64,000 nucleotides of DNA. It comes from an uncultured Gammaproteobacteria bacterium. GTDB taxonomy: Bacteria; Patescibacteriota; Microgenomatia; Daviesbacterales; UBA10151. The notes below the pieces were generated by a model that did not search any database, was not told where the DNA came from, and saw only the letters and a list, made by a program, of their open reading frames with translations. The first letter of the stretch is position 1, and the number at the start of each line of letters is the position of its first letter. The stretch is taken from NCBI GenBank assembly GCA_964649615.1, contig CAZYPW010000008.1:574-64573 (forward strand), read 5' to 3'. The translations under genes were made by a program, and so were the position numbers. Below, piece after piece: positions 1-64,000 of this stretch.

Positions 1-1673
1 GGCCCATCCAAAATAACCCTGGAGTCGACCATTGATGAAACATTGAAAGCAATTCTGCAGGGAATATTAGCTTTAATTAAACCAGTAATCACATCAACAG
101 AAGGCCTCTGGGTAGCCACCACCAAATGAATGCCTGTAGCCCTGGCAAGTTGGGCAATTCTAGTGATAGCATCCTCAATCTCAACCGGAGCAAACATCAT
201 CAAATCTGCCAGTTCATCCACAATAATCACAATATAAGGCAGGGCCTGAAAACCTGACATTTCATTATATCCACTGATATTTCTGACTCCCACAGATTGG
301 AATAACTTATATCTTCTTTCCATCTCAGCCATGGCCCACTTTAGGGCAGATAAAATCTTTTCTGGTTCAGTAATCACTGGAGTTAATAAATGAGGAATGC
401 CGTTGTAATTTGTTAACTCCACCCTTTTGGGATCAATCAAGATCAATTTTAATTCATCTGGTGAATTCCTAAACAGCAGTGAACCAATGACTGCATTAAG
501 CATGACTGATTTTCCACTCCCCGTGGTTCCCGCAATTAAACAGTGGGGCATCTTATCTATATCCACAATCAAAGGCTTGGAGGCAGTATCTCGCCCCAAT
601 GTAACAGCCAGTTTAGATTTATGCTTACTCATCTCTTCTGATTCTAAAATACCTTTAAGCCCTACTACTTCCAAAGACCTATTAGGCACTTCAATTCCCA
701 CCAGTGATTTGCCTGGAATTGGAGCCTCAATCCTGACAGTTCCAGTAGGGGTGGCTAGCGCCAGGGCAATATCATGCTGCAAATTAGCAATTTTAGAAAT
801 TTTAGTGCCTGCAGCAATTTCTAAGGCATATTGGGTTACAGCTGGACCGCCATTTACCTCAGCCACTCTGGCTTGTATGCCAAAAGAATCTAGGGTTTTT
901 TCAATCACATTGGCATTTTTCTTAACATCTCCCCGCTCTGCTGCAGAACCAACTTTATCAGATAATAATCCTAAGTTGGGATATTTCCAAACTTTAGTTT
1001 GGCCAGCCACATTTTGCACTAGCGTATCAGCAATAATAGTTTCCTTAGGTGCAACTGGGCTGGATTTGACCACAGCTTTTTCTTCCATTCCTGAAACTTT
1101 GATTTTGATGGGGGCATGTTTTATTTCAAAGGAGTCTCTTCTTTTAAATGAAGAAAACAGGGGAGAGAAGATTTGATTTTTTAAAAAATTAAAGAAAAAA
1201 CCAAAAATGGCAAAAATTTGAGAAAGTGAAGCATTAAATAAAACAACCAGTCCTACTAAAAAAACCATTACTAAGACAGCCATTGCCCCAATAGGAGTTA
1301 AAAATAAGGCCAGTTGCTCCCAAAGAGTTTGTCCTATGCTGCCTGCTTTCTCAAAAGAAACAGCAGCTGTGATACCCACAAGGGCTAAAATAATTAAAAT
1401 AAAACCTAGTAACACATTAGTTTGGGCTAGTCTCCATCTAAATCTTGATAAGACTAAGCCTGATAAAGCAAATAAAACAGGGGTAAAAAGATAAGCCCAA
1501 CCCATTAAAGAATAGGTAAATTCTTTCCAAAAAGATAAAACTTGAGAATTTGTGGCTAAAGAGACAGCAGAAATAATTGCCAAAATAAAGGAGACCAGTG
1601 AGCCAACAGCAATAATGGTTCTTTGTTTTAATTTCAACCTGGGGAGCTTATAAATAGATCTTCTGCGGGACAT
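1..1673 (-). CDS. ftsK: FtsK/SpoIIIE DNA translocase, 3'-partial (C-terminus lies beyond the window start)
   Basis: The minus-strand translation starts at 1673. It shows about four N-terminal TM helices, then a motor domain with the Walker A motif LIAGTTGSGKS (around 500-540) and IVDELADLM-like downstream motifs. It is absent from the ORF track because the reading frame runs off the window edge. Confidence 0.75.
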   Translation of the reverse strand, partial: MSRRRSIYKLPRLKLKQRTIIAVGSLVSFILAIISAVSLATNSQVLSFWKEFTYSLMGWAYLFTPVLFALSGLVLSRFRWRLAQTNVLLGFILIILALVGITAAVSFEKAGSIGQTLWEQLALFLTPIGAMAVLVMVFLVGLVVLFNASLSQIFAIFGFFFNFLKNQIFSPLFSSFKRRDSFEIKHAPIKIKVSGMEEKAVVKSSPVAPKETIIADTLVQNVAGQTKVWKYPNLGLLSDKVGSAAERGDVKKNANVIEKTLDSFGIQARVAEVNGGPAVTQYALEIAAGTKISKIANLQHDIALALATPTGTVRIEAPIPGKSLVGIEVPNRSLEVVGLKGILESEEMSKHKSKLAVTLGRDTASKPLIVDIDKMPHCLIAGTTGSGKSVMLNAVIGSLLFRNSPDELKLILIDPKRVELTNYNGIPHLLTPVITEPEKILSALKWAMAEMERRYKLFQSVGVRNISGYNEMSGFQALPYIVIIVDELADLMMFAPVEIEDAITRIAQLARATGIHLVVATQRPSVDVITGLIKANIPCRIAFNVSSMVDSRVILDG

Positions 1674-1704
1674 ATTAAATATTATACCATAAAACTATGG
1701 GTCA

Positions 1705-3396
1705 TTATGACTCAACAATGATCGGTAATACTAGCGGCCTCCTTTCTGTAGTTTGATAAAAAAATTTCTCTAAACAATCCTCTATTAGTTTTCTTAAAAA
1801 TCTCCAGTCTGTAATTTTGTGGGCATGTTTGTCTAAAGTTTCCTTTAAAATGGTTTTTGCTTCATCTAGTATCTCTCCTGCTGTCTCTTCATAAACAAAC
1901 CCCCTGGAAATAATATCAGGCTCTGCTGTTAATTTGCCAGTGTGGGGATCAATTTCTAAAACAGCAATCACAATCCCTTCCTCATTCATCTTCTGCCTAT
2001 CCCTCAATACCACATTGCCTACATCTCCAATTCCTAATCCATCCACATAGACATTTTGCACATCCAAAATTTCCCCTAATTTAATATTTTCTTTTTCTAG
2101 TGCCATGGTCTGCCCATCTTCTACTACTAAGACATGACTGCGCTGATATCCCATATCCTGGGACATCTTGGAAAAAACTCTCATATGTTTAAAAGTACCG
2201 CCTATGGGCAATAAATACTTTGGTTTAATCAAATTGATCATCAGCCTTAACTCCTCTTTGGCTGCGTGCCCAGAGACATGCAAATCTGAGGTAACAGCTG
2301 AATAATAAACATTTACCCCCAGCCTGGTTAAAGAATCAATTAAAGCATTTTGGGCAGATTCAGTGGAGGGAATAGGATCTGCTGAAAATAAGACTGCATC
2401 TCCTTCTTTTAATTTAATCTGTTTATGCTCCTCATTAGCTGCCCGGGATAGGGCAGAACCAGATTGGCCCTGGGATCCAGCAATAAGCACTAAGATTTTT
2501 TTAGGGGAATGACCTGCTATGGCCTCTGGAGTAATTACCAGCTGAGAGGGTATTCTCAAATACCCTAAATCCCGGGATATTTGAAAATTACTTTCAAAAG
2601 AACGCCCTGCTACTGCAATCTTCCTGCCAGTTTTTAAAGCCACATTGACAGCTTGCTGCATTCTGGAAACATTAGATGAAGTCATAGTGATTAACAGTTT
2701 GCCTTCAGTTTCCAAAGAGGCTTTTTCAAAAGTATCCTCAATAGATTTTTCTGATTTATTAAAGCCTTCCTTTTCTACTCTTAAGCAATCTAGCAGCAGT
2801 AAATCTACCCCTTCTTTGCCTAATCTGGCTACCTCTCCCACATCTGTCACCTGGCCTGAAACTGGAGTCCAATCAATCTTAAAATCAGCTTGATGAATAA
2901 CTAATCCTGCTGGAGTCTTAAGCACAATTCCGGTTGAATCAGGCACAGAATGGGAAACCTGGTAAAAAGAAACTTGAAACGCTCCTAAAGTAAGTTTTTG
3001 GTCTATTTTTGTTTCCATGATTTTATCTTTAGGTAAGTTGTGTTCGCTAAATTTATTTTTAATAAAAGCACAGGTTAATTTTTGGCTATAGATAGGAACC
3101 TGCAAAGTCGGCCAGATATAGGGAAGGCCCCCAATATGGTCATCATGGCCGTGAGTAATCAAGATTCCCCTAATTTTGTTTATTTTATCTTTTAGATAAG
3201 TAATGTCCGGGATCACCAAATCTACTCCTGGCGTGCCTTCATCTGGAAAACCTACTCCACAATCCACAATCACTATGTCCGAACCATACTCATAAACATA
3301 CATGTTTTTGGTTACATCACCCACCCCTCCTAAAGGAATTATTTTTAAACTCATGTCTTTATCTGATAAAAATTGTTTAGGTTTAAACATTTTCAT
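1705..3396 (-). CDS. rnj: Ribonuclease J (metallo-beta-lactamase/beta-CASP RNase)
   Basis: The HGHDDHIGG motif and overall beta-lactamase/beta-CASP architecture support the call. The track ORF begins at a TTG at 3414. A more likely start is the ATG at 3396 (MKMFKPK) or at 3354 (MSLKIIPLGG, the typical RNase J N-terminus). Confidence 0.85.
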   Translation of the reverse strand: MKMFKPKQFLSDKDMSLKIIPLGGVGDVTKNMYVYEYGSDIVIVDCGVGFPDEGTPGVDLVIPDITYLKDKINKIRGILITHGHDDHIGGLPYIWPTLQVPIYSQKLTCAFIKNKFSEHNLPKDKIMETKIDQKLTLGAFQVSFYQVSHSVPDSTGIVLKTPAGLVIHQADFKIDWTPVSGQVTDVGEVARLGKEGVDLLLLDCLRVEKEGFNKSEKSIEDTFEKASLETEGKLLITMTSSNVSRMQQAVNVALKTGRKIAVAGRSFESNFQISRDLGYLRIPSQLVITPEAIAGHSPKKILVLIAGSQGQSGSALSRAANEEHKQIKLKEGDAVLFSADPIPSTESAQNALIDSLTRLGVNVYYSAVTSDLHVSGHAAKEELRLMINLIKPKYLLPIGGTFKHMRVFSKMSQDMGYQRSHVLVVEDGQTMALEKENIKLGEILDVQNVYVDGLGIGDVGNVVLRDRQKMNEEGIVIAVLEIDPHTGKLTAEPDIISRGFVYEETAGEILDEAKTILKETLDKHAHKITDWRFLRKLIEDCLEKFFYQTTERRPLVLPIIVES

Positions 3397-3420
3397 AATA
3401 ATCTCAAAACTCAAATGTCA

Positions 3421-3500
3421 AAAGTCAAAACTACAATTAAAAACTTAAAAGTTTTAAGATTTAAGTTTCAGATTTGAGCTTTGAGTTTTGCGGTTTGAGT
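3421..3500. repeat. Imperfect long palindrome built from two inverted 7-nt-periodic arrays (ctcaaaa/gtcaaaa ... ttttaag/atttaag/tttcaga/tttgagc/tttgagt/tttgcgg/tttgagt)
   Basis: Read directly from the sequence between the Lon-like gene end and the rnj start. It is centred on aaaacttaaaagtttt. It belongs to the same heptamer family seen at 57814-57862. Confidence 0.5.
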
Positions 3501-4520
3501 TTATCCAGATAAGTATTCTCCCAAATTAGTAATTTCTATCTTAAATGGCCCTTTTTCCCCTTCCACCAACTTTCTGGCCACCTTTCTGCAAATTCCCTGC
3601 AAAGTTCTCTGCAAAGACCTAATCCCGCCGTCAAATCCTAAGGGCCTGATAATTTGCGGCCAGATGGTCTCATCTATTTTTAGCATACTTCTATCAATTC
3701 CTGCTTCATCCATCGCTTTGGGCAAAAGATAATTTTTGCCTATCACTACCTTTTCCTCATCAGAGTATGAAGGCATTTGAATAGGCTCCAACCGATCCAT
3801 CACAGCCGTGGCTATATTGGTAGTATTATTGGCTGTGGCAATGAATAATACCTGTGATAGATCATAAGGGAAATCTAAATAATGGTCAACAAAAGAATGA
3901 TTCTGGGCAGGATCCAAAAGTTCAACTAAGACTCCCATAATATCTACTCTATATTCTTGGGCCACTCTATCAATTTCATCAAGTAAAATAACTGGATTGG
4001 AAACTTTGGCAGATTGGAGAGCCTTGATAATTAGTCCTACTTCTACATCAGGCCTGGATCTTGACTGGCCTCGCAAAGTAGCTGGATCTCCCAATCCTCC
4101 AAAAGGAATTCTCACAATAGGCCTACCAAGACTTTCAGCAATAGAATAAGCAATAGAGGTTTTACCAGTACCCACCAAACCAATAAAAGCCAGTATGGGA
4201 GCATGAAAAACAGTGGCATTTTTTTGTTTATGCAAGGTTAAAACAGATAAATATTCTAAAATTCTATCTTTGACTGATTGCAAACCAAAGTGTTCTTTAT
4301 CCAAAATTTGTTTGGCCCTGTTAATATCTAAAATATCCTGGGCATATTTGCCAAAAGGGAGCGATAACACAAAATTAGCATAAGAAACTAGCCTTTCAAA
4401 TTCTATGCCAGTTCCTGGAAATTTTAATAAGTTAAGTAATTTTTCTTCTATCTCACCGGATAAATTAGCTTGGGAAATTTTTACTTTTAATTCTTCAACT
4501 GTTGTTTGGGCAGAATCCAT
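3501..4520 (-). CDS. Lon-like AAA+ ATPase lacking the C-terminal protease domain
   Basis: The ORF aligns to the LonA substrate-recognition and ATPase region. It has Walker A GLVGTGKTS, Walker B ILLDEIDRV and a sensor region ending ...GIRSLQRTLQGICRKV. It stops where the Lon protease domain would begin, with 86 nt of non-coding palindrome following. Confidence 0.6.
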   Translation of the reverse strand: MDSAQTTVEELKVKISQANLSGEIEEKLLNLLKFPGTGIEFERLVSYANFVLSLPFGKYAQDILDINRAKQILDKEHFGLQSVKDRILEYLSVLTLHKQKNATVFHAPILAFIGLVGTGKTSIAYSIAESLGRPIVRIPFGGLGDPATLRGQSRSRPDVEVGLIIKALQSAKVSNPVILLDEIDRVAQEYRVDIMGVLVELLDPAQNHSFVDHYLDFPYDLSQVLFIATANNTTNIATAVMDRLEPIQMPSYSDEEKVVIGKNYLLPKAMDEAGIDRSMLKIDETIWPQIIRPLGFDGGIRSLQRTLQGICRKVARKLVEGEKGPFKIEITNLGEYLSG

Positions 4521-4539
4521 ACTTTAGGATATTTTATCA

Positions 4540-6942
4540 CTAACGGTTATATCCGCCACCGCCTCTTCCTCCACCACGATTCCCGCCTTCGCTAAAACTA
4601 CGACGGGCAGGCCTATCAAATCCACCAGACCTTCCGCCAAATCCTCCACTGCTTCTTCTCTCTCCTCCAAAACCACTCCTTGAGCTAGTTCTTCCTCCAC
4701 TTCTTTGGAATCCACCACCAAACCGTGGCCTGGATGAATCTCCAAAAGAAGAACGGGGCCTGAAGCCACCGCTGGAACGGAACCTGTCCGCTTCGCCAGC
4801 CTCGCGTCTAGGCGGGCCAGAGCGAAAACGAGGCGAGCCTTCTGATTGCGGCTTCATATCTGATCCAAAAAGCATAGACAAACCAACTTTTCCATCTGGA
4901 GAAACATCTGTAACTCTAACTTTCACAATTTGGCCTTCAGATACAACATCCTCTGGTTTTTCAACATGACCAGGAGCCATTTGAGAAATATGTACTAATC
5001 CATCTTTTCCAGGAGTAATTTCCACAAATGCTCCAAAAGCAGCTAGTCTCACCACTTTACCCTCAAACTCATCCCCAATATTAACTTTTTTAAACATAGC
5101 TTCAATCTCTACCATGGCATTTTTGACACTATCCTGACCAACTGCTGAAATCGTCACAGTTCCGTCATCCTCAATATCAATTTGAGCTCCGGTTTTGGCA
5201 ATTAACCCATTAATTGTTTTTCCACCAGTCCCAATCAAAAGTCCAATTTCTGATGGATCAATCTTCATTGTTTCAATTCTTGGAGCATACGGAGACATTG
5301 GTCCAACAGCAGGAATAACCTTATTCATATCTTCCAGGATTGCCAATCTGGCTGCTTTACCTTGTTTTAATGCCTCTTCAATAATCTCAAAAGATAACCC
5401 TTCCAGTTTGGTATCCATTTGGATAGCCGTAATTCCGTTTTTAGTGCCGGCAATCTTAAAATCCATTTCCCCATAAAAATCTTCCACAGCTCTCATGTCT
5501 GTAATAACCTGGAATTTTTTGTCATTGGAGAAAAGCCCCATGGCAATTCCGGCCACCGGTGTAATTAAAGGCACACCGGCATTCAAAAGTGCCAGTGAGG
5601 TAGCACAGACATCAGCCTGGGAAGTGGAAGCGTTGGCAGCTAAAACCTCAGAAACAACTCTGATGGCATAAGGAAAAGTATCCTCTGAAGGGATTACCGG
5701 CAGGATAGCTTTTTCTGCTAAACCTCCGTGTCCCACGTCACGCCTGTTAGGAGAACCTATTCTTTTGACCTCACCGACCGAAAAAGGATTAATGCTCATA
5801 TTGTAATAATGCATAAATCTCTTTTTCCTCTCTCCTTCCATACCGTCCAGAGTTTGCTCTAAAGATGGGGCACCCAGGGTAGCTACAGCTAAGACTTGAG
5901 TGTCACCTCTTTTAAACAAAGCGCTGCCGTGTGTTCTGGGCAGAAGCCCCACTTCCATGCTTAAAGGCCTAATTTCTTCCATGGCCCTGCCGTCTACTCT
6001 TTTTTGCTTTTCCAAAACTGTTTCGTGAACTATCTCCTTGGCCACTTTATCAAATATTCCGGAAATTATTTGGGGAGTTAGTTTGTCAGCATATTGAACT
6101 GCCAATTGTTTTTTGATTAAGTCCCCGGTTGCCTCATGCCATGGATGATCATTGTCAAACAAAGCTGCTTCAATCCTGTCTTTGGTAAGTTTGGTGACCT
6201 CTGTTAATAATGCTTCTTCCAAAGCCTCATCAATATGTGATATTTCCATCTTTACTTTGCCTGCTTCTTTGGTAAATTCTTCTATTAAAGCAATTATTTC
6301 TTGAGACTGTTTATGTGCTTCTTTGATACCGTCAAATACAATTTTGTCATCAACCTGCTTGGCTCCTGTTTCTATCATGACTACTTTCTCGCTACCAGAT
6401 GCCACCAACAGCTCCATATTTAAAGATTCGTATTGATCCATAGTCGGATTAATAATTAAAGTTCCGTCTTTTTCACCAACTCTGACTCCGGCAATAGGCC
6501 CATTCCAGGGAATAGATGAGATGGAAAGTGCAGCTGATGCGCCAATTAAACCCAAAATGTCCGGGTCATTGCTCTGGTCAAAAGATAACACACTCAAAAT
6601 TACCTGAACTTCATTCATCTTAAATTCTTTGGGGAAGAGTGGCCTGATTGATCTATCTATTAGCCTAGCTGTTAAAATAGATTCATCTGTAGGCCTGGCT
6701 TCTCTTTTAATAAATTTAGACGAGGAGATTTTGCCTCCGGCGTAATGTTTTTCAACATACTCAACAGACAAAGGAAAGTATCCTATATCTTCTTTTAAGG
6801 ATTGAGTCGCCACAGTTGCCAAAACAACTGTTTCACCCCAAGTTAGAAGAACAGATGCATCAGCCTGTTGGGCAAGACGCCCAGTTTCCAGTACTAATTT
6901 TCTACCATTTAAATCTATTTCTTTTTTTACTATTTTGTTCAT
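4540..6942 (-). CDS. pnp: Polynucleotide phosphorylase with a roughly 100-aa Arg/Gly/Ser-rich (RGG-like) C-terminal extension
   Basis: Two RNase PH domains, a KH domain (GKTINGLIAKTGAQIDIEDDG) and an S1 domain are present. The tail reads RFRSGPPRREAGE...GGRGGGGYNR. rpsO lies upstream, the classic rpsO-pnp arrangement. Confidence 0.9.
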   Translation of the reverse strand: MNKIVKKEIDLNGRKLVLETGRLAQQADASVLLTWGETVVLATVATQSLKEDIGYFPLSVEYVEKHYAGGKISSSKFIKREARPTDESILTARLIDRSIRPLFPKEFKMNEVQVILSVLSFDQSNDPDILGLIGASAALSISSIPWNGPIAGVRVGEKDGTLIINPTMDQYESLNMELLVASGSEKVVMIETGAKQVDDKIVFDGIKEAHKQSQEIIALIEEFTKEAGKVKMEISHIDEALEEALLTEVTKLTKDRIEAALFDNDHPWHEATGDLIKKQLAVQYADKLTPQIISGIFDKVAKEIVHETVLEKQKRVDGRAMEEIRPLSMEVGLLPRTHGSALFKRGDTQVLAVATLGAPSLEQTLDGMEGERKKRFMHYYNMSINPFSVGEVKRIGSPNRRDVGHGGLAEKAILPVIPSEDTFPYAIRVVSEVLAANASTSQADVCATSLALLNAGVPLITPVAGIAMGLFSNDKKFQVITDMRAVEDFYGEMDFKIAGTKNGITAIQMDTKLEGLSFEIIEEALKQGKAARLAILEDMNKVIPAVGPMSPYAPRIETMKIDPSEIGLLIGTGGKTINGLIAKTGAQIDIEDDGTVTISAVGQDSVKNAMVEIEAMFKKVNIGDEFEGKVVRLAAFGAFVEITPGKDGLVHISQMAPGHVEKPEDVVSEGQIVKVRVTDVSPDGKVGLSMLFGSDMKPQSEGSPRFRSGPPRREAGEADRFRSSGGFRPRSSFGDSSRPRFGGGFQRSGGRTSSRSGFGGERRSSGGFGGRSGGFDRPARRSFSEGGNRGGGRGGGGYNR

Positions 6943-7109
6943 AATATTTTGTCATTCCGCACTTAATGCGGAATCTATACAAATATTGTTTTTGGAATTT
7001 GGAAACTGTAGAAAAGGTAATTAGCTTTTTGCTAACTAACTCTTTGCAATCCCCAAACTCCTGATAATTATTTATGAATCCCTGATCAAGCCAGGGATGA
7101 CACTACGTG
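6943..7109 (-). promoter_or_regulatory. rpsO-pnp intergenic leader with three hairpins
   Basis: Seen in sequence: atccctg-N7-cagggat, then gacac-tac-gtgtc just after the rpsO stop; and attccgca-cttaa-tgcggaat just before the pnp start. This resembles the processed/attenuating pnp leader of other bacteria. Confidence 0.4.
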
Positions 7110-7379
7110 TCACTTTGATAATCCTAACTTATCTATCACTATTGTATATCTTTCGTTATCTTTTTTAAACAAATACTGCAGCAGTCTTCTTCTTTTGTTC
7201 ACCATAGATAAAAGTCCGCGCCTTGAATGAACATCATGAGTGTGCTCTTTTAAGTGCGCAGTTAAATTTTTAACCTGCTCAGTCAGAAGTGCAACCTGGA
7301 CTTCAGGAGAACCTGTATCGCCAGACTTGGTAGCAAATTCCTTAATGATTTTCTGCTTTATCTTTGGGTCTAATGGCAT
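7110..7379 (-). CDS. rpsO: 30S ribosomal protein S15
   Basis: The 89-aa product has the S15 signature ...[39 protein letters not shown]... and sits immediately upstream of pnp. Confidence 0.9.
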
Positions 7380-7421
7380 CTAAACCTTTCTTGGGAAAAC
7401 ATTGGTGCCATAAAAGTAATC

Positions 7422-7470
7422 CCTAAATTAATTTAGGGGTATTCTAACAGAAATAAACAAAATATGCAAG
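7422..7470 (-). promoter_or_regulatory. Putative rpsO promoter plus leader palindrome
   Basis: On the minus strand a -35 TTGCAT (7465-7470) is followed by a 17-nt spacer and a -10 TAGAAT (7442-7447). An 18-bp perfect palindrome ccctaaattaatttaggg (7422-7439) overlaps the predicted TSS. An SD AAAGG precedes the ATG. Confidence 0.45.
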
Positions 7471-7480
7471 GGTGGCTTGT

Positions 7481-8326
7481 TTAAGAACGGAATTTCTTGA
7501 AGTAAAGATAAACGCCTGCTCCAAACAGCAGTGGCAGGACTACCCATATCCAATTTCTAATATCGATACCTTTTTTTGGTTGAACCTGGTCATCAGAGGT
7601 TGATACAGCTTTTACTTCTCCCTCCAATCTTTCTTCACCAATACCCACATTTCCCTGTGTATCTTCATTGGTTGTTGCTCCTAAAACTCCTGGGGCAAAT
7701 CCTGCTGCAGGAGGAGATACTCCCAAAACTGAATTTTACGGTACAAGTTTTGGGATCTTCTATTCCATCAGATGTCCAAGTAGTTCCGTCAACAGATCTA
7801 ACTACGTTTAAAGTTTGCCCATTAAGAGCTGTTCCAACATAGATATTTAAAGTAATAGGTGTGGAAAATGTCAACCCAATGTTGGGTATTCCCCACTGCA
7901 TTGCTCCATCTGCCACCACTCCTGTCCCCAAACCGGTTAAAGAGCTGGTCGAAACATCAGATGAGGTGAGGGCGCTGGCATCTAAATTTGTGCCGTCTGT
8001 TTTGGTAATAACAGTACATAAGTTTGGTTTAATACTACATTATTAATAGTGGTGGAAAATCCATCCTCATTAGTTTGCCATACAGGCGGGGCAAGAGAGA
8101 CGCTGCTTTGGTTTTCGGTGGAAGTAGTATCAATTACTGCTGACTGCGTGGCTGGCGGAGTAGTTAAATTCTGATCTACCACAGTTTCAGGAGTTGGCTC
8201 TGGTAATGGGGAAGATTCCAGTGTGGCTTCTGCTGTCTGTTCCTGTTCAGCAGACGGAGTAGCTTCCTGGGCGTAAACAGGGAAGGCTGCTGCTAAAGGG
8301 GTTAGAGAATTAAATAATAAGGACAA
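7481..8326 (-). pseudogene. Frameshift-disrupted gene for a secreted, membrane-anchored surface protein
   Basis: Three consecutive minus-strand ORFs (7982-8326, 7665-7931, 7481-7726) sit in different frames and read as one protein. It has an N-terminal signal peptide (MSLLFNSLTPLAAAFPVYAQE), a Pro/Thr-rich linker, a Thr/Gly-rich domain and a C-terminal TM helix with a KKFRS tail. The frame switches fall near homopolymer runs at about 7990-8040 and 7725-7760. Confidence 0.4.
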
Positions 8327-8411
8327 AGCAGCAACAGCTGAAATTATTTTTTTCTGAACTTATTCACAAGGGTAACTTCCTTATGCACTCTATAGCTACG
8401 AATTGTCAAAT

Positions 8412-9449
8412 TTAACCCAAAGAAGAGCCTTTAAAGATTTTTGGGGTCAGCCATTCTGGTTCCACTGTTTCAGAAACAACTCCTTCAGCTGATGGCCTTT
8501 CTTCAGGAGAAGGCTGGGTGCTGTGGTCATCACCCACATCAACATATCTTGAAGCAGCTGACGGGACAACTGGAGGCACAGTAAATGAGCTATCCTGGTC
8601 TGAAGGTGTAGATTGAGGCATCAAAGCAGACCAGTCAAAATTTGGTTTACCCTGAGCGGAGTCAAAGGACCCGCCTAGACTTACGCTAGTCGAGGCTGGT
8701 TTTTTGCCTCCTACCCGTAAACAATTAGCCACAGCCATGTAAGTTTCAGCTGTCACTTTATCTCCTGTTAAATTTAAGGTGGCTGCAAAGATGCCGACCA
8801 AAAGGTTAGAAGCAGCATCAGCATCTAAACTAAACCCTAAATCAGAGATTAAATTTACTAACATCTCAGATAAGGATGAAACATTGGCATCTAAAACATT
8901 AGTTTGGCCAAAGCTGGTATTAGCAGATTGAGTATCTACATTAACAATATGTGTACCAGAAAAAGCCTGTTGATTGCCCTGATAAATATTTCCTAAAGCA
9001 TTTAAATTAACTGCACCTATTACAAAAATTAAATTAAAGCCACTGCCTTGATAATGGGACACAATCCTGGCTGGCTGGAAAGTCTGATTAGGCAAAACAT
9101 GGAAGACTAAATTTAAATTATTATTTTCTGCTGCCCAATCCAATTTTTCCAAAGCTGGAATAGTGTTATCAGAAGCAGCCACTCCTTCTAAAGTAATAGT
9201 CAGATTTCCACCATCAGTTTTAGGAAGGCTTTTTTGGACATGGTCTACTCCAAAAAGATGGCCTGAAGAAACTTTAATATCATCATCAGAAACTATAGAA
9301 ACCTGTTTGCCAAGTGATTCTAAAACTAAAAATAAAGCTAAAGCAGCTGCCATTTTATCTATATCCGCATCTTTTGGAATGGCAATTAGAATTGATTTGG
9401 CAGTTGGCAGTAAATTCTTAAGTTCCACAATTTGTGAATCGTATTTCAT
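8412..9449 (-). CDS. DHH/DHHA1-family phosphoesterase-like protein (NrnA/CnpB-like, catalytic motifs possibly degenerate) with a disordered C-terminal tail
   Basis: The N-terminal DHH-like region reads ILIAIPKDADIDKMAAALAL...VSDDD...GVDHV. Its position directly downstream of infB matches where a DHH phosphoesterase follows rbfA in actinobacteria. Confidence 0.45.
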   Translation of the reverse strand: MKYDSQIVELKNLLPTAKSILIAIPKDADIDKMAAALALFLVLESLGKQVSIVSDDDIKVSSGHLFGVDHVQKSLPKTDGGNLTITLEGVAASDNTIPALEKLDWAAENNNLNLVFHVLPNQTFQPARIVSHYQGSGFNLIFVIGAVNLNALGNIYQGNQQAFSGTHIVNVDTQSANTSFGQTNVLDANVSSLSEMLVNLISDLGFSLDADAASNLLVGIFAATLNLTGDKVTAETYMAVANCLRVGGKKPASTSVSLGGSFDSAQGKPNFDWSALMPQSTPSDQDSSFTVPPVVPSAASRYVDVGDDHSTQPSPEERPSAEGVVSETVEPEWLTPKIFKGSSLG

Positions 9450-9503
9450 TGATTGAGGCAGTTATGCTTGAAATTTTACCTTAATATCCCATAATAGTCA
9501 AGC

Positions 9504-10958
9504 TTATATTACTCTAAAACTTTCAACTACATCATTTACTGTAAAATCAACTGGAGGATCAAACAGCATGCCGCAATCGTTTCCTTTTTCCGCCTTATTA
9601 ACTTCTTCTTTAACCTTTTTTAAAGACTTTAGCTTGGTTTCCCCAATCTTTACTCCATCCCTTAAAATCCTTAATTTATGGCCTTTGGCAAGCTCACCTT
9701 CTATTACCCTGCATCCTGCAATCTTTTCTGTCTTGCCATGGGGAAACTGGGCAATAATATTAGCTTTACCTATTACCTCCTCAAGCTGCCCAACCTCAAG
9801 CAGAGTTTGGACCACATCTTCAATCTCTTCTATTAATTCATAAATAATATTGTAAGTTCTGATTAAAATATGGTCATTCTCAGCAATTTTTTGGGCAGAA
9901 GTAGTTACTTTGACATTAAAACCTACTACAATTGCTCCTACTGATGAGGCTAATCTAATATTATCCTCTCCAATATCTCCTATCCCGCTAAAGATAAAAT
10001 CAACTACTTTTCTTTCTTCATTAAATTTCTCTAAAGAAGCTTGTATTGCCTCTAGCGAACCCTGTTTATCTGCTTTAATAATGACCTTCAAGGTTTTACT
10101 ATCTCCTTGTTTTAACTTGTCCACCATACTTGATACTTGATACTTGATACTTGATACATCTCCTGGCTCTTCTCCTAATTTTGCTCCCACCAATGGCACT
10201 GCTTCCAATCCCAGTATTTCCACAGGAGTAGATGGTCCAGCCTGATCAACTGCTTTACTATTAAAATCAAACATTCCCCTAATCTTTCCTTTAATGCCTC
10301 CTAGTTGAATCTGATCCCCTTTCTTTAGTGTTCCATTTCTAATTAAAATTGTGGCAATTGGGCCTTTAAATTTATCTAATGTTGCCTCAATTACTACCCC
10401 AGCCACAGGAGCTTGTGGATCAGCTTTAATCTCATTTAGTTCAGCAACTAAAGTAACCATCTCTAAAAGCTTATCTACTCCCTCACCAGTTTTGGCAGAA
10501 AGAGGCACCAATGGCACATCTCCCCCATATTCTTCTGCTAAAATTTCCCTATCAGATAGTTGTTTTTTAATTTTCTCTAGCTGCACTTTGACATTCACAC
10601 CAGCTAGATCTACTTTGTTTATTGCCACAATTAAAGGAACTTTCGCTTCTTTAATGTGCTTGATAGCCTCATCTGTTTGAGGCATAATTCCATCATCTAC
10701 AGCCACCACCAAAACAGCTATATCAGCTACCTTGGCTCCCCTGGATCTCATTTTTTCAAAAGCAGCGTGTCCCGGGGTATCTATGAAAGTGATTAATTTA
10801 CCATCATGGGTAACTTGATATGCCCCAATATGTTGGGTAATGCCGCCATGTTCTTTGGTTGCCACGGAAGATTTGCGGATAAAATCTAATAGCGTAGTCT
10901 TGCCATGGTCAACATGGCCCAGGATCGTGACTATGGGAGGTCTAGTAACTTGGCTCAT
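9504..10958 (-). CDS. infB: Translation initiation factor IF-2, minimal form that starts at the G domain
   Basis: The GHVDHGKTTLLD and DTPGH motifs are followed by domain II and the C1/C2 domains. At 484 aa it lacks the usual N-terminal extension. Confidence 0.9.
   Translation of the reverse strand: MSQVTRPPIVTILGHVDHGKTTLLDFIRKSSVATKEHGGITQHIGAYQVTHDGKLITFIDTPGHAAFEKMRSRGAKVADIAVLVVAVDDGIMPQTDEAIKHIKEAKVPLIVAINKVDLAGVNVKVQLEKIKKQLSDREILAEEYGGDVPLVPLSAKTGEGVDKLLEMVTLVAELNEIKADPQAPVAGVVIEATLDKFKGPIATILIRNGTLKKGDQIQLGGIKGKIRGMFDFNSKAVDQAGPSTPVEILGLEAVPLVGAKLGEEPGDVSSIKYQVSSMVDKLKQGDSKTLKVIIKADKQGSLEAIQASLEKFNEERKVVDFIFSGIGDIGEDNIRLASSVGAIVVGFNVKVTTSAQKIAENDHILIRTYNIIYELIEEIEDVVQTLLEVGQLEEVIGKANIIAQFPHGKTEKIAGCRVIEGELAKGHKLRILRDGVKIGETKLKSLKKVKEEVNKAEKGNDCGMLFDPPVDFTVNDVVESFRVI
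10129..10156. repeat. (TTGATAC)x4 heptamer tandem array inside infB coding sequence
   Basis: Seen in sequence. It is read in frame on the coding strand as ...DVSSIKYQVSSM... Confidence 0.7.
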
Positions 10959-10994
10959 ACTTAATTCTTTTTACTCCTTTCAATTAAATGAGAA

Positions 10995-11081
10995 AGTATT
11001 AAGTATCAAGTAGTAAGTATTATGGGAAATAATAAATTTAAATCTTTCATACCCTTAATACATAATACTTAATACATACTA
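10995..11081. repeat. Inverted pair of heptamer arrays in the nusA-infB intergenic region
   Basis: agtatta/agtatca/agtagta/agtatta (10995-11022) faces cttaata/cataata/cttaata/catacta (11054-11081). Together they can fold as a long imperfect hairpin. Confidence 0.5.
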
Positions 11082-12263
11082 CTCATTCTTATCTTTTTCC
11101 ATATCAGCTTCTGCAGGTAAGGTTTTGGTATCATCTGCAGGTTTAGTTCCAGCTTGTGGTTCTTCCTTTTTTTCTCCAGTTCCCTCAGTTTTCACTTCAC
11201 CTTCACTTTTTACAGCTTCCTCTGCTTTTTTCCCAGCTACTTGCTGCTCACTACCTGCTACTGACTCCTCTTCTGCTCCAACAATATCAATCTTCCAGCC
11301 TGTTAATTTAGCAGCTAAACGAACATTTTGCCCTCCCTTGCCTATAGCCAAAGACATCTGATCTTGAGGAACAGTCACTGTGGCAATTTTGTCAGTTTCA
11401 TTCAAACTCACTTGTAAATCTTTAGCTGGTGACAGGGCTGCAGCAATAAACCTGGCAGGATCATCTGAATAGGTAATAATATCTATTTTTTCCTCACCCA
11501 ACTCAGACATCACAGCCTGAACTCTGACCCCTTTTTGGCCCACCAAAGATCCCACAGGATCTACTCCTTCTTGAGATGATTGAGCTGCAATTTTAGTCCT
11601 GGAGCCTACTTCTCTGGCAATGGCCCGCACCTCAACTGCCCCATTTTGAATTTCTGGCACCTCTAGCGCAAAAAGAGCTTTAACTAAAGCAGGATCTGAT
11701 CTGGAAACTACCACTTCAGAACCTCTCCCGCCTTCTCTGATCTCTTTGACTAAAAACTTCAATCTTTGGTTTTGATGATACATTTCTGTATGGACTTGTT
11801 CAGATGGAGGTAAAACTCCTTCAGCCCTGCCTAAATCTACAAAAAAAGTATTGCCTTCTTGCCTTTGGATATTTCCAGAGATAACTGTACCTAATTTGCC
11901 CTCATATTCAGATAAAATTGCCCCTCTTTCTGCTTCATTAAGCCTTTGCATAATCACTTGCTTGGCAATTGAGGCTGCAATTCTGGCAAAGCCAGGGGGG
12001 GTGACATTTTTCTTTTTATCAAAGATCTTAATCTCACCAGTGGCAGGATCTACCTCAGAGGTAAACTCTTCAATATCTTCAGGCACTACTTCATTTCTAA
12101 GCATTAAATCTTTTTTGTAGGCAGCTAAAGCTGCTGCTTTGATTGCTTCTGTCACCACTGATGGGTCTACCCCTTTTTCAGAGGCTATTTGATTTAATGC
12201 AGCTGCAAATTCTGTTCGTGCTTGTGCCAATCGGAGCGCCCCTTTCTTTGGCGCGAAATCCAC
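11079..12263 (-). CDS. nusA: Transcription termination/antitermination factor NusA with a K/E-rich C-terminal tail
   Basis: The NusA N-terminal domain, S1 domain and two KH domains (e.g. GSLVGQKGVRVQAV, LAIGKGGQNVRLAAKLTGWKIDI) are present. The start codon is a GTG at 12263. Confidence 0.85.
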   Translation of the reverse strand: MDFAPKKGALRLAQARTEFAAALNQIASEKGVDPSVVTEAIKAAALAAYKKDLMLRNEVVPEDIEEFTSEVDPATGEIKIFDKKKNVTPPGFARIAASIAKQVIMQRLNEAERGAILSEYEGKLGTVISGNIQRQEGNTFFVDLGRAEGVLPPSEQVHTEMYHQNQRLKFLVKEIREGGRGSEVVVSRSDPALVKALFALEVPEIQNGAVEVRAIAREVGSRTKIAAQSSQEGVDPVGSLVGQKGVRVQAVMSELGEEKIDIITYSDDPARFIAAALSPAKDLQVSLNETDKIATVTVPQDQMSLAIGKGGQNVRLAAKLTGWKIDIVGAEEESVAGSEQQVAGKKAEEAVKSEGEVKTEGTGEKKEEPQAGTKPADDTKTLPAEADMEKDKNE

Positions 12264-12296
12264 TTGTCAAAAATACGGTTGAGTATTTTTGACAAG
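12263..12296 (-). promoter_or_regulatory. 14-bp perfect-stem hairpin abutting the nusA start codon
   Basis: cttgtcaaaaatac-ggttga-gtatttttgacaag. The last base of the 3' arm is the G of the GTG start. Confidence 0.4.
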
Positions 12297-12315
12297 GGCT
12301 AAAATCCTTTATCTA

Positions 12316-12341
12316 TCAAAAAGGTGGGACTAGCCCACCTT
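12316..12341 (-). terminator. Putative intrinsic terminator downstream of the dnaJ-like gene
   Basis: On the minus strand the stem aaggtggg-ctagt-cccacctt is followed by TTTTT. Confidence 0.5.
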
Positions 12342-12448
12342 CTCAGGTCCTTCGGATTATTAACCACGCTTTAGATAGTGAAACTATCGCAAGCTATGCT
12401 TATTTTAATCCTTTATAAAATTGAAGTCAACCCACCGCTAATTAACTG

Positions 12449-13372
12449 TTAGAACCAGCCTTTTTTCTTGTTGCTTAAATTATAAAGCTCCTCATATAAT
12501 TGTTTTTCCTGTTTAGATGGATTTTGCGGGACATTTAAATTTACCCTCACATAATGGTCTCCATGGCCAGTTTCACCTAATCTAGCTACACCTTTTCCTT
12601 TTAATTTAACCAAGGATCCTGGCTGGGTGCCTGGAGGAACTTTAACCTTCATCTTTCCCTGTACAGTATTAACTTCAAATATATCTCCCAAAACCAATTG
12701 GGGAATGTTAATGGTAATTTCAGAAAATATATCTGCTCCTTCTCTTAAAAATTCCTGATTTCTCTGTACTCCAAAAACAATATCTAAATCACCAAATTTC
12801 ATCTTAGTCCCATTATCAACTCCTGCCGGAACCTTAATCTTTAATCTTTTTCTCTCCAGCCTGCCAGATTGATTTCTGGATTCAATTTCCACCTCTTTTG
12901 TTACCCCTTTTATTGCCTCATCAAAGGATAAATTAAGCTGATAAGTTGGCCTTCTTCTCATTTGAGCTCCAAATCCACCCCCAAATATTTGTTCAAAAAG
13001 ATCAAATGGGTCTTCAAATCCGCCAAAATCGAATTGGACATTAGGGTTACCTCCTGATGAAGACCAGGAGTAAGTTCTAGCCCCACCTCCGAATGGATTA
13101 AACCCTCCTCCTGCAAAAGGATTACCACCATCGCCTCCGGCTCCTCTCTCAAAAGCAGCGTGGCCAAACTGGTCATAAGCACCCTTTTTTTGTGGATCAG
13201 ATAACACCTGATAGGCCTCCCCAAGTTCCTTAAACCTCACATCTGCACCGGCAGATTTATCTATATCAGGATGGTGCTGTCTTGCCAGTTTACGGTAAGC
13301 AGATTTTATTTCTGCCTCAGATGCTCCTTTTTTAACTCCAAGTATTTCGTAGTAATCACGCTTTGTAGCCAT
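12449..13372 (-). CDS. dnaJ: DnaJ-family co-chaperone (J domain, G/F-rich region and C-terminal domains, no Zn-finger; CbpA/type II-like)
   Basis: The J domain reads DYYEILGV...HHPD. A G/F-rich stretch follows and no CxxCxGxG repeats are present. Confidence 0.75.
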
Positions 13373-13386
13373 ATATTCTGCTTGTC

Positions 13387-13416
13387 ATTATAGCAGTCTA
13401 AGCTGAAAAGTGCTAG
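13387..13416 (-). promoter_or_regulatory. CIRCE-like HrcA operator overlapping the -10 TATAAT upstream of dnaJ
   Basis: In minus orientation it reads CTAGCACTT-N9-GACTGCTAT (7/9 and 7/9 against the TTAGCACTC-N9-GAGTGCTAA consensus). TATAAT lies at 13387-13392 and the dnaJ ATG is 14 nt further downstream. Confidence 0.45.
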
Positions 13417-13638
13417 CCTTCTCTAAGTAGCCATCCCAGGGGTGGATTTGTATTGACACCCTCCAGAGGCGGGCAGGCCTGCGGATTTTCCTTAACTTAT
13501 ACGCTCACATCTATTTTAAAATACATTTATGCTACGACCGTATGATAAATGAAAGAATGGAAATTACAAAAAGGGTTAAAACAACCTTTCCAGTTGACTT
13601 TTTAAGCTTAATCTGTTATCCTATAATAACTAAAGATC

Positions 13639-13884
13639 ATGAAAGATAGATTACTAGAAAAATATTATGATTACACTAGAGTTCCTCTTAAAACTACTAA
13701 GGTTGCTCCTGGTGTACCAAGATCAGTTATAAAAATACCTACTGCTACTAGAATATTTATAGATAAAGATAACCCATATATTGGTAAGGATGGTCACGAT
13801 TATTATTCTTTAGAAGCATTACAATCTGCTAATGATTTCTGGAAAAAAGTTCACTTTCCAAAAAGTAGAAGACCTTTGAAGTAA
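13639..13884 (+). CDS. Hypothetical small protein (81 aa), AT-rich, antisense to the chaperone operon
   Basis: This is an ORF call only. Its codon usage (AGA/ATA-rich) differs from neighbouring genes. I recognise no motif. Confidence 0.3.
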   Translation: MKDRLLEKYYDYTRVPLKTTKVAPGVPRSVIKIPTATRIFIDKDNPYIGKDGHDYYSLEALQSANDFWKKVHFPKSRRPLK

Positions 13885-13957
13885 TTATTCTTCTTTCTTT
13901 CCTTGTCCTGAGCTTGCCGAAGGATCTTCCTCCACTACCTCACCTTCAACAGCTTCC

Positions 13958-14389
13958 TCAGTTTTGTTTTTCCAAAAATTCATTAATGTTTCTAACAAAC
14001 TCTCTTAAATCATTCAGCCCAATACTAGCAGACTCGGCTAAGATGTTTAAATCTACATCAAGATACATATGCACCAAAATATTTCTAAGCCCGACAGCTT
14101 TCCCTAATTTTTCTGACAGACCTTTAGTAATAATGCCTTCTTTAACTAATAAGGGAAATAAATCCCTAGCATATTCAGGCATTCCAAGATTTAAACTAGA
14201 AACAATATGTTCTGCTACATTAATAACCATCTCTACGGCAACTTGCATACGATGTTTAGTCGCATCAGTAAAGATTAGATTTTCCTCTTCGTCTAAAGCC
14301 TCCCTAGTAACATGGCTATCCTCAATTATTTTAATTTCTCCTTCCAGGTAACGCAGAATATGATCAATAGTCTTTTTGTTAATAGCCAT
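13958..14389 (-). CDS. hepT: HepT-like HEPN-domain toxin (DUF86)
   Basis: The Rx4-6H HEPN motif GLRNILVHMY is present. It overlaps the upstream MNT gene by 11 nt. Confidence 0.7.
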   Translation of the reverse strand: MAINKKTIDHILRYLEGEIKIIEDSHVTREALDEEENLIFTDATKHRMQVAVEMVINVAEHIVSSLNLGMPEYARDLFPLLVKEGIITKGLSEKLGKAVGLRNILVHMYLDVDLNILAESASIGLNDLREFVRNINEFLEKQN

Positions 14390-14801
14390 AAGTTCCCCCT
14401 CTAATTCTTTTTTTCATATAATCATAATCTATATCCCGTAGCCTTTGTGTATCATAAAACTCTCTCATAATAGCTACTTCAAACTCAATCCTCTTTGTTT
14501 CATCTTTACTGTAAATATTTTCCCCCTGGATTACATTCATTAAAAATACCGGCGATTCTTTTAAACTTATCCCTCTCACCTCTGGCTCTGCTTTAACACT
14601 TATTTTTGGAAATTCTGAATATAATCTTCCTAATCTACTATAAAGGTCAACTTTCCCGTCAAATAGCACAGCAATATCAAGATCACTTCCTTTATGGGGG
14701 TTTCCAGAGGCAAAAGAGCCATACAAATAGACTGCCACTACATCTTTTTGAGTGGCAAAGTAATCCTGAATTTTTTTAATATCAGCTTCACTTAATTTCA
14801 T
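14379..14801 (-). CDS. mntA: MntA-like minimal nucleotidyltransferase antitoxin
   Basis: The GS-x9-DxD nucleotidyltransferase motif YLYGSFASGNPHKGSDLDIAVL is present. Pairing with the HEPN protein fits a type VII HepT/MntA module. Confidence 0.7.
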   Translation of the reverse strand: MKLSEADIKKIQDYFATQKDVVAVYLYGSFASGNPHKGSDLDIAVLFDGKVDLYSRLGRLYSEFPKISVKAEPEVRGISLKESPVFLMNVIQGENIYSKDETKRIEFEVAIMREFYDTQRLRDIDYDYMKKRIRGGTYGY

Positions 14802-14929
14802 GTCTTAATTTTAACACAAAGAATGACAAATTAAGATCCCACCATCAAAAATGCTTAACCACATCCACAAAACTCTTCTGCTAATTTTCATTAACATGTA
14901 CGATCGCACACTTTAATGGCAACAATAAA

Positions 14930-15319
14930 TTGTGTTCCCACTTGGAATGTGGGAAGGTAGACAAAAAATACTTGACATATTCTTCAGAAAAACTGATACT
15001 GAAAATAGTGAAACAGGATAAATTACTTATAAAAATTGCAAAATTATTCGCTGTAATTATAGCTGGTAAGTTTATAAATCTTCCCTTACTTGTTGTTGTT
15101 TCTTTAATACTTGGAAACAATTTTACCGATGAAATATCTATAGCTTATAACTTGACAATGGGATCTGTTCTTGGAGCAATTGGTTATTCATGGATAAAAG
15201 ATTCTAAAAATGGCAGGATTGTTTATGGTGTTATTATTGCTATAACATGGGTTATCTTAAATTTAGGATTTATAGCTATAGATTGGACTTTTATACAAAA
15301 CAGAAAACGGTTTGGTTGA
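14930..15319 (+). CDS. Hypothetical small membrane protein (true start uncertain)
   Basis: About three predicted TM helices. A possible promoter TTGACA-N17-GATACT lies at about 14975-15005. The track start overlaps a hairpin (ttcccac-N7-gtgggaa), and the real start may be a GTG near 15005. Confidence 0.25.
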   Translation: MCSHLECGKVDKKYLTYSSEKLILKIVKQDKLLIKIAKLFAVIIAGKFINLPLLVVVSLILGNNFTDEISIAYNLTMGSVLGAIGYSWIKDSKNGRIVYGVIIAITWVILNLGFIAIDWTFIQNRKRFG

Positions 15320-15341
15320 ATTCAGCAAATCAATACTTAGG

Positions 15342-17264
15342 CTATTCTTCTTTTTTCTCTTCTTCCACCACTTCACCTTCAACAGCCTCTTCAGTTTTTG
15401 GAGCTTCTCCTGATTTTTCTGATTCACTGGCAGTCTGACCTTCTGGTTGTTCTGAGTCATTCTGAGTTTTCTGATCCTTATACATAGCTGATCCTACTTT
15501 TTGCAGCACCTCCCCCAGCGCATCACCTTTTTTCTTAATATCATCTGTGTCTTCACCTTTGAGCGCTTCTTTTAGCTCATTTAGCTTTTGTTCAACTTCT
15601 GTTCTAACCTCAGCGGAAACTTTATCCCCATTATCTTTTAAGGTTTTTTCTGTCTGGTACACCAATCCATCAGCAATATTTTTAGTCTCAATCCCTTCTT
15701 TTTTCTTTTTGTCTTCCTCTGCATGGGCTTCTGCCTCTTTGGTCATCTTCTCGACTTCTTCCTTATCCAAACCTGTTGAACCGGTGATTGTTATTTTTTG
15801 CTCTTTACCAGTGGCTTTATCTTTGGCAGAGACATTTAATATGCCGTTAGCATCAATGTCAAAAGTGACCTCAACTTGCGGCACACCCCTTGGGGCCGGG
15901 GGAATTCCATCAAGCACAAACCTGCCCAATGATTTATTATCAGCAGCCATTTCTCTTTCCCCTTGCAAAACATTAATCTCCACAGCCGGCTGATTATCTG
16001 CAGCTGTTGAAAATACCTCTGATTTGGAAGAAGGAATAGTGGTGTTTCTATTTATCAAAGGAGTCCTGACTCCACCCAAAGTTTCAATTCCCAAAGTCAG
16101 GGGAGTCACATCCAATAAAAGTACATCCTTAACTTCCCCGCCTAAAACCCCTCCCTGGATGGCAGCTCCCACCGCCACTACCTCATCCGGATTAATCCCT
16201 TTATGTCCTTCTTTGCCAAAAAAATCTGAAACTGCTTTTTGGACAGATGGCATCCTGGTCATTCCACCAACCAAAACCACTTCATCAACATCTTTAGATT
16301 CCAGCTTGGCATCTTTCATAGCAGCCTTAACTGCTTCAAAGGATTTATCAATTAAAGGCTTCACCATAGCTTCAAGTTTGGCCCTACTTAGCTTCATCTC
16401 TAAATGTTTAGGTCCTGAGGTATCCGCGGTCACAAAGGGGATAGAAATTGAAGCCTCCATAGAAGATGACAGCTCAATCTTGGCTTTTTCAGCAGCATCT
16501 CGAAGCCGTTGAAGCGCTTGTCTGTCTCCTTTTAAATCAATTCCTTCTTGTTTTTTAAATTCATCTGCCAGCCAATCTATAATAATTTGATCAAAATCAT
16601 CTCCACCTAAATGAGTATCTCCATTAGTAGATTTAACCTCAATTACCCCATCACCTAACTCTAAAATAGAGATATCAAAAGTTCCCCCGCCTAAATCATA
16701 AACAGCAATAGTATGAGCATGAGATTTATCCAGTCCATAAGCCAAAGCTGCAGCAGTTGGCTCATTAATAATTCTTTGCACATTAAGCCCTGCTATTTCT
16801 CCTGCCTGTTTGGTGGCTTGCCTCCCCGCATCATCAAAATAAGCAGGAACTGTAATAACTGCATCAGTCACTTTTTCTCCTAAATAAGATTCAGCATCAG
16901 CTTTAATCTTTTGTAAAATTTGGGCAGAAATTTCCTGCGGAGTATATTCATGGCCTTCTACCTCCACCACAGCCATACCATTTTTACCGGACTTTATTTC
17001 ATAAGGCAGCCATTCTTTATCTCTTTTCACTTCCGGATCAGCAAACTTTCTGCCCATCAATCTTTTGACAGAAAAAATAGTCTCTTTAGGGTTAACCACA
17101 GCCTGACGTTTAGCCACCCTTCCCACAATATTTTTAATGGGATTTGAAACTGAGGGGATAATATTTTCCCCTTCAGCGCTGTGGATAACTTTGGGTTTTC
17201 CACCCTCCATTACAGCTACAGCTGAATTTGTTGTCCCTAAATCAATTCCAACAATTTTACTCAT
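15342..17264 (-). CDS. dnaK: Chaperone DnaK (Hsp70)
   Basis: [16 protein letters not shown] and the full Hsp70 architecture are present, with an acidic [11 protein letters not shown] tail. Confidence 0.95.
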
Positions 17265-17779
17265 ATATTTTCTCCTTCTTTGTCCGCCGAAGCTGCAACG
17301 GAGGTGGATCTTCCTACCACCACTTGAGCTGGTCTTACAACCTTCCCATTTAGATTATACCCTTTTCTGACAACTTTTAAAATTATATTATCTTCCCCCT
17401 CCTGTATGTCAACAGCTTCATGAAGGCTAGGATCAAATTGTCCGTCTGCTACAATTTCCTCCAACCCTTCAGATTTCAAGACCTCTTTAAACTGCTTTAC
17501 AGCTAACTCTACTCCTTGAAACCAGCCCTTCGACTCACTTTGTTCGCTCAGGGTGGATCGACCAAGATCAACCACCTGTTCTAAATGATCTAAAACTGGT
17601 AACAATCTTTTAACCAATTCTGCTCCCATAAAATTAGTTAACTCTGATCTACCTTCTGAAACTCTTTTCTCCAAATTTTGATAATCAGCCACTGCCCTTT
17701 TTAACTGGTTTTCCAGATCTGCCACTCGTTGTTCTAAATCACTTTTCACTTTTAACTTTTCACTTTTAACTTTATTCAT
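17261..17779 (-). CDS. grpE: Nucleotide exchange factor GrpE
   Basis: The coiled-coil N-terminus and GrpE C-terminal domain match. Its position between hrcA and dnaK also fits. Confidence 0.85.
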
Positions 17780-18504
17780 ACCCTTCCTGCTTCTACCAGC
17801 AAATTCCTGACATATTTGACATAAGGTAAAACCAGCGAAAAATTCATCCTGGCAGGACCAATTACCCCAATTATACCTTCTTTTTCCAGATCCATCTCAT
17901 ATCTGGTAAATACAAAACTGGTTGTCCGTAAATACTCAAACTCCATATCCTCACCAAACAAAATATGGACAGGTTCAGAACCAACAGCTTTTCCCATAAT
18001 CTCTTTTAATCTCGGGTTTTCATCAAAAAGCCCTAAAACAAAACGGGTTACATCAATATCATAAAACTCCGGCCAATCCAGTATATTTGCTGCTCCGGCA
18101 TAATATAGCTGACCATCGTTATCTGTTGCCAAACCCAACATATCACAACGATCTGCCAATGCCTTAACTGCTTCTTTCAAAAGCCGCTCCTGTTTATACC
18201 TTTGTTGCCACATTTGCTCTTTGATAGATACTTCTGCCGTGACAGGCAGTTGTTTCTCATTCATCAGCTCTGAAATGTAAAATCTCATTCCCATTGAAGT
18301 TGGAGTCCTGCCTGCGCTGGTATGAGGTTGCCTTAAATATCCCATCTCAGTTAATCTCACCATCTCAATCCTGATAGTAGCAGGGGAGACTCCTAAGGAA
18401 TATTTCCGCTCAATTACTTCAGAACCAATAGGTTCTGCATTTTCTATATACTCTTCAATTATTGCTTTTAAAAGTGCCTGTTGTCTATCCGTCAAATCTG
18501 CCAT
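17776..18504 (-). CDS. hrcA: Heat-inducible transcription repressor HrcA
   Basis: The N-terminal wHTH region (LLKAIIEEYIENAEPIGSEVI) matches. It is the first gene of the hrcA-grpE-dnaK operon. Confidence 0.8.
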   Translation of the reverse strand: MADLTDRQQALLKAIIEEYIENAEPIGSEVIERKYSLGVSPATIRIEMVRLTEMGYLRQPHTSAGRTPTSMGMRFYISELMNEKQLPVTAEVSIKEQMWQQRYKQERLLKEAVKALADRCDMLGLATDNDGQLYYAGAANILDWPEFYDIDVTRFVLGLFDENPRLKEIMGKAVGSEPVHILFGEDMEFEYLRTTSFVFTRYEMDLEKEGIIGVIGPARMNFSLVLPYVKYVRNLLVEAGRV

Positions 18505-18518
18505 AAAGTTTAATTAAA

Positions 18519-18555
18519 CTAGCAGTAAGATACCATGAGTGCTAAGTCTTGTCAA
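18519..18555 (-). promoter_or_regulatory. CIRCE element embedded in the hrcA promoter
   Basis: In minus orientation it reads TTAGCACTC-N9-TACTGCTAG. A -35 TTGACA (18550-18555) is followed by a 17-nt spacer and a -10 TATCTT (18527-18532). Confidence 0.55.
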
Positions 18556-18610
18556 TACTTCAATTTCATTCAGTATTGACCCTGAGCGAAGCCGAATGGG
18601 TCAAGAGGGA

Positions 18611-19876
18611 TTATACAGCTAAATCTTTACCATGATACTGCCTTAATGCTTTACCTTTAAAAGTTAAAATTGATAAAACCAGCAGCACTCCCACACCCCC
18701 TACCACCACAGAGGCCGGTCCTCCTATGGCTTTGGCCAAAAATCCTGCTTCCATATCCCCCAGCTGCGGCCCGCCCTGGAAGAAAATCCTCATTACTGAT
18801 GCCATCCTGCCCCTTAAATGATCCGGAGTAATCATTTGTCTGATGGTATTTCTGATAATAGTGGATGTCATATCCCCAAATCCCAGCAGGATTAAAAAGA
18901 AAATAGACAGGGCAAAAATTTTAGACAAACCAAATCCAATGGTGGCCAATCCATACAAAACTAATGCCGCAATAATCGTCTTGCCCTGATGCTTAATTTT
19001 ATGATGAAGTGCAGAAACCAAAAGTCCTGCCAAGACGCCACCGATGGCCGGGCCAGAATACAAAAGCCCCAATCCCTGCGGTCCAACATGTAGGACATCC
19101 TGGGCAAAAACCGGCATTAAAATGGTGGCTGTGCCAAAAAAAGTAGCAGCAAAATCCAAAATCATGGTGGTATAAAGTATAGGAGTTTTTAAAACAAATC
19201 TTATTCCTTCCATTATTGATCCCATACTAAACTTCACTTTTAAAGGATCATGTTTTTGTAAAGCTACATTAAGAGAAAGTACAGCACCTATAAAAAACAG
19301 GAAAGACAGGCTATTTAAAAGGTAAACTGCAGCTACTCCCATGCCGCCAATTAAAAATCCGGCAATGGCCGGGCCAATCATGGTAGCCCCTTGAAACTGC
19401 AGCACATTTAAAGAAACTGCATTCATAAAATACTCTTTTGGCACTAAATGAGGCAAAACAGACTGCCTGGCCGGTATAGAAAAAGACTGGGCTGTAGCAA
19501 CCAAAACTAAAATTCCATAAATCATTAAAGGGTTGATAAAATGGGTTATGGTCATAGTAAAAAGAATTAGGGCCAGAATCAGCTGGGCAGCTTGAGAAAT
19601 AATCAGCAGTTTTTTTCTATCCACTTTATCAGCCACTAAACCTCCTACCAAAGAAAATAAAATTATCGGCAGAAAATTAGCCAGACCAATCAGACCTAAA
19701 GAGGCAGGATTGCGGGTCATCTCATACACCTGCCAGGCCACAGCCACTGTTTGCATCTGATTGCCAATTTCTGATAAAAAAGCCCCAAATAAATAATTTC
19801 TAAAATGAGTTACTTTTAAAGTTAAAAAAGGTGAGATTTTAGTGCGCGAAGCGCGCGAACTTTGTTCAGATTCCAT
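18611..19876 (-). CDS. MFS transporter (12 TM, EntS/macrolide-efflux-like)
   Basis: The MFS signature region VGGLVADKVDRKKLLI and the overall topology support the call. Confidence 0.75.
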   Translation of the reverse strand: MESEQSSRASRTKISPFLTLKVTHFRNYLFGAFLSEIGNQMQTVAVAWQVYEMTRNPASLGLIGLANFLPIILFSLVGGLVADKVDRKKLLIISQAAQLILALILFTMTITHFINPLMIYGILVLVATAQSFSIPARQSVLPHLVPKEYFMNAVSLNVLQFQGATMIGPAIAGFLIGGMGVAAVYLLNSLSFLFFIGAVLSLNVALQKHDPLKVKFSMGSIMEGIRFVLKTPILYTTMILDFAATFFGTATILMPVFAQDVLHVGPQGLGLLYSGPAIGGVLAGLLVSALHHKIKHQGKTIIAALVLYGLATIGFGLSKIFALSIFFLILLGFGDMTSTIIRNTIRQMITPDHLRGRMASVMRIFFQGGPQLGDMEAGFLAKAIGGPASVVVGGVGVLLVLSILTFKGKALRQYHGKDLAV

Positions 19877-19920
19877 ATTTTAACTTTCTAGTATACGAAA
19901 AAAGTAGTATCATTTGCATT

Positions 19921-20616
19921 ATGAGAGTTCTGCTGATTGGGAAAAATGCCAAAAATATCGAAAAACTGATCAAAGATTTGGGATTTGAGATTGTGACATT
20001 AAATCCTGATCTAATCATCACTTACGGAGGAGATGGAACTTTACTGTCTGCTGAAAGTCAATTTCCACTCATTCCCAAACTTCCCATCAGAGACAGTGAC
20101 ATTTGTAAAAAATGTGTTGATCATCAGGATGAAGATGTTTTAAAAAAACTTATCAAAGGCGAGCTGAAAATTAAAGAGTATAAAAAGCTGGAAACAGAAA
20201 TTTTATTTAAAAAATTTTATGCTTTAAATGATTTTGTGGTTAGGAATTTTAGTCCTACCCATGCCATTAGATTTAAGGTGAACGGTCGGTTCTCCATTGG
20301 GGATGGAATTGTTATTTCTACTCCTTTTGGCTCAACAGCTTATTTTAGATCCGTTACCGGACAAACATTTGAAAAAGGATTCAGTATGGCATTTAACAAC
20401 ACTACAGAACAGATAGATCCACTGTTTTTGAAGGATGGAGATACACTCACTTTCCAGCTTACCCGAGGCAAAGCTACTTTATCTTTTGATAATAGTCTGG
20501 ATATTTTTAATATTGATGAGGGATCGCAATTATTATTTAAATTATCGGACCATGTTGCCAAAATCTATGAAGATACATCTTTAAGATGTCCTAATTGTGA
20601 AGTTATTAGAGGTTAA
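19921..20616 (+). CDS. nadK: NAD kinase (short form)
   Basis: ITYGGDGTLL and DGIVISTPFGSTAYFRS motifs are present. Confidence 0.75.
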   Translation: MRVLLIGKNAKNIEKLIKDLGFEIVTLNPDLIITYGGDGTLLSAESQFPLIPKLPIRDSDICKKCVDHQDEDVLKKLIKGELKIKEYKKLETEILFKKFYALNDFVVRNFSPTHAIRFKVNGRFSIGDGIVISTPFGSTAYFRSVTGQTFEKGFSMAFNNTTEQIDPLFLKDGDTLTFQLTRGKATLSFDNSLDIFNIDEGSQLLFKLSDHVAKIYEDTSLRCPNCEVIRG

Positions 20617-21557
20617 GCCACAGCTGATTCTAGAAAATTTAATTCTTTATTGCTAGTATCAAAAGAAACTTTAATTCCTATTGGCATGGGGATATTTATT
20701 GTAAAATGTCCAAAGTCCATATTTGCCATAATAGGAAATTTATAATCTTTTAAAATATCTAAAATCATCTCTTTGACTGTGGGTTCTACTACTTCTTTTT
20801 CTCTTGACGGTTTTATGTATTTAATCTTTCCGATTAACATCCCGGAAATTTTATCTAGAACTCCCGCATATTTAAGTCTGTATAAATTCCTAGCTATCAT
20901 ATGTAATTCCTGGCCTATTTCTTCCCAAAATAATATGCTTCCATTAAAATCTTCTATTTTTGGAAAATAAGGTGTACCAGCTCCTGCTGTAAGCAGTTGT
21001 AATATTCCACCAATTAAATGTCCTTCTGTTTTCCCTTTTTTCCACTGCTCCCACTCTGATAAAGGTTTTATTATTCCAGGAGCTTTATCTTTTGTTACAA
21101 ACTTTAAAAAAAATTCTTTATTGAAATTTAAAACATCATCCATATGGAATCCTACCATTCCTGTTTTTGCAAATATTGCCAGATGATAAGAAGTCATATC
21201 AGACATACCCATAAATGGTTTGGGATTATGAGTTATTAGTTCGTAGTCTAAATACTCTAAAACAGAAATTGCTGAATAACCACCAGTCTGGGCTATGATG
21301 GCTTTAATATTTTTATCTGCAAACATGGAATTTATATCATCAGCCACTTCTTTTGGACTCCCAGCCATCCACCATCTTGTTTGATCTATTGTCTTACCTT
21401 CTTTAATCCTAAAACTCATCTGTTCAATTATTTTTTTACCACGTTCATAATTCCCTTTAAATGAGGGTAAAATAGGTAAAGATGAGGCAACAATGCCAAT
21501 TGTGTCTCCAAGGGTTAACTTAGGAGGTTTAACGATTTTCACCCTTGCAGTGTACAA
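20613..21557 (-). CDS. ldcA: LD-carboxypeptidase (S66 peptidase, LdcA/MccF family)
   Basis: The nucleophile motif GMSDMT and the S66 C-terminal domain are present. Confidence 0.7.
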   Translation of the reverse strand: MYTARVKIVKPPKLTLGDTIGIVASSLPILPSFKGNYERGKKIIEQMSFRIKEGKTIDQTRWWMAGSPKEVADDINSMFADKNIKAIIAQTGGYSAISVLEYLDYELITHNPKPFMGMSDMTSYHLAIFAKTGMVGFHMDDVLNFNKEFFLKFVTKDKAPGIIKPLSEWEQWKKGKTEGHLIGGILQLLTAGAGTPYFPKIEDFNGSILFWEEIGQELHMIARNLYRLKYAGVLDKISGMLIGKIKYIKPSREKEVVEPTVKEMILDILKDYKFPIMANMDFGHFTINIPMPIGIKVSFDTSNKELNFLESAVA

Positions 21558-21562
21558 AAAAA

Positions 21563-21597
21563 TCTCGCCCCTTTAAAGAGCGAGATTTAACTTTTCC
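21563..21597 (-). terminator. Intrinsic terminator after the DUF378 gene
   Basis: On the minus strand the stem aaatctcgc-N11-gcgagattt is followed by TTTTTTT. Confidence 0.6.
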
Positions 21598-21614
21598 TAA
21601 AAATTTAGGAATAA

Positions 21615-21818
21615 TTACTTTGCACAAATCTTGCAATCACCCATGTGGGTGGCTGCGATATAGACGGCTGATACCCCAACCAAAATATAAACAATATTGG
21701 TCAGACCCATTCCACCAAAAATTGTTTCCACCAGATTTAGATTAAAAAGGGCTACCAAACCCCAGTTCAAACCGCCAACTACCAAAAGGGTAAATGCAAC
21801 CATATGAAGTGCTTTCAT
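21615..21818 (-). CDS. DUF378-family small membrane protein
   Basis: A GGLNWGLVALFNLNLV signature across two TM helices. The SD AAGGGGGTGA lies 8 nt upstream of the start. Confidence 0.6.
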   Translation of the reverse strand: MKALHMVAFTLLVVGGLNWGLVALFNLNLVETIFGGMGLTNIVYILVGVSAVYIAATHMGDCKICAK

Positions 21819-21907
21819 TTATTTAATCACCCCCTTCTATATCCAGTGTACTCACAAAGGAGTTTTTTAATCAAGATACAACTAGTTTACATAGTTGTAT
21901 CAAGAGG

Positions 21908-23785
21908 TTATGATTTTAGAATGCTTAAAAAAGCTTCCTGGGGAATCTCTACTCTACCCACCATTTTCATTTTCTTTTTTCCCTTTTTCTGTTTTTCCAA
22001 AAGCTTATCCTTGCGGGTTCTATCTCCGCCATATAATTTGGCTGTGACATCTTTTCTAAATGGAGAGATTGATTCTCTGGCTATAATAGTTCCACCTATA
22101 GCTGCTTGAACGGCTATCATAAAATTTTGCCTGGGTAAAACTTCTTTTAATTTCTCAACAATTTTTCTGCCATAACTTTCAGCTTTTGATTTAAAAACAA
22201 TTTGAGACAGCGCATCTACTTTTTCCCCTGCCACTAAAATATCTACTCTAACTGCTTCCACTTCCCTAAATTCTAAAAATTCCCAATCAAGGGAGGCAAA
22301 CCCAGATGAAACTGATTTTAACTTATCATAAAAATCAGTCACCATTTCAGAAAGAGGCATTTGATAAGAAAGTTCAACCTGCAGCCCAAAATGCTGCATA
22401 TTTAAAAACCGACCCCTTTTATCTTGTACCAAATCCATTGCTGGACCAATATAGGTTTGGGGGATGAATATTTTTAAAACTACCCAAGGCTCTTTAATGC
22501 TTTTCATATTCATGGGATCAATTTCTGATGGGTTATGGACCATCAGCCCATTAATTTCATACTCCACAAAGGGAATAGTAGCAATCAAATCTACATTAAA
22601 TTCCCCTGATAACCTTTCCTGCACTACCTCTGCATGAAGCAATCCTAAAAATCCACACCTAAACCCATTTCCCAAAGCCTGTGAGGATTCTAGCTCATAA
22701 GTGAAAGCGGGATCATTTAACCTAAATTTTTCTAAAGCTTCTTTAGCATCTATATAATCTTCTTGATCTATAGGAAAAAGCCCTACAAACACCATTGGCT
22801 TAACTTCTTTGTATCCAGGCAATGGTTGTATATCGTTTTTGTCTTCCGATATTCGATGACCGATGTTCGATAAACTTGTTATTGTATCTCCTACCCTAAC
22901 TAAATCTGACTGCTTGATTCCAGTGGCTATATAACCTATCTCTCCACTTTTCAATCTATCATTGACAGTCAGTTGTGGGGCAAAAAAACCTGTTTCTAAA
23001 ATATGTCCCTCCGACTTAGTCTGTAAAAAAGAAATTTTGCTGTTAACGCTTGGTGTAATACCTTCCACTATTCTAACCTGGGCTATCACCCCTTTGAAGC
23101 TGTCAAAAAAAGAATCAAAAATTAAAGCTTTAAGAGGTTTTTCTATTTCCTGTTTTGGAGCTGGAATTTTAGTAACAATTGCCTCCAATAGTTTATCCAC
23201 CCCAACTCCTGTTTTTCCGGAAACCAGGAGTATCTCCATATCATTAAATCCAAAAGATTCTATTAATTGTTTTTTAACATTTGCCACATCGGCATTCGGG
23301 AGATCTATTTTGTTCACAACCGGAATTAATGTTAAATTTTGCTCCATGGCAGCTAAACCATGAGCTAAGGTTTGAGCTTGTACTCCTTGTGTTGCATCTA
23401 CCAAAAGTATCGCTCCTTCCACTGCTGCCATTGCCCGGGACACTTCGTAGCTAAAATCAACATGGCCTGGAGTATCTATCAGATTCAAAATATATTCTGA
23501 ATCTACAAACTCTAAATTCGAAGCACGAAATTCGAAATTGTTTTTGTCGTTTAGATTTTGATCATTGGAATTTGTTTCGGATTTAGGATTTCGATATTCG
23601 TATTTTAATCTAACAGGGGCAAGTTTGATAGTAATGCCCCGCTCACGCTCTAATGCCAAACTATCTAAAAGCTGAGGCTGCATCTTATCTTTGGGAACAG
23701 TGCCTGTAATTTCAATAAGTCTATCTGCTAATGTAGACTTTCCGTGATCTATATGCGCTATAATTGTCACGTTACGAATATTCAT
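21908..23785 (-). CDS. lepA: Elongation factor 4 (LepA) with a low-complexity insertion in the G domain
   Basis: AHIDHGKSTLADRL and DTPGHVDF motifs and the LepA C-terminal domain are present. A roughly 33-aa insert (SETNSNDQNLNDKNNFEFRASNLEFVDSE) lies between G1 and G3. Confidence 0.9.
   Translation of the reverse strand: MNIRNVTIIAHIDHGKSTLADRLIEITGTVPKDKMQPQLLDSLALERERGITIKLAPVRLKYEYRNPKSETNSNDQNLNDKNNFEFRASNLEFVDSEYILNLIDTPGHVDFSYEVSRAMAAVEGAILLVDATQGVQAQTLAHGLAAMEQNLTLIPVVNKIDLPNADVANVKKQLIESFGFNDMEILLVSGKTGVGVDKLLEAIVTKIPAPKQEIEKPLKALIFDSFFDSFKGVIAQVRIVEGITPSVNSKISFLQTKSEGHILETGFFAPQLTVNDRLKSGEIGYIATGIKQSDLVRVGDTITSLSNIGHRISEDKNDIQPLPGYKEVKPMVFVGLFPIDQEDYIDAKEALEKFRLNDPAFTYELESSQALGNGFRCGFLGLLHAEVVQERLSGEFNVDLIATIPFVEYEINGLMVHNPSEIDPMNMKSIKEPWVVLKIFIPQTYIGPAMDLVQDKRGRFLNMQHFGLQVELSYQMPLSEMVTDFYDKLKSVSSGFASLDWEFLEFREVEAVRVDILVAGEKVDALSQIVFKSKAESYGRKIVEKLKEVLPRQNFMIAVQAAIGGTIIARESISPFRKDVTAKLYGGDRTRKDKLLEKQKKGKKKMKMVGRVEIPQEAFLSILKS
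22845..22872. repeat. (TYCGATR)x4 heptamer array inside lepA
   Basis: tccgata/ttcgatg/accgatg/ttcgata. It encodes ...NIGHRISEDKN..., an extra loop. Confidence 0.6.
23514..23610. repeat. Roughly 14-unit degenerate heptamer array forming the LepA G-domain insertion
   Basis: aaattcg/aagcacg/aaattcg/aaattgt/ttttgtc/... ending .../taggatt/tcgatat/tcgtatt. The 7-nt periodicity runs across about 98 nt. Confidence 0.55.
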
Positions 23786-23797
23786 GCGGGTATTGTA

Positions 23798-25432
23798 TCA
23801 AAGGGAATCAGGAAATATCTCTTTTGACTGCAGTTTTCCTTGAAAGTTACCTATTCTTTTTAATAAATCTGCATAAGTGGTGAGTTCTTTAACTCTCATA
23901 AACCAAACTAAACTTACATAAACTGACAGCGCAAAAACAGAAGAAAATCCAGTTAGAATCAAAAGATTAATGGTTCTGGTAGTATCAAATATAACTTGGT
24001 CTAGCAGCTTGATGGGCACATATAAAGCCACACCCATAATGACTGTGGCCATGAGCATCTTTAAAAATGGCACTAGCACTTGATTTAGGGAAAACCTGCC
24101 CACTCTAAAATGTAATGTCCAAAAAAGCAAAACTGCAGAAACTATGGCAGAGATAGAGTTTGCCAGGCCAATGCTCCATACATCCAGATGCAGCATTTGA
24201 ATAAAATAAACACTCAGTAAAATATTTAATCCAACTACCAGAAAAGAAACTGTCACTGGAGTTTTGGTATCTTTCATAGCATAAAAACCTCGCACCAAAA
24301 GTAAAGAGATGGCTTGAGCAGAAAGCCCAATAGATAAATAGGCTAGCGTTGCCCCTGTTAAAACAGTTGCTTCCCAATCAAATTGAGAAGCACCAAAAAT
24401 AAGCCTAACTACTGGGATTCTAATCACAATCAAAATAGCTGTAGCAGGGAGTGCCAAAAATAAAATTTGGTGCAAAGTGGTAATCAAGGTAATTTTAAAT
24501 TCTTCAATTTTTCCTCTAGCTCTTTCTGCAGATAAAACAGGAAGTGCAGCCTGTGACAAAGTAGCTCCAAAAAGCCCAATTGGTACCACTTGTAAATGTT
24601 GGGCAAAGGTAAGATAGGTGACAGAACCTATAGTTGAAAGTGATGCTAAAGCCAGCCCCACAGTTTCATTAATCTGTTCTGCAGCTAGTCCAATGGTTCT
24701 AACGCTCATCAGTTTCACAATTTCTTTTACTCCAGGATGGAAAAATTTTGGAGGAAATTTAAACCTAAAACCAAGTGAATAAACTAAAGGAAACTGGATT
24801 ATTGCATGTAAAAATGCCCCAATGATTACCCCAAAAGCAGCTCCCCTAATTCCCATTGAATCAGATAAAAAAATAATTCCTATAATTATCCCTAAATTAT
24901 AAAAAACAGGAGCGAATGCAGGCACCACAAACCTTTGGAAAGATTGAGAGATACCCACAAAAAAGGAACCAAACACTAAGATTATTTGCCCAAATAAAAT
25001 AACTCTGGTTAAAGAAACTACTTGAGCTTGGCGCTCTGAATCAAAACCAGGTGCGATGATAGAAGAGATGATGGGGTGGGCGAAAATAAATATTAAAATA
25101 GTAACGCCTAAAAATAGGGCTAAACATAAATTCAAAATGGCGCTGGCCATCTCAAAAGCATCGCCCTTGCCCTTATTTGCTAAGCTTTCTGTAAAAACAG
25201 GAATAAAAGCCACCGATAATGCTCCTAAAATAATAATTTGAAATATCAAATCTGGCAACCTGAAAGCAGCCCAAAAAAGATCTATCTTATCTGGGGCAAA
25301 AACATGAGCAAGCAATCTATCTCTAATTAATCCTAAAATCTTAGATAAAAACATAGTGGCCATAATAATGGAAGCACCAGATAGAATTGAAGTTTGGCGG
25401 GAGTACAAAAGAGACAAAATATTTTTAACCAT
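23798..25432 (-). CDS. murJ: Lipid II flippase MurJ (MviN)
   Basis: A 14-TM MOP-superfamily protein. The N-terminus reads ...LSKILGLIRDRLLAHVFAP..., typical of MurJ. Confidence 0.85.
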   Translation of the reverse strand: MVKNILSLLYSRQTSILSGASIIMATMFLSKILGLIRDRLLAHVFAPDKIDLFWAAFRLPDLIFQIIILGALSVAFIPVFTESLANKGKGDAFEMASAILNLCLALFLGVTILIFIFAHPIISSIIAPGFDSERQAQVVSLTRVILFGQIILVFGSFFVGISQSFQRFVVPAFAPVFYNLGIIIGIIFLSDSMGIRGAAFGVIIGAFLHAIIQFPLVYSLGFRFKFPPKFFHPGVKEIVKLMSVRTIGLAAEQINETVGLALASLSTIGSVTYLTFAQHLQVVPIGLFGATLSQAALPVLSAERARGKIEEFKITLITTLHQILFLALPATAILIVIRIPVVRLIFGASQFDWEATVLTGATLAYLSIGLSAQAISLLLVRGFYAMKDTKTPVTVSFLVVGLNILLSVYFIQMLHLDVWSIGLANSISAIVSAVLLFWTLHFRVGRFSLNQVLVPFLKMLMATVIMGVALYVPIKLLDQVIFDTTRTINLLILTGFSSVFALSVYVSLVWFMRVKELTTYADLLKRIGNFQGKLQSKEIFPDSL

Positions 25433-25495
25433 ACTAAACTAGTATAATAGCTTTCTTGCTTGATAAAAAGGTAGCAGCATGCTAACATATCGAGC

Positions 25496-25729
25496 ATGCC
25501 AATTCTTAAATCAGCTATTAAAAAGGTCAGGAAAGATAAGTTAAGAACAATTCGCAATAAAAAGCGGGAAGCTAACTTAAAAACTTTAATCAAAAAGGCA
25601 CGTTCCTCAAAATCTGCCAAAGATTTATCAGCTGTTTTTTCAGCCTTGGATAAAGCCGCTAAAGTTAAATTAATTCACCCAAATAAGTCTGCGCGGCTTA
25701 AATCAAGATTATCAAAAAAGTCCAAATGA
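25496..25729 (+). CDS. rpsT: 30S ribosomal protein S20
   Basis: A Lys/Arg-rich 77-aa protein reading ...KSAIKKVRKDKLRTIRNKK...LIHPNKSARLKSRL. Confidence 0.85.
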   Translation: MPILKSAIKKVRKDKLRTIRNKKREANLKTLIKKARSSKSAKDLSAVFSALDKAAKVKLIHPNKSARLKSRLSKKSK

Positions 25730-25743
25730 AGTATACTTAGGAC

Positions 25744-26319
25744 ATGCCTGCCAAAAATCCAAAATTATCTATTCGCCTAGATTTACTTCATCCACAAGGA
25801 AATCCCCAAAGTTTAACTGCCAGAGCAGTAAAATGGCTTCTTTCCTCAGGCAGATATATCTTTATTTTTGTAGAAGCTTTAGTTTTAATTGCTTTTTTTA
25901 CCCGGTTTAAATTAGATGCAGATTTGGCAGAAAGAAAAGAATCAATTGAGCAAAAAGTACCTTTTATTGAAAGTTTAAAGCCATATGAAACAGTGATCAG
26001 GCAAACACAACAAAAAATCTTAAGCGTTAAATCCTTTTACTCTGAGTCTCCTGATTACGCAAAAGTGCTCAGTGAACTTGCCAATCTGATTCCCCTTCAA
26101 GTAACAATCTCAAATCTAAATATGACCAAAGATATATCCAAAGTTAAAATCCAAATCAATGCAGCCTCCCAGTCAAATAACGGTCTATTAGGTTTTATGA
26201 CTGCTTTAAAAAGGAGTAATAATTTTTCAGAGGTTAATCTTTCTAGCATTGGCCTGGAAGCAAATACTATCAACTTTACTATTACCGCCACCAGTAATTT
26301 GTCTAAACAATCTATATGA
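25744..26319 (+). CDS. PilN-like inner-membrane protein (type IV pilus/competence assembly), tentative
   Basis: A short cytoplasmic N-terminus with an IRLDLL motif precedes a single TM and a periplasmic domain. It is coupled to the next gene by an ATGA overlap. Confidence 0.4.
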   Translation: MPAKNPKLSIRLDLLHPQGNPQSLTARAVKWLLSSGRYIFIFVEALVLIAFFTRFKLDADLAERKESIEQKVPFIESLKPYETVIRQTQQKILSVKSFYSESPDYAKVLSELANLIPLQVTISNLNMTKDISKVKIQINAASQSNNGLLGFMTALKRSNNFSEVNLSSIGLEANTINFTITATSNLSKQSI

Positions 26320-26921
26320 AAAATCAGTCAACCATTTATTCCCGCTATTTTACCTATATCAAACCAATTAGCAAATTCCCCATTATTAAAACTTATGGCT
26401 CAACAATTTTCACCCTTCTAATCATGATTATTTTCATCTTTTTTGCCATCAAACCAACTATTGAAACTATTTTAGTCCTGCAAAAGAAATTAGAAAATTA
26501 TGATGAAATACAAAAAAAGGTTGAGCAAAAAGCCAATGATTTATCCCAAGGGAAGCAAAATTATGATAATTTAGATGAAAACCTTAAGATCAGATTACAA
26601 AATGCTATCCCTGATTCTGCAGATATCAGTTCTATCATTTCAAATATTGAACAGATTACCAAAAGCCATAACGCTTCAATCTCTGCCATCCAGATCCAAC
26701 CAATAATTCTAACTCCCAGAGATGAAAAGATAGTGGGCACTTTAGCTGAGGTAAATTTTACTGTTAATATTGAAGGATTTTACCCTGGCCTTGTTGCTAT
26801 CTTGCAAGATTTAAGGTTAAGTAGTAGGTTGTTCTCAATAGAAAACCTAACCATCAATAAGCTTACGGAAGGATCAGGGTTAATTTTATCTATTTCAGGA
26901 AAGGCCTATTACATAAAGTAA
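26316..26921 (+). CDS. PilO-like inner-membrane protein, tentative
   Basis: An N-terminal TM helix and coiled coil are followed by a C-terminal domain ending ...GLILSISGKAYYIK. Confidence 0.4.
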   Translation: MKNQSTIYSRYFTYIKPISKFPIIKTYGSTIFTLLIMIIFIFFAIKPTIETILVLQKKLENYDEIQKKVEQKANDLSQGKQNYDNLDENLKIRLQNAIPDSADISSIISNIEQITKSHNASISAIQIQPIILTPRDEKIVGTLAEVNFTVNIEGFYPGLVAILQDLRLSSRLFSIENLTINKLTEGSGLILSISGKAYYIK

Positions 26922-26922
26922 A

Positions 26923-27093
26923 ATGACAACCAAAAAAGAGTGGCTGATTGCTACCATCTTAACTTTTATCACAGTTTGCGCTTGGGTTATATTTGATATA
27001 TTGCATACCCGTTCCCAGGTGGAAATACCGCCTAATTTACAACAGGTTATTGAACCAATTAATCCCAATTTTGAAACGGCAGTTTTTGAATGA
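26923..27093 (+). CDS. 56-aa single-TM micro-protein
   Basis: MTTKKEWLIATILTFITVCAWVIFDIL... It is translationally coupled to both neighbours (ATGA overlap at 27090). It is absent from the ORF track because it is under 60 aa. Confidence 0.3.
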   Translation: MTTKKEWLIATILTFITVCAWVIFDILHTRSQVEIPPNLQQVIEPINPNFETAVFE

Positions 27094-28040
27094 AAATTAT
27101 ATTACAAAAATTTTCTAAATTTAGGATCCCTACCTTCTTAGGTTTAGGGATCATCTTAGCCGGAATTATCACCGGAGTTTTCTTAATCTTAAAAGACCAG
27201 CAGCCATTTTTTGCCAAAGCTGATCTTAATTTTAAACCTGAACCAATTGTTACTAATATTTTAAGTGATTCTGTTACTATTTCATTTAAAACTGAAGCCT
27301 CTATCCCTGCTTTTATTAACTATGGAATTAATTCCATAGAAGAAAACGGAACCCGTGATGATAGAGATACTGATAAACCTCCTGCGCCGCGACAAATTCA
27401 TTATTTTACCATTAAAAATTTACAACCTGATACAGCTTACCAATATAGGGTTACTGTTGGAAAGAGTAAATTTGAAATACAACCTCCTTTTAAAACTGCT
27501 AAGGCAGAAACGCTACAGAATGGCTTCAACCCCATTATTGGAACTGTTTTATCAGGTAATACCCCTTTAAATGAAGGTCTTGTTTATCTTACTATAGCTA
27601 ACGCCAAACCCCAGTCAGCTTTAGTGAAAAATAACGGCAATTTTTTGATTCCTCTTACCTTTATCCGAAAAGAGGATTTATCAGATGTTTTAGTACCTGA
27701 AGATAAAACTCCTGCTAAATTAACTATTATCTCTGCCGAGGGGGAAGCCATGGTTTTACTCCCTTTAAAAGCTGATAGTGATATTCTTGATGCTATACGA
27801 TTAGGTGATAAACTAGACCTGACTGACCCCAACCCATCACCTACCCCAGACATTTCACCAAAAGAAATCATAACTTTTGATTTAAATGGTGATGGTCAAA
27901 TAAATGCAGCAGACAATGCCATCATTTTAAAAAATTTTGGCAATAATCCAAGTAATAAAAAGGCTGATTTAGATGGTAATGGAAAAGTAGATAATGAAGA
28001 TTTAAAAATAATGGCTGAAAAAATCAGTGAGCAAAATTAA
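27090..28040 (+). CDS. Membrane-anchored protein with an FN3-like domain and two C-terminal dockerin-type Ca-binding repeats
   Basis: An N-terminal TM helix is followed by an FN3/purple-acid-phosphatase-N-like region (DTAYQYRV). The C-terminus has DLNGDGQINAADNAIILKNF and DLDGNGKVDNEDLKIM repeats. Confidence 0.5.
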   Translation: MKIILQKFSKFRIPTFLGLGIILAGIITGVFLILKDQQPFFAKADLNFKPEPIVTNILSDSVTISFKTEASIPAFINYGINSIEENGTRDDRDTDKPPAPRQIHYFTIKNLQPDTAYQYRVTVGKSKFEIQPPFKTAKAETLQNGFNPIIGTVLSGNTPLNEGLVYLTIANAKPQSALVKNNGNFLIPLTFIRKEDLSDVLVPEDKTPAKLTIISAEGEAMVLLPLKADSDILDAIRLGDKLDLTDPNPSPTPDISPKEIITFDLNGDGQINAADNAIILKNFGNNPSNKKADLDGNGKVDNEDLKIMAEKISEQN

Positions 28041-28687
28041 AGGAACTGATTGATTAATATAAATTCTGCTTGACCCATCTCTAACTGACCCGATTTAATT
28101 TTAAAGTCTATTTCTAAAGTACTTTTGTAAAGATTTTTAATTTTTTCTTGATCAAACCTTTTTCTTTGCCTCATCAATTTTTGTGCAACAAATGATGGAG
28201 CATTTTTTGGAGTAACTACTAAATTCCTCAGTAGATAAAATATCATGGTGATAAAATATTGGATCTCAAAACCTGCCTCTTTTAATTTTTTTAATTCTAA
28301 GTGGGCTTTATCCTCACCACTTGCTAACATATCTAAAAAGGAGAAAATAGACCTTTCTTTTTTCTCGGGAAAAAATAAAACCTGGCCATTTTTCTTAAAG
28401 TAATCAAAAATAGGTTTTTTCTCTGTAATCTCATGGTCAAACCAAACTATTAGATTAGTTGGTAGTGGATTGATAGTGGGTGGTTGAAAATTCTCATCTG
28501 GATTTTCTAAAATAACCAATCTTTCTCCCTGCAGAAGTGGCATGGTGGTTAAACTGGCCAGAATCTCTTCTATATTTGACCCTTCCTCAAAAACCACTAC
28601 ATTACTCCCATCAAATTTAGCTTTATCCTGCAAAAGTTTTTTTCTGGAAATTACTTTAGCGCTCCCGTGCAGAAGAAGTAGCTGCAT
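28037..28687 (-). CDS. holA: DNA polymerase III delta subunit (HolA), compact form
   Basis: The N-terminal region LLLHGSAKVISRKKLLQ...GERLVILENPD matches the HolA region vYLlyGeE...RlVil. The C-terminal helical domain is also present. Confidence 0.5.
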   Translation of the reverse strand: MQLLLLHGSAKVISRKKLLQDKAKFDGSNVVVFEEGSNIEEILASLTTMPLLQGERLVILENPDENFQPPTINPLPTNLIVWFDHEITEKKPIFDYFKKNGQVLFFPEKKERSIFSFLDMLASGEDKAHLELKKLKEAGFEIQYFITMIFYLLRNLVVTPKNAPSFVAQKLMRQRKRFDQEKIKNLYKSTLEIDFKIKSGQLEMGQAEFILINQFL

Positions 28688-29852
28688 TTTTTATATCCTC
28701 CTCAAATACTCTTTTAATATATTGGTGGATGGTTGTAAAGTCATCATCTTGAGAAATTAACACATAAGCTCCACCATAATCTTGGGATGAAGGATGAAAG
28801 AAGATGGAATCATCTAAAACTATAGAATGGGTTTGTTTTAAATCTTTGGTTAGTTTAAAAAACTCGGTAGCATCTTTTAAAGAAATGTCTGTATCTATGT
28901 TTTTGCCTAAAACTTGCAGTAAATCCCCTAATTTTTTAGGGTTAGTTAATGTCTCAACTGATAAAACTTTATCTCTAATTGCCTGGATGACTTTTTCCTG
29001 TCTTTTTGATCTGGCAAAATCTGATCCTTCTCCACTGGTACCATGCCTTGAGCGGACAAACTTTAAGGCAGTTTCTCCATCCATTAAGTTTAAACCTTTA
29101 TCAAAATAAAGATGCTCATATCTACAAGAAAAATATTTTGCTCCCTGGTCTTCTTGGGCAGAATCTGTAGCAATGCGCCCTTCTGGAGAAATAAACACTT
29201 TTCTTATGCCAGCTTCTATATTTAATGCTTTTGCCTCATCTTCTGAAAAATCTTTTTCTTCTTCTTTATAACCGCAAAGGTCATTTTCTTTGCCGGTAAT
29301 GGGGTAATTGTAATCATCAAAGGTTTTGGAAACCTCAACCTCTATCCCCCCCATAGCATCTATCGCTTCCACAAAACCATGAAAATCAATTCTTAAGCTA
29401 TATTGAATTGGCAAACCTATAACATTCCCTATTACAGTTTTGGCAAAACTTAAGCCGTTTCTGTCTTTTAAACCTGTTTGATAAACTGCATTTGTCTTAG
29501 ATTGTAAAGCAGGCAGCCAAAGATCTCGGGGAATAGAGATCAGATGCAGCTGTTTATTTTTTAAATCATAAGATCCTACTAAAATTGTATCTGTTAGGGT
29601 TGCTCCATCGTGTTTGCCTCCTGCCATGCCTAAAAGTAAAACATTAACCCTGCCTTCATCTGAGGCAAGGGAGGTACCTGTAATAATTAAATTGACAACA
29701 GGTGAAGAGCCAGAAAAGGTAGATAAAAAAATAGCCAAAAAAATCAGGGCTGAAATTACTAAACCAATGGGTAAAAATTTCCTTAAAATTTTTCTAAAAC
29801 GTTTAGTTTTAAGATTACTTTTTTCTCCTAATTCTAAATCTATCCTTCTCAC
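28656..29852 (-). CDS. LytR-CpsA-Psr (LCP) family cell-envelope phosphotransferase
   Basis: An N-terminal TM anchor precedes the motifs VLLLGMAGG...ATLTDTILVGS...ISIPRD...IDFHGFVEAIDAMGGIEVEV. Confidence 0.8.
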   Translation of the reverse strand: MRRIDLELGEKSNLKTKRFRKILRKFLPIGLVISALIFLAIFLSTFSGSSPVVNLIITGTSLASDEGRVNVLLLGMAGGKHDGATLTDTILVGSYDLKNKQLHLISIPRDLWLPALQSKTNAVYQTGLKDRNGLSFAKTVIGNVIGLPIQYSLRIDFHGFVEAIDAMGGIEVEVSKTFDDYNYPITGKENDLCGYKEEEKDFSEDEAKALNIEAGIRKVFISPEGRIATDSAQEDQGAKYFSCRYEHLYFDKGLNLMDGETALKFVRSRHGTSGEGSDFARSKRQEKVIQAIRDKVLSVETLTNPKKLGDLLQVLGKNIDTDISLKDATEFFKLTKDLKQTHSIVLDDSIFFHPSSQDYGGAYVLISQDDDFTTIHQYIKRVFEEDIKNAATSSARER

Positions 29853-29857
29853 AAATT

Positions 29858-30544
29858 CTACCTTTCACAAACCTCAATTATTTTAATAAACTCCTGCGGA
29901 TCTAAAGAAGCTTTCCCAATTAAAAATCCACTAATATTTACTTTTTCGATAAAACTTTTGGCATTGTCTGCATTAACACTTCCTCCATATAAAACTTCTA
30001 AATCTGGGCCTACTTTCTCCTTTAAAGCACCTGCTACATTATTAGCATTTTCTGGAGTATCAGGATTTCCACTGCCTATGGCAAAAACTGGCTCATAGGC
30101 TACTAGCTTACAACCTTCTGGTACTAGCGTTTCTAAATTTTGAACACAAACTAAAGGGATAATCTGATTATTTAAAGCCTCTGATGTTTTTTTACTAACC
30201 ACTTCATCTGATTCAAAGAAATTCTCTCTTCTTTCAGAATGCCCTAGAATTGCTAAATTAACCATTTGCCCTAAAAGCTCTGCAGCTTCCTCACCAGTAT
30301 ATGCACCAACTCCATAGGCTGATAAATCTTGAGCCCCCACAGCCATATTAAAGTTATTCACTTTTATTTCTTTGGCTACCTCAGAAAGGCAAGAAAAAGT
30401 TGGGCAAACTACCACATTTAAAGCATCACTTTGAGGCACTTTTGGTCCCACCTTAGATATCCAATCCAAAGCTTCACTAATAGTTTTATTACTTTTCCAA
30501 TTAGCAATAATCCAAATAGTTTTATTGTTTTCCCCACCATCCAT
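29858..30544 (-). CDS. tpiA: Triosephosphate isomerase
   Basis: IIANWKSN, GAQD, GHSERR, AYEPVFAIGSG and YGGSV motifs are all present. Confidence 0.85.
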   Translation of the reverse strand: MDGGENNKTIWIIANWKSNKTISEALDWISKVGPKVPQSDALNVVVCPTFSCLSEVAKEIKVNNFNMAVGAQDLSAYGVGAYTGEEAAELLGQMVNLAILGHSERRENFFESDEVVSKKTSEALNNQIIPLVCVQNLETLVPEGCKLVAYEPVFAIGSGNPDTPENANNVAGALKEKVGPDLEVLYGGSVNADNAKSFIEKVNISGFLIGKASLDPQEFIKIIEVCER

Positions 30545-30604
30545 ATTTTTTTAAGTCTATCATGAAACCAGAAGATACTTCCACACCTTCAGTTTTAAGG
30601 AGGT

Positions 30605-30862
30605 TCAATTTTGTAATAAGCTCAGTAAATCTTGTTTTGAAGTAACCCCAATTTTTCTGCCAACTTCTTTACCGTCTTTTTCAATAACATAAGTAGGGAT
30701 ACTCATTACCCCATATTTAGAAGATATTCCAGGTTTTTCATCCACATTAATCCTTTCAATTTCAATCTTACCCTCAAGCTCTTTTTCTATCTCATCGATA
30801 ATAGGGTTCATAATCTTACATGGACCACACCAAGGGGCCCAGAAATCTAAAAGCTTAACCAT
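30605..30862 (-). CDS. trxA: Thioredoxin
   Basis: The WCGPC active site is present in an 85-aa protein. Confidence 0.9.
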   Translation of the reverse strand: MVKLLDFWAPWCGPCKIMNPIIDEIEKELEGKIEIERINVDEKPGISSKYGVMSIPTYVIEKDGKEVGRKIGVTSKQDLLSLLQN

Positions 30863-30920
30863 AGACGAGTATCATAGCACAACAATTTCATTTAGAAAAT
30901 ATGTTAATATATGCTCCGTT

Positions 30921-32822
30921 ATGCCCTCTACTTCGACTACTCTCAGTACTAATAGTCTTCTGGATGATCTAAACCCACAGCAACAATTAGCAGTAAAACA
31001 AATTGAAGGGCCTGTTTTAATCTTGGCTGGAGCAGGATCTGGTAAAACCAGAGCTTTAACTTATCGTGTGGCTTATTTAATTAAAGAAAAAAAAGTTGCT
31101 CCGGAAAATATCCTGGTAATGACTTTTACAAATAAGGCCGCTGGTGAAATGATTGACCGAATTCTCAAACTCCTCAACTACAACCTACAACCTATAACCT
31201 ATAACCTACCCATGATGGGCACTTTTCATTCTTTTTGCGCCAGAGTCTTAAGGCGTGATGGCAAAGAACTAGGACTGCCCCCAGGATTTGCTATCTACGA
31301 TGAGTCTGATGCGCTAGATGCTATCAAAGAAGCAATGGGAAATCTTAATATTCCTACCCAAAAAACTTCTCCCTCTGCTGTCAGAAATACTATCTCTTCT
31401 GCAAAAAATGAGCTGATCTCTTCTTTGGAGTATCCAAGATATGCCAGAGGTTATTTTCAGGGAATAGTGGCCAAAATATATCTTGAATATCAAAAGATTT
31501 TAGAGAAAAATTATGCTTTGGATTTTGATGATCTATTGCTTTATACTATCAAACTTTTCCAAACATCTCCTGCTATCTTAACCCGTTATCAAATTAAGTT
31601 CCAATATATCTTAATAGATGAATATCAAGATACAAACCCTGCTCAATATTTAATTTCTAAGTATTTGGCAAACCGCCATAAAAATATTTGTGTAGTTGGG
31701 GATGCTGCACAATCGATTTACTCATTTCGGGGAGCAGATTTTAGAAATATTGTTAATTTTGAAAAAGACTATTCGAATTGCAAAATTTTTAATCTGGAAC
31801 AAAACTACAGATCTACTCAAAATATTTTAGATGCAGCTACTTCTGTTATTTCTAAAAATAAATCTCATCCTATTTTGAAGCTCTGGACAGAAAAAAAGCA
31901 GGGAGAAAAAATAGAAATAGTGGAAGTTAGAAATGAGGTTGAAGAGGCCTTATTTATCATTAACCACCTCCGAGGTGAAAAAATGCGCTTACACCTCGGA
32001 GGTGTAGCCGTACTTTATAGAACAAATGCCCAATCCAGATCTTTGGAAGAACAATTTTTAAAATCAGGCGTGCCTTATAAATTAGTCGGCGGGGTAAGTT
32101 TTTATCAAAGAAAAGAAATTAAAGATGTGCTTTCGTACTTGCGGCTTATGCAAAATCCTAAGGACTCAGTTTCTATAAAAAGAGCAGAAAAGATTGGCAA
32201 AGGCAGGCTGGCAAAACTAATGGAACTTTATGCAGAAATATCTGTAAATTTGGATCAATATTCTACCTTAGAACTGTTGGACAAAATTTTAGAAAAAACA
32301 GGTTATTTAGCTTACCTTGATGATAGCACAGAGGAGGGAAAAGGAAGAGTGGAAAATGTTAAGGAGCTAAGATCTGTAGCTGAGGAATTTCCTAATTTGG
32401 TAGACTTTTTAGAAAACGTGGCTTTAGTAGAAAATGGATCTAATCCCCGTAAAAAAGAGGACCAGGATGCAGTCACTTTAATGACTCTGCATTCTGCTAA
32501 AGGATTAGAATTTCCTACTATTTTTATAGTAGGCATGGAGGAAGGATTATTCCCACACTCCAGAGCAATGCTTGATATGAACGAGCTAGAGGAGGAAAGA
32601 AGGCTTTGTTATGTAGGTATCACCCGTGCTAAAGAAAAATTATTTTTAACTTATACTAGAAACAGGCTTTATTTTGGCCAAAGAAGTAATAATTTAGTCT
32701 CTCGCTTTTTAGCAGATATACCAGAGCAATTAATTATCTCCAATAGCAAATTCCAAGATCAGGATCAATTTCTAGATGATGTCAGTACTAGTTATGATAG
32801 TGAAGATTGGCTAAAGGTTTAA
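30921..32822 (+). CDS. pcrA: UvrD/PcrA-family ATP-dependent DNA helicase
   Basis: Walker A AGAGSGKTRAL, DEYQDTN, and the later helicase motifs including VGITRAK are present. Confidence 0.85.
   Translation: MPSTSTTLSTNSLLDDLNPQQQLAVKQIEGPVLILAGAGSGKTRALTYRVAYLIKEKKVAPENILVMTFTNKAAGEMIDRILKLLNYNLQPITYNLPMMGTFHSFCARVLRRDGKELGLPPGFAIYDESDALDAIKEAMGNLNIPTQKTSPSAVRNTISSAKNELISSLEYPRYARGYFQGIVAKIYLEYQKILEKNYALDFDDLLLYTIKLFQTSPAILTRYQIKFQYILIDEYQDTNPAQYLISKYLANRHKNICVVGDAAQSIYSFRGADFRNIVNFEKDYSNCKIFNLEQNYRSTQNILDAATSVISKNKSHPILKLWTEKKQGEKIEIVEVRNEVEEALFIINHLRGEKMRLHLGGVAVLYRTNAQSRSLEEQFLKSGVPYKLVGGVSFYQRKEIKDVLSYLRLMQNPKDSVSIKRAEKIGKGRLAKLMELYAEISVNLDQYSTLELLDKILEKTGYLAYLDDSTEEGKGRVENVKELRSVAEEFPNLVDFLENVALVENGSNPRKKEDQDAVTLMTLHSAKGLEFPTIFIVGMEEGLFPHSRAMLDMNELEEERRLCYVGITRAKEKLFLTYTRNRLYFGQRSNNLVSRFLADIPEQLIISNSKFQDQDQFLDDVSTSYDSEDWLKV
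31179..31213. repeat. Heptamer tandem array (ctacaac x2, ctataac x2, ctaccca) inside the pcrA-like gene
   Basis: Seen in sequence. It encodes the LNYNLQPITYNLP insertion between helicase motifs I and Ia. Confidence 0.7.
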
Positions 32823-33562
32823 TGGAAAGATACTTAGGCATTATCTTAATAATTATTATGACTCTTTTTGCCAAAAACTTTTGGCATAATCCTGCAGTAT
32901 TAGGTGAAAGCTCTCCCTCCCCCACAGAAACTTTGCCAATTAACCAACCAGTCACTACTGAATCTTCTTTTACAGAAAAGTTAGAGGAAGAAACAGAAAT
33001 TTTAGCTAAAAAAACAATTTATCAAGATGACCCGGAAACAGAAGCCGGAGAAGAAAAGGTTTTGGAAGAAGGGGGAGATGGCAAAAGAGTCAGGATTATA
33101 AAAATTACTTATATAAAACCAGCAAACACCTCGGGGGTGGGCCTTGACTCCTTCGAGGTAAGCCAAAATGAGGAGTACTCAAGAGAAATAGTATCTTCTG
33201 AAACTACTCCTCCAAAAGATAAAAAGATTTTACGGGGAACTAAAATTGTCTGGAAAACTTTGGATACTCCTGATGGAGAGATTAGATACTGGAAAAAGAT
33301 GAGGGTTTATGCTACCCATTATGATTCACACTGTTTGGGTTGTAATGAATGGACAGCTATTGGGATGAGAGCAGGCAAAGGGGTTATTGCTGTTGATCCA
33401 AAGGTAATCCCTTTAAGAAGTAAAGTTTATGTACCGGAATACGGTACAGCAGTTGCCGGAGATACAGGAGGAGCAATAAAAGGAAATATCATTGACTTAG
33501 GATTTGATGATGCCAGAATAGCAGGCTGGACAGCCAGATTTGTAGATATCTATCTACTTTGA
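32807..33562 (+). CDS. Membrane-anchored G5-domain and 3D-domain protein (YabE/Rpf-like cell-wall-active)
   Basis: The G5-like region KVLEEGGDGKRVRIIKITY is followed by a 3D domain reading GTAVAGDTGGAIKGNIIDLGFDD. Confidence 0.65.
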   Translation: MAKGLMERYLGIILIIIMTLFAKNFWHNPAVLGESSPSPTETLPINQPVTTESSFTEKLEEETEILAKKTIYQDDPETEAGEEKVLEEGGDGKRVRIIKITYIKPANTSGVGLDSFEVSQNEEYSREIVSSETTPPKDKKILRGTKIVWKTLDTPDGEIRYWKKMRVYATHYDSHCLGCNEWTAIGMRAGKGVIAVDPKVIPLRSKVYVPEYGTAVAGDTGGAIKGNIIDLGFDDARIAGWTARFVDIYLL

Positions 33563-33607
33563 ACTTCCCTATTGTAAAAAGATAAAAAATTCTGTTAATA
33601 TCTGGCA

Positions 33608-34267
33608 ATGCCGAAAAAAGTTAAATCAGTAAAAATAACTGCTAATCCAATTAACAGTAGTACCAATTTTTTAATGGCTTTACCTGAAAGGATAATTTCC
33701 TACCGCCCTTCTAAAAAAGTTTCTTTGATTCTTTTGGCTGCTGGTATTTTACTGTTAGCCGTTTTTAAAAAAGAGTGGTTTATTGCAGCAACTGTTAATG
33801 GATCCCTAATCACTAATTTAGAAGTACAAATGAAATTAAACCAGCAATTTAAAAATCAGATTTTAACTCAACTGATCAATGAAAAATTAATTTTATCTGA
33901 GGCTGCAAAGATGGGGACTTTACCATCTGATGCTGAAATAGATGCTAAAGTAGCAGAGGTAGAAGCAAGATTAGGAGGAACAGAAACTCTTAATTCCCTG
34001 CTCGCCCAACAAAATGCCTCCAAAGAAACTTTTAGAAACCAGTTAAAATTAGAGTTAGCAATTACCAAACTATATGAAAAAGAAGCTACATTTTCTGCAG
34101 AAGAGCTACAAAAATTTATGGAAGATAATAAAAATGTCTTACAATCAACAGATTCTGCTTCTTTACAAAAAGAAGCATCAGATATGTTAAGGCAACAAAA
34201 ACTTTCCCAAATCTTTAACCAAAAATTTCAAGAACTTAAAGAAAAAGCAAATATTCAGATTTTTTAG
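33608..34267 (+). CDS. SurA-N/PpiD-like periplasmic chaperone domain protein without a PPIase domain
   Basis: A TM anchor precedes IAATVNGSLITNLEV..., typical of the SurA_N / PrsA N-terminus. Confidence 0.5.
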   Translation: MPKKVKSVKITANPINSSTNFLMALPERIISYRPSKKVSLILLAAGILLLAVFKKEWFIAATVNGSLITNLEVQMKLNQQFKNQILTQLINEKLILSEAAKMGTLPSDAEIDAKVAEVEARLGGTETLNSLLAQQNASKETFRNQLKLELAITKLYEKEATFSAEELQKFMEDNKNVLQSTDSASLQKEASDMLRQQKLSQIFNQKFQELKEKANIQIF

Positions 34268-34279
34268 TACAATGGTCGA

Positions 34280-35287
34280 ATGGATTTACGGCCAATTACT
34301 GACAAACAAAAATCCCAATATAACAAACTGGTTACCCATGTTATCCAGTCCTGGGAATGGGGGAAATTTCGCAAAAGTTTGGGGATACCAGTTGTAAGAT
34401 ATGGATTATACAAAAATGACAAATTATCAAAAGCATTCCAGCTAACCTTACACAAAATTCCATTCACAGACAAATTTGTAGGTTACCTGCCAAAAGGCCC
34501 GTTCCCGAATAAAGATTTGGCAGGGACTCTTGAAAAAATTGGCAAAGAATATCATTGTGCTTTTATAAAACTTGAACCGAATGTAGAGGTTACAGGTAAT
34601 AGGTTACAGGTTACAGGAAACCTCATTAAATCTCCTAAACCACTTTTTACAAAATACAACTTCGTACTAGATCTGACAAAATCCGAGGAGGAACTTTTAA
34701 AAAATATGCACCCTAAAACCAGATACAATATTAAAGTAGCTCAAAAACATGGAGTTAAAGTAGAAGAAAGAGTAGATGATGAAGCTTTCAAAATTTATTT
34801 AAAATTATATTTTGAGACAACTAAACGCCAGGGTTATCATGGCCATAATGAAAACTACCACAGAAAAGTTTGGGAAACTTTGAAAAAAGAAAATATGGCT
34901 ACCTTATTAATAGCCACCCTAAAAAGTGCGCCTCTAACTGCCTGGATGCTGCTCAAATTTAGGGATACTCTATACTATCCATACGGTGGTTCATCGCTTG
35001 CCCATAGAGAAGCTATGGCCAATAATTTAGTAGCCTGGGAGGCTATAAAATTAGGCAAAAAAATGGGCCTTAAAAAATTTGATATGTGGGGAGCATTGAG
35101 TTCTGATGCCAACCCTCAAGATCCCTGGTTCGGATTCCATAAATTCAAACAAGGTTATGGTGGAAAATTAGTTGAGTATATCGGCACATATGATTTAGTT
35201 TTCAACTGGCCAATTTACATCTTGTTTACAGCTATTGACAAATTGACTCCTTTAAAAATTGCCCTCCTGAAATTGCTAAAAAAGTAA
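34280..35287 (+). CDS. FemAB-family peptidoglycan interpeptide-bridge aminoacyltransferase
   Basis: A FemX/MurM-like GNAT-pair architecture of about 335 aa with conserved ...KTRYNIK...KRQGYHG... regions. Confidence 0.7.
   Translation: MDLRPITDKQKSQYNKLVTHVIQSWEWGKFRKSLGIPVVRYGLYKNDKLSKAFQLTLHKIPFTDKFVGYLPKGPFPNKDLAGTLEKIGKEYHCAFIKLEPNVEVTGNRLQVTGNLIKSPKPLFTKYNFVLDLTKSEEELLKNMHPKTRYNIKVAQKHGVKVEERVDDEAFKIYLKLYFETTKRQGYHGHNENYHRKVWETLKKENMATLLIATLKSAPLTAWMLLKFRDTLYYPYGGSSLAHREAMANNLVAWEAIKLGKKMGLKKFDMWGALSSDANPQDPWFGFHKFKQGYGGKLVEYIGTYDLVFNWPIYILFTAIDKLTPLKIALLKLLKK
34583..34617. repeat. Heptamer tandem array (gtagagg/ttacagg/taatagg/ttacagg/ttacagg) inside the femAB-family gene
   Basis: Seen in sequence. 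It encodes VEVTGNRLQVTGNL. It is the same TTRYAGG unit family as the pcrA array, in the opposite orientation. Confidence 0.7.
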
Positions 35288-35701
35288 ATCACGAGCCACC
35301 TTATAACCCTTATTCTTATAAAACTCATCAAAAGACAAAATAATACCTGCTTTATGCTGCTTTGCCAGTGCCAAAATCAAACAATCAAAGGGGGTATGGT
35401 GTTTAGAGGCTAATGCGTCAAAGTAGCTGACTGAATTCATAAAATCTTCCTGGGAAACAGCTATTACCAATAGATTAGGGTCCGTATATTGTTGTAACAA
35501 TTCATTAGTAAGCTGGGGGTTGTTGTAACGCCTTTGAATAGTTGTGGCAGCTTCAACCAAAGCAGAAACAGGAAATAATACCTTTGCTCCACTCTCAATC
35601 AACTTCTGTGCTATTTTTAGTGCATAAATGTGGTTGGAATCATTTTCCATCATCTGGGAGATTAAAAAATCAGCATCACAGACACAAACCTGATTATCCA
35701 T
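35276..35701 (-). CDS. vapC: PIN-domain toxin VapC
   Basis: PIN acidic residues lie in VCDADFLIS, ...PFDCLILALA and ILSFD. It overlaps the upstream antitoxin gene. Confidence 0.75.
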   Translation of the reverse strand: MDNQVCVCDADFLISQMMENDSNHIYALKIAQKLIESGAKVLFPVSALVEAATTIQRRYNNPQLTNELLQQYTDPNLLVIAVSQEDFMNSVSYFDALASKHHTPFDCLILALAKQHKAGIILSFDEFYKNKGYKVARDLLF

Positions 35702-35971
35702 TTTTATTGCCCTGACCCTGCCACATCTTATCTATCTCTTCTAAAGCACTACTCTTTGGCAATTTGCCAGTTTGATATTTTTTACCCAACTCAGCTAGTT
35801 TAAGCAAAGACTTTGCAGAGGCATTTTTTTGAGAGCTGGCAGTCTCCAAACCTGCTTCAAGGGCGGCTCTTATGACTTCGGCCTGGCTAGTGCCCTCGCT
35901 ATCAGCAACCTTTTTTATCCTCTCTTTTATGTACGCTGGTATATACATCATGGTCTTTTGCATTTGCATAA
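35694..35971 (-). CDS. vapB: Ribbon-helix-helix (CopG/VapB-type) antitoxin
   Basis: The RHH fold reads IPAYIKERIKKVADSEGTSQAEVIRAALEAGL. The track start at 35990 lies inside the promoter, so the likely start is the ATG at 35971 (MQMQKT). Confidence 0.7.
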
Positions 35972-35978
35972 TATAATC

Positions 35979-36018
35979 ATTATACCACAAATACCATATA
36001 TGTCAAGTATATATGGTA
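35979..36018 (-). promoter_or_regulatory. vapBC promoter with a palindromic operator over the -35 box
   Basis: On the minus strand a TTGACA is followed by a 16-nt spacer and TATAAT, then 9 nt to the ATG (near-leaderless). A 10-bp inverted repeat taccatatat-N7-atatatggta (35992-36018) brackets the -35. Confidence 0.5.
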
Positions 36019-36026
36019 AATCAGCT

Positions 36027-36048
36027 CAATTTTGACTGAAATCTTACA
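36027..36048. repeat. Direct repeat copy 1 (aattttgactgaaatcttaca) upstream of fic
   Basis: It is identical over 21 bp to 37134-37154 and contains a TTGACT -35-like hexamer. Confidence 0.7.
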
Positions 36049-36087
36049 AAGTACACTATTTTATACTACACTAATGCCCATATACAC

Positions 36088-36116
36088 TTGACATGTAGTG
36101 TTAAGTAGTATAAGAT
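36088..36116 (+). promoter_or_regulatory. Putative fic promoter
   Basis: TTGACA-N17-TAAGAT sits 6 nt upstream of the fic ATG (leaderless-type). Confidence 0.35.
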
Positions 36117-36122
36117 AGCCTT

Positions 36123-37064
36123 ATGGATAACAAATTACAGCTACTTACTAGGAAAAAACAAAAACTAGACACTTTCAGACCATTACCGCCAGAACTGGTT
36201 AAAAATCTTGATGACTGGTTTAAGGTTGAGTTGACCTATACCTCTAATGCCATAGAAGGGAACACCCTTACGAGGGCAGAGACAGCCTTGGTAGTGGAAA
36301 AGGGTCTTACAGTTCAGGGCAAAAGTTTAACAGAACATTTAGAGGCTACTAATCATGCCGAGGCATTAGATTATGTAAAAACACTAGTTGGTAAGAATAG
36401 ACAAGACATAACTGAAAACGACATTTTTGAGATACACAAACTAATCCTAAATAAAATTGAGGCAGAAAATGCTGGAAGATATAGGACACAACATGCAAGG
36501 TTTACGCAGTCAGATGTGGTTTTACCAAACCCTGTTAAAATCCCAGACCTGATGCAAGAGTTTATGGTTTGGTTAAAGGGTCGAAACTTAGACCATATAG
36601 TTAAAATTGCTGCCGATGCCCATTATAGGTTAGTCAGTATCCATCCTTTCTCGGATGGTAATGGTAGAACTTCACGCCTCTTAATGAATTTACTTTTAAT
36701 GCAACAGGGATACCCACCAGCCATCATCCGTAAAGAAGACAGGTTAGCTTACATAAACTCTTTAGAAAAGGCTCAAAAAGGGAATGGCTTGGATGATTTC
36801 TACAACCTTGTCTATGAGGCAGTTGACCGTTCATTGGATATTTACCTTGAGGCGATTGAGCCTGAGAGGATAAGTGTGGCTGAACCAAGTCCCAAGCAAC
36901 TTTTCTATACCACAGAGGAAGTGGCAAAGTTACTTCAGGTAGACCCAGAAAGTGTCAGGCGTTATGTTAGAAGTGGAAAATTAAGGGCAGTCAGGTTAGG
37001 CGGCAAATTTATCAGAATAGACAGAGCGGACTTAAATAATTTTATAGAGGAACTTAAAAGATAA
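36123..37064 (+). CDS. fic: Fic/Doc-family AMPylase fused to a C-terminal excisionase/MerR-type HTH domain
   Basis: The Fic motif is HPFSDGNGRTSR. The C-terminal HTH reads LFYTTEEVAKLLQVDPESVRRYVRSGKLRAVRLGGKFIRI. Confidence 0.85.
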   Translation: MDNKLQLLTRKKQKLDTFRPLPPELVKNLDDWFKVELTYTSNAIEGNTLTRAETALVVEKGLTVQGKSLTEHLEATNHAEALDYVKTLVGKNRQDITENDIFEIHKLILNKIEAENAGRYRTQHARFTQSDVVLPNPVKIPDLMQEFMVWLKGRNLDHIVKIAADAHYRLVSIHPFSDGNGRTSRLLMNLLLMQQGYPPAIIRKEDRLAYINSLEKAQKGNGLDDFYNLVYEAVDRSLDIYLEAIEPERISVAEPSPKQLFYTTEEVAKLLQVDPESVRRYVRSGKLRAVRLGGKFIRIDRADLNNFIEELKR

Positions 37065-37131
37065 AAGTGTGGTTTAATTAAATAAAACCATATTTTTCAA
37101 TCATTTAGCCTCAAAACATTGAAAAATACCT

Positions 37132-37166
37132 CAAATTTTGACTGAAATCTTACAGCACGTTATAAT
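37132..37166 (+). promoter_or_regulatory. Direct repeat copy 2 forming a consensus sigma70-type promoter for the downstream methyltransferase
   Basis: TTGACT-gaaatcttacagcacgt (17 nt)-TATAAT. The repeat core lies at 37134-37154. Confidence 0.55.
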
Positions 37167-37202
37167 CAACCAAATTTTTAATCAAATCTTTCAATACACA
37201 TA

Positions 37203-37760
37203 ATGGATATAACTCTTATAATTTCCAGTGGAATTTTACTTGGCTGCCTCCTTGCTCTTTCCTGGTTTGCCGGATCCGATGCCCCATATGTTCCAACTAA
37301 AATGGATTATATAAGAAAAATTTTGAAATTCGCCGGGGTTAAAAAAGGCAGAAAATTTTATGAATTAGGATCCGGTGATGGAAGGGTAGTTATAGCAGCT
37401 GCAAAACTGGGGGCTCACTCTATTGGAATAGAGCAGTCTTGGATTCGCGTATTATATTCAAAATATAAATCCAGCAAACTAGCTTCCCACTCGTCAAGTG
37501 GGAACGTAGATTTTTATCATGGAAATATTTTTAAAAAATCATACCAGGATGCAGATATTGTTTATATTTATTTACTCAACAAGGGTGTTAATAAATTGGA
37601 AGAAAAGTTAAGAAAAGAATTAAAAAAAGGGAGCATCGTAATCATCCAAACTTACCATTTTCCAAATTGGAAACCGTTTAAACAAATAGATCTTTCCAAA
37701 GAAATTGATTTTTCCAAAGATATTCAAGGGGCTGGAAACTTTTGGCTGTATCGAGTTTAA
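37203..37760 (+). CDS. Class I SAM-dependent methyltransferase with an N-terminal membrane anchor
   Basis: Motif I is ELGSGDGRVVIAAAKLG. An N-terminal TM helix is present. Confidence 0.6.
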   Translation: MDITLIISSGILLGCLLALSWFAGSDAPYVPTKMDYIRKILKFAGVKKGRKFYELGSGDGRVVIAAAKLGAHSIGIEQSWIRVLYSKYKSSKLASHSSSGNVDFYHGNIFKKSYQDADIVYIYLLNKGVNKLEEKLRKELKKGSIVIIQTYHFPNWKPFKQIDLSKEIDFSKDIQGAGNFWLYRV

Positions 37761-38371
37761 AAGCCTAATTTTTCATTAACTAAAATTAAAGTTAATCTTC
37801 CCGGAATTTTTTCTTTATTTATTATTAACAGTTTGCTGACTCCACTTTCAACACCATATGCTTTTTTAGCTCTTTCATTCTCTAACGGCAAAACATATTC
37901 ATAAATTCTCTTGATACCTTCATCAGTATTTTTAACAATTTTTTGTGCTCCTACCACCCAAATTACATTTAATGCTGCATATGCATAAGCTGGTAATTGG
38001 CTTCCAGAATTGGAGGCAATTAAGACTTGTCCTTCTTCTGTCACCGCATGAACACTGCCTATTGCATATTGGGACGCTGCTCCCAGTTTATTCATTTCCT
38101 GAGCTTGAGTCTGCTGATTCATGGCATAAAGCTTATCTCTAACCGGCTTAAATTTGCCATCTTTTTTATTTATCTCTTCAGATAAACCAATAGTATCTAA
38201 AGTGACTGAGGTCATCGTCATTATTTCAGCACCCTCTGGTAAAAGCTTAAGCACCATTTCTTTTGCTTGATTACCATTCTCTGCATATTTAGCATCTATC
38301 CCATTTGCCTTCAAAGCTGCAATTGTTTTATCTAAAATAGCTTTATCTGCCAGTTGATTCCATTTATCCAT
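37757..38371 (-). CDS. LUD-domain protein (LutC/YkgG-like)
   Basis: The LUD family region IGSVHAVTEEGQVLIASNSGSQL matches. Confidence 0.55.
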   Translation of the reverse strand: MDKWNQLADKAILDKTIAALKANGIDAKYAENGNQAKEMVLKLLPEGAEIMTMTSVTLDTIGLSEEINKKDGKFKPVRDKLYAMNQQTQAQEMNKLGAASQYAIGSVHAVTEEGQVLIASNSGSQLPAYAYAALNVIWVVGAQKIVKNTDEGIKRIYEYVLPLENERAKKAYGVESGVSKLLIINKEKIPGRLTLILVNEKLGF

Positions 38372-38384
38372 AGGAGATCAGATA

Positions 38385-39506
38385 TTATAACTGAATTATT
38401 TCTTTGGGGGAAGTAGTCAGTTGTCTTAAAGCTGTCTTTTCCAAAACAAATAAATCCTCAATTCTAACTCCGCCAAAATCCGGGATATAAATTCCTGGTT
38501 CAATTGAAAAAACCATCCCCTCTTTTAAAATATCTTTACTTTTTGGTGACAAAGATGGGTGTTCGTGCACTTTAAGTCCAATTCCATGACCCAGGGAATG
38601 TGGAATGGTCGGGAAACCATGAGATGTGATGTATTTTCTTGCTGTCTTATCCACCTCTTTGGCCTTGATCTTCTGCCCGCTTTCTGTTGCTGCCTTGATA
38701 AATTCCACTGCCTTTTGTTGAGCTTCTAAAACAATACTGTAAACTTCTTTGTGTTTATCAGAAGGTTTTCCAAAAAATACAGTCCTTGTCATATCCGAAC
38801 AATAATTCTCAAACTTTACTCCGAAGTCAACAAGGATAAATAATCCTTGTTGTCCTGAGCGACCGGAGGGAGTCGAAGGACCCAGTTTTGTATTTCCAGT
38901 TTGATGATGGGGAACTGAGGAATTTTTTCCAAACGCCACAATTGTAGGGAAAGCGATTTCTGCTTCCTGCTTTTTAATAAAATTTTCCAGCTCCTCTGCT
39001 ATTTCTTTTTCAGTTACCCCAACTTTGATTTTCTTTAAAATATATTCAAAAGCTTGATCGCCAATTTTGCATGCTTTTTCTATTTTGCTTAACTCATCAT
39101 CTGTCTTTATAGATCTTAAATTATCTACACTAAAATGTTTTATATTTTTAAAATGCTTTTTAAAAAATTTTCCCTCCAAAACAGTTAAATTATCTTCCTC
39201 AATCCCCAATTTTTTGATCTCTTTTTTATGTTTTTTTAAAAGATCCTCTGTTGATTTTCCCTGCCCTCTTTGGAAAAGCTCTAAATGAGGCACTTCTTTT
39301 TTTATAGCTTCTGAATATCTGCCGTCTGTAATAATGTACCCAAAATTTTCTCCCAAAAAAATATATGCCTCTCTTTCATCCTTGGAAAAATTTGAATACC
39401 CTGTCAGATACTCAATATTTGAAACTGAAGAAACAAAAACAGCATCAAGCTTTTCAGTTTTAATATCTTCTCGTAACTTCTGGATTCTTTTTATATACAT
39501 ATTCAA
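38385..39506 (-). CDS. pepP: M24-family Xaa-Pro aminopeptidase/dipeptidase
   Basis: The metal-binding motifs read ...DMTRTVFFG...HSLGHGIGLKVHE...EPGIYIPDFGGVRIED. Confidence 0.8.
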   Translation of the reverse strand: MNMYIKRIQKLREDIKTEKLDAVFVSSVSNIEYLTGYSNFSKDEREAYIFLGENFGYIITDGRYSEAIKKEVPHLELFQRGQGKSTEDLLKKHKKEIKKLGIEEDNLTVLEGKFFKKHFKNIKHFSVDNLRSIKTDDELSKIEKACKIGDQAFEYILKKIKVGVTEKEIAEELENFIKKQEAEIAFPTIVAFGKNSSVPHHQTGNTKLGPSTPSGRSGQQGLFILVDFGVKFENYCSDMTRTVFFGKPSDKHKEVYSIVLEAQQKAVEFIKAATESGQKIKAKEVDKTARKYITSHGFPTIPHSLGHGIGLKVHEHPSLSPKSKDILKEGMVFSIEPGIYIPDFGGVRIEDLFVLEKTALRQLTTSPKEIIQL

Positions 39507-42463
39507 AAACTCAAAGTTCGTAACTCACAATACTTACAATCTTTTTTCCCGCATGTCTGGTCCCAAAAAGTAAGGTTTATTATTTGATCACCCACTGACT
39601 TTATCAGCTTTTCCAGTTCTTTAACTTGACTTTCAGAAATGGAAAAAATTTCTGATTTGAATTTTCCTTTTTCATCCGGTTCTATAAAATCTATCACACC
39701 CTCATTCATTTTGAACAATCCGTTTTTATACCGATCCAGCAGCAATTTATAAAATACCAGCTGTCTTAAGTAATTATATTTTTTATCATCTTTTGAACCG
39801 TCAATTTGAGATCTGGATCTTGGCTTTCCGGTTTTAAAATCATGCACCGATACGATATTGCCTCTGATAACCTCAATCATATCCAGCCGGCCATTTAATA
39901 TCAGATTATTGGAAAATTTAACACCCTTAATTTGCATTTCGCTTTGCAAATCTTTAGGCCAAGTCGGAATAATCTGATGGAAATAATTAATCAGCACTTT
40001 TTTGCCTTTTTCCACAAGCTCTTTGTAGTCTGTCTCTGATAAAGCGCTTTTATCCAAAACTTCCAGATATTTATCAATCAATATTTTCTCATTTATTTTT
40101 TTATAATGCCTGGCCTTTATAAAATAATCCAGAGCATTATGTATTGCTGTTCCGAAAATTAGAAATTTATTTTTGACATCAGGGAGAGATACCAAGTTTA
40201 TAAAAAAATATTTCCAGGGACATTCAAGAAAATTTCCCAAACCGGTAACAGATAAACCTTTCTCCAAAAATAAACTCTGTAGATATTTTTTATTTTTGGC
40301 ACTGATTTTTATTGGCTTACTGTTTGCAAATAAATCTTTTTTGTCAAAACTTTTTTCAAACTTAACAGTATCAATATACTCAACAAATTGATCATTGATT
40401 TCCTGTAAAAACTGACTGGGTAATTGTTCCCTTCCCTCAATTGAAACAGCAGGATAAGTTAAATAAATATTTTTTTTTGCTCTGGTTAACCCAACATACA
40501 AAAGCCTTCTTTCATCCTCCAGTTTTTCAAATTCAACCTCTGTTTTAACATTTTCTCCTAAAAATTTCCAGGGAATAGCAATTTTTGCATCTTTCTTCCT
40601 GCTGCCCCAACGGCTGTCAAAAAAATTGATAATAAAAACCGTTTCAAATTCCAATCCTTTCGATTTATGAACAGTCATAAGCCTGACTCCTTCATCCAGA
40701 GTTTTTTGATCTTTGGTGGAAATTGTTACCTTATGTTTTTTTGAAGTTTCCAAAAGATAAAGAAAATCAGATAAAGAAAACGCAGGATTTTTGTAAGTAT
40801 TCTGTTTTATCTGATTAAAAAGTGCGGTTAATTTATTTAAAACCTGATACCTGTCTGACTTTGATAAAATATCCTTCATCAACCCTGATTCATCAATTAT
40901 TTTTACAAATAAATCATCAAAAGGAATATTTACAGAAAGTGTAATCCAACCCTTATAGGTTTGTAGAAAAAGTTTAAATTTCTCATTTTTTTCTAGTGCG
41001 GAAATAAAACTAATCTTCTCTTTTTTGGCAAAATGAATTGTTTTATATAAATCAAAAGGGTCAAAGCCCAAAAAATCTATCTGCATTACCCTGGACAGAT
41101 AATACTCATCAAAAGGACTTGCCAGAGATTCCAGTATAAGGATTAATTTTTTTATCTGGTCAGATTCCAGCACATCGTCATCTGATGAAATAATAAACTT
41201 GATTCCCTTTTTGTTTAAAACCTCAACTAAAGGAAATAGATCGGCATTTCTTCTTGCTAAAACCGCGATCTCCGAAATATTGGCTCCCTTTTTAATCAGG
41301 TCTTTAATTTCTTCTCCAATATATTCATATTCCAAATTATAATCAGATAATTTGACTACTTTTATTCTGGAACCTGTTTTTTTATTATTAGATGTTAAAC
41401 GAACGGAAGGCAAAATATTGGCACTGATATTTTTTTCAATTAGTGATGTGGCTGCATCCAATATAGTTTGATATGACCGGTAATTTTTCTGCAAATTTAT
41501 CATTTTTGCCCTCTTATATAATTTTTTAAAAAACAAAAAATTCTCTAAAGATGCGCCCTGAAAACGGTATATTGCCTGACTGATATCTCCCACCACAAAT
41601 AAATTGGGATTATCATAGTAGGAAGAAATCAGTTCAACCAGTTTATTTTGGGCAGAATTTGTATCCTGGTGTTCATCTATCAAAATATATTGATACTTTT
41701 CTTGAAGACGTAAAAGGAGATCTTTTTCTTTCTGCAAAACCTTCACCGCTTCAATCAGCATATCGCTAAAATCATATTTCTTCTCATCAATCAAAGTTTG
41801 CTGGTATAGAGTAAATATCTTTAAAAATTCGCGGCATTTCTCAATATCTTTTTTTAAATCAATATATTTGCCTTTCATCTCCCCTTTATATTTACCTTTT
41901 TCATGATATAAATCGGGAGCAGAGACAAACTCCTCCTGCCATTTGTTGATAGCTTCTTCTAATCTTTTGTGACTGATCCCTTCCTTTTTTAAATTGTTAA
42001 TTGAGGATAAAATATCGCGGATGTAATAGAGAGAATCTCCAAAGGGGCGCAGAATTTTAAAATCATCTTTTTCCAGTAACCTTTCCAAAATCTCCAGTTG
42101 TTCAATCTCTGTAATTGACTCTGCTGACAAAAGATAGGGGAATTCATCAGGATAATTTTTAATAATGTCATTAGCAAAAGAATGAAATGTTGAAATCTCA
42201 ACCCGAAATGCAGGCGTTCCGATAATTTCGGCAAGCCTTTTTCTCATCTCATATGCTGCCGATTCGGAAAATGTTAAAGCAAGAATATTTTCAGGGTTGA
42301 CTTGTGTCTTAAGTAAAATATTTGCAATCCTAACAGTCAAGATTTGGGTTTTACCTGTACCAGGACCGGCAAGCACCATCACAGGGCCCTCAATTTCATC
42401 AACTGCTTCTTTCTGCTGAGGATTTAAATTTTTGTATGCAAGTTTAAATTCATTTGTTATCAT
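39503..42463 (-). CDS. UvrD/PcrA-type SF1 helicase fused to a C-terminal Cas4/AddB-type Fe-S RecB-family nuclease
   Basis: The helicase has Walker A AGPGTGKTQ, DEHQDTN and VGLTRAK. The nuclease has GRLDMIEV, VHDFKTGK, QLVFY (QxxxY) and a 1+3 cysteine set (CPWKYF ... CGKKDCKYC). It overlaps the DUF2130-like gene by 14 nt. Confidence 0.75.
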   Translation of the reverse strand: MITNEFKLAYKNLNPQQKEAVDEIEGPVMVLAGPGTGKTQILTVRIANILLKTQVNPENILALTFSESAAYEMRKRLAEIIGTPAFRVEISTFHSFANDIIKNYPDEFPYLLSAESITEIEQLEILERLLEKDDFKILRPFGDSLYYIRDILSSINNLKKEGISHKRLEEAINKWQEEFVSAPDLYHEKGKYKGEMKGKYIDLKKDIEKCREFLKIFTLYQQTLIDEKKYDFSDMLIEAVKVLQKEKDLLLRLQEKYQYILIDEHQDTNSAQNKLVELISSYYDNPNLFVVGDISQAIYRFQGASLENFLFFKKLYKRAKMINLQKNYRSYQTILDAATSLIEKNISANILPSVRLTSNNKKTGSRIKVVKLSDYNLEYEYIGEEIKDLIKKGANISEIAVLARRNADLFPLVEVLNKKGIKFIISSDDDVLESDQIKKLILILESLASPFDEYYLSRVMQIDFLGFDPFDLYKTIHFAKKEKISFISALEKNEKFKLFLQTYKGWITLSVNIPFDDLFVKIIDESGLMKDILSKSDRYQVLNKLTALFNQIKQNTYKNPAFSLSDFLYLLETSKKHKVTISTKDQKTLDEGVRLMTVHKSKGLEFETVFIINFFDSRWGSRKKDAKIAIPWKFLGENVKTEVEFEKLEDERRLLYVGLTRAKKNIYLTYPAVSIEGREQLPSQFLQEINDQFVEYIDTVKFEKSFDKKDLFANSKPIKISAKNKKYLQSLFLEKGLSVTGLGNFLECPWKYFFINLVSLPDVKNKFLIFGTAIHNALDYFIKARHYKKINEKILIDKYLEVLDKSALSETDYKELVEKGKKVLINYFHQIIPTWPKDLQSEMQIKGVKFSNNLILNGRLDMIEVIRGNIVSVHDFKTGKPRSRSQIDGSKDDKKYNYLRQLVFYKLLLDRYKNGLFKMNEGVIDFIEPDEKGKFKSEIFSISESQVKELEKLIKSVGDQIINLTFWDQTCGKKDCKYCELRTLSF

Positions 42464-43601
42464 CTGTCTTAGTTTCTAATAATAAAGTTTCTGCTTCTAA
42501 AGCTTTTATTTCAGGCAAAGAAGCTCCCATTAGACCCTGCAGATCTCCATACATCCCAACTGTATTATCAATTACTTTCTGAATCTGTTTTTCTCTTTTA
42601 GCCCAAACTCTTGTATAAAGCTGTTTTTCAGATTCTAAATCCCCTTTCATGCTACTGAAAGCTTCAATTATTGCTTCAAATCGCTGCCTGAATTCATTTC
42701 CGCAAAGATAGGAATATAAAATTTCCATTTTGCTGTTTTTATCGACAACCGAAAGTTTACTCTTGGCAAGTTCCAACAGACTATTTCTTATAAGTTTTGC
42801 TAAAGACAAAAAAGCATCAAAACTTGCAATATGTACACCATCTTTGGTATCAAAATTCTTTATTCCCTCAGGTAGAATGCTGGAAATAATTATTGCAACG
42901 TCTGCTTTCGAGGCTCTCTGATCATCTTTCAATTTCTGTATCCACCCTTCAGTCCAATTTTTAGTCCGTTTGCTCTCCCAGATAATAGCTCCGCAAATTC
43001 TTCCATTTGAATCTTGTACTCTTTGTATAACATCCGCCCCCACAATGCCCTTTGGAACAGGAATTATTTCATCTGAAGGGAATTCTTTTTTTAAAATCTC
43101 TTCCAGCTCAAGTTCCATAACTTCCCCCTGTAGCTGCTGTGAACCCAAAGAGGCTTTTCTTTGTGCTTCTTCAAGAGATTTTTTCATCGCTTCCATCTGA
43201 TTCTCGTATTCTTTTTCTTTCAAATGAAACTTTTCTGCAACTTCTGTTTCAGTTTTTTCCTGAATTTTTTTTCTTTCTTCGTCAATTTGTCTTTGCTTTT
43301 CCAACTCCAGATTTTTTTCTTTTTCTTCCAGTTCTTGAGTTTTCTTCCGCAGTCCCAGCTCATATTCTCTGGCTTTTTCCAACTCTTCCTGCTGTTTTTT
43401 TACCCTTTCTTCTAAAACTGATCTTTCTTTTAAATCCTGTTCTTTAATTCTCTCTTCCAGTTTTAATTTTTCGTTAATCCATTTTTTATTAAACTCATCC
43501 CTTAATGACTGCTTTATTTTATCCTCAAGCTGACCTTTAAGGGCCTCGTCAACAGATATTTCTTTTTTACAGTTCGGACAAATCAAGATAGCTGCGCTCA
43601 T
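42450..43601 (-). CDS. DUF2130-like protein: N-terminal Zn-ribbon, long K/E-rich coiled coil and a C-terminal domain with a D...ExK motif
   Basis: The N-terminus reads CPNCKKEI. About 130 aa of heptad-rich coiled coil follow. The C-terminal GADVIQRV...GAIIWESKRTK is compatible with a PD-(D/E)xK fold. The family assignment is from memory. Confidence 0.5.
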   Translation of the reverse strand: MSAAILICPNCKKEISVDEALKGQLEDKIKQSLRDEFNKKWINEKLKLEERIKEQDLKERSVLEERVKKQQEELEKAREYELGLRKKTQELEEKEKNLELEKQRQIDEERKKIQEKTETEVAEKFHLKEKEYENQMEAMKKSLEEAQRKASLGSQQLQGEVMELELEEILKKEFPSDEIIPVPKGIVGADVIQRVQDSNGRICGAIIWESKRTKNWTEGWIQKLKDDQRASKADVAIIISSILPEGIKNFDTKDGVHIASFDAFLSLAKLIRNSLLELAKSKLSVVDKNSKMEILYSYLCGNEFRQRFEAIIEAFSSMKGDLESEKQLYTRVWAKREKQIQKVIDNTVGMYGDLQGLMGASLPEIKALEAETLLLETKTDDNK

Positions 43602-43618
43602 AACGTGGGTATTTTACC

Positions 43619-44032
43619 ATGATCAAAATTGTTAAGATATATCCTATGGTTAAAATATTTATAAAAGTTTTACCTGCTTTAATTTCATGGGCAATTTTTA
43701 TCTTTGCAGTTTTATACATTCCTTATCCGGAAACTTTAACTCAAGCAACAATTTTCCAAATACTCGGATTTTTTATCCCCTTATTTTTAGCAATCACTTT
43801 AACTTTAAACATTTTTTTAAAAAATATCTTTATATCTTTTTCAATTTCTTTAGGAATAACTATGCTACTGCTTCTTAAAGCTTTAGGTTCCCTAAATTTG
43901 GTTACTGGGATTTTAACAATTATTTCTGTAGGGCTGCTTATTAGTTATTTTAGAAAAATAAAAAAGCATAAGTTGACTTTGGAATCAAAGATACCTAAAC
44001 TCAAATCTTTTTCTAGACAAAAATCTTCTTGA
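43619..44032 (+). CDS. Hypothetical polytopic membrane protein
   Basis: Four predicted TM helices and no recognisable motif. Confidence 0.3.
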   Translation: MIKIVKIYPMVKIFIKVLPALISWAIFIFAVLYIPYPETLTQATIFQILGFFIPLFLAITLTLNIFLKNIFISFSISLGITMLLLLKALGSLNLVTGILTIISVGLLISYFRKIKKHKLTLESKIPKLKSFSRQKSS

Positions 44033-44063
44033 CTTTCGTATTTTATTTGGGTAATATAAATCC

Positions 44064-45194
44064 ATGCCCCTTAGAATTAAAATAACTAGAGATTTGTTAA
44101 ATAAATTTTATTGGGATAAAGATTTATCTATATATCAAATTGCTCCCATTTTAAAATACCATCCAGCAACTGTGGCAAAAAAATTGCATGAATTTAACAT
44201 TACTATCAAAACACCTACTGAAAGAACTATACTCTCTAAAAATAATCTTAAAGATTTATATTTAAAAGAAGGGCTATCTACAAATCAAGTCGCTAAACAA
44301 CTAAAATGTAGTGTTAAAACTGTCAGAAGAGGAATGAGAATATACAATATTTCTCTTCGTCCTCTGAAAAGAATTACCATAGAAAAAAAGATATTGGAAA
44401 CTCTTTACTATAAAAGTAATCTCTCGTTACAAACCATCGGGAAAAGGTATAATCTGACGCCATCTGGTGTTCTAAGGAAAATGAGAAAATATAATATCCG
44501 CTTAAAAACTAGTTGGGAAAATAATACTATTCATCCCAAAATACCTTTTAATGGTTCTTCTGAGGAAAAAGCTTATCTTATCGGCTTTAGATTGGGGGAT
44601 TTAGGAGTAAAGCAGAAAAGTAAACGTACTGGTTCTATTGTAGTCAAGTCTAACACCACAAAACTTGAACAAGTTACTTTGATGAAAAATCTATTTTCTT
44701 GTTATTCCGCCGTTTGGATCAGTGGGCCCAATATCAAAGGAGTATTCCATTTTACAACACTTTTACATCCCTCATTTGATTTTTTAATTCCTAAGAATGA
44801 TTGTATACCAGATTGGATCAAAAACACCAAAAAGCTTTTTCTTGCTTTTATAGCTGGGTACACGGACGCAGAGGGTAATATCGGAGTGTACGGTGGAAGA
44901 GCTCGTTTTAGAATTGGATCATATGACATAGGTATCTTGAGAAGTATAAATGATTTCTTTGCAAAACTCGGCCTTAGAACTATCCTAAGATTAGAGCAAC
45001 CAAAAGGTTTCATTGATAAACGAGGTGTTATACATAACGGAGATTTTTGGCGTGTATGTATAAATGAAAAGAATTCCCTGTTAAAAATTTTTGATTTATT
45101 AATTGTTTACATGAAGCATCAAAAGAGAATAGCAGATTTGCTGAAAGCAAGAGTTAATATTCTACAAAGAAATCATGCTATAATCCAGGCATGA
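44064..45194 (+). CDS. Free-standing double-motif LAGLIDADG homing endonuclease with three N-terminal HTH repeats
   Basis: The LAGLIDADG-like motifs are KAYLIGFRLGDLG and FLAFIAGYTDAEGNIGV. There are three ~55-aa repeats (...LSxxQIAxxLKxSxxTVxRxxRxYNI). The stop overlaps the metG ATG as ATGA. Confidence 0.65.
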   Translation: MPLRIKITRDLLNKFYWDKDLSIYQIAPILKYHPATVAKKLHEFNITIKTPTERTILSKNNLKDLYLKEGLSTNQVAKQLKCSVKTVRRGMRIYNISLRPLKRITIEKKILETLYYKSNLSLQTIGKRYNLTPSGVLRKMRKYNIRLKTSWENNTIHPKIPFNGSSEEKAYLIGFRLGDLGVKQKSKRTGSIVVKSNTTKLEQVTLMKNLFSCYSAVWISGPNIKGVFHFTTLLHPSFDFLIPKNDCIPDWIKNTKKLFLAFIAGYTDAEGNIGVYGGRARFRIGSYDIGILRSINDFFAKLGLRTILRLEQPKGFIDKRGVIHNGDFWRVCINEKNSLLKIFDLLIVYMKHQKRIADLLKARVNILQRNHAIIQA

Positions 45195-46576
45195 AGAAGT
45201 ATTTTGTTACTACGCCTATTTATTACGTAAACGATGTCGCACACATTGGGCATGCTTATCCTACCGTAGCAGCCGATGTTATAACTCGTTACTGGAAATT
45301 AAAAGGATACGACGCTAGACTTCTAACAGGCACTGATGAACATGGAGCAAAAATTGCCGAAGCTGCCAAAAAACATGATGAAGAACCAAAACAATATGCT
45401 GATGAGATTTCTGAAAAATTTAAAGAGGCTTGGAAAAAACTAAATATTAATTATGCTAGATTTATTAGAACAACTGACGAAGATCATATAAAAATTGCCC
45501 AAGATTTCTTGCAAAAACTTTATGACAAAGGTGCAATAGATCCAAAACCAAGACTTTATAAAGGATTATATTGTATCGGTCACGAAAAGTTTATGTCTCC
45601 TGATGAATTAAAAGATGGGCTATGCCCAGATCATAAAACAAAACCTGTTGAGCATTCGGAGGAAAATTACTATTTTAAACTTAGTAACTATCAAGAAAAA
45701 TTAGAAAAATTAATTGGCTCTGACGAAATTAAAGTAAGACCGATCTCAAGAAAAAATGAGATACTAGGAAAAATAAAACAAGGATTAGAAGATATCTCAA
45801 TTTCTCGAGCCAACCTTGAGTGGGGAATTCCTCTACCTTTTGATCTTTCTCATACTGCTTATGTTTGGATAGAGGCTTTAATTAATTACTATACTTATGG
45901 ATCACAAAATAGAATTTGGCCTGCTGATTTACACTTAGTAGGAAGAGATATCGTTTGGTTTCACAGCATAATTTGGCCTGCTATGTTACTGGCCATTAAT
46001 GAACGGCTACCGAAGGAAATTTTTGGTCATGGATTTTTTACAATTGATGGACAAAAGATGTCAAAGACTATCGGAAATGTAATTCATCCAGATGATTTAG
46101 TTGAAAAATATGGAGTTGATGGTACCAGGTATGTTCTACTTGCGGCATTTCCTTTTGGGGAAGATGGTGATTTTTCCTGGGATTTATTTGATAGATTATA
46201 TAACGCAGATTTGGCCAATGGCTTAGGCAATTTAGTGGCCAGAGTGGCTAAGCTATGTGAACAAAATAATATTACTGCTACAGCGGGACCAGATGTCTGG
46301 TGCGCTGATTTGGAAAAATTTATGGGGGAGTTTAAATTTAATGAAGCAATTGCAGTTATTTGGACGCTGATAACTGAGGCCGACCAGAAAGTAAATTTGG
46401 AAAAACCCTGGGAGCTGGCGGGTGAAAAAGCCAAAGTAGTTTTGGAGGATTTGGTTAAAAGAATTCAGGCAATTGGTTTTAATTTGCAGCCATTTTTACC
46501 CCAAACTTCAGAAAAAATCTTAAAACAATTTTCCGGAGAAATTAAATCAGGTAAACCCTTGTTCCCCCGCATATGA
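45191..46576 (+). CDS. metG: Methionyl-tRNA synthetase (short form lacking the C-terminal tRNA-binding domain)
   Basis: The HIGH motif is HIGHAY and the KMSKS motif is KMSKT. The anticodon-binding helical domain is present. Confidence 0.9.
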   Translation: MKKYFVTTPIYYVNDVAHIGHAYPTVAADVITRYWKLKGYDARLLTGTDEHGAKIAEAAKKHDEEPKQYADEISEKFKEAWKKLNINYARFIRTTDEDHIKIAQDFLQKLYDKGAIDPKPRLYKGLYCIGHEKFMSPDELKDGLCPDHKTKPVEHSEENYYFKLSNYQEKLEKLIGSDEIKVRPISRKNEILGKIKQGLEDISISRANLEWGIPLPFDLSHTAYVWIEALINYYTYGSQNRIWPADLHLVGRDIVWFHSIIWPAMLLAINERLPKEIFGHGFFTIDGQKMSKTIGNVIHPDDLVEKYGVDGTRYVLLAAFPFGEDGDFSWDLFDRLYNADLANGLGNLVARVAKLCEQNNITATAGPDVWCADLEKFMGEFKFNEAIAVIWTLITEADQKVNLEKPWELAGEKAKVVLEDLVKRIQAIGFNLQPFLPQTSEKILKQFSGEIKSGKPLFPRI

Positions 46577-47178
46577 TCTTTGTCTCATCAATAAAACTAA
46601 ATGGGAATATGTCCATATATTATGGAGATCCCAAGAAAGCTTTAGAGAATAGGAAAAGGTTTTTTGGAAAATTAGGAATTAATATAAAGAATGTTGTTGA
46701 AGTTAAACAAGTTCATGGTAATAAAGTCCTTCTAGCAGAAGATATTTTAAATTCCACTGCAGAAGCTGATAGTCTCCTCACTAACAAACAAGGGTTCATT
46801 TTGATGATGAAGATTGCAGACTGTATGGCAATTGGTTTATATGATCCAAAGCATAATGCTATAGCTTTAATCCACGCTGGATTTAGAGGGCTAGATAATG
46901 GGATCATTAAAAATTCCATTGATAAAATGAGGAAAAAATATAAAACTAATCCCAAAGATTTAATTATTAAAATCAACCCATCTATTGGGCCGTGCCATTA
47001 CCGGATAGACTTATGGAAACAAGCCGAAGAACAACTTATAGATGCAGGTGTCTTAAAGAAAAATATTGATAACCCAAAAATCTGCACTTATGAATCATCA
47101 GATTATTTTTCTCACAGAAGGTCAGATGATACAAACACAACTGAGGGCAGGTTTGTTACAATATTCGGATTATGTTAA
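46573..47178 (+). CDS. pgeF: PgeF/YfiH-family (DUF152) purine-nucleoside phosphorylase/peptidoglycan editing factor
   Basis: QVHG, ADCMAIGLYDP, HAGFRG and ...CTYESSDYFSHRR motifs are present. Confidence 0.75.
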   Translation: MIFVSSIKLNGNMSIYYGDPKKALENRKRFFGKLGINIKNVVEVKQVHGNKVLLAEDILNSTAEADSLLTNKQGFILMMKIADCMAIGLYDPKHNAIALIHAGFRGLDNGIIKNSIDKMRKKYKTNPKDLIIKINPSIGPCHYRIDLWKQAEEQLIDAGVLKKNIDNPKICTYESSDYFSHRRSDDTNTTEGRFVTIFGLC

Positions 47179-48083
47179 TTGACACACATGCTCATCTTTA
47201 TTGGTCGGATTACAAACAAGATTTTGATCAGGTTATTCAGCGCTCAATTGACGCTGGCGTAACCACTATAATAAACGTCGGTGTTGATGTTGAAAAATCT
47301 AAGGAAGCCCTGCAACAAGTTCAGGGTAAACTAGCAAATATACCCGGTTTAGAAGCCTATTCCACCATCGGAATTCATCCCCATGAAGCTATAAAATACA
47401 CTCAATCCATACACTTATCATACGACCGTGATATAAATGTACAAAACAATATCAGTAAGGACGTCTCTGAATTGGAAAAAATCTATAATTTGAATCTCGA
47501 CAAAATAGTCGCTGTTGGAGAATGTGGTCTAGACTATTATTTTAGAGGATTAGATCCTTCGGTCGCTTCACTCCCTAAGGATGACAACAAGATTTTACAA
47601 AGACAGCTTTTTCAAGCTCAAATTGATCTGGCTAAGAAACTTAATCTTCCATTAATTGTGCACTGTCGGGATGACCGCTCTCAAAATCCGGAAAATTCTG
47701 AAGCTTGGGATGAAGTTTTAAAGATGGTTGAAGACCATCCGACTATTCTTCATTGTTACTCTGGCTTACCACCCACCACCAACCGTATCCTACAAACTAC
47801 CCACCTTATTGTTTCTTTTGCAGGAACTCTTACCTACCCTAAAAATGAATACTTAAGAGAAGCTGTGAAACTTCTACCCTTGGAAAAAATAGTTTTAGAA
47901 ACAGATTGTCCATTCCTTCCACCCCAATCCAAAAGAGGCACTAGAAATGAACCATCATCTGTTTTAGAAATTGCCCAACTTATTGCTGATATAAAAGGGG
48001 TATCTTTGAAAGAAGTATCAAACCAAACTACAATCAATGTCAAAAAAATTTTTAATATGGATCCTGAAACAAGTTCAGGATGA
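47172..48083 (+). CDS. tatD: TatD-family metal-dependent DNase/hydrolase
   Basis: IDTHAHL, ...GECGLDYYF and ...LETDCPFL motifs are present. The metG-tatD linkage is common in bacteria. Confidence 0.85.
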   Translation: MLIDTHAHLYWSDYKQDFDQVIQRSIDAGVTTIINVGVDVEKSKEALQQVQGKLANIPGLEAYSTIGIHPHEAIKYTQSIHLSYDRDINVQNNISKDVSELEKIYNLNLDKIVAVGECGLDYYFRGLDPSVASLPKDDNKILQRQLFQAQIDLAKKLNLPLIVHCRDDRSQNPENSEAWDEVLKMVEDHPTILHCYSGLPPTTNRILQTTHLIVSFAGTLTYPKNEYLREAVKLLPLEKIVLETDCPFLPPQSKRGTRNEPSSVLEIAQLIADIKGVSLKEVSNQTTINVKKIFNMDPETSSG

Positions 48084-48104
48084 CACTGTGTGTCATTTGC
48101 TTTC
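48079..48104 (+). terminator. Putative terminator hairpin after tatD
   Basis: atgacac-tgt-gtgtcat is followed by ttgctttct. The same hairpin motif recurs at 7090-7107. Confidence 0.4.
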
Positions 48105-48136
48105 TGAGGCTAAAATAAGTACACTTAAGAATACTC

Positions 48137-49912
48137 ATGAGGATCATTTTGGCCTTTTTTATAGGTTTTTTATCTTTTTTTTATATCTCTGAGATTATTA
48201 AAAGAATCTTAGGCAATGTCAGATATTCTATCTTTGGCATAATCTTTATTATTTTGGGCTTTGCCATAGGTATTTTTGGGGCTAGCTTTTTTCCAGGTGG
48301 AGTTAATGTTCTATCCTCATTTTTTCTAATTGGAGCAGGGCTTGGCATAATTACCCATCATCTGCTTTCCAAAAGATTTATTTTATTTGAGATTGTGGAA
48401 AAGGAATTTGTTTTAAAACATGAAACAAAAGTAGAAAGGTTTTTGGAAATTTTACCAGGAAGCTTAACTTGGCTGGCCCTCACCTCCCCTATCTGGCTCT
48501 CTTTTACCCTGCCTTATGCTGTAGCTTACCTGATTTTGATTGCAGATGTTTATTGGCTGCTGTCCGCTCTGCGGATTGCTATTTTAATCTTAATTGGATC
48601 TAAAAAAATGGAAGAAGTTAAAAAAGAAAACTGGCTTAAGCGTTTAAAAGATGACTATCCTACCGGTTTTGAAAAATATTATCACTTAATTTTAGTGCCT
48701 ACCTATAAAGAAGCCCTTTATATTCTTACTCCTAGCTTTACGGCCATACTGGACTGCGCTTATCCCAAAAATAAAATCTTTCTAGCTGTTGGCTTTGAGG
48801 AAAGAGATGATCATAAGAAAATTGAAGAGACAAAAAAATATTTAAAAAAGATAGAGAATAAACTAGCAGGAGTTTTTATCACCGTTCATCCTTATAACCT
48901 TCCTGGTGAAGTGGCAGGCCAAGGTTCTAATAAAAACTGGATGATCAAACACCTTGTTCCTCAGCTTGAAAAAAAGGGTGTCAAAATAGAAGATGTTTTT
49001 GTGACTACTTTGGATGCAGATTTTGTAGTCTCTCCCCAATTTTTAGCAGGAGCTTTACATAAATATTTATCACAGCCAAAAACGGAAAGGGATAAAAGAA
49101 CTTTTACAGGAGTATTTTTATACCATAATAATTACTGGCAAACTCCCACCCCTATGAGGCTGATGGCAGCAGGCACTTCCTTTTGGCAACTGGCAGAAAT
49201 GGTAGGCTCAGATAAATATATGAACTATTCTTCTATGTCTATTTCTTTGAAAGCTTTACTTGATATTGGCGGCTGGATACCAGATAAAGTTAATGATGAC
49301 AATGGCTTTTATTGGAAAGCTTATTTTCATTTTAATGGGGATTACAGAGTCATCCCCCATTTTCTGCCTCTTTCAGCAGATGCAGTCCAAGATACCACTT
49401 TGCTTAGAACCTTCCAAAATCAATATTTACAAATTAAAAGGTGGGCTTATGGGGTTGAACATATCCCTTTTATTGTTAAACAATATTTTACTAAAGAAAT
49501 TGATTTTTGGGATAAAACAGACAGGGTCCTTTTTAAATTATGGGGAGATTTAAAATGGGGCTTTTTAGCCATCTTTGTTACTTTTGGCAGTTTATTTATT
49601 CCCCTGGTTAATCCAAATTTTAAAGAATCTGTGCTATCTGTTAATTTACCAATTGTGTCATCCTGGATATTAACCACAGCTTTTTTCGGGCTTTTTGCCA
49701 CTATTTATGTCCATGAAAAAGTGGTGCCAAAAAGACCAAAAAACTGGTCCGTCTTTAAAAAGATTTGGTCTTATTTGCAATGGGTTTTAGTGCCAATAAT
49801 TTTGATCACTATCTCATCTCTGCCTGCAATTGATGCCCAAACCTCTTTAATGTTTGGCAGGAAATTAGAATTTAGAGTTACTAACAAGGCAAGACTTTTA
49901 GAGAAAGTATGA
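48137..49912 (+). CDS. Membrane-embedded processive family-2 glycosyltransferase (cellulose/chitin-synthase-like)
   Basis: DxD (TTLDADF) and QxxRW (QIKRWAYG) motifs are flanked by multiple TM helices. Confidence 0.7.
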   Translation: MRIILAFFIGFLSFFYISEIIKRILGNVRYSIFGIIFIILGFAIGIFGASFFPGGVNVLSSFFLIGAGLGIITHHLLSKRFILFEIVEKEFVLKHETKVERFLEILPGSLTWLALTSPIWLSFTLPYAVAYLILIADVYWLLSALRIAILILIGSKKMEEVKKENWLKRLKDDYPTGFEKYYHLILVPTYKEALYILTPSFTAILDCAYPKNKIFLAVGFEERDDHKKIEETKKYLKKIENKLAGVFITVHPYNLPGEVAGQGSNKNWMIKHLVPQLEKKGVKIEDVFVTTLDADFVVSPQFLAGALHKYLSQPKTERDKRTFTGVFLYHNNYWQTPTPMRLMAAGTSFWQLAEMVGSDKYMNYSSMSISLKALLDIGGWIPDKVNDDNGFYWKAYFHFNGDYRVIPHFLPLSADAVQDTTLLRTFQNQYLQIKRWAYGVEHIPFIVKQYFTKEIDFWDKTDRVLFKLWGDLKWGFLAIFVTFGSLFIPLVNPNFKESVLSVNLPIVSSWILTTAFFGLFATIYVHEKVVPKRPKNWSVFKKIWSYLQWVLVPIILITISSLPAIDAQTSLMFGRKLEFRVTNKARLLEKV

Positions 49913-50271
49913 CAAACTATAACAACAAAGTTGTTGCAAGCTTCGCTTATAAGATAATTTTTTATTTAAATATTATCCCTTTAATTTTTGCAACCATCAT
50001 GAGTATTTCTATCCCTATTATTTTTAGGATTTTGCCTGAAAAATTACCTTTATTTTATTCTCTAGCTTGGGGGGAAATACAGCTTGCTAGCCATGAGCAG
50101 TTTTTTATCCTGCCTGCCAGTATTATCTTAGTTACCTTAATAAACTTATTTTTATCTTGGCAACTGCATCCGAGCCAGATTTTTTTAAAAAAAATTTTAC
50201 TTGCCTCTTCAGTGATTATTAGTATAATTTTATCTATCACTTTTTTAAAAATAGTATTTATTTTTATTTAA
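49909..50271 (+). CDS. Hypothetical small membrane protein
   Basis: Three or four TM helices. It is coupled to the flanking genes. Confidence 0.3.
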   Translation: MTNYNNKVVASFAYKIIFYLNIIPLIFATIMSISIPIIFRILPEKLPLFYSLAWGEIQLASHEQFFILPASIILVTLINLFLSWQLHPSQIFLKKILLASSVIISIILSITFLKIVFIFI

Positions 50272-51348
50272 ATGGATTTTATATTTCCTGCCTTAATCTC
50301 TTTTTTAATTACAGTCTCCTTAATCCCCCTAACAATTCGCTTTGCTAAAAAGTATGGGCTGTTAGATAATCCTAAGATTAGGCCACATCCTGCCCATATT
50401 CAACAAAGAATTGTCCCCAGAGCAGGGGGATTAGGTCCTTTTTTTGCCATACTTTTATCCACTTTTATGTTTATTAACTTCAGTATAGAGATCACAGGAA
50501 TTTTATTAGGGCTTAATATTTTACTTGTAATTGGCCTTTTAGATGATAAGTTTAAAAATTTCTCACCATATATAAGGTTATTTGGCCAATTTATAGCTGC
50601 AGTTATGGTTGTTTTTTCTGGAATTAGTATAGATTTTATCACCAACCCCTTGGGGGGAATTCTTTACTTAAATTTTCCCATCACTGTATTTAACCAAACT
50701 CTGCCAATCCTTTTTTCAGACTTTCTAGCCATTGTTTGGATTGTTTGGGTGATGAACATGATTAATTGGTCAAAGGGAGTTGATGGGCAGATGCCCTCTA
50801 TTACTACTGTGGCCTCATTTTTTTTAGGGCTGCTGTCAGTCAAATTAACTCTAGCAGGTGATCCAAATCAAATCAATGTTTCCAAATTATCTTTTATCAC
50901 CACAGGTGCCAGTTTAGGGCTGCTTATTTTTAATTGGCATCCTGCTAAAATTTTCCCAGGTTTTTCTGCTTCAGCAATTTTTGGTTTTTTAATTGCTGTG
51001 TTATCTATTTTATCTGGTGCCAAACTAGCCACAGCTGGGCTAATCTTACTGATCCCTGCCACTGATTTTGCTTATACTTTTATTAGAAGAGTCCTGCAAG
51101 GAAAATCCCCAGTCTGGGGAGACCGGGGACACCTGCATCACAAACTTCTGGAGATGGGCCTATCTCATCAGAAAATTAGCTTGTTTTATTTTTTTGGATC
51201 TGTTATCTTGGGAGCAGCTGCCTTAAGCCTATCGTCATCTGGTAAGCTGTTCGCTGCAACCTTGCTGGCGGTTGTCATCTTAGGAGGAATTATATGGTTG
51301 AACTTCTTTGGGGATTACTTAAAACGTCAAGACCAAGACAGTGGATAA
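50272..51348 (+). CDS. MraY/WecA-family (GT4) polyprenyl-phosphate N-acetylhexosamine-1-phosphate transferase
   Basis: LLDDK, NMINWSKGVDGQ, PGFSASAIFGF and DRGHLHHKL motifs are present. Confidence 0.75.
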   Translation: MDFIFPALISFLITVSLIPLTIRFAKKYGLLDNPKIRPHPAHIQQRIVPRAGGLGPFFAILLSTFMFINFSIEITGILLGLNILLVIGLLDDKFKNFSPYIRLFGQFIAAVMVVFSGISIDFITNPLGGILYLNFPITVFNQTLPILFSDFLAIVWIVWVMNMINWSKGVDGQMPSITTVASFFLGLLSVKLTLAGDPNQINVSKLSFITTGASLGLLIFNWHPAKIFPGFSASAIFGFLIAVLSILSGAKLATAGLILLIPATDFAYTFIRRVLQGKSPVWGDRGHLHHKLLEMGLSHQKISLFYFFGSVILGAAALSLSSSGKLFAATLLAVVILGGIIWLNFFGDYLKRQDQDSG

Positions 51349-52226
51349 AAAACTTTGCCGTCTTTGCTGCCTTAATTTTTTCTGGAACTTTATTTGATAG
51401 AACAAACCAGATTAGATCATTTGAGGCTGTTTTGCTTTTTTGTATCTTTTCCTCTGCTACTTACCTGTTAAATGATGTTTTTGATAAGGAACGGGATAAA
51501 CTCCATCCTTTTAAAAAAAAGAGGCCGGTGGCCTCAGGATTAATCCCTGCTAATTTAGCAATTATTGTAGCCCTGGGACTGATTGTGATAGGATTGCCTT
51601 TAGCTTTCTCTTTGTCTCCAGCTTTTTTCTTTGCCTCTATTACTTACTTAGTTTTACAGCTACTTTATTCCACTTATCTAAAACAAGTGATTTTAATTGA
51701 TGTTTTAGTAATTGCTGCAGGATTTGTTTTAAGGGTTTACGCTGGGGTTTGGGCAATTGATGCTCATCTTAATGTCTGGTTTTTATTGTCTGTTTCATCT
51801 TTTGCCCTGTTTTTAGCCATAGGTAAAAGGAGGTCTGAGCGAACTCTGATGGAAGGCCATGCAGGCCAACATAGAGAAACGCTATTGCACTATCCAGAAA
51901 ATCTATTAGATATCTTAACTGCCATGTTTGCCAACTCTACCTGGTTAACTTATGCTTTATTCACCTTTTTGCAACCTCCCATTACCGCCCGGGGTGCTGT
52001 TAATACCTTTTTAGGAGGGTTTGAATTGCCTTTTACTCAGGCCAAGTTTTTAATGGCCACAGTTCCTGTAGTGGTCTATGCTGTAATGAGATATTTATAT
52101 ATTATTTATGAAAAAAAGGAGGGAGAATCACCTGAGCGAGTTATTTTAACTGATGCTCCACTCCTTGCTGCTGTAGTTCTTTGGTTGGTGATGGTGACTG
52201 GAATTATTTATTACCTTGGTGCTTAA
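51294..52226 (+). CDS. UbiA-family prenyl-phosphate phosphoribosyltransferase (decaprenyl-phosphate 5-phosphoribosyltransferase-like)
   Basis: An N-terminal RPRQWIKN signature and about 8 TM helices. The start probably lies downstream of 51294, since it overlaps the previous gene. Confidence 0.65.
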   Translation: MVELLWGLLKTSRPRQWIKNFAVFAALIFSGTLFDRTNQIRSFEAVLLFCIFSSATYLLNDVFDKERDKLHPFKKKRPVASGLIPANLAIIVALGLIVIGLPLAFSLSPAFFFASITYLVLQLLYSTYLKQVILIDVLVIAAGFVLRVYAGVWAIDAHLNVWFLLSVSSFALFLAIGKRRSERTLMEGHAGQHRETLLHYPENLLDILTAMFANSTWLTYALFTFLQPPITARGAVNTFLGGFELPFTQAKFLMATVPVVVYAVMRYLYIIYEKKEGESPERVILTDAPLLAAVVLWLVMVTGIIYYLGA

Positions 52227-52340
52227 AGGAAGATTTTGAAAGACTTAAGGATCTTTTTGTGAATCTAAATCTGAGTTATTTTTAATCATATCTCACTCCT
52301 CCCAAAAATTGGGAGATTACCTTTATGTTAAAAGCAGACA

Positions 52341-52799
52341 TTAATTCATTCTATTACTACCTTGTTGCGGAAAACCTATTCTTTGTCCATCTGCTTCAAC
52401 TTCATCTCCAAACTTAATACCTGCTCTGGCAGACAAAGCTATTGATTCAATTAGATTTCGTATCTGATAAACATCTCTCCTGAAAAGTTTATCAACAAAG
52501 ATATCAAAACCTCCTGTTAAACTTTTAACATGGATGTGTCCAAAAAATGGACCAGCCGATGCATCTACACAGGCAATATCTGTAGCCATAATAGAAATCA
52601 CTTCATCAGCCCACAGGCCATAATTTTTCATCCAAATCACCCTCAACTGCTCAATGATCAACTGATCAGGAAACAAAGTTAAAGGGAAAATCTGCTTAAA
52701 ACGACCTAAAACTTTAGAACTTGTATCTTCTCCGTCAAATGTTCTAACTCCCACTACTTGATCCAGTTGCCAAATTCCGGTTTGAGCAAGGTATCTCAT
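52341..52799 (-). CDS. Hypothetical protein co-transcribed with the MarR regulator
   Basis: ATGA overlap with marR. I recognise no motif. Confidence 0.3.
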   Translation of the reverse strand: MRYLAQTGIWQLDQVVGVRTFDGEDTSSKVLGRFKQIFPLTLFPDQLIIEQLRVIWMKNYGLWADEVISIMATDIACVDASAGPFFGHIHVKSLTGGFDIFVDKLFRRDVYQIRNLIESIALSARAGIKFGDEVEADGQRIGFPQQGSNRMN

Positions 52800-53233
52800 T
52801 TTTCACCTCCTTTCCAATCTTCTAAACTTTGATCTAATTTTTCTAAAGTCAGATAAAAACACTGTGCTTCTTTAGCAGAAAGCCTCGCTTTTAAAAACTC
52901 ATCAAGTTTAGTAGCACGATCTAAAATCTGTTTTACTATCTTTTTACCCTTACTAGTCAGAGTGATTTTATATTTCCTCCGATCATCATTAACACTTTCT
53001 CTTTTCACTAAATCTAGATCTTCCAATTCATCGATTAGTACCACTACTGTGGCTGGCTCAAGATTTAAAGTTTGGGCAATTTGTTTTTGGCTGACCTCTT
53101 TTTTTGAATTTATAAACAACAAAGCAGATGATTGTGAATAGGAAAGTGAACTAAAAGCTAAATCAAAGTCTATACATTTTTGGAATTTTTTACCAAGATT
53201 AACAGTATGGAAAAGGAATGTATGTTTCATCAA
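52796..53233 (-). CDS. marR: MarR-family transcriptional regulator
   Basis: The wHTH reads VSQKQIAQTLNLEPATVVVLIDELEDLDLVKRESVNDDRRKYKITLTSKG. Confidence 0.75.
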   Translation of the reverse strand: MMKHTFLFHTVNLGKKFQKCIDFDLAFSSLSYSQSSALLFINSKKEVSQKQIAQTLNLEPATVVVLIDELEDLDLVKRESVNDDRRKYKITLTSKGKKIVKQILDRATKLDEFLKARLSAKEAQCFYLTLEKLDQSLEDWKGGEK

Positions 53234-53282
53234 TAGTTAGATTTCTAACAATAAGAAATCTAACATATCAGATATTTACCTG

Positions 53283-54086
53283 TCAAGGTGTCTTTTTCTC
53301 AACGTAGGCGGCAAAAACATATCCTTCTAAATTATTAGTTAATCTAACCCTATACCAACTGCCCTCCTCAGATAGTATTATCAAAGTATCCCCTGGCTTA
53401 ACTTGGGCAATCTCTTTGCCAGCAGTTGAGGCTTTATCTCTGACCCTTAAAAATCCTGTTGGGGTCTGTTTTACTATTACCTCAGGAGTGGTGGTAATGG
53501 TGGAAGTAGCAAAAGTAGTTAAATCTACCTCTGAAAGAGCCAAATCTAGTGCTATTGTTAAATTAAACCCTTCTGGAAGTTTGGCAGATAAGCTTCTTTT
53601 TAAATAATTAGGGTGGGAAACTATAATATTATGTTCACCTGAGGGAATATTGATGGTGAGCGGGCTTTTACCATAAACTTTAGAATCTACCTCTATCTCT
53701 GAATCAGAAGGATTAGAAATAATCGTTACTCCCTTACCTTTTTCCAAGGTTAAAGTTTCACCTGCAGATGAGGTTGGATCTTTTGATAAATCCCTATTTA
53801 CAATTGAAATAGCATCTGGTTTTAACTCTACTTTCCCCTGCCAGATGCTACCATCTTTTTCTATCTTTACTAAAACTATTTTAGGTTCCAATGTTTCATT
53901 GCTGTAAGGAGTCTTACCTACTTCAGCACCATCAATAAAAACAGTGGCTGAATCAGGAGTTGAAGTTAAAGAAATACCGCTTTTTTGTTTGATACCTAAA
54001 ATAGTCTGAGGAATTTGGCTGCTAAACCTAATAATTAGGGCTAATAAACTAACTACAACTAAAAACCAAATTATTATTTTTTTCAT
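53283..54086 (-). CDS. Signal-anchored protein with two PEGA domains and a C-terminal bacterial SH3 domain
   Basis: The PEGA domains read ATVFIDGAEVGKTPYS and SEIEVDSKVYGKSPL...EHNIIVSHPNY. The SH3b domain reads GFLRVRDKASTAGKEIAQVKPGDTLIIL...WYRV. Confidence 0.6.
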   Translation of the reverse strand: MKKIIIWFLVVVSLLALIIRFSSQIPQTILGIKQKSGISLTSTPDSATVFIDGAEVGKTPYSNETLEPKIVLVKIEKDGSIWQGKVELKPDAISIVNRDLSKDPTSSAGETLTLEKGKGVTIISNPSDSEIEVDSKVYGKSPLTINIPSGEHNIIVSHPNYLKRSLSAKLPEGFNLTIALDLALSEVDLTTFATSTITTTPEVIVKQTPTGFLRVRDKASTAGKEIAQVKPGDTLIILSEEGSWYRVRLTNNLEGYVFAAYVEKKTP

Positions 54087-54166
54087 CTTTACAGTATACC
54101 AATAAATTTGACCTTTAGTTCTAAATTTAGTAAAATACGCTATCTTCCGCTAAAAGCGGTTTTATT

Positions 54167-54739
54167 TTGAAAAAACAAACCAAAAATAATCAAATATTTT
54201 CTAAACTTACTATACTGGCCGTGTTGAGCCTTTTCCTTTCTGGATACCACCCGGCTCTTAGCTTTCCACCGGTAGAACTCTCAGATACCCTAGCTCACGA
54301 AAACCAAGAGCAAAAGGAAGAGATTTTAGCCTCATCTTTTAGGGAAGCTGTTATCTTGCCTCACCCCGGATATTTATCAACTAGGTATTCTACTTTCCAT
54401 CCAGGAGTAGATATTGCCTCAGGTTTAGGCATGCCAATTCACCCCATTAATCCAGGTCAAATTATAGAAACTGGCAGAGATTTTTTTGGCTTAGGAAATT
54501 ATATAATCATCTCTCATGAAAATGGATTTAAATCAAAATATGCCCATCTGGGCAAAATATTTGTTAAAAAGAATCAACCTGTTAACACAGAAAATACTTT
54601 AGGGGAAGTTGGGATGACTGGAAATACCTCAGGCCCTCATACGCATTTGGAAATCACTCTCAATGGAAATTTTATTGATCCTCAAACAATACTTCCAGAA
54701 ATTCCACCTATTCCACAGCAAACTCTTTCTAAGAAATAA
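54167..54739 (+). CDS. M23/LytM-family metallopeptidase
   Basis: HPGVDIA and GMTGNTSGPHTHLEI (HxH) motifs follow a signal peptide. Confidence 0.8.
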   Translation: MKKQTKNNQIFSKLTILAVLSLFLSGYHPALSFPPVELSDTLAHENQEQKEEILASSFREAVILPHPGYLSTRYSTFHPGVDIASGLGMPIHPINPGQIIETGRDFFGLGNYIIISHENGFKSKYAHLGKIFVKKNQPVNTENTLGEVGMTGNTSGPHTHLEITLNGNFIDPQTILPEIPPIPQQTLSKK

Positions 54740-54757
54740 CCCTGGGACTATTTCCTT

Positions 54758-55351
54758 TCAGGAAATAACTTCACCCTCCACAGTAGTCAGGGGTGTCCCT
54801 CTTAAGCCTAATTGCTCTCTTTCTCTATTGATTGATCTTTCAAGCAGATTTTTTATTTCTATTGGATAATCAACATAGTCTAAAGATATTTCTCCTTTAT
54901 TCATTCCAGCAGTGTTAACTACAATTCTGCCATGATGGAAAAAGATCCTATCCACAAATCCCTGAATCACTTCAATATGGGTTATTTTATCAAATAAAGC
55001 AGAACTTAAGGTCACTGAAAATAAGCCTTTTTTAATAATCACTCTGCTGGTAGTAAGCAGGTATCTGCGGGAATGGTAAGTATGGAGGGTTTTTAAAATA
55101 GCAAAAATAGCCATCAAAGTTAAAGCAATAACCAAGGAGGTTAATAGGCCTAATTTTAAAATCCAGGCTAAACCAAACCCTAATACCCCAAAGATAATGC
55201 CTGGAAACAGTAGATAGATACAGAATTTGCTTCTTAAATAAGCATTAGATAAACCAGTCACCAAAACTAATTCCTCATCCTCTGATAAATATTTAGCAAA
55301 CACCTTTTTTTGTTTCTCAGTAGGAGATTCCCTATAGTGGAACTTAGCCAT
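54758..55351 (-). CDS. Bacterial PH-domain (DUF304/YdbS-like) membrane protein
   Basis: Two TM helices are followed by a bPH domain reading ...YLLTTSRVIIKKGLFSVTLSSALFDKITHIEV.... Confidence 0.55.
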   Translation of the reverse strand: MAKFHYRESPTEKQKKVFAKYLSEDEELVLVTGLSNAYLRSKFCIYLLFPGIIFGVLGFGLAWILKLGLLTSLVIALTLMAIFAILKTLHTYHSRRYLLTTSRVIIKKGLFSVTLSSALFDKITHIEVIQGFVDRIFFHHGRIVVNTAGMNKGEISLDYVDYPIEIKNLLERSINREREQLGLRGTPLTTVEGEVIS

Positions 55352-55398
55352 TAAAAGTATTGTACTATACCCTAAACCCTATACACTATTCCCTAATT

Positions 55399-57012
<1,614 letters not shown>

Positions 57013-57014
57013 AA

Positions 57015-57269
57015 TTATTCTATAAATCTAGTATTAGCGCCAGGTATTGTACTTACATCTTTTGCTGGAATTCCAATTCCATACAAAGAACCACCCCTCA
57101 TAAAGTCTTCCAATCCTCTATCTAATCTATTAGCTGCATTATCAGTTATACTTACCACCATCTCTGGTTGTATAGGATTTGTAGCTCGAACAATTGCACC
57201 ATATATCCTATCAACTCGATCTGGTCCAACATATTCTTCAAAACTTATCTTTGGTGCGTATTCTGCCAT
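57015..57269 (-). CDS. 84-aa protein of unknown function inserted between groES and groEL
   Basis: Only 1 nt separates it from the groES stop and 2 nt from the groEL start. Its own SD GGAGAA lies 5 nt upstream of the ATG. I recognise no motif ([39 protein letters not shown]...). Confidence 0.5.
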
Positions 57270-57270
57270 A

Positions 57271-57594
57271 TTAGTTCTCCAATATCGCCATCAAGTCATC
57301 AAATTTGACTAATTTTAATTCCTTTCCTTCTATTTTTATTTCATCCCCACCCCATTTTTTATAAACCACTTTATCCCCATTTTTTACCGGGCATTTAACA
57401 GTCTTGCCATTCTCCATCACCATGTCATCTCCACAAGCAATTACTATGCCTTGGGCTGGTTTTTCCTGGGCCCCTTCGGGTAAATATATGCCAGAGGCTG
57501 TTTTGGTTTCCGCTTCACTAGGTTGCACCAAACAATAACCCATTAAGGGTTTTATGTTTATTTTTGAAGTTGTATTTTTACTAACTTTTGACAT
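57271..57594 (-). CDS. groES: Co-chaperonin GroES
   Basis: The Cpn10 fold reads ...IKPLMGYCLVQPSEAETKTASGIYLPEGAQEKP.QGIVIACG.... Confidence 0.9.
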   Translation of the reverse strand: MSKVSKNTTSKINIKPLMGYCLVQPSEAETKTASGIYLPEGAQEKPAQGIVIACGDDMVMENGKTVKCPVKNGDKVVYKKWGGDEIKIEGKELKLVKFDDLMAILEN

Positions 57595-57652
57595 ATGAAA
57601 TTAACATGAGGCAGAGCTGAGTTAGATTTATACCAAAAACTAGCACTGCTTG

Positions 57653-58513
57653 TCAAGCCCTGCTAATTTTTTGTTTGTAGAGCTTTAAAATGTTAGGTCT
57701 GATATCTAAAGGGTGGAGGTACAAAGCCCCTTCTTGTATCCGTTCCATACCTTCTGGCTTTTTCATAATTTTTAGCTGTATCCACCTTGCTATCTTTTCT
57801 AATAAGTCAAAAGTTTTGAGATTTGATTTGTAGGTTTGAGATTTGCGTTTTGAGATTTGCGTTTTTTCTCCAATCCAATTTGGTAAAAACTTAAAAGCCC
57901 AACTGTTATCAGACAAATACTTGGTATAAATTCCCTCCCTTTGCCAAAGAAGCTTCATTTGCAAAACTTCATGGGCAGTATATAGATCTTTAAACAATTG
58001 CTCCAAATGGTCTTCATCCAAAATAGTATTCAAACAAAATTTTCCCCGGGCATCTTTAAAACTCATCCCGACTTTTCTTCTTACTCCAAAAAAATCTAGA
58101 ATAAATATGACCAGCATCCGGGATAACCAAAGCCTGTTTTTATCAGTAATTAAAAACAAATCTATATCATCACGTTTTTCACTATTCTCAAGGGCTAATC
58201 CACCTGAAATTCCCACTAATTTTACCCAGGGAATAATTTTAAGAAATTGACCAAATATTTTTGCTTTTTTAAAATAAATTTCTGATTGCTTTTCTCTTCT
58301 TTTTCTTTTTAAAACCAGTTGTTTATGGTTCTTCAAAAAATAAAAGTCCCCGGAGTTACCAATTTTTCTTTTTTTAAAAAGTCTGGTTAATGCTTTTTCT
58401 ACTTGCCAGAAAGTGGCTTGTTTTCCAATCAGCCATTTATGAATTTCGTAGGCTTTCATTGGAAACAAAAAAATATTGGCATAAATTAATGTTTTTAAAA
58501 CCGCCTTTTCCAT
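57653..58513 (-). CDS. Hypothetical protein with a nucleotidyltransferase-fold signature (GISGGLA...DDIDLFLI) carrying an internal heptamer array
   Basis: The GS-x(n)-DxD pattern is present. The array at 57814-57862 (ttttgag/atttgat/ttgtagg/tttgaga/tttgcgt/tttgaga/tttgcgt) encodes a K/S/Q-rich segment. Confidence 0.35.
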   Translation of the reverse strand: MEKAVLKTLIYANIFLFPMKAYEIHKWLIGKQATFWQVEKALTRLFKKRKIGNSGDFYFLKNHKQLVLKRKRREKQSEIYFKKAKIFGQFLKIIPWVKLVGISGGLALENSEKRDDIDLFLITDKNRLWLSRMLVIFILDFFGVRRKVGMSFKDARGKFCLNTILDEDHLEQLFKDLYTAHEVLQMKLLWQREGIYTKYLSDNSWAFKFLPNWIGEKTQISKRKSQTYKSNLKTFDLLEKIARWIQLKIMKKPEGMERIQEGALYLHPLDIRPNILKLYKQKISRA

Positions 58514-58530
58514 AGGAGTATAATAATCAA

Positions 58531-59448
58531 ATGCAAATTAAAAGTAACTACCCGCTATCACAAGTTACCACTTTACAAATTGGTGGTCCTGCTAAAAAGT
58601 TTGTTGAAGTGTCTTCAAATGAAGAATTAACAAAGGCAATAAATTTTGCCAAAGCAAATAACCTGAATTATTTAGTAATAGGCGAAGGGAGTAATTTATT
58701 AGTTTCTGATAAAGGGGTTGATAAATTAATTATTAAAAATTCTATCACTGGTATAGCCTCACAGGGTTCAACCTTACGAGTTCAAAGCGGCACTGTTTTA
58801 CAAGAGTTAGTGGATTTTTCCATTAAATATGGACTAGCTGGATTACAAAAATTAACCGGTATCCCCGGAACTGTGGGTGGTGCAATTTACGGAAATGCCG
58901 GAGCATATGGACAAACAATCTCAGACCATATTGTGGAGGTTACTGTTCTGAATCCTTCAACTGTCATTCCCGCGCAGGGGTGTGGTTTTAATTATCGGGA
59001 CAGCAACTTCAAAAGAAATCACCATATCATCTTAGAAGTTACTTTCCAATTTGAAAAATCTGATCCACAGATTATGAAGGCTGAAGCAAAAGAAGTCTTA
59101 TCTAAAAGACTGGTTAAGTATCCTCCGGGAATAAAATGCCCCGGATCTTTTTTTAAAAATATAGTGGCAGATACTTTGTCAAAAGAAATTTTAGACAAAA
59201 TACCTAAAAAAGCTATAATCTACGGTAAGCTTCCAGCAGGGTATCTTTTAGAACAAGTTGGAGCTAAAGGGAATTCATTAGATGGAATTTATATCGCAGA
59301 TTATCATGCAAACTTATTTATAAATAATGACCATGGAAATGCTCAGGCCTTCCATGATTTAGCCAAAAAATATGCTGAAAAAGTTTATGAAAAATATGGA
59401 ATTAAATTAGAACCAGAAGTACAGCTTATTAACCTACCTCCGCTTTAA
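58531..59448 (+). CDS. murB: UDP-N-acetylenolpyruvoylglucosamine reductase
   Basis: A FAD-binding N-terminus (LQIGGPAKKFVEV...LVIGEGSNLL) and the MurB C-terminal domain are present. Confidence 0.85.
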   Translation: MQIKSNYPLSQVTTLQIGGPAKKFVEVSSNEELTKAINFAKANNLNYLVIGEGSNLLVSDKGVDKLIIKNSITGIASQGSTLRVQSGTVLQELVDFSIKYGLAGLQKLTGIPGTVGGAIYGNAGAYGQTISDHIVEVTVLNPSTVIPAQGCGFNYRDSNFKRNHHIILEVTFQFEKSDPQIMKAEAKEVLSKRLVKYPPGIKCPGSFFKNIVADTLSKEILDKIPKKAIIYGKLPAGYLLEQVGAKGNSLDGIYIADYHANLFINNDHGNAQAFHDLAKKYAEKVYEKYGIKLEPEVQLINLPPL

Positions 59449-60002
59449 AAAAGTTTTATTAAATCAGGACATTCATGAGACATTTCATTAAAATGTCCTT
59501 TGTTGTGCTCTATATATACTTTAGCCCCTAATTTTTCTTCAAAAAGTTTTTTATTTATCTCCAGTGGAACAAACGGATCATTATCAGAAAAAACTGCCAC
59601 AAAAGAATTAGCCTTGGTTTTTACCTCCTCTAAATTAAGTGTAGAATCAATCCAAGACTGAGCAATTTGCTGTTCTTCTTCTGTTAATCCCTTAAGATAT
59701 GCACCAAACCCAGCTACCAGTATTACTTTCCCAACTTTTTTATTTTCTGGCAAGCCTTCTAAGAAACGTAAGATTGTTTGGCATCCCATACTATGACCGA
59801 CAAGTACATCATCTGCTCTAACCTCACCCACTATTTTCGCTAAATATGGGACCCAATTTTCTATTTTAGGATAATCTGGATTAGGCATTGTTGGTGCCAT
59901 CACCTCATATCCTTTTTTCTCCAATTCCTCTCTGAGCCAAGGAAAGAAATCTTTAGCGGGTGACCCACTCCACCCATGAACAATAATTACTCTTTTAGAC
60001 AT
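59445..60002 (-). CDS. YdeN/RBBP9-like alpha/beta serine hydrolase
   Basis: The nucleophile elbow is GHSMGC. The length is about 185 aa. Confidence 0.65.
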   Translation of the reverse strand: MSKRVIIVHGWSGSPAKDFFPWLREELEKKGYEVMAPTMPNPDYPKIENWVPYLAKIVGEVRADDVLVGHSMGCQTILRFLEGLPENKKVGKVILVAGFGAYLKGLTEEEQQIAQSWIDSTLNLEEVKTKANSFVAVFSDNDPFVPLEINKKLFEEKLGAKVYIEHNKGHFNEMSHECPDLIKLF

Positions 60003-60083
60003 AAATTACCATAGAATTATCTAAAGCAAAGACCAATACATACAAACTTTGGTTACAACAATACGCTATAGCTTATCATTGTA

Positions 60084-60257
60084 ACTCTATTTATTATTCT
60101 CTATCTTATTTTTTAAATTCTGTTTGGCAAACACTGTTTCTAGTTCCTCCTGTCCAAGACTTTTGCCCTGCTTTTCCGCTTCTCCCATAACCTGACAGAC
60201 CAGACAGTCATCAAAATACTCATTATCTTTTATTTTTACTTCCTTGGTCTTTTTCAT
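60084..60257 (-). CDS. 56-aa hypothetical protein with a CxxC pair
   Basis: MKKTKEVKIKDNEYFDDCLVCQVMGEAEKQ... It is absent from the ORF track because it is under 60 aa. ORF call only. Confidence 0.2.
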
Positions 60258-60288
60258 CTTACTCAATAATATGATTATGGTTAGAATG

Positions 60289-60302
60289 AATCGCGGCCGC
60301 GA
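60289..60302. repeat. GC-rich 14-bp perfect palindrome ATCGCGGCCGCGAT (contains a NotI site)
   Basis: Seen in sequence. It stands out in an AT-rich intergenic region. Confidence 0.6.
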
Positions 60303-60314
60303 TCAGATGTAACC

Positions 60315-60830
60315 CTATTTTTTAACTTTGTAATGTAACTGAACTGTATTTTTGTTTAACTTGTTTGCCTCTATAAATTCTAAATTTACCTCAAAATCTG
60401 CATCTGCAAAGAGTTTAATTCCTTTTCCAAAAACAATTGGTTCTACATCAAGATAAATTTCATCGATTAGTCCTGCTTTCATAAAAGAGCTATTTAGTTT
60501 CCCTCCTCCAGCCAGAAAAGCCTCACTAAATCCTCTTTCTTCTAACATCTGTAGAACTTCTCCTGGAGATTGATCTATAATTATTACTTTATCCCCCCAT
60601 TTATTTTCTAAAAGTTGGTGAGTTACAACTATATTTACGGCATCTGGAAATGGAAAATACCCATACTTTAAGGCAGCTTCATAAGTATTCCTACCCATGA
60701 TAATATTCCCAGTTTGTTTACTATGATGATAAAAACCTTGTAAATCTTCCTCTGAAGTCCACTCAGAATCCCCATCTTCTTTAGCTATATATCCATTTGG
60801 AGTTATCCCCATATACAAAATTGTTTTCAT
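60315..60830 (-). CDS. Dihydrofolate-reductase-family protein (RibD C-terminal-like reductase)
   Basis: ...MGRNTYEA...LAGGGKLNSSFMKAGLIDEIYLDVEPIVFGKG... matches the DHFR-like Rossmann domain. Confidence 0.7.
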   Translation of the reverse strand: MKTILYMGITPNGYIAKEDGDSEWTSEEDLQGFYHHSKQTGNIIMGRNTYEAALKYGYFPFPDAVNIVVTHQLLENKWGDKVIIIDQSPGEVLQMLEERGFSEAFLAGGGKLNSSFMKAGLIDEIYLDVEPIVFGKGIKLFADADFEVNLEFIEANKLNKNTVQLHYKVKK

Positions 60831-60961
60831 TTTAAATCTTTTAACTGTTCATCTGTAAGTTCTGACTGCTTGATAATTTTTCTCAAAGTTCCTTCTGGAA
60901 CTGATCCTGGATGAACTGCTACTTGAGTCCATCTACCATCTGGACTGGCACCTCTTGACCT
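60827..60961 (-). pseudogene. hicA: HicA-toxin C-terminal fragment (no start codon), translationally coupled to the DHFR-like gene
   Basis: PDGRWTQVAVHPGSVPEGTLRKIIKQSELTDEQL matches the HicA C-terminus (hPDGR..tVPvH.gkdlp.GTLrsILKQAGL). The N-terminal GSH region is absent. The stop forms an ATGA overlap with the downstream gene. Confidence 0.3.
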
Positions 60962-61093
60962 TCATCTCTCAACACTTCTATAGCCAACTCAATTCCATCT
61001 TTAATACTTTTTAAAGCTTCATCAATAGAATCACCATAATCAGCCACACCTAATGTTGGACAATAGGCATTATAGACAGTTTTCCTATCCATT
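60919..61093 (-). CDS. hicB: HicB-like (UPF0150) antitoxin, 57 aa
   Basis: MDRKTVYNAYCPTLGVADYGDSIDEALKSIKDGIELAIEVL matches the HicB/UPF0150 N-terminal fold pattern (CPELPGC...G.T.EEAL.N..EAI). Confidence 0.4.
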
Positions 61094-61184
61094 TTTCCGG
61101 TTCAATAATAATTCTGTAGTTTAAAACCTGCTTTTGCATGAGTTTATTTTAACATATCATCTAAATTCACGTTATTTTGCCAAT

Positions 61185-61325
61185 TTAAATCAATTTCAAC
61201 TTTTCCATAGGATAATCTTTTTTATTATTTGTCACAAGGATTAAACCATTAATCACAGCTGTTGCTGCAATACAGGAATCAACCAGATGTAAGGTTTTGT
61301 GCCTAAACCTTCGTTTGTACTTGAC
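61185..61325 (-). pseudogene. 3' remnant of a PIN-domain (VapC) gene, paralogous to 62869-63246
   Basis: It encodes ...RHKTLHLVDSCIAATAVINGLILVTNNKKDYPMEKLKLI with no start codon. A 31-bp core (ggataatcttttttattatttgtcacaag) is identical to 62893-62923. Confidence 0.45.
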
Positions 61326-61356
61326 GGTTTAGCCTTAATACTCTATAATATACTGT

Positions 61357-62736
61357 ATGGATAAAGATTTATTAAATACTCTCTTAACCCGCTGGAATCC
61401 TCACTTTAGTGACCTTACTAAAGGAAAGTGGGAAGGAACAGTTAAGAGAGCAAAATACCTTGAACGGTTAAAGCCGCTCATGGATATACCCCATGTGGTA
61501 ATTCTGTCGGGTGTTCGCCGAGCAGGAAAATCAACGCTCATGCAGCAGACAATGGAATATTTAATTAAAGAAAAGGGGGTACCAGCAAAAAATGTGGTCT
61601 ATATATTCTTAGAGGATATACTTGTCCAGCAATACCTTTCAATGGGATGGGAATTACTTGACCAACTTTATAACCATTATCTTGAAATGTACAATCCAGA
61701 AGGAAAAGTCTATTTATTCTTAGACGAGATACAAGGAGTAAAAGAGTTTAATCGGTGGGCAGCAAGCAGGTATGAACGCAAAGAACCAATAAAATTTGTT
61801 TTCTCAGGCTCTCGAAAAGCCTTACTTGAATCTGAATCTGCAACAGTATTAACCGGAAGAAATGTTTTAGTAAATGTATATCCCCTCAATTTTTATGAAT
61901 ATCTCCTAATAAAAAATGTTCCTATTCTGGGTGATAATTCCATACAATCCCTGCGGGATGCAAATTTCGATCAACAACATACAATTCTGCATCATTTGAG
62001 CAAATATTTATATGAAGGTGGTTATCCGGAAATTGTGCTTGCGCAAGCAGAGGAGGCAAAACGAGCAATAGCAGGAGGTTATTACAGTGATATTGTAACA
62101 AGAGATGTACTTCGCCCAAATGCTGTGCGCAATGCTCATGAAGTAGAATTGTTAGGTTTGCAAATAATGAATGAGTTCACAAAAACTCATACCTACAGTA
62201 GTCTGGGAAGATCGCAAAAACTCTCCGTTGATACAGTGAAAAACTATCTTGACTACTTTGCAAAGGCACATCTATTTTTTGAAAGCACCCATTTTTCTTA
62301 TAAAACAAAAGAGACACAAGATATACAACGACCACGAAAAATATATGTGGTTGATAATGGACTCCGAAACTTCAATGTCCCACAACTGAAGCCTGATTTA
62401 GGACAATGTGCTGAAAATACCGCTTATATGGAACTACAAAAGAACAATGTTGCAGTTCACTATTGGAAGGAGAAGAAAGAAATAGATTTTGTTACCATGA
62501 ACCCAGCCCTTGCGTTTCTCAATGTTTCTTATACTGATGAATTACATCCACGAGAAGTAGAAAGCATGGTAGAAGGATTAAAGGAATTTGATAAAGATAA
62601 AGGAATAATACTCACGAAAAATTACGCTGGCAAGAAAGAGATAGAGGGAAAAAATATAGAATTTATACCGCTTTGGGCATGGCTTATTTTAAATGGAAGA
62701 GTTTTCTTTAAAGAAGCCAATATACTTCAAGATTAA
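61357..62736 (+). CDS. COG1373-type AAA+ ATPase (AAA_14 plus a DUF4143 C-terminal domain)
   Basis: Walker A is GVRRAGKST and Walker B is LFLDEIQ. The local GC content is higher than in neighbouring genes. Confidence 0.75.
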   Translation: MDKDLLNTLLTRWNPHFSDLTKGKWEGTVKRAKYLERLKPLMDIPHVVILSGVRRAGKSTLMQQTMEYLIKEKGVPAKNVVYIFLEDILVQQYLSMGWELLDQLYNHYLEMYNPEGKVYLFLDEIQGVKEFNRWAASRYERKEPIKFVFSGSRKALLESESATVLTGRNVLVNVYPLNFYEYLLIKNVPILGDNSIQSLRDANFDQQHTILHHLSKYLYEGGYPEIVLAQAEEAKRAIAGGYYSDIVTRDVLRPNAVRNAHEVELLGLQIMNEFTKTHTYSSLGRSQKLSVDTVKNYLDYFAKAHLFFESTHFSYKTKETQDIQRPRKIYVVDNGLRNFNVPQLKPDLGQCAENTAYMELQKNNVAVHYWKEKKEIDFVTMNPALAFLNVSYTDELHPREVESMVEGLKEFDKDKGIILTKNYAGKKEIEGKNIEFIPLWAWLILNGRVFFKEANILQD

Positions 62737-62868
62737 CGGTACAGACATTCCACATCCGAAGTGAATTAGGTAGACACATCAGATAAAGCACCTTATTTTA
62801 AAAAGATAAAAGAAAAAGATAAAATCCCAATGTGCGAAGCTGTTCCATATCGGAGGTGGAAAGTGTTC

Positions 62869-63246
62869 TTAAATCAACTTTAATCCTTCCATCGGATAAT
62901 CTTTTTTATTATTTGTCACAAGAATTAGATTATTTTTAATAGCTGTAGCAACAATGCAAGCATCAACTAAATATAGCGCCCTCCCTTTTTTACCAAAACT
63001 CCTAATAAATTCTATGGCTAATTGAGCAATATCATTTGTCAATGGGATAATGGTTAAAGCGTCAAAAAACTTATTTATTTTTGGAATTTGGGCATCTTTC
63101 AATCCTATCTTAACTTCTATCTCAATCAAGACAGATACCGCGGGTAGTTCATCAAGTTGAATAATTTTTTCAATTAAAGCGATTGCTGATTCTCGTTTTG
63201 CCAAATAGTCAATAATGATATCAGAATTAAGTAGATAAGTTGTCAC
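62869..63246 (-). CDS. vapC: PIN-domain toxin VapC
   Basis: LNSDIIIDYL, LYLVDACIVATA and LVTNNKKDY motifs are present. Confidence 0.75.
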   Translation of the reverse strand: MTTYLLNSDIIIDYLAKRESAIALIEKIIQLDELPAVSVLIEIEVKIGLKDAQIPKINKFFDALTIIPLTNDIAQLAIEFIRSFGKKGRALYLVDACIVATAIKNNLILVTNNKKDYPMEGLKLI

Positions 63247-63503
63247 TATTTAAATCTTAAATCATTCTTTTTACGGAAGGATCTAATATAGGACCTTACC
63301 TTTTTAGCAGTAGAAAAATGAGGGTAATTTTTAGCATCAAGCATACCAACAGACTCTCTGGCAACTTTAGCAAAATTAATTTGATTAAGATGTTTTCTGA
63401 CAGATTCTGCCAAAAAGGCGCTTCTTTTACCTGGACCTACTAACTTATCAACTTCTAAAAGTAGGTCTTTAGGAAATATAATATTAGCACGGACCATGTT
63501 CAT
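63246..63503 (-). CDS. vapB: VapB-type RHH/AbrB-like antitoxin
   Basis: MVRANIIFPKDLLLEVDKLVGPGKRSAFLAESVRKHL. The track start at 63521 is probably too far upstream, and the start is more likely at 63503 or 63497. Confidence 0.6.
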   Translation of the reverse strand: MNMVRANIIFPKDLLLEVDKLVGPGKRSAFLAESVRKHLNQINFAKVARESVGMLDAKNYPHFSTAKKVRSYIRSFRKKNDLRFK

Positions 63504-63642
63504 ATACACACTATTATACACACTATTAAAAATCTGTCAAATTCAAGCTATTTTATTCTCCATCAGGATATCTTACCTTACTAAAAGACCAGGTTTCCTC
63601 TATCCAATCTTTAACTGGCACAAAAGTAATAATTTTAAACAT

Positions 63643-64000
63643 TAAGGTGAGGCAGCAGGGATGTTTCTGACTAAATCATTTAATACCTGGTCTACCCCTT
63701 TGGCTACAGTTTGCAAAGCAACTTGTGGATCAGTTCCTTGCAGAGTGGCATTAATCCCATCCTCGAAGTATTTAATCATCTGGTCATTAATCCCATTATC
63801 ATAGGTATTAGATGCTAGATACCAGAATTTATAATTTGGCCCTTGTGAAACTACAGCTCCTATTAAAGGATCATTAATTAATTCCCCTTGCAGAGAAATT
63901 AAAGAATATGGTTCTCCAAATAATCTGACTTGGGAGGCTTGTTGATAGAGTAATCTTTCAGCTGGTTCAGAGGTTAAAAACTTGACAAATTTCCAAGCTT
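63643..64000 (-). CDS. ABC-transporter extracellular solute-binding protein, C-terminal part (5' end beyond the window)
   Basis: The minus-strand translation ...AWKFVKFLTSEPAERLLYQQASQ...YLASNTYDNGIND... is typical of the family-1 sugar-binding-protein C-terminus. Confidence 0.6.

Follow-up and report, generated by a model that had tools for sequence, protein, structure and literature searches.

A predicted free-standing LonA-type AAA+ ATPase without a protease domain in Microgenomates bacteria

The 64-kb stretch of DNA analysed here (the window) carries on its reverse strand a 339-residue open reading frame (ORF) for a LonA-type AAA+ ATPase, located between pnp, encoding PNPase, and rnj, encoding RNase J (Table 1). 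An identical protein is deposited at NCBI as an 'AAA family ATPase' of Candidatus Daviesbacteria (GCA_016176385.1, on a 146-kb contig). The pnp and ATPase genes are probably co-transcribed and, as the original prediction stated, rnj follows the ATPase gene. The usual array at loci of this family is nusA-infB-DHH-like-rpsO-pnp-[ATPase]-[rnj]-ftsK-HTH25-alaS. A scan for promoters and terminators over positions 1500-7600 returned counts no better than those of shuffled sequence.

Table 1 Position of the ATPase gene, its sequence elements and its immediate surroundings in the window.
Feature	Coordinates	Strand	Remarks
rnj (RNase J), downstream neighbour	1705..3396	-	gap of about 104 nt; start ATG 3396 or 3390
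Imperfect palindrome of inverted TCAAAAN heptamer arrays	3398..3504	.	fills the gap between the ATPase stop and the rnj start
Protease-less, N-domain-less LonA-type AAA+ ATPase gene	3501..4520	-	ATG to TAA, 339 aa
Lon-type lid (small alpha-helical AAA+ subdomain), residues 272-323	3552..3707	-	sensor-2 R301 invariant
Sensor 1 (TANN, N231) to arginine finger (DRLE, R243)	3786..3836	-	both invariant
Walker B VILLDEID, residues 177-184	3969..3992	-	LLDEID at 179-184; D181 and E182 invariant
Pore loop 1, residues 150-162, RGQSRSRPDVEVG	4035..4073	-	Arg at the LonA Tyr position
Walker A GLVGTGKTS, residues 114-122	4155..4181	-	family signature GL[VAQ]G.GKT
Three-helix bundle, residues 1-53	4362..4520	-	C-terminal part of LonA HI(CC), E. 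coli Lon about 247-300
pnp (PNPase), upstream neighbour	4540..6942	-	gap 19 nt

The repeat-derived palindrome that had been noticed after the ORF is real, its two arms of 53 nt each (3398-3450 and 3452-3504) being 75% complementary. Folded as RNA it reaches -32 kcal/mol (z = -5.2), and the hairpin spans the ribosome-binding region of rnj. The palindrome is not found in relatives: locus L003 displays another intergenic sequence at this place and L001 has no intergenic sequence. Heptamer arrays of the TCAAAAN/GCAAATC type are present at 3398-3504 and at 57834-57867, with 7 matches against 0.57 expected by chance, and the latter array lies inside a reverse-strand ORF (57653-58513) without a family match.

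Elsewhere in the window, the reverse-strand ORF at 8412-9449 (345 aa), positioned between infB and rpsO, shows a sub-threshold DHH match (E 9e-4, 20 bits against a cut-off of 28.1), and the matching slot at loci L088 and L089 is occupied by a clear 282-aa DHH (NrnA-like) protein. The Daviesbacteria version at this slot thus seems to be a diverged DHH phosphoesterase whose C-terminus is a low-complexity tail. Upstream of hrcA-grpE-dnaK, an inverted repeat resembling CIRCE (CTAGCAGTA-N9-GAGTGCTAA, 18519-18545, 3 mismatches) is placed as expected for HrcA control; it is the sole CIRCE-like site in the window and lies far from the ATPase gene. Genes of the toxin-antitoxin type, comprising a nucleotidyltransferase/HepT-like pair and PIN-domain genes, occur at 13958-14801, 35276-35701 and 62869-63246, all on the reverse strand, and a Fic/HTH gene (36123-37064) is found amid housekeeping genes.

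The domain content of the ORF is that of a LonA-type AAA+ module, as originally predicted. Pfam identifies AAA (PF00004) at residues 111-247 (E 1e-16) and Lon_lid (PF22667) at residues 272-323 (E 2e-9), and in the 339 residues neither Lon_C (PF05362), the S16 domain with the Ser-Lys dyad, nor PF02190, the N-terminal LON substrate-binding domain, gives a match. The NCBIfam lon equivalog TIGR00763 covers the ORF at model positions 253-568 of 795 only, with 305.8 bits, below the curated cut-off of 608.05, while NF008053 reaches 224.7 bits versus a cut-off of 891. In alignments to solved structures the ORF corresponds to E. coli Lon residues 244-579, and it matches B. subtilis Lon with an E value of 2e-69. 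The partial coverage of TIGR00763, together with the extent of the E. coli Lon alignment, therefore indicates that the protein is without a protease domain. The ORF stops in the linker between lid and protease of Lon, at about Lon residue 579, which agrees with the earlier observation that it ends where the protease domain would begin. At the other end some 245 residues, comprising the entire N-terminal LON domain and the greater part of the coiled coil, are absent as well, which the original prediction did not mention.

The ATPase core of the protein is intact. Both Walker motifs originally read from the sequence are in place (Table 1), and K120 of Walker A, D181 and E182 of Walker B, N231 of sensor 1, R243 of the arginine finger and R301 of sensor 2 are invariant in three independent family alignments (A1, A2 and A3). 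Since these six residues are invariant, the protein is predicted to be an active ATPase that would hydrolyse ATP at subunit interfaces, i.e. as an oligomer. The residue pattern predicts a catalytically competent AAA+ ATPase of the Clp/Hsp100-Lon-RuvB clade. The family Walker A consensus is GL[VAQ]G.GKT, compared with GPPG.GKT in 64 of 70 LonA sequences. Pore loop 1 is altered more extensively, the RGHRRTY[IV]GAMPG of LonA being replaced in the family by RGxS[RK]xx[PA][DE][AS]EPG. The position of the pore-loop tyrosine, by which LonA contacts its substrate for translocation and which is Tyr in all 61 full-length LonA proteins scored, is occupied by Arg in the ORF and by Arg or Lys in 75 of the 81 scorable sequences from Daviesbacteria, while other Microgenomates display His (38 sequences), Arg (24), Tyr (17) or Phe (10). 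Across the family R, K, H, F, Y, S and Q are all observed at this position, and the [PA][DE][AS]EPG segment that follows it is conserved. Selection for the aromatic grip has lapsed in the family, and a new acidic motif, P-D-A-E-P-G, is being kept. The C-terminus is patterned as well: 104 of 120 members from outside Daviesbacteria terminate in the aromatic residue of N[IVM]K[EDQ][FY]LPxW-COOH, and the Daviesbacteria members carry NLGEYLSG and no terminal Trp.

A monomer model predicted by AlphaFold2 from a 100-sequence family alignment (pLDDT 88.7, pTM 0.82) displays three N-terminal helices (residues 2-17, 22-31 and 39-53), an α/β core and a helical lid, with no inserted hydrophobic segment. 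Foldseek superposes the model on the Lon AAA+ modules of human, yeast, Yersinia, Thermus, Meiothermus and E. coli with TMq values of 0.84-0.90. For the E. coli fragment EcLon(235-584) (PDB 6n2i), 337 of the 338 residues are aligned (TMq 0.88, TMt 0.89). That fragment is a stable product of limited proteolysis, and its crystal contains an ADP-bound, open hexameric spiral (PMC6722904). On the basis of the model, the Microgenomates protein would in effect be a naturally encoded version of EcLon(235-584).

No Lon protease domain is encoded nearby. A regular-expression search in all six frames of the 64-kb window found neither the Ser nor the Lys catalytic motif of the Lon protease. Profiles for Lon_C and for the Lon N-domain, built from 71 full-length LonA sequences, gave no six-frame match at E <= 0.01 in the window or in 16 family loci (17 loci including the window, about 300 kb in total). 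The same Lon_C profile recovered 11 of 12 LonA control loci with E values of 1e-85 to 1e-99, and the N-domain profile gave 1e-41 to 1e-88. Both approaches bear out the earlier statement that no frameshifted protease domain lies downstream of the ORF. Furthermore, the gene tables over about 75 kb of the contig list no Lon, ClpP, ClpX, HslUV or FtsH. With no canonical lon in this stretch, the ORF is at most a putative paralog of Lon, the term used in the original prediction.

The short form is widely conserved. Proteins of 336-386 aa with the same boundary form more than 240 clusters at 90% identity, from Daviesbacteria, Levy-, Shapiro-, Gottesman- and Roizmanbacteria and from Dojkabacteria. The best 120 clusters, from Daviesbacteria, are 75-83% identical to the ORF and measure 336-347 aa, except for two of 365 and 367 aa; a profile of the remoter members retrieved another 120 clusters of 342-386 aa from other Microgenomates, among them sequences named Shapirobacteria, Gottesmanbacteria, Roizmanbacteria and 'Microgenomates'. 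A search of representatives at 50% identity added more short forms, one of them from Dojkabacteria. Among the 80 loci listed in a scan of contigs from GTDB species genomes, at least 10 encode short forms, proteins of 341-375 aa that all end at the common boundary. The extra length of the longer members consists of low-complexity N- or C-terminal tails rich in Q, P, S and T, and the extensions of P0128, P0141, P0153 and P0164, inspected for a degenerate protease or N-domain, have no Pfam match. Identity is 36-84% inside the short-form family and 30-47% between the family and LonA. A neighbour-joining tree with 32 members of the family and 50 cores of full-length LonA groups the short forms as one clan, separate from LonA, in all 30 bootstraps. 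Some family loci (L008, L009, L010, L013 and L014) combine Microgenomates gene order and a short Lon ATPase with record titles such as 'uncultured Gammaproteobacteria' or 'uncultured Pseudomonadales'; the titles of such MAG records look like placeholder or wrong labels.

These data bear directly on the possibility of a recent truncation, raised in the original prediction, and on the related readings of a decaying lon or an artefact of assembly or gene calling. The missing protease domain and the repeat-derived palindrome right after the stop codon are all that speaks for such an origin. Against it stand the common length and stop position of over 240 clusters, drawn from independent assemblies, the strong purifying selection between the ORF and its L001 ortholog (dN 0.15, dS 1.70, dN/dS about 0.09), the invariant catalytic residues, the absence of a remnant downstream and the clan recovered in every bootstrap. 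The palindrome itself is missing at orthologous loci, where the gene may even overlap rnj. Recent truncation is thus refuted, and we regard it as next to impossible; the proposed check of relatives for the same short form finds it in several Microgenomates lineages with a common stop position. Judged from sequence, the family is very probably a conserved, ATPase-competent derivative of LonA devoid of protease and N-domain and restricted, as sampled, to Microgenomates and Dojkabacteria.

The genomic neighbourhood is partly conserved. The pnp gene is located within 4 kb upstream of the ATPase gene at 13 of 18 family loci, and rnj lies directly downstream at 8 of 17, the stop and start codons overlapping in L001 and L016. 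This adjacency to pnp and rnj persists down to about 40-50% protein identity. At the Daviesbacteria loci L001 (3398-5955) and L003 (4331-5922), pnp and the ATPase gene are separated by two or three additional genes, whose products are a Bro-N domain protein and proteins with weak similarity to PsbP; the junction therefore tolerates insertions. The slot after the ATPase gene is without rnj in L088, L089 and L004. In two Patescibacteria loci (L011, 5766-7844, and L014, 5884-7880) groES-groEL divergently adjoin the ATPase gene, with no CIRCE element evident in the intergenic regions facing groES. In L005 the gene is flanked by two M16 peptidase genes and one M23 peptidase gene, and in L090, from Dojkabacteria, the context is unrelated to that of the other family loci. 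The dominant neighbourhood, pnp and rnj, points to RNA metabolism over proteostasis and so counts against a protein remodeller, whereas the two loci beside groES-groEL count in favour of one.

Taken together, the features of the family suggest an ancient single event by which LonA would have been stripped of both its N-terminal substrate-binding domain and its C-terminal S16 protease domain. Because the trans-acting arginine finger is invariant, the resulting free-standing AAA+ ATPase most likely forms a Lon-like ring, in which ATP hydrolysis would most likely power a chaperone or remodeller that reshapes a client and leaves it undegraded. The stability of the LonA hexamer owes much to the protease and N domains, which counts against a ring. 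Pore loop 1, devoid of the gripping tyrosine and equipped with its own motif, probably engages a narrower client or partner; given this change, Lon-style threading of arbitrary polypeptides is probably absent, and the protein could even translocate no polypeptide at all. The original suggestion of a stand-alone unfoldase or adaptor thus stands in its first part, the stand-alone ATPase, and is putative in the second, the unfoldase or adaptor, where the loss of the pore-loop-1 tyrosine weakens the unfoldase. The best explanation, to which we give about an even chance, is a ring-forming, ATP-driven remodeller or chaperone with restricted clients and a re-tooled pore loop that would operate without proteolysis.

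Several other functions are conceivable for such an ATPase. The frequent presence of pnp upstream (13 of 18 loci) and rnj downstream (8 of 17), the short gap of 19 nt to pnp in the window and the basic residue (R, K or H) found at the former tyrosine position in about three quarters of members would all suit an accessory of RNA decay that works with PNPase and RNase J and remodels RNA, RNPs or the nucleases, as DEAD-box helicases do in degradosomes. Binding of DNA and RNA is known for LonA and mitochondrial Lon, and the AAA+ clade of Lon also includes a DNA motor, RuvB. An accessory of this kind is nevertheless unlikely. The nusA...alaS block is a conserved housekeeping array, so the adjacency of pnp and rnj may be historical; rnj is gone from its slot in L088, L089 and L004, other members reside beside groES-groEL (L011 and L014), peptidase genes (L005) or unrelated genes (L090), and the conserved part of the loop (D-A-E) is acidic and thus unfavourable for nucleic acid binding. 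Quite unlikely, likewise, is the more specific proposal that the Lon ATPase has been repurposed as a dedicated part of Microgenomates RNA decay, acting on RNA, on RNPs or on PNPase and RNase J through a pore loop in which the tyrosine is replaced mostly by basic residues. If true, a protease motor would have been turned into a motor of RNA metabolism in organisms of minimal genome.

Alternatively, the ATPase may be one half of a split protease and dock on a separately encoded peptidase, either of the Lon_C type or unrelated, possibly via its C-terminal tail. HslU and the ATPases of the proteasome attach to their peptidases by C-terminal tails, and the C-terminus of the family is fixed in position, with an aromatic end in 104 of the 120 non-Daviesbacteria members; in L005 the gene even lies between M16, M16 and M23 peptidase genes. 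This arrangement is nevertheless improbable, as no Lon_C is encoded within 8-10 kb at 17 loci (about 300 kb) or anywhere in the 64-kb window, the Daviesbacteria members, the ORF included, are without the terminal Trp, and, with the tyrosine lost, processive threading into a chamber is less likely. In addition, the tail aligns with the ancestral lid-protease linker of LonA and may thus simply be inherited. A modulatory subunit, assembling with a full-length Lon from another part of the genome or competing with it, would account for the retention of the ring-interface elements (arginine finger and sensor 2), but this is very unlikely given that no canonical lon is found in about 75 kb of the contig or near any family locus, and that the family diverges deeply from LonA (30-47% identity) as a separate clan. 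Comparison with anti-phage defence ATPases through PADLOC (BrxL, IetA and DolB) yielded generic AAA matches only (DolB 30 bits, IetA 22 bits), and membership of a defence island was rejected as well, the surrounding genes being housekeeping genes.

If the protein is an ATP-driven remodeller without proteolysis, it offers a natural test of the Lon motor on its own and would reveal which pore-loop features are tied to translocation and which to ATPase cycling. By definition, Lon unites an ATPase and a protease in a single polypeptide. Lon N-domains that occur alone are known, as are Lon protease domains that stand alone or are joined to a dead ATPase; neither a conserved, free-standing ATPase of the LonA type nor the presence of Lon in CPR bacteria was found described in the searchable literature. 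Databases treat the family unevenly: PGAP names its members 'AAA family ATPase', and some carry the JGI or UniProt labels 'ATP-dependent Lon protease' or 'Lon protease'. The latter labels are misleading on short-form members, and claims of Lon proteolysis in Microgenomates may therefore rest on a protein incapable of cleavage.

The closest known system is LonA itself (endopeptidase La, MEROPS S16, represented by E. coli Lon, B. subtilis LonA and human LONP1), which has in common with the ORF the three-helix bundle, the AAA+ large domain and the Lon-type lid, with 35-45% identity over about 330 residues and a model TM of 0.84-0.90. Walker A and B, sensor 1, the arginine finger, sensor 2 and the pre-sensor-1 region are kept in both. 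In contrast, the N-terminal LON domain, the coiled coil, the S16 protease domain, the pore-loop-1 Tyr and the GPPG of LonA have no counterpart in the ORF. With three defining features of LonA missing, namely the protease domain, the N domain and the pore-loop tyrosine, and with a score below the equivalog cut-off, the label Lon protease is inappropriate for the ORF. Full-length Lon proteins with additional motors also exist: P0121, P0122, P0124, P0126 and P0127 contain two or three tandem LonA-type AAA+ modules with lids before a single Lon_C, and degenerate pore loops are seen in several of the additional modules. These tandem-module proteins topped the search of representatives because scores sum over the modules.

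The product proposed for the ORF resembles ClpX, HslU and the D2 ring of ClpB, all free-standing, ring-shaped ATPases from the Clp/Hsp100-Lon-RuvB clade. These proteins keep the aromatic pore-loop residue and docking elements such as the IGF loop, the C-terminal tail or the M domain, and the models of ClpX and ClpA match the ORF only marginally (E 0.006-0.04). The nucleotide-binding domain of LonA resembles the NB2 domain of ClpB (PMC6722904). Within the Lon superfamily, LonB, LonC and LonBA are described as all retaining the protease domain (PMC9569914). LonB has a transmembrane insertion and LonC degenerate Walker motifs, whereas the ORF is without a protease domain, has intact Walker motifs and, in the model, carries no inserted hydrophobic segment. 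In LonC the protease is kept and ATPase function is lost, the ATPase and protease functions of Lon thus being separable (PMC3391209). LonC is thus the mirror image of the ORF, which keeps the ATPase and loses the protease. The nearest structural equivalent remains the E. coli fragment in 6N2I (residues 235-584), whose boundaries are near-identical to those of the ORF; 6N2I was obtained in the laboratory from a protease and keeps the canonical pore loop, whereas the ORF encodes a natural, conserved gene product in which that loop has been remodelled.

Follow-up and report, generated by a model that had tools for sequence, protein, structure and literature searches.

What role does an arginine- and glycine-rich tail play at the C-terminus of a bacterial PNPase, and is it a genuine part of the enzyme? 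We addressed this question at the pnp locus of a 64-kb stretch of DNA from an uncultured Daviesbacteria bacterium; the whole stretch is called the window here. The pnp ORF (4540..6942, minus strand; 800 aa; stop codon at 4540-4542) encodes a complete PNPase, in which Pfam detects two RNase_PH domains (E = 9e-54), RNase_PH_C, PNPase, KH_1 (residues 557-614) and S1 (residues 619-690); the protein scores 850 bits against the NCBIfam equivalog NF008805 (cut-off 471; match spanning residues 7-690) and 840 bits against TIGR03591 (cut-off 525). Canonical PNPases (E. coli Pnp; Caulobacter crescentus, 4aim/4am3; Streptomyces GpsI, 1e3h) have the same full domain set, are 40-49% identical over residues 1-691, and share with the window locus the rpsO-pnp order and a structured pnp leader. 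The window PNPase differs in adding 109 disordered residues beyond the solved structures: PDB PNPases match from residue 4, their matches stop at residue 691-697, and none covers the tail.

The first-pass annotation had described a tail rich in R/G and RS following the KH and S1 domains, and this description holds exactly, down to the quoted sequence: the protein runs on past S1 from residue 692 to residue 800 (window 4543-4869). Its placement at the 4540 end of the gene was likewise right; the tail begins, however, at 4869 and not at 4850. It consists of 27.5% G, 20.2% R, 17.4% S, 10.1% F, 6.4% P and 0.9% K, carries a net charge of +14, and contains eight RS and two RGG motifs; the latter lie within the spacing of 0-4 residues that defines a di-RGG (RGGGRGG, residues 789-795), and no tri-RGG was found in it. 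It is the sole stretch in the 64 kb with R+G of at least 50% over 40 aa, and in approximately 0.94 Mb of related loci one DnaJ G/F region is the only other RG-rich protein segment besides the tails. AlphaFold models the core at pLDDT mostly 85-98, KH and S1 being modelled confidently, and gives residues 699-800 a pLDDT of 34-38 without secondary structure, a prediction of disorder; no amphipathic membrane-targeting helix is predicted in the tail, which is nearly devoid of aliphatic residues.

Features of the pnp locus, ordered from rpsO to rnj (window coordinates)
Feature	Position	Strand	Basis
rpsO (ribosomal protein S15), upstream of pnp	7110..7379	-	Pfam Ribosomal_S15, E = 1e-34
Hairpin in pnp 5' leader, rpsO-pnp gap	6996..7059	-	conserved fold
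PNPase core, residues 1-691	4870..6942	-	Pfam, NCBIfam, PDB alignments, AlphaFold
Helical PNPase domain	between RNase PH 1 and RNase PH 2	-	Pfam
KH	5101-5274	-	Pfam
S1	4873-5088	-	Pfam
Acidic linker FGSDMKPQSEG, residues 692-702	4837..4869	-	family consensus FGADIKPESEGRP
R/G/S/F-rich disordered middle, residues 703-788	4579..4836	-	composition, pLDDT 34-38
GC-rich island encoding SPRFRSGPPRREAGEA	4789..4836	-	sporadic insertion within tail, core of 68% GC patch
Second island, encoding PARRSFSEGG	4582..4611	-	opens with recurrent motif AGGCCTGCCCG(T/C)
C-terminal tip RGGGRGGGGYNR-COOH, residues 789-800	4543..4578	-	di-RGG and aromatic-x-Arg end
Stand-alone Lon-type AAA+ module	3501..4520	-	Pfam AAA and Lon_lid
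rnj (RNase J)	1705..3414	-	Pfam RNase_J_b_CASP, RNase_J_C, Lactamase_B, RMMBL

The contrast in composition between the tail and the rest of the gene is the sole lead towards an artefact, be it a frameshift introduced by sequencing, an overlooked stop codon or a chimeric assembly, and we give this explanation a negligible probability. The tail is present in all 71 complete orthologues, each from the genome of a different Candidatus Daviesbacteria species and from an independent assembly. Of the 120 closest homologues in the database, 115 have it as well, more than 100 of them metagenomic; the five others stop at S1 or just past it, and three of these are labelled partial. The 5,558 tail codons contain no stop in frame 0 (635 in frame +2), codon usage is native with unchanged GC3, and the tail ends are conserved. 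We estimate the chance of a 109-codon open extension at 36% GC to be approximately 4e-4. An origin by frameshift or read-through, which the first-pass annotation had named as the finding that would undo its proposal, is rejected on the grounds of the orthologue tails and the native codon usage. The tail is therefore a real part of PNPase, lineage-wide in Daviesbacteria and predicted to be disordered. A homology search with the tail by itself gathered 2,151 candidates and scored none of them, most likely because of low-complexity correction.

The conspicuous GC richness noted earlier for the tail-coding DNA was also found: no GC-rich patch in the window is longer than the one in the tail (4751-4840; 68% GC vs. 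36% for the window). This patch is explained by protein composition, as GC2 is raised (0.74 in the tail vs. 0.37 in the body) while GC3 (0.36 vs. 0.32) and the usage of Arg and Gly codons are those of the body. Selection acting on RNA structure was considered for the tail-coding region and rejected (minimum free energy vs. synonymous-codon shuffles in 61 tails, mean z = -0.09, p = 0.54); the folding z-score of the window patch vs. dinucleotide shuffles is -0.55.

Could the tail then be tolerated low-complexity sequence of little function, which absorbs mutations, lengthens through slippage and through the insertion of short GC-rich palindromes, and persists only because it does no harm? Its length and sequence do turn over very fast: lengths among the 71 orthologues range from 27 to 135 aa, the sequences also vary widely, and the middle differs between species in both length and sequence. 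No tandem DNA repeats were found in the tail. AGY accounts for 47% of the Ser codons in tails vs. 14% in the body, and as AGY lies one mutation from both AGR and GGY, this shift indicates that R, G and S interconvert rapidly. Islands within the tails recur in unrelated genes and in intergenic DNA. The island encoding SPRFRSGPPRREAGEA is missing from the closest orthologue (L001, 87% identity) and is found in L076 and L022, which also contain the 23-nt string GGCCCGCCTAGACGCGAGGCTGG of window positions 4796-4818; L031 has a shorter form, SPRFRSGQAG, and related forms occur in several homologue tails. The second island is common to L017, L022, L026 and L036, and the motif with which it opens recurs in intergenic DNA at window 13469-13480 and at nine places in related loci. 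Perfect GC-rich hairpins are not significantly enriched (2 in the window vs. 0-4 in controls; 8 vs. 5 in the loci), and the putative palindrome insertion is suggested by shared sequences, not by hairpin counts.

Selective neutrality is nonetheless very unlikely, as four observations argue against it: the tail has never been lost in 71 species; its R content exceeds K 13:1 (21.8% vs. 1.7%, compared with 3.6% R and 7.7% K in the body), opposing AT mutation pressure and indicating selection for arginine specifically in an AT-rich genome of 36% GC; its net charge is positive in every species (+5 to +15); and its two ends are conserved. Among 72 tails, the linker positions F692 (69/72), G693 (69/72), D695 (65/72), K697 (67/72), P698 (62/72) and E701 (63/72) are kept; [FYW]xR closes 54 of the 72 and a final R 63, with F at -3 in 51, R at -6 in 50, G at -5 in 50 and G at -4 in 47. 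RGGRGGFDR and RGGRGGFNR are the most frequent ends, so that an acidic linker, an R/G/S/F composition (aliphatic residues, 0.45%) and an RGGRGGF[N/D]R-COOH tip are what all this variation leaves in place. The wide range of lengths, together with a few species whose tails are short and lower in RG, indicates a loose requirement; at the other extreme, the relatives L057 and L060 carry richer arrays of the form (GGDRGGSRGGFGG)n.

We therefore favour, as the probable explanation, a selectively maintained disordered extension that serves most likely as an auxiliary, sequence-non-specific RNA-binding arm. In its favour, the tail directly follows the S1 RNA-binding domain, is predicted to be disordered, has native codon usage, is kept in presence, composition, charge, linker and tip, and is the only RG-rich protein segment of the window. 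PNPase is a homotrimer in which the mouth of the central channel is encircled by KH and S1 domains. Its three tails, each with a charge of about +14, would emerge directly from S1 on an acidic core (net charge of the body, -22 per subunit) and may form a flexible cationic cloud at the channel entrance; such a cloud could capture RNA and keep it at the entrance, which would raise affinity and processivity and help with structured substrates. Both RNA binding by the tail, deduced from its composition, and an effect on activity are inferred.

Composition is also what suggests that the tail drives condensation, three Arg/Phe-rich tails per trimer and RNA assembling into phase-separated decay bodies similar to BR-bodies. 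R is paired with F in regular GF(G/R) and RFG contexts in a G/S-rich background nearly without aliphatic residues, a composition that fits the sticker-spacer pattern of eukaryotic RGG domains, and disordered degradosome regions rich in R, K and P are reported to drive phase separation in bacteria (PMC13462270; PMC10412687). The case is, however, drawn purely from composition, and the tails of some species are only 27-48 aa long. We regard condensation as possible but doubtful; being compatible with the RNA-binding arm, it may be a role that the tail has beside RNA binding.

Non-specific RNA binding by itself does not account for the conserved tip, which hints at a specific partner and may be a docking motif. 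By this account the tail, and especially its RGGRGGFxR-COOH tip, would recruit RNase J, the Lon-type AAA+ ATPase, a helicase or the ribosome and act as an organiser similar to the RNase E C-terminal domain. A conserved extreme C-terminal motif closing a free-running disordered region is typical of short linear docking motifs, and the gene neighbourhood is suggestive. As the first-pass annotation had pointed out, rnj lies 1.1 kb away: on the same strand, 1,126 nt and one gene separate the pnp stop codon from the rnj start downstream, the rnj product scores 538 bits against the NCBIfam RNase J family (cut-off 400), and 68 of 69 loci have rnj downstream of pnp. The intervening gene begins 19 nt from the pnp stop codon, and in the window no terminator-like site follows pnp. 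This gene encodes a Lon-type AAA+ module that lacks both the N-terminal and the protease domain (of the 795 positions in Lon model TIGR00763 it covers 253-568); it directly follows pnp in 60 of 69 loci, and its 120 best matches are all close Daviesbacteria-like proteins. The pnp gene, the AAA+-only Lon gene and rnj stay together as a conserved cluster, and no RNase E/G gene was found among the gene products scanned in the 64-kb window. Adjacency of genes is, however, no evidence of binding, and the proximity of rnj is co-location only, not interaction; moreover, the tip is the one conserved motif in the tail beyond the linker, whereas RNase E scaffolds have several. We consider a docking hub of this kind unlikely.

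Basic tails on PNPases of other phyla argue against it as well. PNPases of Planctomycetota, Sumerlaeota and Ehrlichia chaffeensis likewise end in long basic tails, and Ehrlichia is an RNase E-encoding lineage; the idea of the first-pass annotation that the tail may substitute for an absent RNase E scaffold is therefore weakened as a general rule. PNPase homologues numbered 28,259 in all. Extensions of at least 30 aa are present in 63 of 143 (44%) of the nearest cluster representatives with an aligned S1; of the distant tail-bearing PNPases, 6 of 30 clusters have an organism name attached. A still more specific proposal is that the PNPase of Daviesbacteria, and perhaps that of many uncultured lineages, organises an RNase E-independent decay assembly whose parts are encoded by the pnp/AAA+/rnj operon, the tail condensing and the tip docking RNase J, the AAA+ ATPase or a neighbouring PNPase core; we offer it as a speculation that is quite unlikely to be correct as a whole.

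Several known systems resemble the tail in part. The C-terminal domain of RNase E has an organising role in Proteobacteria, and its scaffold segments (E. coli AR-RBD/AR2; P. aeruginosa AR1, AR4 and REER) place Arg-rich disorder on a ribonuclease of mRNA decay, as the tail does. RNase E is, however, an endonuclease and PNPase a 3' exonuclease; RNase E offers several motifs for partner binding as well as a membrane anchor, whereas the PNPase tail has one conserved tip and no predicted helix; and the RNase E segments are Arg/Glu/Pro-rich, whereas the tail is Gly/Phe/Ser-rich. Arg-rich RNase E segments are reported to bind RNA and modulate condensates (PMC13462270; PMC5758883).

The tail also resembles that of RNase R, a 3'-to-5' exoribonuclease in which S1 is likewise followed by a basic low-complexity tail; roles in contacting RNA and the ribosome and in the control of stability have been attributed to this Lys-rich tail. 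The two enzymes resemble each other in architecture without belonging to one family, as RNase R is a hydrolytic enzyme of the RNB family, and the PNPase tail, with 0.9% K and 20% R, is not Lys-rich. In composition it resembles the RGG/GAR-type disordered RNA-binding regions to which it had been likened: eukaryotic RGG/GAR domains (nucleolin, fibrillarin, FUS, LAF-1, DDX4) and the RG-rich extensions of DEAD-box helicases share its R/G/F content, RGG and GGF repeats, disorder and position beside folded RNA-binding domains. Unlike these domains, the tail is bacterial and its window copy has only a di-RGG; no arginine methylation system is known to us from bacteria of this lineage.

With its RGG tail, this PNPase extends a familiar enzyme in a small new way and does not amount to a novel type of system. 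The literature was searched for reports on an RGG or C-terminal tail of PNPase and on which ribonucleases Patescibacteria encode, and nothing relevant came up. PNPase is regarded as a client of RNase E and similar scaffolds, and a PNPase with its own conserved RGG-type region suggests that auxiliary modules for RNA binding or condensation can be built into the exonuclease. The hosts are bacteria with very small genomes, in which each added module is likely to matter, and our survey shows that basic C-terminal tails are common on PNPases; the literature searches turned up no discussion of such tails.

The pnp leader is structured. An Rfam scan of window positions 1-14000 gave no match, the leader hairpin included. 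The rpsO-pnp intergenic fold has a z-score of -8.0, and the hairpin is seen in 44 of 81 sequences (80 loci and the window), with 19 base pairs in RNAalifold, 11 of which have compensatory changes.

The minus-strand pnp ORF encodes an 800-residue protein whose host is Candidatus Daviesbacteria bacterium (Patescibacteria, Microgenomates group), the label carried by an identical protein in NCBI. The product passes all PNPase membership tests: it contains the complete PNPase domain set in Pfam, with KH (557-614) and S1 (619-690) as the last two domains, and scores 850 bits with the NCBIfam PNPase equivalogs (cut-off 471) in an alignment spanning residues 7-690. Alignment to solved PNPase structures is limited to residues 4-691/697, which leaves 109 residues, 692-800, as a C-terminal tail; the tail sequence quoted in the first-pass annotation is what the ORF encodes there. 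Given a 37-sequence alignment, AlphaFold models the PNPase core well and assigns residues 699-800 a pLDDT of 34-38 without secondary structure, so that the tail is predicted to be disordered.

The first-pass annotation had allowed that the tail might be read-through of a missed frameshift or stop; this origin is ruled out. Among the best 120 database homologues (65-100% identity, 742-831 aa, five entries excepted), 115 bear a tail, and the other five, three of them labelled partial, stop at or just past S1. A one-genome-per-species scan of Daviesbacteria yielded 80 loci that share the gene order of the window locus and encode PNPases 60-87% identical to that of the window; the open frame extends beyond S1 by 27-135 codons (median 79) in all 71 with a complete pnp. 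Across 5,558 tail codons, stops number 0 in the coding frame, 36 in frame +1 and 635 in frame +2.

Aligning 72 tails from both ends, which showed conserved ends and composition, resolved three parts. The tail starts with an acidic linker of consensus FGADIKPESEGRP (FGSDMKPQSEG in the window), in which F, G, D, K, P, E, R and P are each present in 61-69 of the 72 tails. The middle is free in length and sequence and fixed in composition (R 21.8%, K 1.7%, aliphatic 0.45%), and its Phe residues lie mostly in GFG, RFG and GFR contexts. The last residues form a tip of consensus RGGRGGF[N/D]R-COOH: 54/72 tails end in [FYW]xR, 63/72 have a final R and 51/72 have F at -3; the window tail terminates RGGGRGGGGYNR. 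The net charge of the tails is positive in all species (+5 to +15). The window tail (G 27.5%, R 20.2%, S 17.4%, F 10.1%, P 6.4%) carries +14 compared with -22 for the PNPase body and, by sequence, fits the definition of a disordered di-RGG region; no other stretch within the 64 kb reaches 50% R+G over 40 residues. Arginine outnumbers lysine 13:1 in the tails, whereas in the body of the same protein lysine is twice as frequent as arginine; in an AT-rich genome with a Lys-rich body, this argues for selection on arginine itself. The bias, the universal retention of the tail and its conserved ends all contradict neutral low-complexity growth, which we regard as very unlikely.

The GC-richness that the first-pass annotation found conspicuous is real, and peptide composition explains it. 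The longest GC-rich patch of the window (68% GC vs. 36% for the window) sits inside the tail coding region. The GC excess of the tail is restricted to codon position 2 (GC2 0.74 in the tail vs. 0.37 in the body; GC3 0.36 vs. 0.32), and codons for Arg (mainly AGA), Gly and Pro are chosen as in the body; the stretch is thus an R/G/P/A-rich peptide in native codon usage. AGY accounts for 47% of Ser codons in the tails vs. 14% in the body, the pattern expected of codons that switch rapidly between AGR (Arg), GGY (Gly) and AGY (Ser). Encoded RNA structure was rejected as the reason for the GC-richness, because the minimum free energies of 61 tails match those of synonymous-codon shuffles (mean z -0.09, p = 0.54), the window patch folds with z = -0.55, and the tail DNA contains no tandem repeat and has no match in Rfam.

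In PNPase trimers, KH and S1 ring the channel entrance. The tail is a conserved, predicted-disordered, polycationic Arg/Gly/Phe-rich arm placed directly on the S1 domain. RNA binding is established for RGG/GAR regions and for the Arg-rich segments of RNase E (PMC13462270). From these points together we infer, with some confidence, that the three tails of a trimer would form a non-specific RNA-capturing cloud at the S1/KH entrance; such capture would raise the local RNA concentration and the processivity of the enzyme. In its mode of action, the tail would come closest to the Arg-rich RNA-binding segments of RNase E, or to eukaryotic GAR domains beside folded RNA-binding domains. Two other roles are compatible with RNA capture as additions to it: condensate formation by the tails is conceivable though doubtful, and docking of a partner through the conserved tip, the one feature that plain RNA binding leaves unexplained, is unlikely. 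The tail does not qualify as the RNase E-type scaffold for which a substitute had been suggested, since no membrane helix is predicted in it and a single conserved motif, the tip, lies beyond the linker; it does not match the Lys-rich tail of RNase R. No RNase E/G gene is present among the gene products scanned within the 64-kb window; the searchable literature yielded no description of such PNPase tails, nor of whether the host genome encodes RNase E/G. The tail is of moderate interest for RNA-decay specialists and is easily testable.

A search of 1.8 billion cluster representatives with the tail-less PNPase (residues 1-691) gave 28,259 matches. Of the 143 top representatives whose alignment includes S1 (38-64% identity), 63 (44%) extend at least 30 residues past this domain; 55 of these 63 tails are net positive, 55 have more R than K and 24 hold at least 40% R+G. 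Examples come from a Patescibacteria group bacterium (P0131; about 59 aa, G/R-rich), a Candidatus Paceibacterota bacterium (P0124; about 33 aa, basic), a Candidatus Sumerlaeota bacterium (P0146; 91 aa, RGG/ERGG-rich), a Planctomycetota bacterium (P0155; 336 aa) and Ehrlichia chaffeensis (P0209; 103 aa, C-terminus KPRFF). Together, these counts and examples indicate that basic disordered C-terminal PNPase tails are widespread and probably have many separate origins; the Daviesbacteria tail is a particularly GAR-like, well-conserved instance. An aromatic and a basic residue occur in the last four positions of 22/63 long-tailed vs. 8/80 short- or no-tail representatives, and this sequence pattern may reflect a general feature of PNPase tails. 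Basic-aromatic tips (such as KKRRFF, KPRFF, KKKRFF, QRRFF, KRFW, GRY, RRY) are found on many distant tails, e.g. P0200, P0209, P0222, P0227 and P0237. Very long tails (228-532 aa) on the distant PNPases P0145, P0154, P0155 and P0211, one from a Planctomycetota MAG, consist of R/D/E/P/S repeats, e.g. ERDERPAAKARDF or RDRD/RSRS runs, and resemble RNase E-type charged disordered domains.

The minus-strand gene order is nusA, infB, a DHH-like gene, two small ORFs, rpsO, pnp, an AAA+ gene and rnj (RNase J). A gap of 19 nt, free of any terminator-like site in the window, separates the pnp stop from the AAA+ gene, which encodes a stand-alone Lon-type module without N-terminal or protease domain; the top 120 database homologues of this module share 75-83% identity with it. 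Of the 69 loci with enough downstream sequence, 60 keep the order pnp, AAA+, rnj and 68 have rnj downstream of pnp; gene order alone suggests a link between the AAA+ protein and PNPase or RNase J. RG-rich segments are missing from both RNase J and the AAA+ protein; across 0.94 Mb of related loci, such segments are confined to PNPase tails and one DnaJ G/F region. The rpsO-pnp intergenic region is strongly structured. Its leader hairpin of ~60 nt (TTTGGGGATTGCAAAGAG...CTTCCACAGTTTCCAAA) is present in 44 of 81 sequences (80 loci and the window), with compensatory changes at 11 of 19 predicted pairs, a TGnTATAAT-like box usually 5' of it, apical-loop insertions of up to about 70 nt and no match in Rfam; it is a candidate counterpart of the autoregulatory hairpin in the E. 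coli pnp leader. Further upstream, the window IF-2 is without the extended N-terminal part that many bacterial IF-2 proteins have.

Positions of features in the window and in related Daviesbacteria loci (L numbers)
Feature	Position	Strand	Remarks
Lon-type AAA+ module	3501-4520	-	339 aa; AAA + Lon lid; Lon model positions 253-568
pnp	4540..6942	-	
Tail coding region	4543-4869		
Second island-type site in tail	4582-4611		
Longest GC-rich patch	4751-4840		
Most GC-rich segment	4789-4836		SPRFRSGPPRREAGEA
rpsO-pnp intergenic region	6943-7109	-	-61.7 kcal/mol, z = -8.0
Leader hairpin core	6996-7059	-	
IF-2	9504-10958	-	484 aa; GTPase, domain 2, IF-2, C-terminal domains
Palindrome, window	13469-13480		
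Palindrome, L001	5931-5946		
Palindrome, L003	42-61		
Palindrome, L004 tail			
Palindromes, L021	45-60; 5765-5800; 8530-8545		
Palindrome, L025	276-305		
Palindrome, L026	2545-2560		
Palindrome, L076	8555-8570		

Short peptide islands dispersed in the tails correspond to GC-rich palindromes of 16-40 nt, which are found again in Daviesbacteria both in intergenic DNA and, in-frame, within unrelated genes; the most GC-rich segment of the window is one sporadic island insertion. GPPAGG is encoded by TCCGCCAGCTGGCGGA in the L021 DnaJ as well as the Lon AAA+ of L076 and L021, and the leader hairpin of pnp in L001 has a variant of this sequence at its tip. A PNPase tail and the L025 DnaJ G/F region agree at 18/18 positions of GGACCAGCCTCTGGCTGG, which codes for the GPASGW part of the AKGGPASGW island; LPAGRQ is specified by CCTGCCTGCCGGCAGGCAGG both in PNPase tails and in a further L003 ORF; and PARYASRSEAGG, an island of the L004 tail, shows 89% identity across 36 nt with the hairpin that follows rpsO in L021. 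Insert-free orthologues include DnaJ and the Lon AAA+ of the window, and the 12-nt insert is missing from 12 of 15 Lon AAA+ genes. Perfect hairpins are not more numerous than in Markov controls (8 vs. 5); the argument is built on the shared sequences, which suggest small mobile or copy-pasted palindromes, tolerated in disordered regions and comparable to Rickettsia palindromic elements.

What the first reader, a model, noticed from the sequence alone, without database searches (positions are those of the whole stretch)
10129..10156. Genome-wide family of 7-nt-periodic tandem arrays embedded in frame in essential genes and as inverted pairs in intergenic DNA
Seen in sequence, inside coding genes:
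- (TTGATAC)x4 inside infB (10129-10156);
- ctacaac/ctataac x5 inside the pcrA-like gene (31179-31213);
- ttacagg/taatagg x5 inside the femAB-family gene (34583-34617), the same TTRYAGG unit in opposite orientation;
- (TYCGATR)x4 (22845-22872) and a roughly 14-unit array (23514-23610) inside lepA;
- a tttgaga/tttgcgt array inside the gene at 57814-57862.
In intergenic DNA, inverted pairs of the same kind of array form the palindromes at 3421-3500 and 10995-11081. A run of 4-5 heptamers is never a multiple of 3, yet every host ORF stays open. So the arrays are tolerated or selected as low-complexity peptide loops, and slippage by one unit would frameshift the gene. This looks like a lineage-specific minisatellite or repeat-insertion process. 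I do not know of it being described.
Basis: seen in the sequence. Interest (0 to 1): 0.7.

Follow-up and report, generated by a model that had tools for sequence, protein, structure and literature searches.

The report
Heptanucleotide repeat arrays in a Daviesbacterium
This uncultured groundwater bacterium (Candidatus Daviesbacteria) and its relatives carry many short tandem arrays of 7-base units, mostly as hairpins between genes and sometimes as extra loops in housekeeping proteins. The excess is real, but it is a new instance of the 7-base repeat excess already described in other bacteria.

Summary
In the window, period-7 arrays are the only enriched repeat class: 8 arrays against 0 in shuffles. 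The same is true in 80 related Daviesbacteria loci: 63 arrays, against 14 or fewer for any non-harmonic period. An E. coli control has none.

About 65% of arrays lie in the roughly 11% of DNA that is non-coding. Typically a 5'-(AAGNNNN)n arm starts at a stop codon and an inverted (NNNNCTT)n arm follows, forming a stable hairpin that is conserved across species.

A minority sit in genes. They are always in variable linkers, surface loops or termini, nearly always with the AAG strand as sense.
- The infB array is young and replaces a linker of equal length.
- The LepA and PcrA arrays are old insertions shared by subclades.

Relatives show unit gain and loss with frame-restoring 1-nt indels.

The most likely mechanism is replication slippage with a 7-nt step, followed by selection. 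Unit sharing between sites in one genome suggests some copying as well.

Heptanucleotide repeat excess is already described: Mrázek 2007, cyanobacterial STRR, Xanthomonas GGGAATC and Beggiatoaceae TAACTGA. I found no report of it for CPR bacteria. Phase variation is not supported. Verdict: a new member of a known kind, of moderate interest.

The parts
10126..10157 (-). Perfect (GTATCAA) x4.6 array inside infB. It encodes VSSIKYQVSSM in the linker between the EF-G_D2 and IF-2 domains.
   Evidence: Relatives have an unrelated linker of equal length at this position. The unit is the same as in the palindrome about 0.85 kb away.
10995..11083 (-). nusA-infB intergenic hairpin. The 5' arm (AGTATKW)n starts at the nusA stop codon. 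The loop carries TATGAAA. The 3' arm is (CTTRATA)n, followed by the infB Shine-Dalgarno sequence.
   Evidence: 32-nt arms, 81% complementary. (-32.3 kcal/mol, z = -5.8); conserved in relatives at 0.7-0.94 identity, while infB third codon positions are only 0.45-0.52 identical.
3398..3504 (-). Intergenic hairpin between the AAA/Lon-lid gene and the RNase J gene. It is made of (ACTCAAA)n and (TTTGAGT)n arms.
   Evidence: 53-nt arms, 75% complementary. (z = -6.2). L002 carries an AAGTATT-type palindrome at the orthologous site.
17739..17773 (-). (AAAAGTK) x5 array directly after the hrcA stop codon. It is translated as the GrpE N-terminus, [12 protein letters not shown].
   Evidence: The GrpE N-terminus varies in length among relatives.
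22846..22873 (-). Weak (YCGATRN) x4 array in LepA, corresponding to a roughly 9-11 aa loop insertion (aa 305-314).
   Evidence: This is insertion hot spot 3; 9 of 120 relatives carry inserts here.
23501..23590 (-). Degenerate inverted pair of heptamer arrays. It forms a roughly 28-aa insertion (aa 66-95) in the beta-hairpin before the DTPGH motif of the LepA G domain.
   Evidence: gap against PDB LepA. (arms 74-76% complementary). (period-7 match fraction 0.49). (the same insert, diverged, in P0126, P0162, P0134 and others).
31178..31209 (+). (CTACAAC/CTATAAC) x4.6 array in PcrA. It encodes NYNLQPITYNLP, a 5-aa net insertion.
   Evidence: an insert with the same Y-x-L-x-P pattern is shared by about 20 of 120 relatives.
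34587..34617 (+). (AGGTTAC/AGGTAAT) x4.4 array in the FemAB-family gene. It is related to the PcrA unit but in the opposite orientation.
   Evidence: 17 of 19 nt match to the PcrA array on the opposite strand.
55365..55395 (-). (CTATACC) x4.4 array immediately downstream of the GroEL stop codon.
57815..57865 (-). (TTTGAGA/TTTGCGT) array inside the hypothetical 286-aa gene (aa 217-233). It has the same double unit as the hairpin arm at 3466-3502.
   Evidence: (21 of 23 nt match to 3400-3422).

Best explanation
These are heptanucleotide simple-sequence repeats. They arise and are remodelled in place by strand slippage with a preferred 7-nt step during replication or repair. Selection then sorts them.

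Shown:
- Period 7 is the only enriched period, already at the level of two-copy duplications.
- Orthologous arrays differ between relatives by whole units plus 1-nt frame-restoring indels.
- Arrays range from perfect, young ones to degenerate, old ones.
- Most arrays lie between co-directional genes. An AAG-type arm starts at the upstream stop codon and an inverted CTT-type arm follows, forming a stable hairpin. This hairpin is far better conserved than synonymous sites.
- Inside genes, arrays survive only where the net length change is a multiple of 3, the AAG (A-rich) strand is the sense strand so the peptide is hydrophilic (K/S/E/Q/N-rich), and the site is a linker, surface loop or terminus.

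Inferred:
- The 7-nt step reflects a property of the replisome (the Mrázek hypothesis).
- The second arm of a hairpin arises by intrastrand template switching or by selection for pairing.
- The hairpins act at the RNA level within operons, in processing, stability or attenuation.
For: - Period-7 excess in the window, in 80 relatives and inside genes (19 against 0.2). E. coli control: 0.
- Exact two-copy tandem duplications are enriched only at k = 7: 206 against 70.6.
- In-place dynamics. The infB linker of L048 has (GAGTCAA) x4 where L051 has 3 units plus 1 nt, a 6-nt gap. The L048 G-domain array (AAAAGTC) x5 is perfect where the L051 ortholog is degenerate.
- The same infB linker carries independent arrays in the window, L048 and L051, a degenerate version in L005, and a period-8 array in L024.
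- 73 of 113 arrays are non-coding or at gene edges, although about 89% of the DNA is coding.
- Position and orientation rules. The sense strand is the AAG strand in 15 genic arrays against 1.
- Genic arrays map to gaps or variable segments against solved structures and orthologs.
- Hairpin folding z-scores are about -6. Hairpin identity is 0.7-0.94 where third codon positions are about 0.5.
- Literature: heptanucleotides are the commonest long SSR class in SSR-rich prokaryotes, and a polymerase-slippage explanation has been proposed.
Against: - Pure local slippage does not explain why arrays at different sites of one genome share units more often than arrays of different genomes: 19.7% against 7.9% within 1 mismatch, permutation p about 0.003.
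- It also does not explain shared blocks. The 17-mer CAGGCAACAGGCAACAG occurs in both dnaK and infB of L061. A roughly 30-nt block occurs at three sites in L053. An AAGTATT-type palindrome occurs at two loci in L002.
- There is a loose unit consensus, AAGWWTY: 4.7 bits against 3.86 +/- 0.12 for random intergenic heptamers.
- The reason for a 7-nt step is untested.
- No conspecific strains were found, so present-day copy-number polymorphism could not be observed.
- Strong conservation of some arrays argues that they are not highly unstable.
Confidence: 0.6

Rival explanations
1. The arrays, and especially the inverted pairs, are copies of small mobile or copied elements. These could be REPIN/MITE/RPE-like, or spread by templated insertion. 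They would spread between sites within a genome and occasionally land in frame in genes.
For: - Within-genome unit sharing and block identity between unlinked sites.
- L002 carries the same palindrome type at two loci, while the window has a different unit at one of them.
- Within the window, the infB array matches the nearby palindrome unit, and the array at 57835-57857 matches the hairpin arm at 3400-3422.
- The LepA insert is itself a degenerate inverted pair.
- Relatives carry GC-rich palindromic inserts at the same LepA and infB hot spots.
- Rickettsia palindromic elements are a precedent for in-frame palindromic inserts.
Against: - No transposase, RAYT or reverse transcriptase gene is in the window.
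- No defined termini or target duplications were seen.
- Units differ between subclades at the same orthologous site, and units look seeded from local sequence.
- Copy number changes in place.
- There are 71 distinct canonical units among 113 arrays.
Confidence: 0.2
2. The arrays exist because they are functional cis-elements: heptamer-spaced binding sites or structured RNA that regulate the downstream or upstream cistron, as proposed for TAACTGA repeats. On this view selection, not mutation bias, explains their abundance.
For: - Fixed placement at stop codons or just before start codons.
- Strong conservation of the nusA-infB hairpin, including its loop.
- Stable folds and a unit consensus.
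- Analogy with MacGregor 2015.
Against: - This does not explain arrays inside coding regions, or the two-copy excess at k = 7 everywhere.
- Units vary widely between lineages at one site.
- The hairpins were not called as intrinsic terminators by the consensus scan.
- No candidate binding protein was identified.
Confidence: 0.3
3. The genic arrays are contingency loci. Slippage by one unit switches infB, lepA, pcrA and the others off and on (phase variation).
For: The unit length is not a multiple of 3, and the infB array is perfect.
Against: - The hosts are single-copy housekeeping genes.
- The arrays are short, 4-5 units.
- The LepA and PcrA arrays are old, degenerate and conserved as peptides across subclades.
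- Every ortholog examined is intact.
Confidence: 0.03
4. The arrays are a chance product of AT-rich composition, or an assembly artefact of one MAG.
For: The DNA is low in GC (34-43%).
Against: - Shuffles give about 0.
- The excess recurs in 80 MAGs from many projects and assemblers and in unrelated metagenome contigs.
Confidence: 0.01

Closest known systems
Long simple-sequence repeats with heptanucleotide units in prokaryotes (Mrázek, Guo & Shah 2007, PNAS; as summarised in PMC4679880 and PMC4692102)
   Same: Tandem 7-nt units are the dominant long-SSR class. They are mostly intergenic and phylogenetically scattered, and are attributed to polymerase slippage with a roughly 7-nt contact length.
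   Different: - The host here is a CPR/Patescibacteria lineage that I did not find mentioned in that literature.
- The units are AT-rich with an AAG bias.
- Many arrays are organised as conserved hairpins.
- A visible fraction is fixed in frame in housekeeping proteins.
Cyanobacterial STRR heptamers (Mazel et al. 1990) and GGGGAYT repeats of Nostoc / GGGAATC repeats of Xanthomonas (Rehm et al. 2015, PMC4692102)
   Same: Lineage-typical heptamer arrays in intergenic DNA. Some occur as inverted pairs able to form stem-loops. Length varies between close relatives.
   Different: - The units differ. No tandem CCCCAGT, TTGGTCA, CAACAGT, GGGAATC or GGGGATT occurs in the window.
- There is no G-quadruplex potential.
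- The phylum is different.
TAACTGA direct repeats of marine Beggiatoaceae, Cyanobacteria and Bacteroidetes (MacGregor 2015, PMC4679880)
   Same: Heptamer arrays lie between a stop codon and the next start codon. One orientation gives stop codons in all three frames. A few arrays lie inside ORFs, mostly at protein ends.
   Different: - There, a single unit dominates. Here there are many units with only a loose consensus.
- Here inverted pairs are common, and insertions occur in internal loops of conserved enzymes.
Rickettsia palindromic elements (RPE; reviewed in PMC10969869)
   Same: Palindromic repeat DNA is inserted in frame into conserved genes at positions compatible with the protein fold. 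The LepA aa 66-95 insert and the palindromic inserts in relatives' LepA and IF2 behave this way.
   Different: - RPEs are 100-150 bp multi-copy families with a conserved sequence and encoded peptide.
- The inserts here are shorter, are built of heptamer units, and differ in sequence between sites.
REP/REPIN elements mobilised by RAYT transposases (Bertels & Rainey 2011, PMC3116915)
   Same: Inverted pairs of short repeats form hairpins in intergenic DNA, with genome-specific sequences.
   Different: - The arms are not internally 7-nt periodic in REPINs.
- No RAYT was seen here.
- The copy families are not near-identical.

Membership tests
Heptanucleotide long SSRs (Mrázek 2007 sense) | Head-to-tail repeats of a 7-nt unit, longer than chance allows | tested here: met
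   TRF. 8 arrays against 0 in shuffles. 19 genic arrays against 0.2.
Heptanucleotide long SSRs (Mrázek 2007 sense) | Period 7 over-represented relative to other unit lengths across the genome or lineage | tested here: met
   63 period-7 arrays, against 14 or fewer for any other period except the harmonic at 14 (38), in 1.28 Mb of relatives. Only 64 kb of this genome itself was available.
Heptanucleotide long SSRs (Mrázek 2007 sense) | Copy number varies between related genomes (slippage) | tested here: met
   L048 against L051: 4 units against 3. Perfect against degenerate orthologous arrays. Not testable within the species, because no conspecific sequence was found.
Cyanobacterial STRR | Units CCCCAGT, TTGGTCA or CAACAGT in heterocystous cyanobacteria | tested here: not met
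   No tandem copy of these units in the window. The host is Candidatus Daviesbacteria.
TAACTGA repeat system | Unit TAACTGA dominating the arrays | tested here: not met
   None in the window. One relative (L069 14995-15024) has two CTGATAA units, which are a rotation of TAACTGA.
REPIN/RAYT | Many near-identical copies per genome, plus a RAYT gene | tested here: inconclusive
   No RAYT or transposase in the window. There is unit sharing between sites but no near-identical copies. The whole genome was not available.
Rickettsia palindromic elements | Multi-copy 100-150 bp palindromic family with a conserved peptide, inserted in frame | tested here: not met
   The LepA insert is in frame and weakly palindromic. 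It has no other copy in the window and does not fold stably.
Phase-variable contingency loci | On/off frameshift alleles of a dispensable (often surface) gene among strains | tested here: not met
   The hosts are housekeeping genes. The arrays are conserved as peptides across subclades. All orthologs are intact. Strain-level variation could not be tested.

The most novel reading that the evidence does not exclude
Daviesbacteria may possess a dedicated process that writes or copies heptamer arrays. Candidates are a templated-insertion activity or a REPIN-like mobilising activity with a genome-specific unit. Such a process would explain three things: why unlinked sites in one genome share units and even whole blocks, why units carry an AAG signature on the sense strand, and why the resulting hairpins are conserved operon-internal RNA elements. 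The same process would also repeatedly remodel loops of essential translation and replication proteins.
Probability: 0.12. Interest if true: 0.75.

Novelty: new member of a known kind. Interest (0 to 1): 0.4.

Why it matters
Why heptanucleotide repeats are the favoured long SSR in many bacteria has been an open puzzle since 2007. Daviesbacteria have genomes of about 1 Mb with small replication and repair gene sets, and hundreds of MAGs are available. That makes them a compact system for asking which polymerase or repair features go with the 7-nt step.

The data also show how such repeats feed protein evolution. The same few loops of IF2, LepA and PcrA repeatedly accept array-derived or palindrome-derived segments that then persist for long periods.

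There are two practical consequences:
- The arrays explain many odd low-complexity inserts and length differences in CPR protein alignments.
- The conserved intergenic hairpins are candidate regulatory or processing elements.

Tried and rejected
- Rfam and tRNA scans found nothing.
- The promoter/terminator consensus scan did not call the hairpins.
- A search for conspecific infB alleles with a variable-gap pattern in metagenomes gave 0 hits. The closest infB protein anywhere is 83% identical. Present-day copy-number polymorphism therefore could not be tested.
- The idea that the infB array is an insertion was rejected after aligning 77 relatives.
- The idea that ATGAAA in the hairpin loop starts a conserved small ORF or an ancestral infB start was dropped. 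Its frame relative to infB is not consistent among relatives.
- Stable folding of the LepA insert and of the infB array was tested and is absent.
- Some 21-22 nt 'arrays' in conserved segments are two-copy matches with no length change against orthologs. Examples are RNase J 3251-3271, DnaJ 12829-12850 and LepA LLEKQKKGKKKMKMVG. They are not counted as insertions.
- Mrázek 2007 itself is not in the held library. Its content is cited through two papers that summarise it.
Full report
**Source and context.** The window is part of contig JACOXE010000004.1 of assembly GCA_016176385.1, a groundwater MAG labelled Candidatus Daviesbacteria (Microgenomates, CPR/Patescibacteria). The 80 closest infB loci in the species-level genome collection are almost all Daviesbacteria or Patescibacteria MAGs from many independent projects. 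The window (34-43% GC) carries ordinary housekeeping genes:
- RNase J, an AAA/Lon-lid protein, PNPase and S15;
- a short 484-aa IF2, NusA, DnaJ, DnaK, GrpE and HrcA;
- LepA, MurJ, PcrA, a FemAB-family protein, an AddA-like helicase-nuclease, MetRS, GroEL and MurB.

No transposase, RAYT or reverse transcriptase gene is present.

**Checking the observation.** The focal array is exactly as described: (CTTGATA) x4.6 on the + strand at 10126-10157, 100% pure. On the coding strand it reads (GTATCAA)n and encodes VSSIKYQVSSM, aa 268-278 of IF2, between the EF-G_D2 and IF-2 domains. TRF also recovers:
- the PcrA array (31178-31209) and the FemAB array (34587-34617);
- the array at 57815-57865;
- both intergenic palindromes;

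The two LepA arrays are weaker. 22846-22873 appears only as a period-14 match. The 'about 14-unit' array is a degenerate stretch whose period-7 match fraction is 0.49, against a window mean of 0.27 +/- 0.05.

The excess is not due to composition:
- With a 21-nt frame and at least 17 matches, the window has 8 period-7 arrays against 0.0 in 30 shuffles. No other period stands out.
- Across 1.28 Mb from 80 relatives there are 63 period-7 arrays, against 14 or fewer for any other period except the harmonic at 14.
- Inside genes there are 19, against 0.2 after codon shuffling.
- 50 kb of E. coli around its own nusA-infB operon has none.
- Exact two-copy duplications are already enriched only at k = 7: 206 against 70.6.

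**Where the arrays are.** Of 113 arrays found with a looser threshold, 49 are intergenic and 24 straddle a gene end. Only 40 are fully genic, although about 89% of the DNA is coding. Nearly all non-genic arrays lie between co-directional genes. Arrays whose sense strand reads AAGNNNN begin at or over the upstream stop codon (-17 to +7 nt). Arrays reading NNNNCTT lie 35-70 nt further on, next to the downstream start.

Together the two arms form hairpins. In the window these are at 3398-3504 and 10995-11083, with RNA folding z-scores of -6.2 and -5.8. A hairpin sits between nusA and infB in most relatives. In some it is short. In others both arms are extended by heptamers whose unit differs by subclade: AAGTATT, AAGAATT, AGTAGTA or TTTAAGA. 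Among species that share the AAGTATT type, most hairpin pairs are 0.7-0.94 identical (those involving L026 are lower), while infB third codon positions are only 0.45-0.52 identical. These non-coding arrays are therefore constrained, not hypermutable.

**What the genic arrays are.** The infB array is not a net insertion. 77 relatives have an unrelated, variable linker of almost the same length, for example ELAEVKEAEAIQSL. The closest relative (83% identity) has EEPKNETDLLNEQKQSL. In solved IF2 structures this is the connector between G3 and C1.

The same linker carries independent arrays in other species: (GAGTCAA) x4 in L048, three units in L051, a degenerate version in L005, and a period-8 (GAGTCAAA) x4 in L024. 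All appear seeded from a local GAAGAGTCA. L048 and L051 (81% nucleotide identity) differ there by a 6-nt gap, that is one unit minus one base. Their G-domain arrays are perfect in one genome and degenerate in the other.

LepA aligns end to end with solved LepA structures apart from two gaps that coincide with the arrays, at aa 66-95 and around aa 305-314. Among 120 Daviesbacteria LepA proteins the modal length is 584-586 aa, against 625 here. Length variation is confined to a few hot spots. The window's 28-aa insert is shared in diverged form by several relatives, so it is old. At the DNA level it is a degenerate inverted pair of arrays that no longer folds.

PcrA carries a 5-aa net insertion relative to 1PJR. 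It is shared as a Y-x-L-x-P pattern by about 20 of 120 relatives.

Relatives have independent array insertions in the equivalent beta-hairpin of the IF2 G domain and at the termini of GrpE, DnaK and NusA. In 15 of 16 scorable genic arrays the AAG strand is the sense strand, giving K/S/E/Q-rich peptides.

**Are the units arbitrary?** No. After optimal rotation and strand choice the units show a loose consensus, A-G-W-W-T-Y-A, preceded by the A that ends the previous unit. Its information content is 4.7 bits, against 3.86 +/- 0.12 for random intergenic heptamers. Close unit pairs are about fourfold over-represented.

Arrays at different sites of one genome also share units more often than arrays of different genomes: 19.7% against 7.9% within one mismatch, permutation p about 0.003. 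Examples:
- In the window, the infB array matches the nusA-infB palindrome, the array at 57835-57857 matches the hairpin arm at 3400-3422, and the PcrA array matches the FemAB array.
- In L002, the same AAGTATT palindrome type occurs at both the nusA-infB and the AAA-RNase J sites, whereas the window uses ACTCAAA units at the latter.
- In L061, the 17-mer CAGGCAACAGGCAACAG occurs in both dnaK and infB. In L053, a roughly 30-nt block occurs at three sites.

So local slippage is not the whole story. Some copying between sites, or a genome-specific unit preference, also operates.

**Mechanism.** The best-supported account has four steps:
1. 7-nt tandem duplications arise and expand or contract by slippage.
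2. In intergenic hairpins both arms acquire units, by template switching or by selection for pairing (inferred).
3. Selection removes almost all genic events. It leaves those with a net 3n length in loops, linkers and termini, with a hydrophilic reading frame.
4. Arrays then decay by point mutation or are retained as peptide or RNA features.

Why the step is 7 nt is not tested here. The only published idea is that it reflects the length of DNA contacted by the polymerase. Phase variation is not supported, because the hosts are housekeeping genes and the LepA and PcrA arrays are ancient. A mobile-element or templated-copying component remains possible at about 0.2. A primarily functional origin of the intergenic hairpins is compatible with their conservation, but it does not explain the genic arrays.

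**Comparison with what is known.** Over-representation of heptanucleotide long SSRs in many prokaryotes was reported in 2007 and attributed to slippage. Lineage-typical heptamers are known from:
- cyanobacteria (STRR; Mazel 1990);
- Xanthomonas and Nostoc (GGGAATC and GGGGAYT, including inverted pairs);
- Beggiatoaceae, Cyanobacteria and Bacteroidetes (TAACTGA, placed between stop and start codons and occasionally inside ORFs near protein ends).

None of those units occurs in tandem here. In-frame palindromic inserts have a precedent in Rickettsia palindromic elements.

Full-text searches combining CPR/Patescibacteria with heptamer or SSR terms returned nothing relevant. The 80 contigs analysed span 30-70% GC, and many carry further heptamer arrays (171 period-7 arrays in the 80 contigs). 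At least a few are CPR-like. The phenomenon is therefore widespread.

**Verdict.** This is a new, well-documented member of a known kind, heptanucleotide SSRs. Its notable local features are AAG-biased units, conserved stop-codon-anchored hairpins, recurrent in-frame fixation in the same loops of IF2, LepA and PcrA, and unexplained sharing of units between sites. Interest is moderate (0.4).

Noticed in passing
window 10985-11095 and L002-L081 just upstream of infB: A hairpin spanning the nusA stop codon and preceding the infB Shine-Dalgarno sequence is present in most Daviesbacteria. The loop motif TA(A/G)TATG(A/G)AA is conserved even where the arm sequences differ. The hairpin is much better conserved than synonymous sites, so it is a candidate operon-internal regulatory or processing element.
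   Followed up: partly
relatives' LepA (P0154, P0187, P0190, P0205, P0209) and L024 infB G domain: GC-rich palindromic inserts are translated in frame at the same loop hot spots as the heptamer arrays. The peptides look like VIPNEVRNL..., NVIPANAGIQ...LDPRLRGDD and ...GIASSLKTPRNDE. In L024 the DNA reads ...CCCGAGAGAGCGAAGCGAATCGAGGGATCCCTCGACAAGCTCGGGATGA... This looks like a second, REP/RPE-like class of insert in CPR proteins.
   Followed up: partly
relatives' LepA after query aa ~213: About 25 of 120 relatives have a recurrent insert of the form PK-SAGVNLIHPKGGS / SRGVATVPPPRW. It is absent from the window's LepA and of unknown origin.
   Followed up: no
L024 infB linker: A perfect period-8 array, (GAGTCAAA) x4, sits at the same site where L048 has the period-7 array (GAGTCAA) x4. 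The slippage step is therefore not strictly 7 nt.
   Followed up: no
window 9504-10958: IF2 is only 484 aa. It begins directly at the G domain and lacks the N-terminal domains. Its G3-C1 connector is shorter than in solved IF2 structures.
   Followed up: no
window ~13958-14801 (- strand; L001 6158-7001): A nucleotidyltransferase (NTP_transf_2/Polbeta) plus HepT-like (HEPN) gene pair, resembling a toxin-antitoxin module, is inserted between dnaK and dnaJ.
   Followed up: no
L069 14995-15024: An array with CTGATAA units, a rotation of the TAACTGA heptamer known from Beggiatoaceae and Cyanobacteria, occurs in a Daviesbacteria-like contig.
   Followed up: no
L086-L165 (metagenome contigs): Arrays of (AAGTATC)n, up to 119 nt long, occur in at least 120 metagenome contigs. 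The 80 contigs analysed span 30-70% GC. Several carry 6-11 further heptamer arrays (L103, L133, L151, L121, L095). Their taxonomy was not determined, except for weak CPR-like protein matches in a few.
   Followed up: partly
window 39503-43601 and 36123-37064: An AddA-like UvrD/PD-(D/E)XK helicase-nuclease (986 aa) lies next to a DUF2130 protein. Nearby is a Fic/DOC protein with a C-terminal HTH domain.
   Followed up: no
window 27090-28040: A secreted-looking protein combines a purple-acid-phosphatase N-terminal domain with a type I dockerin domain, which is unusual for a CPR genome.
   Followed up: no

Follow-up and report, generated by a model that had tools for sequence, protein, structure and literature searches.

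Within the window, by which we mean the whole 64-kb stretch of DNA analysed, a vapBC pair and a fic gene lie between a femAB-like gene and a methyltransferase gene, together with two copies of a short repeat. The repeat copies belong to remnants of a 90-bp element, here called E, that is described below. The features of the locus are as follows.

34280 to 35287, plus strand: femAB-like gene (PF02388 FemAB, 1e-35), left border of the insertion hotspot
35276 to 35701, minus strand: vapC, PIN-domain toxin gene (PF01850 PIN, 3e-8), an inserted accessory gene
35694 to 35969, minus strand: vapB, ribbon-helix-helix antitoxin gene (PF01402 RHH_1; 91 aa)
36014 to 36048, plus strand: E remnant 1, right arm only (E positions 56-90; nhmmer E=1.6e-4)
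36053 to 37083, plus strand: fic unit, 81-87% nucleotide identity to fic loci elsewhere (boundaries 36053/56 and 37066/83)
36123 to 37064, plus strand: fic coding sequence, class II Fic with a C-terminal HTH_17
37086 to 37154, plus strand: E remnant 2 (E positions 22-90; nhmmer E=7.7e-13)
37138 to 37166, plus strand: IS-derived promoter, TTGACT (37138)-17-TATAAT (37166)
37155 to 37202, plus strand: IS 5' leader remnant (...AAATCTTTCAAT...), fused to the methyltransferase start
37203 to 37760, plus strand: methyltransferase gene (PF13847 / PF08123), right border of the hotspot

Is the repeat pair more than a coincidence? The 21-mer AATTTTGACTGAAATCTTACA occurs exactly twice on the plus strand of the 64-kb window, at 36028-36048 and 37134-37154, against a chance expectation of 0.01 copies in shuffled sequence (two or more copies in 0 of 100 shuffles). 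The pair, which the first-pass annotation had placed at 36027-36048 and 37134-37154, is real, except that copy 1 starts at 36028, and the claimed 26-bp match with one indel also held (25/26 with one A indel once the CTCAA prefix is included). That the copies flank the fic gene exactly is correct for the unit but not for the coding sequence: both close against the conserved fic unit (homology to other fic loci over 36053/56-37066/83), whereas 74 bp separate copy 1 from the fic ATG (36123) and 69 bp separate the fic stop (37064) from copy 2. A search for further copies, as that annotation had suggested, yielded no third one in the window with up to 3 mismatches allowed, and the same sequence at dozens of loci elsewhere. 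A 19-mer of the repeat gave 31 metagenome matches, about 10 of which lay outside any E context and were put down to chance, and it was absent from viral contigs. The conservation of this 19-mer is partly an ascertainment effect, as it served as the search seed; the unseeded left terminus of E and the copies found via IstA are conserved to an equal degree. An Rfam scan of 35200-37400 (E<=1) returned no RNA family.

The fic unit carries its own expression signals. Its promoter (TTGACA 36088-17-TAAGAT 36116) ends 7 nt upstream of the ATG, so that the fic mRNA is probably leaderless, and the promoter region holds a conserved palindrome (36056-36118). After the gene comes a short hairpin and T-run at 37070-37092. 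The same unit, with its promoter and terminator, occurs without E in other genomes and contexts; at locus L064, from another species, it sits at the same hotspot with the downstream repeat only. The encoded protein of 313 aa has a Fic domain (PF02661, 6e-24) with the active-site motif HxFx(D/E)GNGRxxR (H174PFSDGNGRTSR) and, in cis on the same polypeptide, the N-terminal inhibitory motif S41NAIEG (S41xxxE45G) of class II Fic proteins. Its best solved relative is FICD (5e-43), with 3CUC at 4e-28, and PADLOC assigned it to SoFic / PDC-S04 (6e-32). It shares the Fic motif HPFSDGNGRTSR and the N-terminal S-x-x-x-E-G with the class II proteins human FICD/HYPE and BtFic (3CUC) and with SoFic, but adds a C-terminal HTH_17 of excisionase/MerR-like type. 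Given the inhibitory motif in cis, the label of toxin in the first-pass annotation is doubtful, although the Fic domain itself stands. Unlike the FicT/FicA toxin-antitoxin pair, this Fic has no separate antitoxin gene, the adjacent vapBC being a PIN/RHH pair that has a promoter of its own. The excisionase-type HTH noted earlier was confirmed (PF12728 HTH_17 / TIGR01764 'excise'). However, HTH_17 is kept among the Fic homologues listed and is a fixed domain across thousands of them, nothing points to an action of this domain on the repeat, and its place in a 313-aa Fic protein without an integrase nearby sets it apart from Xis: no integrase was among the genes called within ~10 kb on either side of fic in the window's contig. 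The fic gene would be autonomous cargo with its own promoter, probably autoregulated.

What is the repeat itself? Comparison with relatives revealed that the 21-mer forms E's right terminus, where the sequence reads ...TTTTGACTGAAATCTTACA-3'. The element (TGTAAGATTTCA...TGAAATCTTACA) has the left terminal repeat TGTAAGATTTCAATG and the right end CTGAAATCTTACA; it ends in TG..CA, its 12-bp terminal inverted repeats are perfect, and an inner inverted repeat (inner pair TTGCAAT/ATTGAAA) is nested within them. It also holds TTTCAATG-type motifs repeated in direct and inverted order. We collected 27 full-length variants with one common architecture and built the nhmmer profile from them. All genome-derived copies have one orientation and occupy two sites; a flip/flop test restricted to the 16-nt loop gave two orientations. 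No target-site duplications were found around single E copies or around E-istAB units.

Both repeat copies in the window are parts of truncated E copies. Remnant 1 contains repeat copy 1, with TTGACT at 36032-36037, and matches the E copy of L064 at 30/32 by BLAST; no usable -10 follows copy 1, and the promoter scan calls nothing there. Remnant 2 consists of the inner inverted repeat (37091-37106 / 37113-37128) and the right arm with repeat copy 2, and its left terminal repeat is missing. Its last 51 nt (37104-37154) are identical to the E copy of locus L009, as are the 76 nt from 37133 to 37208. Thus two left-truncated E copies enclose the fic unit, and the second is still followed by its -10 and leader, with istAB missing.

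The promoter that the first-pass annotation had seen at the downstream copy was confirmed by a scan score of 11/12. Its -35 TTGACT lies within the E right arm, and its -10 TATAAT lies 6 bp past the end of E, in a TATAATC that is invariant across 13 aligned loci. The leader that follows aligns with the istA leaders of L060, L022, L064, L107, L061 and L095, and it includes a degenerate 'third copy' of the repeat family at 37173-37193. We infer that the sequence after E may be a degenerate left TIR. In the relatives the same sequence forms the promoter of istA; in the window it faces the methyltransferase gene. A sequence left of fic in L064, GTAGACTAAAATA, was considered for possible similarity to this -10 region, and the match was too weak to be used.

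No istAB was found in the 64-kb window, so the link to an insertion sequence rests on relatives. In every istAB locus examined, E is directly upstream of istA, and the arrangement E-N6-TATAATC-leader-ATG(istA) was seen in L022, L060, L061, L064, L081, L088, L091, L095, L102, L107, L109 and L112-L117. The L060 IstA scores 197.5 bits against the IS21 transposase model NF033546 (cutoff 160) and has the PF00665 rve domain, and the IstB directly downstream of istA scores 204.9 bits against NF038214 (cutoff 200; PF01695, 3e-54). The IstA alignment to the family model begins at position 50, the first HTH being apparently lost. The istB stop always adjoins a host start codon, that of either the methyltransferase or a UvrD-like helicase gene, and the divergence of IstAB parallels that of the host proteins, with no sign of recent spread. 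At the right end of istAB-bearing units, no clean inverted counterpart of the left terminus was seen. The end of istB shares a 14-nt exact match with the E right arm in the L061 type (p ~0.004); such a mirror was marginal in L022 (p ~0.05) and not significant in L060, L064, L081 or L107. From these comparisons, an IS21-family insertion sequence resident in Candidatus Daviesbacteria appears to have E as its left-end module.

We compared the synteny of the methyltransferase gene, whose NF041081-like match falls under the cutoff, in 58 loci. It was contiguous with femAB in 38 of 55 related species loci, with a gap of -16 to +18 bp, and is normally translationally coupled to it, the usual distance from the femAB stop to its ATG being 0-18 bp. 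It follows that vapBC, the fic unit and both E remnants are a hotspot insertion relative to the ancestral junction, as had been suspected of the region. At its 3' end vapC shares 12 bp with the end of femAB, most relatives lack vapC at this position, and a perfect minus-strand promoter of sigma70 type precedes vapB (-35 at 36006-36001, -10 at 35984-35979; scan 12/12, extended TG). E is present at all six loci whose junction holds an insert of 0.8-4.8 kb and absent wherever femAB adjoins the methyltransferase gene. E and its IS have repeatedly inserted at this junction. Exact-protein look-ups with the methyltransferase and FemAB returned the source contig only, with no strain-level empty site. 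Locus L013 was rejected as an empty site with a solo E: its spacer holds the istA leader and the last istB codons and is an IS deletion derivative.

How did the locus come to look as it does? We consider it quite probable that the repeats are remnants of an IS21-type left end (E), that istAB was deleted and that the promoter was reused for the methyltransferase. An IS would have inserted between femAB and the methyltransferase gene, breaking their operon coupling. Next, vapBC and fic would have accumulated between successive E copies, as in relatives, possibly by IS21-type replicon fusion or by recombination between E copies. A later deletion of istAB would have left the leader abutting the methyltransferase ATG, with the IS promoter now probably transcribing that gene and repeat copy 1 an inert relic. 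What looked like an 'att-flanked toxin cassette' would then be, more simply, what remains of an IS21-type insertion, the promoter of which was probably co-opted for a methyltransferase gene severed from its operon.

The first-pass annotation had offered two other origins, a promoter duplication created by insertion of the fic cassette and an att-like recombination site. The former would make the repeats a target-site or promoter duplication from fic inserting into the methyltransferase promoter, and identical 21-mers do closely flank fic, the downstream one in a promoter and the upstream one without a -10. However, the copies are differently truncated pieces of E, with unequal homology extending past the 21-mer (35 nt for copy 1 versus 69 nt for copy 2), and most relatives' methyltransferase genes have no promoter of their own to duplicate, since they overlap or abut femAB. 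The repeat also lies around unrelated DNA at its many other loci, fic in L064 has the downstream copy only, and 21-35 bp is far above the 5-bp duplication of IS21 (PMC10122671). We regard such a duplication as extremely improbable. Because fic occurs without E and E surrounds unrelated cassettes, the repeats are best taken as neither products of fic insertion, nor a target-site duplication, nor an att site for the Fic HTH. The suspicion that the repeat is a recombination sequence of a mobile element, neither chance nor purely regulatory, was sound, as it brackets cassettes in relatives too. Might it nevertheless be an att- or attC-like site of an integron-like system, with fic inserted by an integrase and possibly helped by its own HTH_17 / TIGR01764 domain? 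Same-orientation arrays of an imperfectly palindromic repeat bracket diverse cassettes in relatives, most of them without target duplications, and toxin-antitoxin modules lie beside the arrays, as in chromosomal integrons. Yet no integrase or resolvase was found within ~10 kb in the window's contig or in the arrays read, E has TG..CA inverted-repeat ends without GTTRRRY / RYYYAAC cores and its link to IS21 istAB is constant, the repeat is missing from fic units elsewhere, and the HTH is a regular part of the Fic family. This origin is unlikely.

Somewhat less credible still is that the repeat serves a Daviesbacteria regulon as a conserved promoter or operator sequence, such as a binding site of the Fic HTH, and has nothing to do with mobility. 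This would account for the consensus -35 in the repeat and for its recurrence upstream of the methyltransferase and UvrD-like helicase genes in many species, always in the orientation of the gene; but the repeat is absent where femAB and the methyltransferase gene are contiguous and always accompanies inserted DNA, its termini are of transposon type with istAB alongside, and many copies precede foreign DNA without a -10. A chimeric join at the repeat in this metagenome-assembled genome (MAG) is highly improbable. All three independent Logan contigs with vapBC-E-fic end exactly at 37133, none crossing copy 2, E is multi-copy in these communities, and the MAG scaffold is the sole support for the join from fic across the repeat to the methyltransferase. 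A stop at 37133 is the expected branch of a k=31 graph if another E copy shares the sequence from 37104 onward. Against a chimera, femAB-vapCB-E-fic was assembled identically in four independent assemblies, the methyltransferase is the normal neighbour of femAB and hence the expected continuation of the scaffold, and L064 shows the matching order fic-E-(istA')-methyltransferase.

The preferred reading, an IS21-type relic, can be set against known systems. Target duplications in the IS21 family range from 4 to 8 bp. In IS21 itself, TIRs of L1/L2 and R1/R2 repeats reportedly flank istA/istB, the right TIR supplies a -35 and the left TIR a -10 to a promoter at tandem junctions, IstA occludes this promoter, and the target duplication is 5 bp (PMC10122671). 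Like IS21 and IS5376, the relatives' units have IstA and IstB above the NCBIfam cutoffs and multiple-repeat ends with TG..CA termini, and as in IS21 an outward -35 lies in the right-arm terminus of E with the -10 just beyond. They differ from IS21 in having a complete 90-bp inverted-repeat mini-element before istA instead of a simple left TIR, in showing no clean right TIR and no regular target duplications, in the fixed position of the istB stop at a host ATG and in an IstA that aligns only from model position 50. MITEs with outward promoters are also known, for example the Correia elements of Neisseria. E resembles them in being short, non-coding, intergenic, bounded by inverted repeats and a supplier of promoter elements to downstream genes, but it lacks TSDs, has a single orientation, is clustered at two loci and forms arrays split by foreign DNA. 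With integron and CALIN attC arrays E shares near-identical imperfect palindromes in one orientation that separate diverse cassettes, often promoterless or of toxin-antitoxin type, beside a recombinase operon. Unlike integrons, the E arrays lack IntI and the R/L core-site pattern and hold their cassettes in mixed orientation, and beside E stand the genes for a DDE transposase and its AAA+ helper; no Phage_integrase-type gene was among the genes called around the window locus or the arrays. Our literature search found nothing relevant on IS21, MITEs or integrons in Patescibacteria or Daviesbacteria, and no published description of a conserved 90-bp E in this CPR lineage.

The unusual part is the arrays, together with the position-fixed, long-resident istAB. 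Elsewhere, arrays of up to five are seen in which E copies enclose cassettes that are unrelated and mostly rich in GC; the cassettes have 44-59% GC against 32-36% in the host and often lie beside toxin-antitoxin modules. They were not shared between species, and a homology search with one GC-rich cassette protein gave no taxonomic clue. More tentatively, E with IstA/IstB may be a long-resident, position-fixed IS21-derived system that builds arrays of foreign cassettes upstream of two host genes, with the window as a decayed array; we hold this to be possible but doubtful. If true, it would be a transposase-based functional analogue of the integron, the vapBC-E-fic-E block of the window being left without its enzymes, and if the arrays reflect active capture, they would represent a new gene-acquisition route in streamlined episymbiont genomes. 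One of about 22 cassettes has a target duplication, the third of L107, where the 7-bp CTGTATG is located inward of the cassette ends. MazE-PIN pairs (L024, L116) are bracketed by a right-arm fragment and a full E. Elsewhere in the window, a 376-aa multi-HTH open reading frame at 44064-45194 that had been suspected of encoding a transposase encodes an HTH and LAGLIDADG-like protein.

The window contains two exact copies of the 21-mer AATTTTGACTGAAATCTTACA, one at 36028-36048 (copy 1) and the other at 37134-37154 (copy 2), as compared with a chance expectation of 0.01 copies in shuffled sequence, and no additional copies with up to three mismatches were found in the whole 64-kb window. The two near-identical repeats reported around fic by the first-pass annotation were therefore real, and their coordinates were correct apart from a 1-bp offset in the first copy. 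With the CTCAA prefix included, the copies match at 25 of 26 positions with one A indel. They lie 74 bp and 69 bp from the fic coding sequence and thus do not flank it "exactly," as had been stated. A promoter scan confirmed that the downstream copy provides the -35 box of a TTGACT-N17-TATAAT promoter (37138-37166, 11/12); no -10 box was detected after the upstream copy. Copy 1 is enclosed by a 20-nt inverted repeat (35997-36016/36078-36097, 90% complementary), and vapB and fic, which are divergently transcribed, have their promoter -35 boxes in the mirror-image arms of this repeat. The genes of the region are, in order, as follows.

34280-35287, forward strand: femAB-like gene
35276-35701, reverse strand: vapC, PIN domain
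35694-35969, reverse strand: vapB, RHH domain
36123-37064, forward strand: fic, between repeat copies 1 and 2
37203-37760, forward strand: methyltransferase gene, 3' of repeat copy 2

The window belongs to a Candidatus Daviesbacteria MAG from groundwater (GCA_016176385.1), and we compared it with 58 loci from other Daviesbacteria species, fetched via the methyltransferase protein. femAB and the methyltransferase gene were adjacent in 55 of the 58 loci. In 38 of these 55, the gap was -16 to +18 bp, often reading ...TAAATG..., which indicates an operon with translational coupling; ancestrally, the methyltransferase gene has no promoter of its own. Because the two genes adjoin in most relatives, vapBC, fic, and both repeats (35288-37202) are inserted DNA. 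Inserts of 0.8 to 4.8 kb were present at the same junction in 6/55 loci, and spacers of 72 to 189 bp with various palindromic elements were present in 11/55. Spacers of this length in L016, L023, and L028; L021 and L026; L020 and L045; L007; L010; and L062 belong to other, unrelated palindromic families, for example, ACTCAAAT...ATTTGAGAT and TGTCATTCCGAG...GGAATGACA, which makes the junction a hotspot for small hairpin elements in general.

Exact matches to the 19-mer TTTTGACTGAAATCTTACA were present in each of the six loci with long inserts and in several more; they invariably point the same way as the gene downstream, and a locus has up to five of them. By extending the matches, we derived a 90-bp consensus for the conserved element, named E: TGTAAGATTTCAATGTTATTATAnCnTATyTTkCAAT-(16-nt loop)-ATTGmAAAATCAnCTAAATTTTGACTGAAATCTTACA. 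E starts with TG, ends with CA, and has perfect 12-bp terminal inverted repeats with an inner inverted repeat nested within them. Exact scanning of metagenome contigs with the 19-mer returned 31 stretches, ∼21 of which carry E, again in arrays; the 19-mer was absent from viral contigs, and an Rfam scan found no matching family. The apparent invariance of the 19-mer is biased by its use as the search seed; the unseeded left terminus of E is as conserved, and so are the copies found through IstA homology alone. A profile of the 27 distinct full-length variants collected identified copy 1 as E positions 56-90 (36014-36048; E value, 1.6e-4) and copy 2 as E positions 22-90 (37086-37154; E value, 7.7e-13). 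femAB and vapC are convergent and share 12 bp at their 3' ends (35276-35287), so the insertion begins on its left side at the femAB stop codon; E sequence is absent from this edge. The 16-nt loop (E positions 38-53) can be oriented either way, as ACTTTAGCTTCAAAAC or as roughly the reverse complement of this sequence, GTTTTGAAGCTAAATC (L095, L096, L100, L092, L031, and L082 versus the other variants), a flip/flop polymorphism of the hairpin loop.

What lies downstream of the last E copy? In L022, L060, L061, L064, L081, L088, L091, L095, L102, L107, L109, and L112-L117, TATAATC follows it without variation after 5 to 7 bases that do vary; next come a ∼30-nt leader ending in ...AAATCTTTCA, the ATG of a transposase gene, and a second gene. 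The products are the transposase IstA (197.5 bits versus a curated NCBIfam IS21 cutoff of 160) and the helper ATPase IstB (204.9 bits versus a curated NCBIfam cutoff of 200). Published work on IS21 describes terminal inverted repeats composed of shorter repeats (L1/L2 and R1/R2); the right terminal repeat carries a -35 box and the left one a -10 box, which together create a strong promoter at tandem junctions, these promoters are occluded by IstA, and target duplications are 5 bp (PMC10122671). The right arm of E likewise holds TTGACT, with TATAAT 17 nt on, as in the published -35/-10 layout (PMC10122671). In the window, copy 2 and the next 48 nt align to these istA 5' regions through ...AAATCTTTCAAT, with the methyltransferase ATG 10 nt further, and 76 nt of this region are identical in locus L009. 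Neither istA nor istB was detectable in the 64-kb window. On the basis of this alignment and the absence of both genes, we conclude that 37086-37202 represents the 5' end of an IS21-type element with istAB deleted, and we infer that the retained IS promoter now serves the methyltransferase gene.

Homologues of the fic product at 83 to 91% identity lie in quite different genomic neighborhoods. Nucleotide homology of these loci to the window is confined to 36053/56-37066/83, and none contains E sequence. Locus L064 reads femAB-fic-E-istA(truncated)-methyltransferase and lacks a repeat to the left of fic; thus, the two-sided bracket is not a property of fic, which appears to be independent cargo. 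The repeat is mobile-element DNA, the terminus of an IS21-type end element. It is neither a promoter that fic insertion duplicated nor the att-like recombination site proposed in the first-pass annotation, and it is not a target duplication. The window holds a decayed example: both E copies are truncated, cargo lies between them, istAB is gone, and the promoter persists. We found no literature description of the E family and its cassette arrays, which are apparently undescribed and worth follow-up.

The fic unit has a conserved promoter (TTGACA-17-TAAGAT) within a palindrome, with the -10 box ending 7 nt 5' of the ATG, and a small 3' hairpin. This promoter region (36056-36125; palindrome CTATTTTATACTAC/GTAGTATAAGATAG) is arranged alike in fic units of other genomes. 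The arrangement suggests a leaderless mRNA and autoregulation, most plausibly with the Fic HTH acting on its own palindromic promoter. The 313-aa Fic protein (PF02661) does carry a C-terminal HTH_17 domain (Pfam), in agreement with the excisionase-type HTH annotated initially. It contains the active-site motif H174PFSDGNGRTSR and, in cis, the inhibitory motif S41NAIEG; the closest solved structure is FICD (5e-43), and PADLOC models SoFic and PDC-S04 are matched. The protein resembles class II Fic enzymes, and its gene may be a defense gene; it does not look like a TA toxin.

In relatives and metagenomes, successive E copies of the same orientation enclose segments (cassettes) of 0.4 to 2.7 kb with diverse genes that differ from species to species. 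Cassette GC content is 44 to 59% versus 32 to 36% for the host; the fic segment has 38.9%. Arrays hold three to five same-orientation E copies, near-identical to one another (L022, 2227-5045; L107, 1696-7597; L106; L082, 1062-3791; L009, 5223-7952), and the last is followed by istAB, by its remnant, or directly by a host gene. MazE-PIN pairs in L024 and L116 have a right-arm fragment and a full E on their two sides, as for fic. A candidate route by which fic and the other cassettes came to lie between E copies is IS21-type replicon fusion; alternatively, E on incoming DNA may have recombined with a chromosomal E, or later deletions may have been involved. Cassette 3 of L107 (3628-6322, 2,695 bp; also in L106) has CTGTATG at both ends, directly inside the flanking E ends, a pattern expected if abutted element ends inserted into a circular DNA target. 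No such terminal repeat was found in the other ∼20 cassettes. The IS-proximal cassette is present in only one of the two loci L106 and L107. In L022, 86 nt at the end of cassette 1 (about 2620-2709) and 86 nt at the start of cassette 2 (about 2800-2885) are 87% identical, so one E copy is flanked by a long direct repeat. Type II TA modules (MazE-PIN, Phd-PIN, and RHH-PIN) repeatedly lie directly next to E copies or between them (L116, 2575-3461; L024, 6809-7909; L009, 4501-5312; L082, 382-1151; L095, 278-1070). The MazE-PIN pair of L024 is homologous to that of L116 and has the opposite orientation.

The istB stop codon adjoins or overlaps the start codon of one of two genes in every copy of the IS: the methyltransferase gene or a UvrD-like helicase gene, which lies ∼6 kb upstream within this cluster (stop/ATG: L022, 6987/6988; L060, 8000/8001; L115, 2539; L107, 9629/9630; L112, 3060/3061; L061, about 2290). 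A clean right-hand inverted repeat was not evident (a 14-nt match in L061, a marginal one in L022, and none in the others). Identities between species are 58 to 81% for IstA, 59 to 89% for IstB, and 55 to 80% for host proteins; IstA and IstB rank species much as host proteins do, with no sorting by insertion site. This host-like divergence, together with the fixed position of the istB stop at two host ATGs, suggests that the IS has long been resident at low copy number, at two fixed sites, and is not one that is spreading recently. The IstA alignment to the IS21 transposase model starts at model position 50. IstA of this group (L060, 6011-7186) has ∼390 aa versus 420 to 440 aa, with HTH_38, in more distant homologues, and the ORF cannot extend further upstream because of an in-frame stop, so these proteins seem to lack the first HTH.

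The order femAB-vapCB-E-fic was found with identical sequence in three Logan contigs from different runs (L002, L003, and L004), all of which end at window position 37133, 31 nt past the only mismatch (37103) to another E copy; thus, the MAG scaffold alone crosses copy 2. Window positions 37104-37154 are identical to such a copy (L009, 6886-6936), which differs at 37103, so an assembly graph with k=31, the k of Logan, would branch exactly after 37133. This implies that more E copies exist in the Logan samples.

Elsewhere in the window, a 376-aa ORF (44064-45194) possibly encodes a homing-endonuclease-like DNA-binding protein: several HTH motifs were recognized in it (HTH_38, 2e-8), and LAGLIDADG_3 was matched weakly. 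The next gene downstream encodes a class I aminoacyl-tRNA synthetase (Pfam hits to tRNA-synt_1/1e/1g).
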